DNA from: an uncultured Alphaproteobacteria bacterium
GTDB taxonomy: Bacteria > Pseudomonadota > Alphaproteobacteria > Rickettsiales > UBA1997
Direction of reading: 5' to 3'
DNA length: 34,683 nucleotides
Assembly: GCA_903849835.1 (NCBI GenBank)
Contig: CAINKA010000081.1
Span: 1 to 34,683, forward strand
The position numbers were made by a program, and so were the translations under genes. The stretch's first letter is position 1, and every line of letters begins with the position of its first letter. Below are positions 1 to 34,683 of the stretch, one piece after another. The notes beneath the pieces were generated by a model. The model was not told where the DNA came from and searched no databases. It was given only the letters and a program-made list of their open reading frames with translations.

Positions 1-23
1 TTAAATCTAAAATTTTCTCCAAC

Positions 24-962
24 ATGGTCATCAAAAAAGAGCAGCTCGAAGAAATTAATGATTTGCGCGCGCAGTCAAATCAAACCATCAGACCAGTTTC
101 TGCAGAATTAGAAAAAATTTTATACCAGCCGTTTGAAGTGTTAGATCACGGTTTTGTTCGCGTGGTTGATTACATGGGAAATGATTCGTCTGTGGTGCAA
201 GCGGCGCGTGTTTCTTACGGATCGGGAACGAAGAAAGTCAATGCAGACAAGGGTTTGATCAATTACCTCATCGCTCATCGCCACACCACGCCGCTGGAAA
301 TGTGCGAAATAAAATTTCACATCAAATTACCAATTTTTGTGGCGCGTCAATGGATTCGCCACCGTACAGCTTCAGTGAATGAATATTCCGCGCGCTATTC
401 AATCGTGGAAGATGAGTTCTACATTCCACGCGGCGAAAATTTATCTTCGCAATCAACGATCAATCACCAAGGTCGTGACGAAACAAAAGTTTTAAATTCG
501 GTCGAACAAAAAAGAGTGTTGGAAATTTTGAAGCAAGATTCTGCAAAAGCTTACGATCACTATCTCGAGATGATCAACCAAGATGTTGATGGAAATGCTG
601 TTGATGAAAAAAAAGAGGGTCTTGCTCGTGAATTAGCGCGCATGAATTTGCCGCTTAATTGCTACACGCAATGGTATTGGAAAATTGATCTTCACAATCT
701 TTTGCACTTCCTAAATCTTCGTGCAGATTCTCATGCTCAATATGAAATTCGCGTTTATGCTGAAGTGATGCTAGACATGGTAAAAAAATGGGTTCCTCAT
801 TGCTACGAAGCTTTCATGAAAAATCAAAAAGACGGAAAAAATCTTTCAGGTCCAGCGTTAGAAGCGGTGAAAAAAATGTTGAAAGGCGAAAAAGTTGAGC
901 AAGAAAATTCCGGCCTTTCGAGCCGCGAATGGAGCGAGCTCATGAGTTTAATCAAAAATTAA
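24..962 (+). CDS. thyX: Flavin-dependent thymidylate synthase ThyX
   Basis: 312-aa ORF carrying the ThyX signature RHRxxSxxxxSxR ([16 protein letters not shown]). Confidence 0.9.
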
Positions 963-974
963 TTTAGGAGATTC

Positions 975-1148
975 ATGTCACTAGGAATGGGAGAGTTATT
1001 GTTAATTCTCGTAATTGTTTTTGTACTTTTCGGAGCAGGAAAATTGCCGCAAGTAATGCAGGATATCGGCAAAGGAATTAAGGGGTTGAAGAAGGGGTTG
1101 AAGGAAGAAGAAAAAACTAAAGAAGTTGAAAAAAATAAATCGGAATGA
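975..1148 (+). CDS. tatA: Twin-arginine translocase subunit TatA/E (57 aa, below the ORF-track cutoff)
   Basis: ATG at 975 lies 5 nt after an AGGAG Shine-Dalgarno. Translation is MSLGMGELLLILVIVFVLFGAGKLPQVMQDIGKGIKGLKKG...: one TM helix, the FG-x-KLP hinge and an amphipathic Lys-rich tail typical of TatA. TGA at 1146-1148. Confidence 0.85.
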   Translation: MSLGMGELLLILVIVFVLFGAGKLPQVMQDIGKGIKGLKKGLKEEEKTKEVEKNKSE

Positions 1149-1150
1149 AG

Positions 1151-1265
1151 TAAATTTTAGATTTAGGATTTTAGATTTTAGATTTGTTTGATCAGAGTTA
1201 CACCAATACAAATAAAGGCGAGAACAGCCTTAAATCTAAAATCTAAAATCTAAAATCTTAAATTT
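1151..1265. repeat. Inverted arrays of an 8-bp tandem repeat (TTTTAGAT x3-4 / ATCTAAAA x3-4) around a ~45-bp spacer
   Basis: Left arm is 1151-1185 (aaattttagatttaggattttagattttagattt). Right arm is 1231-1265 (taaatctaaaatctaaaatctaaaatcttaaattt) and is its imperfect reverse complement. Window positions 1-13 (ttaaatctaaaat) repeat the start of the right arm. Confidence 0.85.
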
Positions 1266-1271
1266 CCCCTC

Positions 1272-1883
1272 GTGCTTCCTCATAAAATCATAACAACCCA
1301 AGTAATCGAAGATGTCGTAAACAAATCTTCTGCTGATCGCATTCCGGTGCGCGATTTGGTTGAGGCAATGGAGGCTATTGGCTTTGGTTTGGTGATGATG
1401 ATTTTTGCTTTTGGCATCGTCATTCCTTTGCCACCGCCATTTCCCAGCATCATCTCAATTCCACTGGCAATTTTTTCTTTACAAATGGCGCTTGGATATT
1501 CCGCGCCGAAATTGCCAAAAAGATTTTCAGATTTGTCGGTAAAAAGATCGGTCTTGGCGATGTTGGTGCAGAAGTCTTCCCCTTACATTCGTAGGGTTGA
1601 AAGGATCTTGAGGCCACGACTTTCATTCATGACTTATGGCATCATGGAAAGAGTCATCGGAGTTTTTACTTTGATTTTTTCCGTCTCAATTTTTCTGCCA
1701 ATACCTCTTTCCAACTTCATTCCTGGACTTGGAATTTTAATTATTTCTTTCGGACTTTTGGGAAAGGATGGCCTAATTGTGATCATCGGGCTAATTGTTG
1801 GAAGCATTGGTATCGCGATTACAACCGCTTCAGTTTTTTTAGGCGTCGAAGTTTTTAACTATCTCAAAGGGCTGATCAACTGA
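1272..1883 (+). CDS. ExoD-family (exopolysaccharide synthesis) inner-membrane protein
   Basis: 203-aa ORF with a GTG start. The N-terminal 'VRDLVEAMEAIGFGLVMMIFAFGIVIPLPPP' segment, the 'PKLPKRF' motif and several TM helices resemble ExoD family proteins. No clear SD. Confidence 0.65.
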   Translation: MLPHKIITTQVIEDVVNKSSADRIPVRDLVEAMEAIGFGLVMMIFAFGIVIPLPPPFPSIISIPLAIFSLQMALGYSAPKLPKRFSDLSVKRSVLAMLVQKSSPYIRRVERILRPRLSFMTYGIMERVIGVFTLIFSVSIFLPIPLSNFIPGLGILIISFGLLGKDGLIVIIGLIVGSIGIAITTASVFLGVEVFNYLKGLIN

Positions 1884-1897
1884 TCTTAAAAATAATC

Positions 1898-1925
1898 TTG
1901 ACACTACTAATCCCGTTTCTACAAA
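1898..1925 (+). promoter_or_regulatory. Putative sigma70-like promoter of rho, followed by a C-rich/G-poor leader
   Basis: TTGACA (1898-1903), 16-nt spacer, TACAAA (1920-1925). The ~95-nt leader before the rho ATG is visibly C-rich and G-poor (rut-like). Confidence 0.3.
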
Positions 1926-2022
1926 GCGCGGCCTCATTCCGCTGTTCACTTCCTTTATCAGTTTTTCGAATCTTCCATTTTCTTCCCTTCTAAACCAACT
2001 TTACCAATCAATTTTTTTATAA

Positions 2023-3585
2023 ATGTCATCATCAACGCTTACATTGCGCTATGGCGCTAATCCTGCTCAAACCGATTCTCAAGAGCAGCAAAATACTCAA
2101 CCAGCTCCAGTCCAACCAAACCAAAATTACAACCAAAATAGCGAGCAACAAAATCGTTTCGACGCTCCGCGTTTGCACACCGGAAATTTACTCAGTCGTG
2201 GCAATCAAGCTGCTGTGCCAAGCGTTTCAAGCTCTCACTTTAGCAGTTCCTCGCAAGTTGATTCAGACGATGAAGATGATTGTCGTGTAGACAATAAACG
2301 CCCAGTTAACGGCGGCAAAACGCTCGAGCTAAAATTCTTAAAAACAAAATCTGCAGAAAGCCTGATCGAAGTGGCCAAAGAATACGGTCTCGACAATATC
2401 GGCGACTATGGCAGACAAGACATCATCTACCACATTCTAAAAAATTTCTCCGATCAAAATTTTGAAAATGTGATTCTTGGAGAAGGGGTGTTGGAAGTTT
2501 TAGAAGATGGATTTGGATTTTTAAGAGCGCCTGAAACCAATTATTTCCCAGGCTCGGACGATATTTACGTTTCGCCAAGTCAGATCAAAAGATTTGGTTT
2601 GCGCACGGGAGACACGATCAAAGGTCAAATTCGCGCGCCGAAAAAAGGTGAAAGATATTTCGCTCTGCTTCGCGTCAATGAAGTGAATTTGGGCTCTCCC
2701 GACAAAATCAGAAATCGTGTTTTATTTGATGACTTAACCCCGCTTTATCCGCAAAAAAAATTAAATCTCGAAGAAGATAAGCCGATTAATAACGATATCA
2801 GCACGAGAATCATCGACATGATTGCGCCGCTCGGAAAAGGTCAGCGCGCCTTGATCGTCGCGCCTCCAAGAACTGGTAAAACTTCTTTGATGCAAAATAT
2901 TGCTCACGCAATCACCTCGAATCATCCCGAAATTATTTTGCTAGTTTTGTTGATCGACGAACGTCCGGAAGAAGTGACCGACATGATCAGAACCGTGAAA
3001 GGCGAGGTGGTAAGCTCAACTTTTGACGAGCCTGCAACGCGTCACGTGCAACTTGCCGAAATGGTGATTGAAAAAGCGCGTCGCTTAGTTGAAGCAAAAA
3101 AAGATGTCGTAATTTTACTCGACAACCTCACGCGTCTAGCACGCGCCTACAACACCGTCATTCCTTCATCGGGAAAAGTTTTGTCAGGTGGCGTTGATTC
3201 AAATGCGTTGCAAAGGCCAAAAAGATTTTTCGGTTCAGCCAGAAATATCGAAGAAGGTGGATCGCTAACCATCATCGCAACTGCGCTCGTTGAAACCGGA
3301 TCAAAAATGGATGAAGTTATTTTCGAAGAATTTAAGGGAACCGGAAATTCTGAAATCATGCTTGATCGAAAAATTTCCGACAAAAGAATTTATCCTGCCA
3401 TCGACATCACAAGGTCTGGAACCAGAAAAGAAGAGCTTCTGACCGATCGTGCAACTTTGTCGAAAATTTGGATGTTGAGAAGAATCGTCAACCCGATGAA
3501 TCCAATCGACGCGATGGAATTCTTGCTTCAAAAAATCGAGCACACTAAGACAAATGAGGAATTTTTTAAGTCGATGAACAGCTAA
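2023..3585 (+). CDS. rho: Transcription termination factor Rho with a ~100-aa N-terminal Q/N/S/P-rich extension
   Basis: 520 aa. Carries the RNA-binding GFGFLR motif, Walker [12 protein letters not shown] and [10 protein letters not shown]. The canonical N-terminus ([23 protein letters not shown]) only starts near residue 101. Confidence 0.9.
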
Positions 3586-3597
3586 ATTTGACTACGA

Positions 3598-3780
3598 CTT
3601 GCAATAAAATCCGATGTCATGCTGAGCCTGTCGAAGCATGATTCAGGTCATCTATACCCAAGCCAATTCAAGAAACCGATGTGTCATGCTGAGCCTGTCG
3701 AAGCATGATTCAAGCCACCTAGTCAAGATCATGCTTCGACAGGCTCAGCATGACATCGGATTATTTTTTAAGATTGCAAT
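3598..3780. repeat. Composite of three copies of the 'GTCATGCTGAGCCTGTCGAAGCATGATTC' palindromic core (two direct, one inverted)
   Basis: Copies at 3611-3645 and 3676-3712 are direct; the copy at 3728-3760 is inverted. The outer flanks (aaaatccgat / atcggatt) extend the inverted repeat. Lies between rho and the OmpA-like gene. Confidence 0.85.
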
Positions 3781-3791
3781 TTGTCTATTCA

Positions 3792-4763
3792 ATGAGATCC
3801 AGAATAGTTCTTCTCCTCATCATCATCCCCCTCCTCACCTCCTGCGTATCTTCGCTCCAACGCCTCTCAGAAAAAGAAAGTTCGCTTAAAACTCAAGGCG
3901 GATACGACTCTTACCTCGCGTTAGAATATTTGGAATTTTCACGAAATCTTGTGGTGATAAAAGATCACAGCAAATCAAAATATTTTGCGGAGAAAGGCTT
4001 GGCTGTAATTGCTGGAGCGGATGTAATTCCTGAAGATCCGGCAAAATGGAAAGCGGATCCTGTGCAAATGGAAGAAATGATTTTGATGCAGAGACGTCTC
4101 GAGATGGTGATGATGGTGCCGCACATGCGGTTCTACATGCCAATCCAACTTGCGCATTTGAGCTATCTTTACGATTGCTGGATTAGTCGTGAATCAAAAG
4201 CAGTGTTTCGTGCAGATGAGTTGGCACAATGTCGCACCAGATTCTACAAGCTTCTGGATGAGGTTGAGCTTTACATCGACGATCTCAAAAAAGACAAACA
4301 GCCGAAGGTCGAAATTAAAGAACCTGAATTCGAACGATTCGAAATTCTCTTCGATTTAAACAGCTCAAAATTCAACGACAAAGCCAATAAAGATTTGGTC
4401 GCAACCATTAAGCATCTTCTCACTTTAAAAGGCGATTACCGCATACTTTTGGTGGGAAATGCTGATCGAACAGGGCGCGAACTTTACAATCAAAACTTGG
4501 CGTTAAATCGCGCAGAAGTTGTAAAAAATTATTTGGTAAAAAACGGAGTTGTGAAAGATTTAATCGAGCTGCGTTCAGTCGGAGAGGACTTCCCCGACAT
4601 TATCACAAAATCTGGCATGCAGCAGCAAATTAATCGCACGGTTGGAGTTTATGTGCTGAAAGGTTTCGGATCTTTTTCATCTTTTCCTTTGCCATTGATT
4701 GAAAATTATGTTTACCGTGAAGAGGTGAAGAAAGCGCGTGCAGAGCGGGGGTTGAAGAATTAG
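3792..4763 (+). CDS. OmpA/MotB-domain lipoprotein
   Basis: The start was moved to ATG 3792, because the tracked start at 3750 lies inside the repeat. It then begins MRSRIVLLLIIIPLLTSC (lipobox LTSC). The C-terminus has OmpA-like peptidoglycan-binding motifs (NADRTGRELYNQNLALNRAEVVKNYL). Confidence 0.75.
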   Translation: MRSRIVLLLIIIPLLTSCVSSLQRLSEKESSLKTQGGYDSYLALEYLEFSRNLVVIKDHSKSKYFAEKGLAVIAGADVIPEDPAKWKADPVQMEEMILMQRRLEMVMMVPHMRFYMPIQLAHLSYLYDCWISRESKAVFRADELAQCRTRFYKLLDEVELYIDDLKKDKQPKVEIKEPEFERFEILFDLNSSKFNDKANKDLVATIKHLLTLKGDYRILLVGNADRTGRELYNQNLALNRAEVVKNYLVKNGVVKDLIELRSVGEDFPDIITKSGMQQQINRTVGVYVLKGFGSFSSFPLPLIENYVYREEVKKARAERGLKN

Positions 4764-4800
4764 TCCGCTTGCGTTTCGCTACAGCGCGATTGGGAGTTAA

Positions 4801-5928
4801 ATGAAAAATATGAAATTTGATTTACAAAACAAAAAAAAATTAGTCGTAAAAATCGGATCTTCGCTGCTCGTTGCTGACGGAAAATTGCGCGAAAAATGGC
4901 TGAAAAATTTTGCCGAAAATGTTGCGGAATTAATCGAAAAAAAAATTGAGATCACGATTGTTTCTTCAGGCGCGATTGCTCTTGGACGTGCCGCCCTCAA
5001 GGTTTCAGACAAAAAATTATCTCTCGAAGAAAAACAGGCGGCGGCAGCAATCGGACAAATTCAGCTAATGAGTTTTTACCGTGACGCTTTCAAAAAATTT
5101 AATCTCAATGTTGCGCAGATTCTTCTCACAGCCGCTGATTGCAACGCTCGCGACCGTTATCTCAATTGCAAAAACACCATCGAAACTCTGCTAAAAAATC
5201 GCGTCATTCCGATCATTAACGAAAATGATTCTGTGGCGGTGGATGAAATAAAAATTGGCGACAATGACCGACTCGCTGCCCGCGTGGCTCAAATGATCTC
5301 AGCTGATGCAATGATTTTATTTTCCGACATTGACGGGCTCTACGATAAAAATCCGAAAGTCGCAAAAAACGCGCGACTAATTCCTCAAGTTTTTGAGATC
5401 AGCAAAGAAATTGAAAATATGGCCGGAAGCTCGACGTCGCTGGTCGGCACCGGTGGAATGATTACCAAAATTCTCGCCGCAAAAATGTTGGTTAATTCCG
5501 GATGCGATTCCGTAATTACCAACGGCACCGAAAATAATGCGCTGAAAAATTTGGTCGCTGGCAAACAAAATTGCACAATTTTTTACAGCAAAAAAAAATC
5601 TGAAAAGTCGCGCAAACAGTGGCTTTCCGGCTTTTTGAACGCGAAAGGTGAGGTGGTCGTAAATCAGTGTGCTGCCTCCGCCCTGCGCAGTAAAAAAATT
5701 AGTTTACTGCCGATCGGCGTGATTGCCGCGCGCGGAAATTTCGAAAAAGGCGAAGCAATTTTTGTCAAAGACGAATCAGGAAACCACGTCGCCAGCGGCA
5801 TCAGCAACTATTCCGCAAGTGACGTCAAAAAAATTTTAGAAAAAAAATCCGCCGAGGTGAAAAAAATTTTTGGAAGTGGTGCGAAGAAAGAAATAATCCA
5901 CGCCGATAATTTGGTGGTTAGTGCGTAG
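4801..5928 (+). CDS. proB: Glutamate 5-kinase (with C-terminal PUA domain)
   Basis: 375 aa. Amino-acid-kinase N-terminus VVKIGSSLL, NENDSV, DNDRLAA, then a PUA-like C-terminal part. The TAG stop (5926-5928) lies inside a GC-rich repeat (gcgTAGgggctggcc). Confidence 0.9.
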   Translation: MKNMKFDLQNKKKLVVKIGSSLLVADGKLREKWLKNFAENVAELIEKKIEITIVSSGAIALGRAALKVSDKKLSLEEKQAAAAIGQIQLMSFYRDAFKKFNLNVAQILLTAADCNARDRYLNCKNTIETLLKNRVIPIINENDSVAVDEIKIGDNDRLAARVAQMISADAMILFSDIDGLYDKNPKVAKNARLIPQVFEISKEIENMAGSSTSLVGTGGMITKILAAKMLVNSGCDSVITNGTENNALKNLVAGKQNCTIFYSKKKSEKSRKQWLSGFLNAKGEVVVNQCAASALRSKKISLLPIGVIAARGNFEKGEAIFVKDESGNHVASGISNYSASDVKKILEKKSAEVKKIFGSGAKKEIIHADNLVVSA

Positions 5929-6035
5929 GGGCTGGCCTTGTGCCAGCCCGCACCAGCAACTGTAAAATTTCCGTAGGGGCGGGGACCCCCCCACGTGTCC
6001 GCCCGCACGGGCGACCACAAGGGTCGCCCCTACAA
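5925..6035. repeat. Cluster of GC-rich palindromic elements (GTAGGGG...CCCCTAC family)
   Basis: Three stem-loop units. Unit 1 is 5925-5953 (gtaggggctggccttgtgccagcccgcac). Unit 2 is 5973-6008 (gtaggggcgggg...gtccgcccgcac). Unit 3 is 6009-6035 (gggcgaccacaagggtcgcccctacaa). They are strikingly GC-rich against an AT-rich background. Confidence 0.85.
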
Positions 6036-8204
6036 AGCGTGAGGCGATCTCCTATCGCCAGTCACTGCTGCAGCACCAGCGCCAGCCGCATCCGGAGCCG
6101 GAGCATCCAATCCAGCCTTCAATAATTCCAAAAATTTTGTGTTGATAGCTTCTACCCCAAGATCTTCCGGAGATTCTGCGATGAATTTTTTCAACGATTC
6201 GAAATGAGCTAAATTTTTTCTATGCGTGAGTTGAGTCAAATTTTCTATATTCAAGCCTATTTCCAATCCTTTTTTTAATTCTTCTTCCAGCGCTATACAT
6301 GACTTGATGCTTATGTCTGAAATTGCCTTGCAAAAAGTTTCTAATTTCTGATCTGTTATGTCGGGCATCGTTTCTTTAAGATTTTCAAGAATACGCATTC
6401 TTTCTTCAGACGTGCTGCGAATAGTGAATCTTTGAGCACTAATGGGAGATAAGCCGATGTGAAGCGCTTTTAGTTGCAACTCACCTTTAAGATGTCGAAT
6501 TTCATTGAATTTTGCAGTGATTTCACCATCCGTTGTTTCAGGATTTCTTTCTCTAAAATTTTGAAGATATGAAAGTTGGAAATTGGTGTGAGGCTCTGCA
6601 TAACCAAAATATCTTTCTGCAATTTCTAGCGACAAACCAAGATCCATGGCTTCAAATTGAAGGTCTGAAAATGTGACAAGTTTTTGGTAGATTTCTCCTA
6701 ACCGCTCTTCATCAAGTAAAGGATCTTTTATTTTTAGCTTTTTGAGATGCGTTAATTTTTCAACATCCTCATCTTGCACAGTTTTAGCAATTTCCAACGA
6801 CAAACCAAGGGTTGCAGCTTCAAATTGGATGTTTCTAAAAAAAATAATTTCGCCATATGCTGCGACCAGCTCATCCACCGTCAGGCTTGGTTTTTTTGTT
6901 TTCAAATTCACTACAAAATTTACATTTTCTAAATCACCATCTCCAATCAAGAGTTCTTGGATTCCCATATTTTCCGTTGTTGAGTGAATAATTTCGTCAG
7001 AAAAACCAAGCTCTCTTTTCGCAACGCATTGCGGATAATTTTCGCATCCCTCAATGCTCTCAAATATCTCTCCAATTGTTTTTGCTTTTTCTTCATCTGG
7101 CAGTTCCGATATTCTTCGATTTCCAACCACTTCATTCACGAGATATTTTAAAAGAAAATTATCTTCCCACTCATCTCCGATTAATCTTTCGGCCAGTGCT
7201 ACATCTAATCCTAACATCAACCCTTTGAATTGATTTTTGTGGGTGAAAATCACTGTTTGTCCAAAAATTTCCGTCATTTCTTCTACGGTTTTTAACGACC
7301 TTCCTTCATCCAATAATTTTTGCTTTAACTCTACGAGATAAACCAAACTTCTATATCCATTATTTTCAACTGTGGCCACAAATTCGGGTGAAAAACCTAA
7401 ACATGTTGCAAGAAGTTTGTGTGTTGGATGGAGAATAAGTTCTTCGTAAATTGCTGCTAAGTTAGCTGTAGGATCATCTTTTCTAATTTTTTCCAGATAC
7501 TGAATTTCAATCAGATAAGGCTTGTGTCGCATAGCTCTGTCGTAATCAAACCCAAGATTCAGAATTGCAAAAAGCTGCTCGTCATCAATCGATCGGAGTT
7601 GAGTTACAGCTTCGCGAAATGTAAGCTCTGGAATGTGAAGTGTTGCCTCGTAAGGCGTTACAGACGGATTATTTGCTAATGCAGCTTCAATCATCTCCTT
7701 ATTTTTTCGCAGCGCATCTCGGATGAATGGAATCATCTTTTCTTTATGCTTTGCTAAAATTTCTGAGCGCAGAAAAAAATTCACATCATCACCATCATCG
7801 CTGATGACAGAAGAGCCGTCGGTGGAAAATTCTTTTTTTATTTCCAATCTTGTGGATTCAACGCGATCAGCAATCTCAGCGCATAATGCCTCTCCTTCAT
7901 CGTGAGTTAGTGGCGCTCCACTCTCCACAAAATCTTCATCCAACCGAGTAACGCTGGAAAGTTTTACCGAGTAACTACGAGTTTCTGCGGGAGTAGTAGT
8001 GCGATCATCAATCGATAGAAAAGTAGGTCGTCCTTTTGCGGTAACTGTAGTTTGTAATCCATCGCAATTGTAGACTCCTAGTCCATTACCGGCATCGGGG
8101 TTTATACCAATATCGTGAAAAGGTCGAAAGATCTTTCCGGTATTTTTAAAAATCTGTTTTTCCGCAGAAGCTGCGGCTGTAGCTGAAGATGAAGGTCTGG
8201 CCAT
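6030..8204 (-). CDS. Hypothetical 724-aa protein built of ~56-65-aa tandem repeats (recurring ...QFEAxxLGLSxEIA... motif)
   Basis: Long intact ORF. Recurring motif examples: ILNLGFDYDRAM, LATCLGFSPEFVATV, LMLGLDVALAERL, KRELGFSDEII, FEAATLGLSLEIAKTV, FEAMDLGLSLEIAERY, LKALHIGLSPISAQRF, GLEIGLNIENL. The two best-conserved units are 168 bp apart at DNA level (6619 vs 6787). The C-terminal tail and TAG stop lie in GC-rich repeat DNA. Confidence 0.7.
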   Translation of the reverse strand: MARPSSSATAAASAEKQIFKNTGKIFRPFHDIGINPDAGNGLGVYNCDGLQTTVTAKGRPTFLSIDDRTTTPAETRSYSVKLSSVTRLDEDFVESGAPLTHDEGEALCAEIADRVESTRLEIKKEFSTDGSSVISDDGDDVNFFLRSEILAKHKEKMIPFIRDALRKNKEMIEAALANNPSVTPYEATLHIPELTFREAVTQLRSIDDEQLFAILNLGFDYDRAMRHKPYLIEIQYLEKIRKDDPTANLAAIYEELILHPTHKLLATCLGFSPEFVATVENNGYRSLVYLVELKQKLLDEGRSLKTVEEMTEIFGQTVIFTHKNQFKGLMLGLDVALAERLIGDEWEDNFLLKYLVNEVVGNRRISELPDEEKAKTIGEIFESIEGCENYPQCVAKRELGFSDEIIHSTTENMGIQELLIGDGDLENVNFVVNLKTKKPSLTVDELVAAYGEIIFFRNIQFEAATLGLSLEIAKTVQDEDVEKLTHLKKLKIKDPLLDEERLGEIYQKLVTFSDLQFEAMDLGLSLEIAERYFGYAEPHTNFQLSYLQNFRERNPETTDGEITAKFNEIRHLKGELQLKALHIGLSPISAQRFTIRSTSEERMRILENLKETMPDITDQKLETFCKAISDISIKSCIALEEELKKGLEIGLNIENLTQLTHRKNLAHFESLKKFIAESPEDLGVEAINTKFLELLKAGLDAPAPDAAGAGAAAVTGDRRSPHAL

Positions 8205-8317
8205 TGTTTTATTTTTTTTTAATCAATGGCTTGTGGATAAGGCTCGCTGTTTTCGCTGACAAATTATAATTTTTTTACTGAACCATTTTTAGAAAAAATT
8301 TCTCTACGATGTGATAT

Positions 8318-8552
8318 TGTCATGCTGAGCCTGTCGAAGCATGATTCATGGCACGGTGCCTAGACCCTGTTGACATTCATTTTTATTTTCATTTTTTCAC
8401 AAATTTTTGCTCTTTTTTGCGTAAAATTTCTCGAAATATTCCCGATATTCCAAAAAATTTTACGCAAAAATCGCTAAAAATTTCTGAAAAACTGAAAACA
8501 AAACTGAATGTCAACAGGGTCTAGAATCATGCTTCGACAGGCTCAGCATGAC
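8318..8552. mobile_element. 235-bp MITE-like nested palindrome carrying the GTCATGCTGAGCCTGTCGAAGCATGATTC core at both ends
   Basis: Left arm is 8318-8347 plus 8360-8379 (ctagaccctgttgacattca). Right arm is 8505-8524 (tgaatgtcaacagggtctag) plus 8525-8552. There is an internal second inverted repeat, ttttgcgtaaaatt...aattttacgcaaaa (about 8415-8469). No coding capacity. Confidence 0.65.
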
Positions 8553-8566
8553 GATGAAGGTTGTGG

Positions 8567-8998
8567 TTATTTATTTTTAGAGGGACTTCTTGCTCGTGTG
8601 ACAAGTGGAGCTGCAGACGCGCTAGCAATAACTCCACCTAAAAGAGCGGAAACTTCTCGCGATTCTTCACCACCTCTGATCGCTCTTAAAGTTGGCGCCG
8701 CAGCTGCCACGACTTCTGCTCTACTTCCTCCAATTTCACATGTCGTAACTGTTCTTACGTCAGCTCCAAACCCAGTTATTCTGCGCAAGTCTCTTGTAAC
8801 TTCTGCAAATCTCTTCGCTACATCTTCTATAAATTTTTCTTTGGGATATGTTTCTGAATCTTTACGTTTGGCCACCATTTCTTTTAAAGCCTTATGGTAT
8901 GCAGAACCTGTCGTGCAAAGCTCAATCATTTCTTCGGATAATCCTAATCCACGAGCCATTTCTTTGCCCGCATCTACCGTTCTTACTGGTCTACTCAT
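8567..8998 (-). CDS. Hypothetical 143-aa protein with an Ala-rich C-terminus, translationally coupled to the upstream methyltransferase
   Basis: Its ATG overlaps the methyltransferase stop (8995-8998). The composition is protein-like, whereas the overlapping + strand ORF 8508-9011 is Ser/Leu/Ala-rich and looks like a shadow ORF. No family recognised. Confidence 0.5.
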   Translation of the reverse strand: MSRPVRTVDAGKEMARGLGLSEEMIELCTTGSAYHKALKEMVAKRKDSETYPKEKFIEDVAKRFAEVTRDLRRITGFGADVRTVTTCEIGGSRAEVVAAAAPTLRAIRGGEESREVSALLGGVIASASAAPLVTRARSPSKNK

Positions 8999-9594
8999 CT
9001 GTAAAAAATAGTTGTGTTTTTAATGCGAAGTTGCCCCGGAGCGATTCCAAAAAAATCTTGTTTGGTGAAATTTTTTTCAGCGAAAAAATCAAAAATTTTT
9101 TTATAATTTCTTCGTTCGGAATCGTCGAGAATGATTCTGCCGTTTGGCTTCAAAGCTTCAATCGCATTTTTAGCGCATTCGAATCTTTTTAGGGAATCGA
9201 TGATGATGAAGTCGAATTTTTCTCCAGAATTTTTAGGAAAATTTTCGTAAAAATTATTCGTGAGCCCATCAGGCATTAAATTTATTTTTACGTTTTGTAG
9301 GGGCTGGCCTTGTGCCAGCCCACGGTCGGCCACAAGGGCTTCCTCTACAATCTCCCCCCACCTCTCATCCGTCTCCAACCCAACAATTTTTTTCGCTCTC
9401 TCCGCAAAAAATAAAGTTGAAGCGCCGCAGCCAAATTCAAAAACTTCGTGATTTTTTGTGAGATTTTTTTTGAGGAATTCAATCGCGGGATAAGTCATCC
9501 ACGGCAGTGCCGCGCCATTTTCATCTTGGGAAAAACCTTCGATGAAAGATTTTTTCCAACCGATTTTATTTTTTTCAAACTGCTCTTTTAGCAT
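8995..9594 (-). CDS. Class I SAM-dependent methyltransferase, containing an in-frame GC-rich repeat insertion
   Basis: Motif I is VFEFGCGASTLFFA, post-I is VGLETD, and a later motif is FIIIDS...NGRIILDD. The segment ...EEALVADRGLAQGQPLQN... is encoded by the repeat at 9295-9350. Confidence 0.75.
   Translation of the reverse strand: MLKEQFEKNKIGWKKSFIEGFSQDENGAALPWMTYPAIEFLKKNLTKNHEVFEFGCGASTLFFAERAKKIVGLETDERWGEIVEEALVADRGLAQGQPLQNVKINLMPDGLTNNFYENFPKNSGEKFDFIIIDSLKRFECAKNAIEALKPNGRIILDDSERRNYKKIFDFFAEKNFTKQDFFGIAPGQLRIKNTTIFYR
9295..9350. repeat. Complete 56-bp GC-rich palindromic element inside the methyltransferase CDS
   Basis: Sequence is ttgtaggggctggccttgtgccagcccacggtcggccacaagggcttcctctacaa. 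It is near-identical in architecture to the copy at 21462-21517. Confidence 0.85.
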
Positions 9595-10582
9595 CTAAAT
9601 ACCACTTCACCGTTTCCTTCAATCTTTCTGAAAAACTTCTCGTTGGTTTAAAACCTAACTCTCGTTCAACCTTGGCATTGCTGATCGCGTAACGTTTGTC
9701 GTGACCCAAGCGATCGGTCACAAAAGAAATTTGTTTTGCGTAAGAAGTGCCGTCAGCGCGCGGTTTTATTTCGTCCAAAATTCCACAAATTTCTTGCGCC
9801 AAATCCAAATTTTCTTTTTCGCAATTGCCGCCGAAGCAGTAAGTTTCGCCGAGTTTGCCGTCGCACAAAGCGGAATAAATTCCGTCAGCGTGGTCGCGCA
9901 CAAAAATCCAGTCGCGAATATTTTTGCCATTGCCGTAGATTGGAATGGCGCGGCCGTTGATTGCGGAGGAAATCACGGTCGGAATAAATTTTTCGCGATG
10001 TTGATGCGGGCCGAAATTATTCGAGCAATTTGTGGTGATTGTTGGCAGTCCGTAAGTTTCAAACCAAGCGCGTACGAGATGGTCGGAAGCGGCTTTGGAC
10101 GCGGAGTAAGGTGAGTTTGGGCGGTAAGGATTTTCTTCGGTAAATTTTGGATCAGTCAGTGAAAGTGAGCCGTAAACTTCGTCAGTTGAAATGTGTAAAA
10201 AACGAAATTCAGATTTCTTTTCTGCGTCTAAATTTTTCCAGTAATCAAGCGTGCAGTTCAACAGATTAAAGGTTCCAACAATGTTGGTCTGAATAAAATT
10301 TTCTGGCGCAGCGATCGAATTATCGACGTGAGATTCGGCGGCGAAATTTACGACAAAATCAATTTTTTCTTCGCGCAAAATTTTCAAAACCAATTCGCGA
10401 TCCGCAATGTCGCCTTCAATCAATTTGAAATTGGAATTTCTTTCGACGGCAGAAAGATTTTTTAAATCCGCCGCGTAAGTGAGTTTGTCGAGCACTACAG
10501 CGCGCTGGCCAAGTTCGCAGATTTTTAAAACAAAGTGACTGCCAATAAATCCGGCGCCGCCGGTGATTAAAAAATTTTTCAT
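9575..10582 (-). CDS. rfbB: dTDP-glucose 4,6-dehydratase
   Basis: 335 aa. Rossmann motif ITGGAGFIGSHF, catalytic YSASKAASDHL (YxxxK), and typical RmlB length and C-terminus. Confidence 0.9.
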   Translation of the reverse strand: MKNFLITGGAGFIGSHFVLKICELGQRAVVLDKLTYAADLKNLSAVERNSNFKLIEGDIADRELVLKILREEKIDFVVNFAAESHVDNSIAAPENFIQTNIVGTFNLLNCTLDYWKNLDAEKKSEFRFLHISTDEVYGSLSLTDPKFTEENPYRPNSPYSASKAASDHLVRAWFETYGLPTITTNCSNNFGPHQHREKFIPTVISSAINGRAIPIYGNGKNIRDWIFVRDHADGIYSALCDGKLGETYCFGGNCEKENLDLAQEICGILDEIKPRADGTSYAKQISFVTDRLGHDKRYAISNAKVERELGFKPTRSFSERLKETVKWYLDAKRAV

Positions 10583-10662
10583 GATTAAAAATGCTGATTA
10601 AATTTTTTATAATTTTTAAAAAGTTATCGCGTAAAAAAATTAATTTTTTCGAGGAAATTCAA

Positions 10663-11079
10663 ATGACCAAGAGCAACATTATCGAACTCACTTTCAAAGA
10701 AATCACCACGCAAAATAAATTGTTTTGCCAGTTTGATGAGCAGAATGGCATTTTGTTATTGGACGTAAAAAGTCCTTTTTCTGGTGATGATTTTGGGACT
10801 ATCTCAAGCATCATAGAGCCATATTTTGCAACTCATGGCGAGCTTAGAGGGGTGATTATTAATTCAAAAAAATTTCCTTACTGGTCTAGCGCTCAAAATC
10901 GCACGGAATATTTAAATTTCGCTCGTGACAATCATCATAAATTTAAAAAAGCTGCATTGGGAATGGGAGGATTTTTTACCAAAATCGTCGCCAGAATTGC
11001 GCGCGGACGAGTTCATCCGGAGGTGAAAATTTTTAAATATAATCAGATTGAGAAGGCACAGAGCTGGATTTTGGGGTGA
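10663..11079 (+). CDS. STAS/SpoIIAA-like (DUF3478-type) small protein
   Basis: The start was moved to ATG 10663, which is preceded by GAGGAAA. The pattern ...GELRGVIINSKKFPYWSSAQNRTEYLNFARDNHHKFKKAAL... resembles SpoIIAA-like/STAS-SEC14 proteins. Confidence 0.55.
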   Translation: MTKSNIIELTFKEITTQNKLFCQFDEQNGILLLDVKSPFSGDDFGTISSIIEPYFATHGELRGVIINSKKFPYWSSAQNRTEYLNFARDNHHKFKKAALGMGGFFTKIVARIARGRVHPEVKIFKYNQIEKAQSWILG

Positions 11080-11102
11080 GGGTTAGAACTAAAAAAATAG
11101 GG

Positions 11103-11132
11103 CACTTACGCTTTGCGTAAGTGAGTAATTTT
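11103..11132 (+). terminator. Putative intrinsic terminator after the STAS-like gene
   Basis: Stem cacttacg (11103-11110), loop ctttg, stem cgtaagtg (11116-11123), then a T-rich tail. An A-run upstream makes it potentially bidirectional. Confidence 0.45.
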
Positions 11133-11263
11133 CTGGGAAGGATGGCGCGCATTCGCGCTTGCAAACGCAAGATTTTTCTAAGTTCAGCTACGCTTCACTA
11201 AGAAAAATTATGCTTATTGTCGAACCTCATCGGAGACTCTCTGACAACCTTCCCGGGGAGCCA
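11133..11263. repeat. Extra tRNA-Asn 3'-end-like fragments (att scars) outside the island
   Basis: 11133-11143 (ctgggaaggat) plus 11220-11228 (tcgaacctc) together equal tRNA positions 18498-18517, split by 76 bp. 11248-11263 (ccttcccggggagcca) is an inverted copy with one mismatch. Confidence 0.6.
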
Positions 11264-11267
11264 TAAC

Positions 11268-11304
11268 AAAAAAGGCCGCCTAGCTTACGCTGACGGCCTT
11301 TTTT
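11268..11304. terminator. Bidirectional hairpin terminator (probably the original tRNA-Asn terminator)
   Basis: aaaaaaggccg - 15-nt loop - cggcctttttt. On the minus strand it follows directly after the displaced tRNA 3'-end copy. Confidence 0.5.
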
Positions 11305-11308
11305 GTTG

Positions 11309-11325
11309 TGGCTCCTGGGAAGGAT
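11309..11325. repeat. Distal direct repeat (att) of the tRNA-Asn island
   Basis: tggctcctgggaaggat matches tRNA-Asn 3' end 18491-18508 (tggctccctgggaaggat) apart from a 1-nt deletion. Confidence 0.75.
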
Positions 11326-11384
11326 AGACATTAGATGGTCTAGAGCCATACCAACATTGTATTAAAACTGATATGAAAAAGCAA

Positions 11385-11405
11385 TATACCCCTATTTATA
11401 CCCCC
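11385..11405. promoter_or_regulatory. Two TATACCCC motifs at the distal island end (candidate recombinase arm-type sites)
   Basis: tatacccc at 11385-11392 and tataccccc at 11397-11405. The same 8-mer recurs in a cluster at 18329-18384 beside int. Confidence 0.45.
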
Positions 11406-11417
11406 TAGATTAGTTTT

Positions 11418-11708
11418 TTACTTTTTTGGTTTTTGTTTAGTGTGAATCCAAGCCTCTTCTTCTATCAGAGCAATTCTTCTCGATTTACCAACCTCTATTT
11501 CTTCATCTAAAAATTGTTCAACTGCAATATTTTTATTTTTCTCATTAAAGAAAAATTTAATGGCCTTTGGTTGTACTTTTGATTTTCTATTCGTAGCTAA
11601 CTGATAGGAGCTATTTAAAGCTTCCCAAAGCTTCGTTCTTCCATTCTCTTGTTTTTCATTGAAAAAATCGTTAACCATACTTTTGAAATCTGTCATGTTA
11701 TTTTTCAA
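11418..11708 (-). CDS. Hypothetical 96-aa protein (island cargo, downstream partner of the RDD protein)
   Basis: The ORF starts 2 nt after the stop of the RDD gene. It is charged and Lys-rich at the C-terminus. No family recognised. Confidence 0.5.
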   Translation of the reverse strand: MKNNMTDFKSMVNDFFNEKQENGRTKLWEALNSSYQLATNRKSKVQPKAIKFFFNEKNKNIAVEQFLDEEIEVGKSRRIALIEEEAWIHTKQKPKK

Positions 11709-11710
11709 AA

Positions 11711-12748
11711 TTATTTAGTTTCGGTCTGAATTTCTTGCGAAGATGAACTTATGACTATTGTTGACCAAAGTTTATTTTTTAACTTCTCTACTTTGACGGA
11801 AGTATATTCATATGGCTTTCCCTGAACAGTTACTACTCGCCAGAAATCATTATTATTCTTGCGGATCTCAATATGAAGAAGTGATCCATCTGAAGCCGTA
11901 ATAGATCCATAGCATTCCCAAGACTGAATTCCGTCTTTTTCAGAATACTTTCCGCCATCACTAAAGCTCATACTTTTGGCATTAGCCTTTCCAAAGAGAT
12001 CAACGTAGGTGTTTAATGATACAGTTCCACTTTCAAGACCCAAGACAACAAAAGCATGGTCGGTTATTTCGCTAAATGTGTATACCTTTTGTCCTTGCTC
12101 ATTACTATCGGGAGCATTTTTCCATTCTGCATCAATTGAGGCTTCTGCTTTAGTTACTGGATTTTGCCAAGTGTACGGTGGCGACCCTACTATTTTTTGC
12201 GCTTTAGTATTACTCTCTTGTTGGATGAATCCCATGTAAAATACTAGAACGATACCGGCCACTGCGATAAGAGCTCTTAGTAATTGAAACCTAGATAGCT
12301 TTTCGGAAAAAACCTGAAATCCATAGCGCTCGTCATAAGTAGTTCTCTGCCCTTTATCTATTAACTTCTGCTGCTTATTAAATGTCCACAATGAGAAGAG
12401 CGGTAAACCAAATGCAAAACCGGAGCACCATACTCCAAAAGCGCGTTTTAACCAGTCCTTCAAAGAGATCTTTCCGAGTTTTTTTATATGTATACCCAAA
12501 AGATATTTACCCAAACTATTACCAAAAAAATGACAAATTAAGGCATCCAAGATTAGGGCAAATGGAATAAAAACGATTCCTAGAATACGGTCAGTATGTG
12601 GATTATTTATCAGACCAGTGTACCAAGTTGAGTATTTTGCCAAAGTCATTTCAGCAAAAAATCCTATCAACATTATCTCGAAATAGAGATCAAACATGCG
12701 AGCAAAAAAACGGCGCCAAGAGCCAGCTGTAGGGAGTATTAATTTCAT
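11711..12748 (-). CDS. RDD-family membrane protein with a ~170-aa C-terminal soluble domain
   Basis: The N-terminal half has RDD hallmarks: WRRFFARMFD (Arg), LILDAL (Asp), GNSLGKYLLGIHI, and TYDERYGFQV (Asp), with 3-4 TM helices. The C-terminal domain (from about residue 178) is unrecognised. Confidence 0.65.
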   Translation of the reverse strand: MKLILPTAGSWRRFFARMFDLYFEIMLIGFFAEMTLAKYSTWYTGLINNPHTDRILGIVFIPFALILDALICHFFGNSLGKYLLGIHIKKLGKISLKDWLKRAFGVWCSGFAFGLPLFSLWTFNKQQKLIDKGQRTTYDERYGFQVFSEKLSRFQLLRALIAVAGIVLVFYMGFIQQESNTKAQKIVGSPPYTWQNPVTKAEASIDAEWKNAPDSNEQGQKVYTFSEITDHAFVVLGLESGTVSLNTYVDLFGKANAKSMSFSDGGKYSEKDGIQSWECYGSITASDGSLLHIEIRKNNNDFWRVVTVQGKPYEYTSVKVEKLKNKLWSTIVISSSSQEIQTETK

Positions 12749-12798
12749 TTTGAGATTTGTTTAATAAAAAAAAGTCTGTCTAGGAAGGGACTTAAGCA

Positions 12799-13086
12799 TT
12801 AAATACTATGTAAAAAAAGATTTGCATCTTTTAGAAACCGCATCTCCAACTTTCTTCTTTCGATTCTTTCTTTTACATAGCGACCACTTCTTAAGTTGGT
12901 TTGCTTAATTTTTTTGATGCCGTCATTAGTTCTCGCCCCTGTTGACTTGCCGCCATGCATCCTACATCTTCCATTTTTCATCGCCGGTGATTTGCAGGAG
13001 TTTTTGGCTCTAGTTTTAGCTCCACACTTTTCAGCGTCTTTGATGTTAAATTTTTGTTTGCATGGGGTGATGTTTCTACTTTTCAT
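12799..13086 (-). CDS. HGGxSTG-motif small protein (mobile-element associated)
   Basis: CGAKTRAKNSCKSPAMKNGRCRMHGGKSTGARTNDG matches the Cys-rich 'HGGxSTG' domain seen in alphaproteobacterial phage/plasmid proteins. Confidence 0.6.
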   Translation of the reverse strand: MKSRNITPCKQKFNIKDAEKCGAKTRAKNSCKSPAMKNGRCRMHGGKSTGARTNDGIKKIKQTNLRSGRYVKERIERRKLEMRFLKDANLFLHSI

Positions 13087-13723
13087 TTTTCCCCACCCCT
13101 CCTTTTATCAGCTCCTCTATGCTGTTATTGATCTGAGTATTAGCTGTTCCAATGAAAGCTTTTCCGCCATCATTGATGTTGATGTGCTCAACAGTAATTT
13201 TCTGATCACCCTTGCTGCGATATTTTTTTAGCGCATCCATTTGAGCTAAATAAGTTCTGCTAAATTTGGTGGCTCTGCTAATATTCTCTTCAACTCCGTA
13301 GTTGGTTTGATCCTTTAAACCAGCTCTATAAAACGACCTCATCGTCATATTATGCACAGCAATCATCTGAGTTATTAGCATTGTCTCCAGAGTATCTCTT
13401 GGCTTTAACTCTTTGATGAGACTGACCACGTAATTTATATTATTTTCCGTGTAGTCGTCGCCATAAAGATTACTAACACAAGATAACAGGTTGTTAAAAA
13501 CAGTTTTATTTGTGGTGCCTAAACTTTGGTACATTTCTTGAGATATTTTATCCCCCAAAGTCTTTGGTGAGGTTTTATCAATCGTCATTCCAAGAGAATT
13601 ATTTTTTGTTTTCTTGAGGCTAAAATCAAATCTGCCAGAGACATACCCCATCTCATCTGTAAGTGGTTTTTTATCTTCATTTTGAATAAACATTTCTTTT
13701 GTTTTTGTGCTATTTTTTGCCAT
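13076..13723 (-). CDS. Hypothetical 215-aa island protein
   Basis: Overlaps the next ORF by 11 nt. The C-terminal pattern ...LETMLITQMIAVHNMTMRSF...ALKKYRSKGDQKITVEHININDGGKAFIG resembles conserved unknown proteins that accompany HGGxSTG genes in mobile islands (from memory, unverified). Confidence 0.55.
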   Translation of the reverse strand: MAKNSTKTKEMFIQNEDKKPLTDEMGYVSGRFDFSLKKTKNNSLGMTIDKTSPKTLGDKISQEMYQSLGTTNKTVFNNLLSCVSNLYGDDYTENNINYVVSLIKELKPRDTLETMLITQMIAVHNMTMRSFYRAGLKDQTNYGVEENISRATKFSRTYLAQMDALKKYRSKGDQKITVEHININDGGKAFIGTANTQINNSIEELIKGGVGKNEK

Positions 13724-13727
13724 AAAA

Positions 13728-14222
13728 TTAAGTGATTATTTGATTAATAAAGTCGGTGACTTGCTGTGAATTAACGGAAATTTGTTTTTCTTTTGCGTAA
13801 AGAGTGGCGATTTCTTGATTGGCTTCATCTTCCGCAAGAGTCCTATTCATATGTATTGGCAAGGCTTCATATTCTAAAATTGCCGCTCTCTCGTCGAAGA
13901 GATATTGGTATTTTTCTAGATCAGATTCTTGCTGGTTTTGAGACTCTTCTGGAATGTTTGACATTCTTGTCATTGTTGACGATGTCACTAAATTCAAAGC
14001 CTCATCATAGCTATTTCTTCCGTCACTCTCTGACATTTTAAAAGCTTTTTGCTCATCCTTTAAACCATAAAAAGACTTCACAATGTCAACACTGTCAAAG
14101 TTACTGATATTGTCTGAGAGCTTGGCGCGACTAACTTCAGCAAGAAAGTCAAGAATGTCAGACGCGGAGCTGGCTTGGTGGTAAAAGTCAGAAGAATTAT
14201 TTCTCATTTGACCACCTCTCAA
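13728..14222 (-). CDS. Hypothetical 164-aa acidic island protein
   Basis: Overlaps the upstream DUF3987 ORF by 26 nt. The C-terminal 'FDERAAILEYEA' motif resembles a motif common in phage/plasmid replication-module proteins (from memory). Confidence 0.5.
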   Translation of the reverse strand: MRGGQMRNNSSDFYHQASSASDILDFLAEVSRAKLSDNISNFDSVDIVKSFYGLKDEQKAFKMSESDGRNSYDEALNLVTSSTMTRMSNIPEESQNQQESDLEKYQYLFDERAAILEYEALPIHMNRTLAEDEANQEIATLYAKEKQISVNSQQVTDFINQIIT

Positions 14223-15867
14223 TCAAATCTTGGTGTAGCTTGTAAGAGTATTTCTCTTTCTGTTGGTATGCTGCTTCGGTATGCCTTTCGACGAGGTGAT
14301 TGTGATCAACTAAAACACTTATGATTCTCTCAAGATCATCATCTTTGTATGAGCCAAACTTTCTTCCCAAATCTCGTTTGGTAAATTCGCCAAAAAAGAT
14401 GTTTTGTTTTTCTCCTGATTGAAACTTTTTTCTTATCTTCTCAATCAACTCCAAAGCTTTGCTTTTGTGCCTGCCTTCGCCGCTTAAAATTCCATAAATT
14501 CTTCCCGCATGGCTTTCGAGATAAGCGCAGAAGAGAATTGCTTTTACTAGAGTCGCGGCATCAATCGCTCTTTGATTCTTATCATTCTTGACGAGATAAA
14601 AAATCAGGCACAAAGCTGGTAAAAGTTTGTGATATTTACCAAGATGTTGCGAGAGTAAGTTTTTACCCTCTTTGTAAAGCTTTAAAGATTTCTTACTGGT
14701 CTCAACATACCAACGTTGATAAATTTTTTGCGCCTCATCATCAAAAGAAAAGTAAGGGTAGGTTTTACCATCTTTCTCGATTGACCCACTTGAGCAGCTA
14801 AAAAAATCACTATTGTTTAGAAAGCGAACAATCGCAGAAATTTTACTTCTAGCCTCTTCATTTGGTTTTTCATCAACGTATTCAAAGCTGTCAATTGGAT
14901 CTGGGTAAACCAATAACTGAAACCTTTGCAATAAACCGTCGTTAAGGCTGTTTGCGGCTCTTTCTAAATAAGTTTTGATCTTGTCGTGTTGAGTTGTTCC
15001 AACTATTGAAATTGAGGCGTTTTTGGCAAGTACAGAACCTCTGCCAATAGTATCGCTTCTAAAGGTTGAATTTCCGTTCCACATCTCAAGAAAATAGGCT
15101 CGGTCAGCTTCATGTTCTTTTTTATCTAAATTTGAAAAGAACGCAGAAAGTTCGTCGCGCTCAAGAAGGATCGAAGAGTTTTTGTTGTCTCTTAAAATTT
15201 CGGTAATTTTTTGAGTAGTGCCATCTTTGATTATGAATCTTTCTAGGCAGACTCTTTCAGGATCTTGAAGGCTGCACAACCTATCTTCAATTTGCGTAGT
15301 TGATGCGCCGCTTTTTTTTATCAGTTTTTTAAACTCCTCCTCCAAAGCCTGCTTGGTGTTTTTGTATTTACTCAACTCTTTTTCGTACTGAGCTTTTTTG
15401 CTGTCATAATCTTCTTGGGCTTTCATCTCTAGTGGTGAAAAGAAAAACAAAGCCTGCTTTAAAGAGTCAGATTTTCTTGAGCTGGGATTTCCGATTACTC
15501 CGCCCCATAAATTGGCAAAGACGCAAAAATCATCTTTTAATTTTGGTTTGATTGTCGCCTTGCCAGCTATTAAAGAAGACAGGCCGGTGATGAGCGGAAT
15601 TGCGATGAATTCAGGAGGTACGGAAAGGCCTTTAGAAGTATCATCCACAAACTCTTTCAGCTCAGTTGGTAAAAATAGCTCGGTTTGAAACTTTGCAACC
15701 TCCGCCAAATCGTTGCTGCTTACTTGCCTTAATTCACCACCAGCATTTGAGTTGCGAAAATCATCCATGCTGGTGAAGCCCATTTTAAGGGCTAAGTCAG
15801 CTTCTAAGCCTTGCTCTTCTAAGCCTTGCTCTTCCAAGCTTGCTGGTTTTTTGTTATAGGGAAGCAT
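14197..15867 (-). CDS. DUF3987 (YfjI-like) protein, putative primase/helicase-associated replication protein of the island
   Basis: 556 aa. Its position directly after alpA, its size and its N-terminal region (LPTELKEFVDDTSKGLSVPPEFIAIPLITGLSSLIAGK) are typical of DUF3987 proteins of CP4-57/P4-like islands. Confidence 0.6.
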   Translation of the reverse strand: MLPYNKKPASLEEQGLEEQGLEADLALKMGFTSMDDFRNSNAGGELRQVSSNDLAEVAKFQTELFLPTELKEFVDDTSKGLSVPPEFIAIPLITGLSSLIAGKATIKPKLKDDFCVFANLWGGVIGNPSSRKSDSLKQALFFFSPLEMKAQEDYDSKKAQYEKELSKYKNTKQALEEEFKKLIKKSGASTTQIEDRLCSLQDPERVCLERFIIKDGTTQKITEILRDNKNSSILLERDELSAFFSNLDKKEHEADRAYFLEMWNGNSTFRSDTIGRGSVLAKNASISIVGTTQHDKIKTYLERAANSLNDGLLQRFQLLVYPDPIDSFEYVDEKPNEEARSKISAIVRFLNNSDFFSCSSGSIEKDGKTYPYFSFDDEAQKIYQRWYVETSKKSLKLYKEGKNLLSQHLGKYHKLLPALCLIFYLVKNDKNQRAIDAATLVKAILFCAYLESHAGRIYGILSGEGRHKSKALELIEKIRKKFQSGEKQNIFFGEFTKRDLGRKFGSYKDDDLERIISVLVDHNHLVERHTEAAYQQKEKYSYKLHQDLIERWSNEK

Positions 15868-16078
15868 CTTTGCCTCCGTTCTGATTTTTGTAGCTCTCTA
15901 CAAGAGTTTTGATGTCTTCAATTGCCCAAGCTGTTGTTCTTTCTCCAAGTTTTACAGGCTTTGGAAAGCGACCATCTTTGACGCCATCCCACCAAGTTGA
16001 TTTTCCGATTGGAAATATTTTTAAAATTTCTTTGACTCTGAGGAAGCCGATTTCTGGAAGTAAGTTTTTTTGTTGCAT
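15854..16078 (-). CDS. alpA: AlpA-family transcriptional regulator / excisionase-like HTH protein
   Basis: The start was moved to the internal ATG at 16078. MQQKNLLPEIGFLRVKEILKIFPIGKSTWWDGVKDGRFPKPVKLGERTTAWAIEDIKTLV matches the AlpA/MerR-like phage regulatory motif (FPxPvKlg.R...W). Confidence 0.8.
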   Translation of the reverse strand: MQQKNLLPEIGFLRVKEILKIFPIGKSTWWDGVKDGRFPKPVKLGERTTAWAIEDIKTLVESYKNQNGGKDASL

Positions 16079-16170
16079 GTTTTTTACCGTTTTAATTAAA
16101 CAAAATTTGTTCAACGAGGAACGGCAAAAGCTTACGATGTATCTTTTGGTCTTTGAGGGAAGTGGATTAG

Positions 16171-16206
16171 AAAAACGGTAATTACCAAAACAAAAACGGT
16201 AATTAC
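16171..16206. promoter_or_regulatory. Two direct copies of AAAAACGGTAATTAC (core palindrome GGTAATTACC) upstream of alpA
   Basis: Copies at 16171-16185 and 16192-16206. The second overlaps the stop codon of the 313-aa ORF. Located in the alpA promoter region. Confidence 0.4.
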
Positions 16207-17144
16207 TCTTTTTTGGATTGGTCTTCTTCTAAGGATTTTTCTACATGTAAGCGGATCGTCTTTTCATCCATATCAATGCCAGCCTCTGTGGAGATGGTTT
16301 TCTTGATCATCGAGACTCTATTGGTTTCACTTTTTCTATAGTGCTTTAGTACTAAGCCGCACAAGATTTTATACAAAGTTGTGACAACCCTTTGATCCTC
16401 TTTCCGTTTTGCTTCTTCTTTGAGATTTTTGTTTTCTTCCGTTAGTTTAAGATTTTTCTCCTCAGCAGTTGTAATTCTTTTTAGCGCATCCTCAAGAAGA
16501 GTCTTGTAATCAGGAGATTTTTCTAAAGTTATCAGCAGTTCTTTTGGCAATGAAATGTTTTTTGCTATTGCCCACTTTACATAGTCTGCGGGAATAATTT
16601 TTTTGTCAGTCATTTTAGGAATCACTCCTCCTGCACCAGTGGGTATTAGTTGTAGAGTTCCTATTCTTAACGATCTTGAGACCAACTCAAATAAGGTCGA
16701 GTATTTATGTGCAAAGGGTGATTCAAGATAATTCTGAACTCTTGCTAAATTCGTCATTCTTGGATCCTTGCCAAGCGTAAGGGCTACGCATTCATCGACA
16801 GTCCAATAATCAGCTAAATGCCAATGTTCCCAAATCGTATTCATAGCTGGATTATGAAATAAATCATAGTCCATCTTCTCTAATTCTATTTCATGCTTTG
16901 TTTTTCTTTTTGAGATTAACTCGTTATATAGCTCATCAAGTTTTTTTGGAGAATAAGAGGAAATTTTCTCCTTACATTCTTCTGCTTTTCTGGTCTCCTC
17001 TTTGTAATCAAGGGCATTACATTCATTTAAATCATAGCTCGAATTGTACTTATTGCTAAAACTCAGATGAGGAAATTTATCAAAAACCAGTGATGATATT
17101 TTTGATTCCTTGGTGTTCGGATTTGGTAGCTTTGTCATTATCAT
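16203..17144 (-). CDS. Hypothetical 313-aa protein with a C-terminal coiled-coil-like segment, translationally coupled to the integrase
   Basis: Its ATG (17144-17142) overlaps the integrase TGA (17143-17141). No family recognised. The Lys/Glu-rich heptad-like stretch is EEKNLKLTEENKNLKEEAKRKE. Confidence 0.6.
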   Translation of the reverse strand: MIMTKLPNPNTKESKISSLVFDKFPHLSFSNKYNSSYDLNECNALDYKEETRKAEECKEKISSYSPKKLDELYNELISKRKTKHEIELEKMDYDLFHNPAMNTIWEHWHLADYWTVDECVALTLGKDPRMTNLARVQNYLESPFAHKYSTLFELVSRSLRIGTLQLIPTGAGGVIPKMTDKKIIPADYVKWAIAKNISLPKELLITLEKSPDYKTLLEDALKRITTAEEKNLKLTEENKNLKEEAKRKEDQRVVTTLYKILCGLVLKHYRKSETNRVSMIKKTISTEAGIDMDEKTIRLHVEKSLEEDQSKKE

Positions 17145-18322
17145 TTTCCTCTCAGTTTTTTATCTAAAAAATCCGCCCACCACTGCATCATAACTTTACG
17201 TTCAGGCAAATATTGCGCATGGTTGTAAGCCGCTCTTACCTTATCTCTTTCGCCATGAGCAAGCTGGCGCTCAATATGATCTCTATTAAAACCATTCTCA
17301 TTTAATATTGTGCTCGCTGTCGAGCGGAATCCATGTACAGTCACTCTCGAATGATAACCCATGCGATAAATTGCACCAAGAAGAGTATTCTCACTCATAA
17401 TTTTTCCAGGACTTTGCTTGCTTGGAAATATACACTCATGATTGCCATTAATTTTTTGCATCTCTTTTAAAATGGCGAGAGCCTGTTTTGACAAAGGCAC
17501 GATATGCTTTTCTTTCATCTTCATTCTGCCAGGCGGTATGTGCCACTCTTTCTTATCGAAGTTAATTTCTTCCCATCTTGAGCCACGAACTTCAATTGTT
17601 CTGACGAAGGTCAGGATCAAAAATTTGAAAGCCATTTTGGTTTGATATTCACCATCATAATTTTCTAATTTTTTGAGAAATTCTGGCAGCTCATCTTCTT
17701 CTATTTTGGCATGATGAGTTGTGGTTTTTGGTATTAAGGCACCCCTTAAATCTGCTGAAATATCGTGCGTAGCTCTGCCACTTGAAATTGCGAATCTAAA
17801 AATCTGACCAGAAGTTTGCAGTGCGCGATGCGCGATATCTATCGCACCACGCTTTTCTATTTTTTGGATAGTTAGAAGCAGTTCTGGCGCAGTGATTTGA
17901 TTGATAGGGCGAAAGCCAATAACCGGCACAATATCTGTTTCTAATCTTTTAAGAATATTGCGAGCATGCTTTGGTTTCCATTTTGAAATATTTTTTTGAT
18001 GCCATTCGCGAGCTATATTTTCAAAAGAGTTTTCTGCACTAACAATTCTTTGAAGTTTTTGTTCGCGCTTTTCTTGCGACGGGTCAATTCCTTCAGCAAT
18101 TTGTTTTTTGGCTATGAATCTTTTGTCTCTCGCTTCCAATAGAGAGACGGTGGGGTAGGTGCCAAGTGCTAAGATTTTTTCTTTACCAGCGAACTTATAT
18201 TTAAGTCTCCAATATTTCCCGCCATTGGGATGAACCAGCAAATACATGCCCTCACCATCAGTTATCTTAAATTGTTTATCGGTTGGTTTCGCGTTTCTGA
18301 CTTTAATATCTGATAAAGGCAT
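17141..18322 (-). CDS. int: Tyrosine recombinase/integrase (P4-type, DUF4102 N-terminal domain)
   Basis: 393 aa. N-terminus LSDIKVRNAKPTDKQFKITDGEGMYLLVHPNGGKYWRLKYKFAGKEK. Catalytic region has R (FVRTIEVRG), HGFRSTAST and RQLAHGERDKVRAAYNHAQY (R-H-R-H-Y). Adjacent to the tRNA 3' end. Confidence 0.92.
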   Translation of the reverse strand: MPLSDIKVRNAKPTDKQFKITDGEGMYLLVHPNGGKYWRLKYKFAGKEKILALGTYPTVSLLEARDKRFIAKKQIAEGIDPSQEKREQKLQRIVSAENSFENIAREWHQKNISKWKPKHARNILKRLETDIVPVIGFRPINQITAPELLLTIQKIEKRGAIDIAHRALQTSGQIFRFAISSGRATHDISADLRGALIPKTTTHHAKIEEDELPEFLKKLENYDGEYQTKMAFKFLILTFVRTIEVRGSRWEEINFDKKEWHIPPGRMKMKEKHIVPLSKQALAILKEMQKINGNHECIFPSKQSPGKIMSENTLLGAIYRMGYHSRVTVHGFRSTASTILNENGFNRDHIERQLAHGERDKVRAAYNHAQYLPERKVMMQWWADFLDKKLRGK

Positions 18323-18328
18323 GGAGTT

Positions 18329-18384
18329 GGGGTATATTGTTTCGGGGGTATAATTTATACCACCTTTTATACCCCATATACCCC
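18329..18384. promoter_or_regulatory. Cluster of GGGGTATA / TATACCCC motifs between int and tRNA-Asn (candidate arm-type or operator sites)
   Basis: ggggtata at 18329-18336 and 18345-18352. Degenerate tataccac at about 18356-18363. tatacccc at 18368-18375 and 18377-18384. Confidence 0.5.
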
Positions 18385-18490
18385 AAAGATGTCAACGGAT
18401 GATTTTGGACGGTGTTGGGCTAGAGATTCTTATTTGAAGGCTTCGGGAGGCTTTTTGTTGGACTTTGCTGGATGTTGTGAGCCATATAGA

Positions 18491-18565
18491 TGGCTCCCTG
18501 GGAAGGATTCGAACCTCCGACCAAGTGATTAACAGTCACTTGCTCTACCACTGAGCTACCAGGGA
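18491..18565 (-). tRNA. tRNA-Asn (anticodon GTT), CCA encoded
   Basis: The reverse complement folds by hand into a cloverleaf: TCCCTGG-TA-GCTC-AGTGGTA-GAGC-A-AGTGA-CTGTTAA-TCACT-TGGTC-GGAGG-TTCGAAT-CCTTC-CCAGGGA-G-CCA. Confidence 0.9.
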
Positions 18566-18628
18566 ATATGGGAATTTTTCGGGGGAAGGGGGCGCAAGCT
18601 ACGAATCTGTTTCGAAAAATCAACAGGC

Positions 18629-18663
18629 AAAAAATAAGAGCTGGAGTGGCTCCAGCTCTTATT
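18629..18663 (-). terminator. Rho-independent terminator of the BI-1/YccA gene
   Basis: 11-bp stem aagagctggag / ctccagctctt with loop tgg. On the minus strand it is followed by a T-run (the + strand A-run at 18629-18635). Confidence 0.65.
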
Positions 18664-18685
18664 TGCTGACAAAATTTAGAATCGA

Positions 18686-19411
18686 TTAATTTCTGCGATC
18701 TCCGAAGAAGCGAAGCAACATCAGGAAGAGGTTGATGAAGTCCATGTAAAGATTTAGAGCGCCCATGACGGCCATTTTGCCCGTCATTTCGCTGTCTCCT
18801 GCGAAGTGGTAGTAAGCTTGTTTGATCCTTTGTGTGTCATAGGCTGTGAGGCCAATGAAGATAAAGACTCCAATGACTGACAAAGCAAATTCCATCGCAG
18901 AACTTTTCAAGAAAATATTCACCAAAGATGCGATGATTAAGCCAATCAAACCCATGATTAAAAAGGATCCGAGCCCACTCAAATCTTTTTTAGTTGAGTA
19001 GCCGTAGAGACTCATCGCGCCAAAAGTTGAAGCGCTGATGAAGAAGACGCGAGCAACGCTGGCGCCGGTGTAAACTATCAAAATTGTGGATAGTGAAAGG
19101 CCCATCAATCCAGAATAAATCCACAAATAATTTTTAGCTTTTTCTGCGGAAATTGAATTTAGTTTGTAGCTGAAAAAGAAGACGAAGCCAAGAGGGGCAA
19201 GCATCACGACCCAAGCAAGTGGAGTTCCAAAAAATAATTGCATCAAAGCAGGAGAGCTTGCAACTAGGAATGCCACGGCTCCAGAGATTCCAAGTGCGAT
19301 TCCCATGAAGTTGTAAACTTTCACCATATAGTCGCGAAGGCCGGCGTCGTAGCTTGTTGACCTTGATGCCGCTGACGCGAAGGACACTGTTTTGTTGTTA
19401 AAATCTGACAT
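18686..19411 (-). CDS. Bax inhibitor-1/YccA family membrane protein
   Basis: 241 aa with seven predicted TM helices. The characteristic C-terminal motif is GLTAYDTQRIK...MGALNLYMDFINLFLMLLRFFG. Confidence 0.85.
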   Translation of the reverse strand: MSDFNNKTVSFASAASRSTSYDAGLRDYMVKVYNFMGIALGISGAVAFLVASSPALMQLFFGTPLAWVVMLAPLGFVFFFSYKLNSISAEKAKNYLWIYSGLMGLSLSTILIVYTGASVARVFFISASTFGAMSLYGYSTKKDLSGLGSFLIMGLIGLIIASLVNIFLKSSAMEFALSVIGVFIFIGLTAYDTQRIKQAYYHFAGDSEMTGKMAVMGALNLYMDFINLFLMLLRFFGDRRN

Positions 19412-19531
19412 TAAGACCTCGATTGTTGGTTAAGAAATTGGTTGAGAAAAATGAGTGAGAAAACTTGATTTAAACTTCTCCGCAAGTGAATTTGCACCGG
19501 TGATTTAGTTTCGCCAAACAAATTTTCAAGA

Positions 19532-20071
19532 ATGAAAAATAATTCCGATAAGAAAAAAATAATTGCGATTATTGGCTTGATGGGTGTCGGCAAAACCACG
19601 ATTGGCGCGAAGTTAGCGGAAAAGTTAAAATATTATTTTATCGATTGCGATCAGGAAATTGAAGATCGCGAAAAAAAAACCATCAAAGAAATTTTTGCAC
19701 AAAATAGTGAAAAATATTTTCGTGAAATCGAAAAAAAAACTATCAGAGAAATAGTTTTGCGTGATGAAAATATTGTGCTTTCCCTTGGTGGTGGCGCCTT
19801 CATGGACGAAGAGATGCGAAAAATTCTGAAAGAAAAAGCGATTACAATTTGGCTCAGCGCCACAATTGACGCCATTATTTATCGCGTTGGAAGTAAAAAT
19901 ATTCGCCCGCTTTTAAACCAAAAAAATAAAAGAAATGTTTTGGAAGAGCTGGCCGTGAAGCGTTATCCAATCTATGCTGAAGCTGATTTAAAATTTGATA
20001 CGACTGACGAAAATCACGATGTTTTGATCAGAAAAATTGTTAAACAAATCGCGCAATTAAATGAAAAATAA
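19532..20071 (+). CDS. aroK: Shikimate kinase
   Basis: 179 aa. Walker A GLMGVGKTTIG, then DCDQEIE and LGGGAF motifs. Overlaps aroB by 11 nt. Confidence 0.9.
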   Translation: MKNNSDKKKIIAIIGLMGVGKTTIGAKLAEKLKYYFIDCDQEIEDREKKTIKEIFAQNSEKYFREIEKKTIREIVLRDENIVLSLGGGAFMDEEMRKILKEKAITIWLSATIDAIIYRVGSKNIRPLLNQKNKRNVLEELAVKRYPIYAEADLKFDTTDENHDVLIRKIVKQIAQLNEK

Positions 20072-21158
20072 AATCTCAGTTTCGCTCGGCGAAAGAAGCT
20101 ACGACATTTTAATCGCGAAAAATTCTGTCGAATATTTGCCAGAATTTTTGGGGCAAAAAAATTACAGCAAAATTTTTATCATCACCGATGAAAATGTTGC
20201 GAAACTGCATCTATCAAGCTTCAAGAAGGTTTTTAAAAAAACAAAATTCACGCCAGAAATTATTAAAATAAAATCTGGAGAGCAGGCGAAATCTTTTAAA
20301 TCTTTGGAAAAAATTTGTGAAAAGATTTTAGCAAAAGGAATTGATCGCAAGTCGCTGATCATTGCTTTTGGCGGTGGTGTGGTTGGTGATTTATCTGGTT
20401 TTGTTGCATCGATTTTGTTGCGAGGAGTTGATTTTATCCAAGTGCCTACAACCTTGTTGGCAGCGGTTGACAGCTCTGTCGGAGGAAAAACCGCGATTAA
20501 CAGCAAGTCGGGAAAAAATTTAATTGGCAGTTTTTACCAACCGCAATTAGTGATTTGTGATTTAAATTTTTTGAAAACTTTATCACAGCGCGAACTCAGA
20601 TCTGGCTACGCCGAAGTGGTGAAATATGGTTTTATTCGTGACGAAAAATTCTTCGAATTTCTGGAAGAAAATTATCAAAAAATTTTTAGCTGTGACGAAA
20701 AAATTCTAGAAAAAATAATCACGCGTTCTTGCGAAATAAAATCTGAAATTGTTGGTCGCGACGAACTTGAATCTGGCGAGCGCGCATTGCTAAATTTCGG
20801 TCATACTTTCGGTCATATTTTTGAAACCGAAACCAATTATTCTGACGAAATTTTGCATGGAGAAGCGGTTGCTTTAGGAATGTTGATGGCTGCAAAAATG
20901 TCACAAAATTTTAACATGATTACAGAAAATGATTTTTTACGAATCAAGTCACACCTAGAAAACGTTGGCTTCACGATTGATCCAAAAAAAATTCGTAAAA
21001 ATTGGAATGAAAAAAATTTGATCAGCCATCTGTTCAAAGACAAAAAAAATGAAGGGCAGAATTTAACTTTTATTTTGTTGGAAAAAATTGGCGAAGCGGT
21101 GATTAAAAAATCTGTGGAGCTGAAAAATTTTGAGAAAATTTTAGCGGAATTTTTGTAA
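20061..21158 (+). CDS. aroB: 3-dehydroquinate synthase
   Basis: 365 aa. Motifs GGGVVGDLSGFVA, VPTTLLAAVDSSVGGKTAIN, NFGHTFGH and HGEAVALG. Confidence 0.92.
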   Translation: MKNKISVSLGERSYDILIAKNSVEYLPEFLGQKNYSKIFIITDENVAKLHLSSFKKVFKKTKFTPEIIKIKSGEQAKSFKSLEKICEKILAKGIDRKSLIIAFGGGVVGDLSGFVASILLRGVDFIQVPTTLLAAVDSSVGGKTAINSKSGKNLIGSFYQPQLVICDLNFLKTLSQRELRSGYAEVVKYGFIRDEKFFEFLEENYQKIFSCDEKILEKIITRSCEIKSEIVGRDELESGERALLNFGHTFGHIFETETNYSDEILHGEAVALGMLMAAKMSQNFNMITENDFLRIKSHLENVGFTIDPKKIRKNWNEKNLISHLFKDKKNEGQNLTFILLEKIGEAVIKKSVELKNFEKILAEFL

Positions 21159-21264
21159 TTTTTTCTAATTGCAAATTGTCGGTCTAATTTTACTTTGCCG
21201 CGCTTCAAATTTTCTGCCCGCGTGATGAGTTTGAAGCGACCACGCAAGTGGGAACAATGATCAC

Positions 21265-21352
21265 GCCTGCGTGATGGAATGGTAGACATAACGGACTTAA
21301 AATCCGTGGAGCTTTATCGCTCTTGCCGGTTCAAGTCCGGCCGCAGGTACCA
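21265..21352 (+). tRNA. tRNA-Leu (anticodon TAA), type II with long variable arm, CCA encoded
   Basis: Hand fold: GCCTGCG-TG-ATG-GAATGGTAGA-CAT-A-ACGGA-CTTAAAA-TCCGT-[GGAGCTTTATCGCTCTT]-GCCGG-TTCAAGT-CCGGC-CGCAGGT-A-CCA. Confidence 0.85.
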
Positions 21353-21461
21353 AATGCTCGTCGGCTTTTGAGCGCTGACGCATGTTCTTCAGCGGATTTC
21401 GTCGGTCGCGTATGTTGAATACGCTCCACTCCTCAACCCGCTGAACAACACGCGTTAATGA

Positions 21462-21549
21462 TTGTAGGGGCTGGTCTTGTGCCAGCCCGCGGGCGACCAC
21501 AAGGGTCGCCCCTACAAAAGAGCTGCGACCACAAGGGTCGCTCCTACAA
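21462..21549. repeat. GC-rich palindromic element (complete 56-bp copy plus an extra half unit)
   Basis: 21462-21517 is ttgtaggggctggtcttgtgccagcccgcgggcgaccacaagggtcgcccctacaa. The extra half at 21523-21549 is gctgcgaccacaagggtcgctcctacaa. Confidence 0.85.
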
Positions 21550-21585
21550 ACATCCGCAAAACCAAAAATATCCACCTTTTTTCCA

Positions 21586-24500
21586 ATGAATTTAACCAAG
21601 AAAATAACACAGATTTTTTCTCTGATTTTCTTGAGTCTTTTTCTTGCCTCTTGTGAAGTTGATGGATGCGTTGAGGCGGATGAATATGACACTGAATCCT
21701 CTGTTGTAGAAGCTAATCCAGTTAAAGATGGAGTCTCAGGAACCTACGAACATATAGCTGGCGGCCAGACAGCTCAATGGCACGACACTGGTCTGAAATC
21801 TAACAATGAAGCATTCATAATTTTAATTTCGGGTGCTTGGAGCCCGTGGAATGGCACTGGAATGTCTGATTCAACATTAAGAGTAACTCCAAGATGTAAT
21901 TTTTGTGCTAAAAAAGATGGGGTTCCAAACTGCATTTGCTACAGTGGGCAAATTCCAGAAGCAGAAACATGTCCAGATGGAAACAAATGCGCAACATTCA
22001 CTAAGCCTTCCGGAGAAGTAGTCCCTCTAAATTGCTCAAGCCACGAGCATCAAAATAATCCAGTCTCATGCACTTGCACAAATAATCCAGAACATGGCAG
22101 CGCATTAGATGCGAGTGGAGTTAATCACATCCCGCTAAATGTCCTGACTAAAAATAGAGATGTTAAAATTGCTGACCAGCAATCTTCTTGCAAATATGAT
22201 CGCGGAATGGGCGCCTATATTGGGCTGTTTGGCAATAATGGATCTGATGTTCCGATGAGAGCTTATCACTTACTTTCGTTCAATAAAGTTTGCAACGTAG
22301 TGACCAACTCAAACGGAGAGTGCCTTGATGCCAATGGTAAAGATATATCGCGATATTCTTTTTCGAGTGCTAACGGAAGAAATTTTGTGAAGGATGACAG
22401 TGTTAGTCCAATCCAATATCACGGTCCAAACGAAGTCGTAAAACTCATTATTTTGGACAGTTATTACAGCGATAATTACGGAAGATATAATTTGGTGTTC
22501 ATGCGCGGTGTCGGCACGGCTAGAGATACTGGATTGCTAGAATCCATGGTCACGGTGGTTGAAGAATCTCTGCTAGGAAAAATCAATACCGCAACTGGTG
22601 AAAGAGATGGTGGCATCATCAGGTTCATGTATAAATCCATCGTGCAAGATTCCGTGTTCATCAAGGTCTTACAAATTTCTCTCTCGCTTTACATCGCAGT
22701 TTTTGGTGCAGCAACTTTGTTTGGCGTTGCGGAAATAACGAAGAAAGAAATTTACAGCCGAATAGTCAAAATTGGTTTAATAATTTTCTTCACCAGCGCC
22801 GGCAGTTGGAAAATGTATAACGACATCGTCGTTAATTTTTTTATAGACGGCATGAACTACGCTGTGGCGGGAATCATGGATTTGTCGGATTCCTCTACAA
22901 TCGATTTAAAAGATAATGGTGAAACCTCTGTGCTTAAAATTTCGCAGATGAATCGCGATAGTGCCTTGAGTAGTGCTACGCGCTTTTCCTACGTTGATCT
23001 GACAATTAAAAAATTACTTTCTGAAAATACTGCGAAGAAAATTTTCGGTTTATTTTTCGGAAATTATTACGGAATTATTTTGATCCCGATGATTTATGCG
23101 ATGATCGGATTTTATGTTTATGTGATGCTCTTCGTGGCATCGATGTATTTGGTGAATCTCATCAAAATTATTTTTACCCTATCCTTGGGGCCAGTATTTA
23201 TCTGCTTCGTTATGTTTAAAAATACGCAGCAAATGTTCAAAAACTGGTTAGCATTTCTTGGCTCGAGGTCTTTGGAAATTCTATTTCTATTCCTCATCCT
23301 CTACAATTTTCTCATCATAATCGATCAGCATTTTACTACTCTTTTGTCTTTCAGAGTCTGTCCACAAGTGTATAATTTGAAGCTATTTTCAGTCAAAATT
23401 TTAAAGGCTGAAAGTGGTCGTAACTTTGTGGATTGGATAGCGTCTTCATCCATAATCGCTGGTTTGCTATTCATCATGAAGCTTGTTGTTGACAAGGCCC
23501 AACACGTTTCTGGATCGTTAATCACGATTGATGGAGTGGAAAATAAAGATGGTGATGCTACTGGTAGCGGTGAATCCAAGATGTCTGGTGGCGCTATGGC
23601 GCAAGTTATGCAATTGGGGCGAAGTATTGCTTCGGAAGGATTTGATTATGCAGCGCGCGGTGGTGCCGTTGCACTTCAGGGTGCTACAATGGCTGCAAGA
23701 AAAACTGCGGGAGCGATTGGAGCTGCTGGTGCGTGGAATAAGGCTGGAGAAGCTGTAGGGTTTAGAGGTTTGCGTACGAGAATGCGTGACAACATCATCG
23801 ATGCTCAGATCGATAAATTTTCTAAAGAAGCAAAAGCGCAAGGAATGTCTCCAGAAAAAGCTGACCAACATATCAGGCAAAAAACTATCGCAGCAATTCA
23901 GAATCAAGGAATGTTATTCGGAAAAGCTAATCCAGAAATTTCAAGTCATGCTCCGGGAAAGCTAGCTCTTGCAGGGGTTAACCTCTCTTCAACTTTAAAA
24001 AGATTAGACCAAAAATTGATTCGCGATCCGATGCAAGAGATGATAAAACAAGAAGCGAAAAAATTAAGATCATCAGGAAAAATTCCTCTGACCAAAAGTG
24101 AGATGAGAGAGAAGATCGGGGGAAACGTGCAGAAAGAAATGGAAAAAAGATTAACTGCATCGGGACTAGATCCTGGTAAGGCCGCTTTCTACATGAAGAA
24201 AATGGATTCCTCGAATATATCTTCATACCTACGTCTTGGTAAAGGTTTTGGTAAGGGAGCAGTTGAAAGACAAGCGCTTGAAGGTTCATACGAATCAATG
24301 GGCACTTCTCAAGCCGCAAAACTTTTTTCTAAAAATCCGGAAGAAAAAAATAAATATTTGGATTATTTGCAGGCCCAAGAAATCAAAAGACATCAAGCTA
24401 CAGAAGATTCGAAAAGCAGTGGTTGGAAAGTTGTAAGAGCGGCTTCAAGGCTTGGAAATGCGATTAGCAAGGGTTACCACAATGTCATGCGTGATGTGGA

Positions 24501-25686
24501 AAATAATCCAAAAATGGCGCGCGAAAATTTCTTACGAAAAACTGAAATCGAAAGTAATTACAGGAGTGGGGGGGGGAAATTTAATCCACTTAGCGCAATC
24601 AACGTGATCGATAAACGCTTCAATTTTTCAGGAGTAGGTAAAGGGAAATCATCGGAGATTGGGCAGAGATCTAGAGATGAATCAAAAAGGTCGGCTCTAA
24701 AACATCTTGCGAAGGATACAAAGCCAGATCTCTCTGGAGCAAGTGACAAGCAAAAAGCAAAAATAATGGCCAGAGAAGATAGGAAGGCAGCCTATTTGCA
24801 AAGGCAGATAAGGGTTGAAGCAACTAGGGATCTCAAAAAATCACTCGATGCAATTGACAAGACTGAAAAATTTACATTTGGTGGACGCAATGTCAGAATG
24901 ACTCCAGAAGATATCAAGGCTGATAGACAAAGGACCGTAGCAAAAACAGCAGCTGAATTTGTTAATGCCGTGAAGAATGGCGTGAAAGAAGGTGATCCAA
25001 CTCTTTTTGAAAGAGCGGCGAGACTTGATTACGTTTGTGAAAGGCTAGGAGCGAATTTGGATTCTATGAAGAGAGGGCTTCGTGAAGAAGGTTTGAAGGC
25101 GGAAGTTTATGGTAAGGCAGTTAAAGAAAGCTTCGTCGCAGTAATCGCGGAGGTCGCGCAGAAAGGTATTGCTGATAAAATTGCTAAAATTGAGGAAAAA
25201 TTGGATGAAAAACTAAAAGATCCCGCAACTACTCCAGAGCAAGCTGCGAAAGCGCGAGAAGATGCAAAAAAGGAAATGGCGGATCAAAATCTTGTGCCGC
25301 AGCAATCTGGTGCACTATTTGCCACTGATTTCAAAGTCGAATTTGGAGCTTCAGCAATGAAGGTTTTATTGACCGAAGGTCCTGATATTGGGCTAAAAGC
25401 GGGAAGCATATTGCTTGGTGGTCAAAATGCTAAAAAAAGCGTAGATTTGAAAATCAAAGATGCCTTGAGTGCAGGAAAACAACAGGCGGAAAGTTTAGCA
25501 AAAATTACCGGGTTGAACAAAAAATTAAAAGAACATGAACTCGCAGAATTAAAGAAAAAAGGTGCTCCAGAAGATGTGGCTAAAATTGCAATGCTCGAAA
25601 GTGAAGTTTCTCATTTGGAAAAAGATTTAAAAAGATTTGAGTCTGAGGTTGAAAGATCTGAGAAGGAAATTCTTGCTCAAGAATAA
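21586..25686 (+). CDS. Giant (1366-aa) lipoprotein with a Cys-rich N-terminal domain, central TrbL/VirB6-like polytopic membrane domain and ~700-aa Lys/Ala/Glu-rich C-terminal extension
   Basis: The lipobox is FLASC at residues 20-23. About 20 Cys fall in the first ~270 residues. Multi-TM core spans about residues 355-640 and includes ...SLGPVFICFVMFKNTQQMFKNWLAFLG..., resembling the GPxFI...F..T...F..W signature of TrbL/VirB6. The architecture recalls the expanded Rickettsiales RvhB6 proteins. Confidence 0.6.
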   Translation: MNLTKKITQIFSLIFLSLFLASCEVDGCVEADEYDTESSVVEANPVKDGVSGTYEHIAGGQTAQWHDTGLKSNNEAFIILISGAWSPWNGTGMSDSTLRVTPRCNFCAKKDGVPNCICYSGQIPEAETCPDGNKCATFTKPSGEVVPLNCSSHEHQNNPVSCTCTNNPEHGSALDASGVNHIPLNVLTKNRDVKIADQQSSCKYDRGMGAYIGLFGNNGSDVPMRAYHLLSFNKVCNVVTNSNGECLDANGKDISRYSFSSANGRNFVKDDSVSPIQYHGPNEVVKLIILDSYYSDNYGRYNLVFMRGVGTARDTGLLESMVTVVEESLLGKINTATGERDGGIIRFMYKSIVQDSVFIKVLQISLSLYIAVFGAATLFGVAEITKKEIYSRIVKIGLIIFFTSAGSWKMYNDIVVNFFIDGMNYAVAGIMDLSDSSTIDLKDNGETSVLKISQMNRDSALSSATRFSYVDLTIKKLLSENTAKKIFGLFFGNYYGIILIPMIYAMIGFYVYVMLFVASMYLVNLIKIIFTLSLGPVFICFVMFKNTQQMFKNWLAFLGSRSLEILFLFLILYNFLIIIDQHFTTLLSFRVCPQVYNLKLFSVKILKAESGRNFVDWIASSSIIAGLLFIMKLVVDKAQHVSGSLITIDGVENKDGDATGSGESKMSGGAMAQVMQLGRSIASEGFDYAARGGAVALQGATMAARKTAGAIGAAGAWNKAGEAVGFRGLRTRMRDNIIDAQIDKFSKEAKAQGMSPEKADQHIRQKTIAAIQNQGMLFGKANPEISSHAPGKLALAGVNLSSTLKRLDQKLIRDPMQEMIKQEAKKLRSSGKIPLTKSEMREKIGGNVQKEMEKRLTASGLDPGKAAFYMKKMDSSNISSYLRLGKGFGKGAVERQALEGSYESMGTSQAAKLFSKNPEEKNKYLDYLQAQEIKRHQATEDSKSSGWKVVRAASRLGNAISKGYHNVMRDVENNPKMARENFLRKTEIESNYRSGGGKFNPLSAINVIDKRFNFSGVGKGKSSEIGQRSRDESKRSALKHLAKDTKPDLSGASDKQKAKIMAREDRKAAYLQRQIRVEATRDLKKSLDAIDKTEKFTFGGRNVRMTPEDIKADRQRTVAKTAAEFVNAVKNGVKEGDPTLFERAARLDYVCERLGANLDSMKRGLREEGLKAEVYGKAVKESFVAVIAEVAQKGIADKIAKIEEKLDEKLKDPATTPEQAAKAREDAKKEMADQNLVPQQSGALFATDFKVEFGASAMKVLLTEGPDIGLKAGSILLGGQNAKKSVDLKIKDALSAGKQQAESLAKITGLNKKLKEHELAELKKKGAPEDVAKIAMLESEVSHLEKDLKRFESEVERSEKEILAQE

Positions 25687-25744
25687 TGAATAACATTGCT
25701 TCTAGTGAGCTTGACAAAGCGAGACTCGAACTTAGTTTTGATCG

Positions 25745-25774
25745 GCCTTCCTGCAAGTTTGGAAGGCATTTTTT
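25745..25774 (+). terminator. Rho-independent terminator after the VirB6-like gene
   Basis: Stem gccttcc (25745-25751), 9-nt loop, stem ggaaggc (25761-25767), then ATTTTTTA. Confidence 0.7.
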
Positions 25775-25776
25775 AT

Positions 25777-25854
25777 GGCAGGCGTAGCTCAGTTGGTTAG
25801 AGCATCAGATTGTGGTTCTGAGGGTCGCGGGTTCGATTCCCGTCGCTTGCCCCA
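25777..25854 (+). tRNA. tRNA-His (anticodon GTG) with encoded G-1 and CCA
   Basis: Hand fold: G(-1)-GCAGGCG-TA-GCTC-AGTTGGTTA-GAGC-A-TCAGA-TTGTGGT-TCTGA-GGGTC-GCGGG-TTCGATT-CCCGT-CGCTTGC-C-CCA. Confidence 0.9.
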
Positions 25855-25857
25855 AAA

Positions 25858-25942
25858 TTAGTCGCAAGTCGTCAGTCGTCAGTCATAAGTCACTCCGAAT
25901 TCGGGATTGACTTACGACTTACGACTGACGACTTACGACTAA
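25858..25942. repeat. Inverted arrays of a 7-bp tandem repeat (GTCGTCA-like x4-5 / TGACGAC-like) around a palindromic loop
   Basis: Left arm is ttagtcgcaagtcgtcagtcgtcagtcataagtca (25858-25892). The loop contains ccgaattcgg. Right arm is tgacttacgacttacgactgacgacttacgactaa (25908-25942). There are three mismatches across 35 bp. Confidence 0.85.
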
Positions 25943-25966
25943 AAATTTTCACAGAAAATTTTTCTC

Positions 25967-26653
25967 ATGGATATCATCTTCTTCGCCGCAATCGCATTTT
26001 ACATTTTCTTCCGGCTCAGCAAACAGCTTGGAAAAATCGATGATGAGGAAAAAAATCAGATCAAAATTAAAATCGTAAAAAAACGCGAAGAACTTTCGGA
26101 AATTCAAAAACAAATTTTATCGCAGCAGCAAAAAATAGTCGGCGCCAGCTCAACTGATGAAGCAAAAAATAAAGCAGAAGAAAAATTATTTTCATCACTC
26201 GACGAAGTCGGAAAACAAAACCTCTCCAGCATTTTACAATCCTGCAAAATCAGCGCAGAATTTTTTGTAAATGGCGCAAAATCATCTTTTGAAATGATCC
26301 TCAAAGCCTTTTCTGGCGCTGATCTAGCAACTTTAAAATTTTTACTCTCAGAAAAAATTTATCAGGGTTTTGAGACTGCGGTTAATAACAGAAAATCTCT
26401 CGAACAAACTCTGGTCACAAATTTAATTTCAATTGAAAAAGCTGAAATAATTTCCGCTTTGATTCACGAAAATATCGCGTCAATCGCGGTGAAATTTGTT
26501 TCAAAACAAATCAACTACATCACCAACAAAGACGCTCAGATAGTCGAAGGTAGAAAAGATGAAATTAGCGAAATAGCAGATGTGTGGACATTCAAAAAAA
26601 ATCTTTCGTCCTCTGACCCAAACTGGTTAGTTCACGCAACCTCAAATGCTTAA
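25967..26653 (+). CDS. Tim44-like domain protein (N-terminal TM anchor)
   Basis: 228 aa. Hydrophobic N-terminus MDIIFFAAIAFYIFF, a charged linker, and a C-terminal ~150-aa domain ending ...DVWTFKKNLSSSDPNWLV, typical of alphaproteobacterial Tim44 homologues. Confidence 0.7.
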   Translation: MDIIFFAAIAFYIFFRLSKQLGKIDDEEKNQIKIKIVKKREELSEIQKQILSQQQKIVGASSTDEAKNKAEEKLFSSLDEVGKQNLSSILQSCKISAEFFVNGAKSSFEMILKAFSGADLATLKFLLSEKIYQGFETAVNNRKSLEQTLVTNLISIEKAEIISALIHENIASIAVKFVSKQINYITNKDAQIVEGRKDEISEIADVWTFKKNLSSSDPNWLVHATSNA

Positions 26654-26656
26654 ATC

Positions 26657-29302
26657 ATGACTGACTTCATCGGTAAATCTTCGCTAAAAATTGGCAAAAA
26701 AAATTATGAATTTTTTTCACTGCCAGATGTGGCGAAGAAGGTGGGGCGGGATATTTCAAAATTACCATTCAGTTTAAAAATTCTTCTCGAAAATTTAGTC
26801 AGAAATTTTGATGGCGATGTGGTGTCAGAAGTTCATATTTTAGCAGTCATTGATTCAGTAAAAGATTCAAAAAAAAGAATTGAAATCGCTTTTTCTCCAG
26901 CTCGAGTATTGATGCAAGATTTCACCGGAGTGCCTGCTGTTGTTGATTTAGCGGCGATGCGTGATGCCGTAAAAAAAACCGGCGGAGATTCCAAGAAAAT
27001 TAATCCGCTAGTTCCAGTTGACCTCGTAATCGATCACTCAGTGCAAGTTGATTTCTACGGATCGAAATCCGCTTTCCAAAAAAATACCGATCTAGAATTC
27101 GAAAGAAATTTTGAGCGTTACGAATTTTTAAAATGGGCACAAAAATCTTTTGATAATTTTCGTGCAGTGCCACCGGGAACGGGAATTTGCCATCAAGTAA
27201 ATTTAGAAAATTTAGCGCGAGTTGTTTGGAATAAAGGCGATCTCGTTTATTTCGACACCGTTGTCGGAACCGACAGTCACACCACGATGATCAACGGTCT
27301 TTCAGTTTTGGGTTGGGGAGTTGGTGGAATCGAAGCTGAAGCGGCAATGCTCGGACAGCCGATTTCAATGCTAATTCCGGAAGTGATCGGATTTAAATTG
27401 ATCGGAAAAATGCAGGAAGGAATTACCGCGACCGATCTGGTTCTAACCATCACGCAAATTTTGCGCAAAAAAGGCGTGGTCGGAAAATTCGTCGAATTTT
27501 TTGGTCCAGCGCTTCCATCTCTTTCGCTCGCAGATCGCGCAACCATTGCCAACATGGCTCCGGAATATGGTGCAACTTGCGGAATTTTTCCGATCGATCA
27601 AACAACTTTGGATTATTTACACCTCACTGCGCGCGAAGAAGAAACAGTCAAATTGGTCGAAGCTTATTCCAAAGCTCAGGAAATGTTTTTGCAAAATCAC
27701 GATGTTGAACCTGAATTTGGAGATGTGCTCGAGCTTGATATTTCAACCATCGTGCCAAGTTTGGCTGGTCCAAAAAGACCGCAAGATCGCGTTGTTTTAG
27801 GCGATGTAAATGCATCATTCGAAGGCTTGCAAAAAGAGCTAAATTCCGTTCATCAAGGAAAATATTTGATTCCAGAATTAAACACAGATTTGGGCGACGG
27901 AGATGTCGTAATCGCCGCGATCACTTCCTGCACCAACACTTCTAACCCGTCGGTTCTAATCGCCGCAGGCTTGCTTGCAAAAAAAGCGGTGGAGCATGGT
28001 TTGAAAGTTAATGGTCACGTCAAAACTTCGATTGCTCCGGGATCGCAAGTTGTCAGCGAATATTTGGCCAATTCCGGATTGCAAAAACATCTCGATGCTC
28101 TTGGTTTCAACATTGTCGGGTATGGTTGCACAACCTGCATCGGAAATTCTGGCCCACTTCATCCGCAAATCGAAGAAACCATCAAATCAAAAAATCTTGT
28201 GGTTGGTTCTGTAATCTCTGGAAACCGCAATTTTGAAGGGCGCGTGCATCCTTTGGTGAAGGCAAATTATCTTGCTTCTCCGCCACTTGTTGTTGCTTAC
28301 GCATTGGCTGGAACCTTGAAGATCAACCTCGCAACCGATCCAATCGCGACAGATATTTCCGGCAAAAAGATTTTCTTGAAAGATCTTTGGCCAACAAAAT
28401 CAGAAATTGACGCCGTGATTAGCGCTCACATTACGCGCGAAGTTTTTGCAAAAAAATATTCCGATTTATTCAGCGGTGACGCGGCTTGGCAAAAAATCCA
28501 AGTCGAAAAATCTGACACTTACACTTGGAATCCAAACAGCACCTACATTCGCTTGCCGAACTTTTTTGACGATCTGAATCGTGCCAATGCCGTTGAAGTA
28601 AAAGACGCTAGAATCTTGGCGCTGTTCGGTGATTCAATCACGACAGATCACATTTCTCCCGCAGGAAATATTTCTGCAACTTCGCCTGCAGCGATTTATT
28701 TAAACGGCAAAGGAGTTGAGAAAAAAGATTTTAATTCTTACGGCGCAAGGCGCGGAAATCATGAGGCGATGATGCGCGGAACATTCGCAAATATTCGCAT
28801 CAAAAACGAAATGTTAGGCGGAGCAAAAGAAGGCGGATTCACAAAAAATGATAAAGGCGAAGTGGTTTCGATTTACGATGCCGCGATGTCCTTCAAGGAA
28901 AAAAATATTTCTTTGGTGATTTTTTCAGGAAAAGAATATGGCACCGGATCTTCTCGCGACTGGGCTGCAAAGGGCACATTTTTACTCGGAGTAAAAGCGG
29001 TTGTGGCCGAAAGTTTCGAAAGAATTCATCGTTCAAATTTAATCGGAATGGGAGTTTTACCTTTAATTTTTAAAGCGGGTCAAAGCCGCAAAACACTTGG
29101 TCTGACGGGAGACGAAAAAGTTGATATTTTAGGAATCACTCCTAGCATCAAACCGAAACAAGACATCACATGCATCATAACGAAACTCGATGGCTCTAGG
29201 CAAGAAGTCACTTTAACCTGCGGCATCGATACCAGCAACGAAGTTGAATATTTCAAGCAAGGCGGAATTTTGCAATTCGTGATGAACCAAATTTCAAACT
29301 AA
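26657..29302 (+). CDS. acnA: Aconitate hydratase A
   Basis: 881 aa. Fe-S ligand motifs [10 protein letters not shown] and [10 protein letters not shown]. The GTDSHT motif and the C-terminal swivel domain are present. Confidence 0.95.
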
Positions 29303-29315
29303 TTTTTTAAAAAAT

Positions 29316-29933
29316 ATGCAAGTACGCGTAATTGGCTCGAACATGGATATTGGCCAGTCCTTGACATCTTACGTTGAAGAAAATTTATCGAAATCAGTAA
29401 AAAAATATTTCGAAAAAGCAGTGAATGCTGAAGCTCATTTCGTGAAAGACGGAAATTTATTTCGTGTTGTTTTAACGGTGAATGAAGGCGTGAAAGGCGG
29501 CATCGTTGTGAAGTCTGACGCTGAAGCAGGAGACGTCTATGGTTGTTTTAACGAGGCATCAGAAAAAGCCGTTAAGCAACTTCGTCGCTACAAAAATAAA
29601 ATTAAAAATTATCGCAGACATGGCGGCGGATTAAAATCCGTCGAACCAAATTACAAAGCTTTGGACGCAATGAAATACGTGCTTCCACCAGTTGCTTACA
29701 ATGTTTTCGAAGAAATGGAAAATGAGGAAGTCGATGAAAAACTTGACGAATCTTTGAAAGTCATCACTGAAAAAACTACTGAAGTTGAAGAGCTTTCCGT
29801 GAGTGAAGCGGTAATGAAAATGGATCTAGCAAATCTTCCAGCGCTTGTTTTTACCAACAAACAGAACAAAAGATTGAACGTGATTTATTACCGCAAAGAC
29901 GGGAATATTTCTTGGATCGATCCTAGAGTTTAG
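29316..29933 (+). CDS. hpf: Ribosome hibernation promoting factor (long HPF / sigma-54 modulation protein family)
   Basis: 205 aa. The N-terminal RaiA/HPF fold sequence is MQVRVIGSNMDIGQSLTSYVEENL.... The C-terminal dimerisation-type domain is ...LPALVFTNKQNKRLNVIYYRKDGNISWIDP. Confidence 0.85.
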   Translation: MQVRVIGSNMDIGQSLTSYVEENLSKSVKKYFEKAVNAEAHFVKDGNLFRVVLTVNEGVKGGIVVKSDAEAGDVYGCFNEASEKAVKQLRRYKNKIKNYRRHGGGLKSVEPNYKALDAMKYVLPPVAYNVFEEMENEEVDEKLDESLKVITEKTTEVEELSVSEAVMKMDLANLPALVFTNKQNKRLNVIYYRKDGNISWIDPRV

Positions 29934-29964
29934 CTTGTAGGGGAGATCCTTGTGGTCGCCCGTC
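29934..29964. repeat. Half unit of the GC-rich palindromic element (inverted orientation)
   Basis: cttgtaggggagatccttgtggtcgcccgtc is the reverse complement of the gggcgaccacaagg..cccctacaag unit. It starts immediately after the hpf stop codon. Confidence 0.75.
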
Positions 29965-30002
29965 AGCAATAATTTTTTTACCACAAAGGAGGTAAATCGA
30001 AA

Positions 30003-30197
30003 ATGGATGTCACCGTTCACGGAAGAGGCAATCTAGAAATGGCTATTCGCGCTTTCAGAAAAAAAACTCAAAAAGAGGGTTTGGTCAAAGAAGCAAGAAG
30101 AAGAAAAGCCCATGAAAAACCTTCTGAAAAAGTAAAAAGAAGAAGGGAAGAAAGCATCGCCAGAAAGAAAAAAGCCAGAAGAGGAGAATTCTTCTAG
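30003..30197 (+). CDS. rpsU: 30S ribosomal protein S21
   Basis: 64 aa, strongly basic, with motif ...AIRAFRKKTQKEGLVKEARRRKAHEKPSEKVKRRREE.... An AAGGAGG SD lies about 10 nt upstream. Confidence 0.85.
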   Translation: MDVTVHGRGNLEMAIRAFRKKTQKEGLVKEARRRKAHEKPSEKVKRRREESIARKKKARRGEFF

Positions 30198-30222
30198 CCA
30201 GTTTGCGCATTTTATCTGCGCA

Positions 30223-30299
30223 TTGTAGGGGCGGACCCACGCGTCCGCCCGCTGCAACCTAACAAAACATTGCATGGGCGACCCATATGTCCGCCCGCC
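30223..30299. repeat. Two GC-rich palindromic units (gggcggac...gtccgccc type)
   Basis: 30223-30252 is ttgtaggggcggacccacgcgtccgcccgc. 30276-30299 is gggcgacccatatgtccgcccgcc. Both resemble the unit at 5973-6008. Confidence 0.8.
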
Positions 30300-30314
30300 A
30301 CAAAGCAACAAAAC

Positions 30315-32318
30315 ATGAAGAAACTCAGCCACAAAGACAAATCCCTCCTCCTCCTAATCAGCGCATCTCTCATAATTTTCTGGAGTATCTACTCATTTTT
30401 TTCCTACGTTTTTTTTAACACAACTTACCGCATTTCTGACGTAAATAAAATCATCACCGAAGAAAATAATCAGTGGCTCAACTTGTCGCGACCGCTAGAA
30501 GCATCTGATCTCAAAGGCCGCATCATTCTGCTAGATTTTTGGACTTACGCTTGCGTCAACTGCATTCAAGCCTTGCCCGAAATAAAAAAAATGGAGCAAC
30601 AATTTGGCAGCAAGCTCACTGTAATCGGCGTTCACTCGGGAAAATTCGACAATGAAAAAGATCCGCGCGCAATTAAAAAAGCGGTGTTGAAGCACGACAT
30701 CACTCATCCCGTCATCAATGACTCGCAGTTAAAAATTTGGAATAATTTTGAAATAAAAGCTTGGCCAAGTTTCGTTCTAATAAATCCGCGCGGCAATGTT
30801 GAAAAAATTTATTCCGGCGAAAATGAACTTTTGAGAGTTAAAAAAGACATCAAAAAATTAATCAAAAAATACAAATATCAAATCAATCGCGATGCTTTGC
30901 CAATAAGGCTTGAGAAGCATGACATAATCGGAAATGTTTTAAGTTTTCCAACCAAGCTGGAATATGCGCATAATTTTTCCTACAAGTCGCGTCACATCCC
31001 AGCAATTTTTATTTCCAACAGCGGTCAACACAACATCATCGCGACTTCATTGATGGGAGACGTCATTTTAAAAATCGGTTCCGGAAAAGAAGGTTTTGAA
31101 GATGGAAGTTTCGATGCCGCCTCATTCAGCTCGCCGCAAGGTTTGCTCTATTTTGCAGAAAAACTTTACGTCGCAGACAAGGGCAATCACGCATTGCGCG
31201 TAATCGATTTTAAAGAAGGCAAAGTCACAACTCTGATTGGCTCTGGCCAAAGAGGTGAGGTGGTCGAAAATAACGGCGAATTTTCCGAAGCGAAAGATCT
31301 CGAACTCGCATCTCCAACCGACATCGAATTTTTTCCAAACAAAGAAACCATTGCCATTGCTAATTCGGGCACGCATCAAATTTTATCCTACAATCTCAAA
31401 AGCCAAAAAATTTCTATTCTAGCGGGCAATGGTTCGGAAGGAATTAACGATGGAAAATATCCAGAAAATTCCTTGGCGCAAACCGAAGACATGTCTGCTT
31501 ACGGACATAAACTTTATTTCATCGATTCCGAAAGTTCTTCGCTGCGATCTCTCGATGAAAATGGAAATGTAAAAACATTAATCGGAAAAGATTTGTTTAA
31601 ATTCGGTCACGAAAATGGTGGAAGAGACAAGGCTTTAATGCAACACCCGCTTGGTCTCATCGTTGACGATACCGGAGCTTACATTTCCGACAGCTTCAAT
31701 CACACAATCCGAAAATATGATTTTTCTTCCGGACAAATTCGTGATTTAATTGGCGCAAAAAAAAGAGGCGATGGAGTTGGATCCGCAAGTGCAACAGAGT
31801 TTGACGAGCCGGATGGAATCGTTGCGGTGCTCGATCGTTTTTACGTCGCAGATTCCAACAATAATCGCATTCTTACAATTGGTCGCGGAAGTTTAAATTC
31901 CGAATTGCTAGACGTCATGCCGCCGCTCAAATTGCCGAAGGAAGGCTTCTTGGAATATTTGCCAAACCTACAAAAAGTTGCGCCGATAAAAGTGAAATCC
32001 GATTCCGAAATTCTGGTTAAAATCGATGTAAAAAAAGGTTGGAAGATCAACGAAATGGGTCCGAGTTTCATCAATCTTTTATCGATGGAAAAAGATCGTG
32101 AAGCGGTGATGATCGAAAGTTTTGATTGGCAATCAGTGAAGAAAAAAGAAATGAAATTTCCTAAACTAAAATCAGGAAAAAATTATTTGCTCCAAGGCAC
32201 AATTTATTACTGCGAAGACAAAAAAAATTCTCTCTGTTACATCAAAAGTTACGAACAGGAAATTATCGCAGATGATGATGAGAAGGGCGTGGAGATTGGG
32301 ATTGAGTTGGGTTCTTAA
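30315..32318 (+). CDS. Thioredoxin-fold (CxxC) plus NHL-repeat beta-propeller protein with N-terminal TM anchor
   Basis: The start was moved to ATG 30315, because the tracked start at 30270 lies in repeat DNA. LLDFWTYACVNCIQALPE is a TlpA/thioredoxin-like CxxC motif. There are at least 4 NHL-like repeats (LYVADKGNHALRVID, IANSGTHQILSYN, AYISDSFNHTIRKYD, FYVADSNNNRILTI). Confidence 0.75.
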   Translation: MKKLSHKDKSLLLLISASLIIFWSIYSFFSYVFFNTTYRISDVNKIITEENNQWLNLSRPLEASDLKGRIILLDFWTYACVNCIQALPEIKKMEQQFGSKLTVIGVHSGKFDNEKDPRAIKKAVLKHDITHPVINDSQLKIWNNFEIKAWPSFVLINPRGNVEKIYSGENELLRVKKDIKKLIKKYKYQINRDALPIRLEKHDIIGNVLSFPTKLEYAHNFSYKSRHIPAIFISNSGQHNIIATSLMGDVILKIGSGKEGFEDGSFDAASFSSPQGLLYFAEKLYVADKGNHALRVIDFKEGKVTTLIGSGQRGEVVENNGEFSEAKDLELASPTDIEFFPNKETIAIANSGTHQILSYNLKSQKISILAGNGSEGINDGKYPENSLAQTEDMSAYGHKLYFIDSESSSLRSLDENGNVKTLIGKDLFKFGHENGGRDKALMQHPLGLIVDDTGAYISDSFNHTIRKYDFSSGQIRDLIGAKKRGDGVGSASATEFDEPDGIVAVLDRFYVADSNNNRILTIGRGSLNSELLDVMPPLKLPKEGFLEYLPNLQKVAPIKVKSDSEILVKIDVKKGWKINEMGPSFINLLSMEKDREAVMIESFDWQSVKKKEMKFPKLKSGKNYLLQGTIYYCEDKKNSLCYIKSYEQEIIADDDEKGVEIGIELGS

Positions 32319-32348
32319 AATTTAATTATCGCAGTCTATCGCGTCACG

Positions 32349-32423
32349 GATGTCATGCTGAGCCGTCGAAGCATGATTCAAACCATGTCCAAAATCATGC
32401 TTCGACAGGCTCAGCATGACATT
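32349..32423. repeat. Hairpin formed by two inverted copies of the GTCATGCTGAGCCTGTCGAAGCATGATTC core
   Basis: The left copy at 32351-32378 has a 1-nt deletion (gagccgtcg). The right copy at 32393-32421 is inverted. Sits between the Trx-NHL gene and gyrB and may act as a terminator. Confidence 0.85.
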
Positions 32424-32490
32424 TAAATAATTCTTCAAGAATTTTTGGTGCGACATCAAATTTTTTTGTGCCGTTGTAAAAAATCAGTAA

Positions 32491-34683
<2,193 letters not shown>

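Follow-up and report, generated by a model that had tools for sequence, protein, structure and literature searches.

A GTAG-tagged REP dimer read in frame within a methyltransferase gene of a Rickettsiales-like bacterium

The Rickettsia palindromic elements (RPEs), RPE-1 to RPE-10, were reportedly described by Ogata et al. in 2000 and 2002. RPEs measure 100-150 bp (PMC1779305) and are also treated in PMC10969869. GTAG-tagged REPs and their head-to-head ('HH') dimers were defined by Di Nocera 2013 (PMC3733652), with 24 numbered GTAG families, and REPs and REPINs are mobilised by RAYT (TnpA-REP) transposases (Nunvar 2010, PMC2817692; Bertels & Rainey 2011, PMC3116915; Di Nocera 2013, PMC3733652). 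REPs occur within genes of several species, more than half of them as dimers or groups encoding 20-30 aa (PMC3733652). In particular, intragenic GTAG REPs have been catalogued in Opitutus terrae, Pseudomonas putida, Stenotrophomonas maltophilia and others (PMC3733652, Additional file 3), where in-frame singletons and dimers encode about 7-38 aa, a 'Methyltransferase type 11' of O. terrae included (PMC3733652). The intragenic CGTC repeats of R. conorii correspond to RPE-4 and RPE-6 (PMC3733652), so these RPEs belong to the sister superfamily of CGTC-tagged REPs.

The window, that is, the whole stretch of DNA analysed here (34,683 nucleotides of contig CAINKA010000081.1), contains a 56-bp GC-rich palindrome, TTGTAGGGGCTGGCCTTGTGCCAGCCCACGGTCGGCCACAAGGGCTTCCTCTACAA, lying wholly within the open reading frame of a methyltransferase (Table 1), where it follows residue I82 and is translated as ...GEIVEEALVADRGLAQGQPLQNVKINL.... 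Of the three frames, just the one reading TTG-TAG meets a stop codon within the element and the other two are open across it, so the open frame in the methyltransferase is only mildly informative and, taken alone, unsurprising. The junctions (acgtTT/GTAG...CTAC/AAtc, slashes marking the borders) show no direct repeat; a MITE was rejected on the lack of such a target-site duplication and on a length that fits a REP dimer. The 27-nt left arm is found at three sites of the window with up to three mismatches (expected 0.00 in 100 dinucleotide-preserving shuffles), and the right-arm motif at eight sites (expected 0.00 in dinucleotide-preserving shuffles). The coding copy is identical to the intergenic copy at 21462-21517 at 48 of 56 positions (86%).

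Each half of the 56-bp element consists of an unpaired GTAG followed by a GC stem of 7-8 bp with a CTTGT loop. Unit A reads GTAG-GGGCTGG-CCTTGTG-CCAGCCC and the consensus of unit B reads GTAG-GGGCGACC-CTTGT-GGTCGCCC; the two units are inverted head-to-head, with the GTAG tags outside and a spacer of 3-4 nt. The centroid fold of the dimer pairs its two ends, as in REPINs and head-to-head dimers, and the REP units of the window (25-27 nt) have the form of the short GC-rich stem-loops of GTAG REPs. Overall, the window harbours 11 REP units at five sites in 34.7 kb, four of these sites being intergenic; ten of the units begin with GTAG and one with GCAT, in agreement with the unpaired tag of the class. 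In the cluster between the convergent proB and 724-aa genes, the stop codons of both genes are supplied by the GTAG tags, and the intergenic dimer lies 110 nt past tRNA-Leu (21265-21352), before a VirB6-like gene starting at 21586. The DNA fold of the coding copy has an energy of -16 kcal/mol (z-score -3.9), while the intergenic trimer has a fold z-score of -5.8; folded as RNA, the coding copy of the window reaches -25 kcal/mol, the coding copies across lineages -25 to -30 kcal/mol, and the intergenic copy -35 kcal/mol. The original prediction had placed a complete 56-bp copy with an open frame inside the methyltransferase gene, and an intergenic copy of the same architecture at 21462-21517. 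Coordinates and translation bear out the former and the shared A-B dimer the latter, with the qualification that arm B (9323-9350) is decayed, with 76% identity to the consensus and a broken hairpin. A search of the whole window against Rfam in E-value mode gave no family matching the GTAG element. The window also contains a second repeat family, (C/T)GTC followed by ATGCT-GAGCCTGTCGA-AGCAT, which fits the CGTC-tagged REP type. This second family had a sub-threshold Rfam match to AaHKsRNA41.

Table 1. REP units and the host methyltransferase gene in the window.
Feature	Position	Strand	Context
Class I SAM-dependent methyltransferase, 199 aa	8995..9594	-	Operon with dTDP-glucose 4,6-dehydratase
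GTAG-tagged REP dimer, tags outside, REPIN-like	9295..9350		Read in frame on the minus strand, V83-Q100 of the methyltransferase
REP unit A, hairpin intact	9297..9321	+	Encodes GLAQGQPLQ, loop before strand 3
REP unit B, decayed, GTAGAGGAAGCCCTTGTGGCCGA on the gene strand	9326..9348	-	Encodes VEEALVAD, last turn of helix B
Three REP units (types A, C, B), intergenic	5923..6036		Between convergent proB and 724-aa genes
Intergenic A-B dimer (21462-21517) and third B-type unit (21522-21550)	21462..21550		Downstream of tRNA-Leu
Single REP unit, partly decayed	29935..29963	+	Begins 2 nt past the stop of an hpf-like gene
Two tandem variant units, GTAGGGGCGGACCCACGCGTCCGCCC and GCATGGGCGACCCATATGTCCGCCC	30225..30298	+	Upstream of thioredoxin/NHL gene; 46-nt period, 2.1 copies

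The same class of repeat was recovered well outside the window. One genome per species was scanned with the pattern GTAGGGGC-N4-CTTGTG-N4-CCC, which contains the GTAG tag and leaves the stem free to pair or not, and it matched at least 119 genome loci with at least 164 units. The matches listed come from Acidobacteriota, Chloroflexota, Bacteroidota, Desulfobacterota, Parcubacteria, Gammaproteobacteria, Latescibacterota and others, and GTAG is kept in all listed cross-phylum copies, but the tag was part of the search pattern. Among the matches listed, 45 distinct stem variants pair at 92% of the free stem positions, compared with 52 +/- 4% after shuffling (at most 64% in 1000 shuffles), as expected of the covarying-stem sub-families of GTAG REPs, and 57 of 164 units have a head-to-head partner within 70 nt. 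Exact copies of unit A are present in 30 metagenome contigs with GC contents of 0.29-0.64, which rules out its use as a lineage marker. Unit A is also read in frame, as VGAGLVPAR, in a 1077-aa DNA-methylase-like ORF of metagenome contig L152. In other genomes the GTAG REP class of the element is associated with RAYT (IS200-like Y1) transposases: the tblastn search of the window and all loci with 11 RAYT/TIRYT sequences (PMC3733652, Additional file 5) found, at locus L023, a RAYT ORF (3952-4728; 34 bits on Pfam Y1_Tnp, cut-off 23) with these REPs on both sides, and there are RAYT remnants beside REPs in L096, L106 and L145, the last of which adjoins two exact unit A copies. Neither the 34.7-kb window nor any of the related contigs L001-L007 yielded a RAYT gene, so the mobilisation of the element by a RAYT in its source genome is putative.

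Comparison of the window methyltransferase with 120 orthologues (121 sequences in all) revealed that the segment from GLET to LMxDGL measures 30-33 aa in 100 of them (83%); a length of 40 aa is confined to the window and P0001-P0003, the REP insert being missing from the other 117. The closest relatives free of the insert, P0004 and P0005 (84 and 81% protein identity, respectively), carry IVKSTVDGRQSTVK at the site, which in these lineages corresponds at the DNA level to 4.4 copies of the heptamer AGTCGAC, and the DNA alignment places other sequence where the element would be in L002 and L003. The GC content of the insert (0.65-0.70), in a gene of GC 0.36, marks the segment as derived. The element had been predicted to be an insertion and not native sequence, and the part that holds is its derivation from a repeat: the orthologue alignment contains no homologous segment in 117 of 121 sequences, including the relatives with 81-84% identity. 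It is not, however, a simple insertion of about 17 residues, given that the element encodes 18 residues and the protein gains only eight (40 vs 30-33 in the segment). A net gain of 24 nt from a 56-nt element implies that about 28-32 nt (some ten codons) of earlier sequence were lost. Since 56 nt cannot insert in frame alone, and since we know of no REP/RAYT mechanism that replaces target DNA, at least one extra step is needed. Arm B has GGCCGAC in place of the consensus GGTCGCC in all three lineages with the insert, a shared derived state that points to a single origin of the insert. The five close lineages are about equidistant in a star-like arrangement (pairwise dS 0.33-0.76 over three genes), which does not set the polarity between insert and heptamer array; the two of them without the REP carry the heptamer array, not native-looking sequence.

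The AlphaFold2 model of the methyltransferase, built from 45 sequences (pLDDT 92.2) and matched by Foldseek to class I SAM methyltransferases, comprises strand 2 (residues 69-74), helix B (77-88), a loop at 89-101 with a block mean pLDDT of 62, and strand 3 (102-106). Strand 2 is the VGLETD motif, the post-I strand after which the element had been correctly located, and its final residue, E74, is invariant. The last turn of helix B comes from arm B, most of the following loop from arm A. The insert is thereby modelled at a helix end and in a low-confidence surface loop, a position predicted to be structurally permissive and of the kind that the structural check had been proposed to look for. 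Arm B reads VEEAL in the window, VGAAL in L001 and VGATL in L006, which suggests that the REP-derived Gly-Ala was replaced by helix-favouring residues in the window.

The locus as a whole is probably best explained by the capture of a GTAG REP heterodimer into the methyltransferase coding sequence, with replacement of about ten codons. The element is a REPIN-like, head-to-head heterodimer of two GTAG-tagged REPs, and its capture would date from an ancestor of a Rickettsiales-like bacterium from which at least three lineages have diverged. The captured dimer would have taken the place of about ten native codons where helix B ends and the loop leads on to strand 3, lengthening the protein by a net eight residues, and the permissive position, together with a frame that avoids the TAG in TTGTAG, would have left the protein functional and the copy retained. 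The helix-end arm would later have drifted to helix-compatible residues (VGA to VEE), with the loop arm keeping its hairpin. Insertion followed by deletion, or direct replacement, may have been the order of events, and the peptide encoded by the REP is probably neutral.

A rival or complementary account, conceivable though rather unlikely, is that the intragenic REP is not just a tolerated passenger and is maintained as a nucleic-acid element, serving as a site that a RAYT still recognises, a partner of other REPs in gene conversion or a regulatory mRNA/DNA hairpin, so that the segment would be dual-coding. Codon positions 1 and 2 of the insert diverge by 11% and position 3 by 6-17%, as against 4-5% and 20-29%, respectively, in the rest of the gene, and dS is 0-0.15 in the insert vs 0.45-0.68 outside it. 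The pattern is weakened by the third-position Fisher tests, with p of 0.02-0.5 per pair and a pooled 3/18 vs 62/181 (p = 0.10) from three informative lineages; the strong synonymous conservation of the insert obtained with the Nei-Gojobori method was accordingly reduced to a trend, these tests being not significant overall. Hairpin A is intact in all three insert-bearing lineages, and in L006 its stem has undergone a compensatory double change (GGGCTGG/CCAGCCC to GGGATGG/CCATCCC), both changes being non-synonymous, but a single compensatory pair is an anecdote. Moreover, every coding copy has a decayed arm B, and its dimer folds 5-10 kcal/mol less stably than the intergenic copy. On the side of a maintained element stand also the GC3 of the insert, 0.56-0.67 vs 0.34-0.39 elsewhere in the gene despite the age of the insert, and the 3' end of proB, which holds different REP units at the same position in different lineages, units having been swapped in place.

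Capture of a REP heterodimer, the preferred explanation for the window, concerns a loop in which orthologues carry at least four other repeat types (among them CGTC-type REPs, a hairpin of some 100 nt and heptamer arrays), repeat-derived loop sequences affecting about 19 of the 121 compared. CGTC-type REP units from the window's second family lie singly in the loop of P0073/L158 (LVQAQHD), P0079 and P0052, and in the opposite orientation in P0064 (ILSLSKD), in each case without lengthening the segment. In P0051/L157, P0046 and P0092 (EILRFAQDD) the loop holds a dimer of a related unit; there is a CCCCGTC-type dimer in P0040/L159, P0033 and P0012, and a perfect hairpin of about 100 nt (-68.5 kcal/mol) in P0027/L160, while the long loop inserts of P0077 and P0120 are unclassified. 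When the window, L157, L158, L159 and L160 are compared, the codon at which the repeat junction lies varies within a stretch of about ten, which argues against a shared nucleotide target for the different repeats; scattered junctions favour a filter for permissive sites, or turnover of repeat into repeat, over a single sequence-specific target. A parallel is seen at the 3' end of proB: in the window, L001 and L003 alike the gene stops on the TAG of a REP's GTAG tag, with a REP unit that differs by lineage. It may be, although this is a tentative and somewhat doubtful proposal, that the loop between helix B and strand 3 is a recurrent sink in which at least five unrelated repeat types (the GTAG REP dimer, three CGTC-type REP forms and a heptamer array) replaced the same ten or so codons in different orthologues, often without change in length, which would point to a replacement process (REP into REP, or gene conversion) operating in coding DNA. 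If so, the intragenic copies would be live members of their repeat families, the segment a dual-coding stretch, and the loop a case of natural loop-swapping by selfish DNA.

It is highly improbable that the 56-bp element is a novel selfish palindrome, unrelated to known families, that inserts in frame in the manner of the Rickettsia RPEs. The in-frame position, the surface loop and the Rickettsiales-like host recall the behaviour described for RPEs (PMC10969869), and the element matched no Rfam family. Against novelty, however, its GTAG tag, covarying stems and inverted arrangement are those by which GTAG-tagged REPs and their head-to-head dimers are defined, the same REP class is tied to RAYT genes in other genomes, and intragenic GTAG REPs are already catalogued (PMC3733652); its 56 bp, moreover, fall short of the 100-150 bp of RPEs (PMC1779305). 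An in-frame, fold-tolerated position is indeed shared with RPEs, but it is common to intragenic REPs generally and not RPE-specific.

A pseudogene, or an assembly artefact at the repeat with a frame open by chance, is barely credible for this locus, even though two of the three frames are open across the element anyway and MAG assemblies can misjoin contigs at repeats. The methyltransferase ORF shares 20 nt with the dehydratase gene upstream of it and 4 nt with the next ORF downstream, and therefore sits in an operon, and its synteny behind the dTDP-glucose 4,6-dehydratase gene is conserved in relatives; both the kept synteny and the overlapping frames, as in a coupled operon, speak against decay or misjoining. 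Independent assemblies provide seven distinct protein sequences in which the ORF with the insert is intact, which excludes a pseudogene or misassembly. The arrangement recurs in different samples (ENA ERZ27280190, ENA ERZ27272042 and JGI 3300034092), and the window's own methyltransferase sequence is recorded on six contigs (NCBI, Logan, ENA). Outside the insert, dN/dS is 0.08-0.12 at dS of 0.33-0.68 (window, L001, L006, L002 and L003), with values of about 0.1 on either side of the element. Judged from these sequences and from the model, the gene appears to be functional and under purifying selection, and the pseudogene that would have undone the original prediction is contradicted by both the dN/dS values and the intact frames. 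The Pfam Methyltransf_24 score of the ORF is just below the curated cut-off, and the NCBIfam profiles gave no family for the methyltransferase; its 317 homologues belong to MAGs that carry the label Alphaproteobacteria or Rickettsiales. At 90% identity, the window's Rho protein clusters with a protein of a 'Rickettsiales bacterium' MAG. The window also encodes a VirB6/TrbL protein of 1366 aa. Finally, a native loop that resembles the repeat by chance or convergence can be dismissed almost entirely, for although orthologues differ in both the length and the sequence of this loop, the segment agrees with the intergenic copy at 48 of 56 positions with no chance matches expected, the GC of 0.65-0.70 stands in a gene of 0.36, and 117 of 121 sequences lack the segment.

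The locus provides a clean, datable capture of a REP/REPIN-type repeat in a working protein of a Rickettsiales-like lineage, and thereby links the 'protein-coding palindromes' of Rickettsia to ordinary REPs. The more useful result is the recurrent occupation of the loop by several repeat families, which offers a test bed for protein selection versus element targeting in the survival of intragenic repeats, and for asking if these copies remain active DNA elements. For annotation, REP-derived peptides such as GLAQGQPLQ, LRQAQHD and ILRFAQDD in real proteins need not mean pseudogenes.

Compared with described systems, the element resembles GTAG REPs and REPINs in its GTAG tag, its GC stem of 7-8 bp with a short loop, its compensatory sub-families and its dimers spaced by 3-4 nt; heterodimers of two different stems are likewise known from GTAG REPs. 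The other copies in the 34.7 kb of the window appear to lie mostly just past convergent or co-directional genes. Unlike typical REP copies, it is located within a coding sequence, and no RAYT is seen in 35 kb. Similar peptides, VGAGLPA and RPAPT, are encoded by the catalogued intragenic GTAG REPs (PMC3733652), from which the present case differs in its Rickettsiales-like host, in the gene concerned, in an insert common to diverged lineages and dated by dS, and in a methyltransferase loop that also holds other repeat families in orthologues. The CGTC-tagged REPs (PMC3733652) fit the second family of the window, found in the methyltransferase loop of L158, L157 and L160, and differ from the 56-bp element in tag, stem and loop. 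Like RPEs, the element is read in frame in a functional gene, at a spot tolerated by the fold, is also found between genes and belongs to a Rickettsiales-type host; unlike them it is only 56 bp long and carries a GTAG tag, a separation drawn from length and tag. The analogy with RPEs proposed for this copy thus stands as regards the frame, the surface loop, the selected gene and the Rickettsiales-like host, but it does not extend to a new kind of element: the palindrome acts like an RPE and by membership is a GTAG REP dimer, a clear new example of a phenomenon already described.

Besides the REP dimer (the 56-bp head-to-head pair of GTAG-tagged REPs carried in frame by the methyltransferase ORF), the window harbors a second family of repeats. 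Its members are hairpins with a (C/T)GTC tag and the form ATGCT-GAGCCTGTCGA-AGCAT, and the core of 21 nt occurs six times in perfect form in the window. This family fits the CGTC-tagged REP type, and its Rfam match, AaHKsRNA41, was sub-threshold. In other orthologues (L158, P0079, P0052 and P0064), the second family is itself read in frame in the methyltransferase loop, namely, the segment between helix B and strand 3 of this class I SAM methyltransferase.

Repeat hairpins and genes of a probable integrated element located in the window
Feature	Position (nt)	Location
Second repeat family, (C/T)GTC-tagged hairpin	3615-3755, 8318-8349, 8524-8552, 32393-32421	
DUF3987 protein	14197-15867	within putative integrated element 11711-18565
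Tyrosine integrase	17141-18322	within putative integrated element 11711-18565

An intergenic inverted repeat of 80 nt (8360-8524; 5-nt spacer, 85% complementary) has second-family units on both sides (8318-8349 and 8524-8552), and together they form a MITE-like composite. The region 11711-18565, adjoining tRNA-Asn (18491-18565), is a probable integrated element; it also encodes an RDD protein, and several of its ORFs are without a Pfam match.

L152, another contig, is an independent case of REP unit A (the GTAG-tagged unit at 9297-9321 of the window) within coding sequence: an exact copy at 1013-1037 supplies the in-frame residues VGAGLVPAR of an ORF of 1077 aa (453-3686, minus strand) bearing an NPPY DNA-methylase motif. 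A REPtron-like locus is present in a Candidatus Poriferihabitaceae MAG (L023, 3600-5500), in which ten REPs of this class flank a RAYT (Y1_Tnp-type transposase) ORF, whose predicted N-terminus passes through REP sequence (GHPQGAPL). In the window, the TAG of the GTAG tags serves as the stop codon of both proB and the convergent 724-aa gene (5926-5928 and 6030-6032), and a REP tag also terminates proB in the close relatives L001 (13441-13443) and L003 (6764-6766). The unit at the proB end of L003 is a different one, so it was swapped in place.

Directly downstream of the methyltransferase, a 143-aa ORF (8567-8998, minus strand) without a Pfam match evolves fast (dN 0.22-0.37 among close relatives), with large indels in a variable Ala-rich middle part. 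Short tandem arrays also occur. AGTCGTC and GACTTAC heptamer arrays form an inverted repeat directly after tRNA-His (25858-25942), and the thyX-exoD gap contains an inverted pair of AT-rich 7-nt arrays (1152-1265; ATTTTAG and AAATCTA). At the site taken up by the REP dimer in the window, the methyltransferase loops of L002 (1829-1859) and L003 (3753-3783) hold 4.4 copies of AGTCGAC.

Finally, gene 243-941 of L160, which encodes the orthologous methyltransferase P0027, includes as an in-frame part (501-641) an almost perfect hairpin, roughly 100 nt long and with an RNA folding energy of -68.5 kcal/mol, composed of GGTT-GAGCCTGTCGA-AACC units. Compared with the second repeat family of the window, these units have the loop in common, while the stem covaries.
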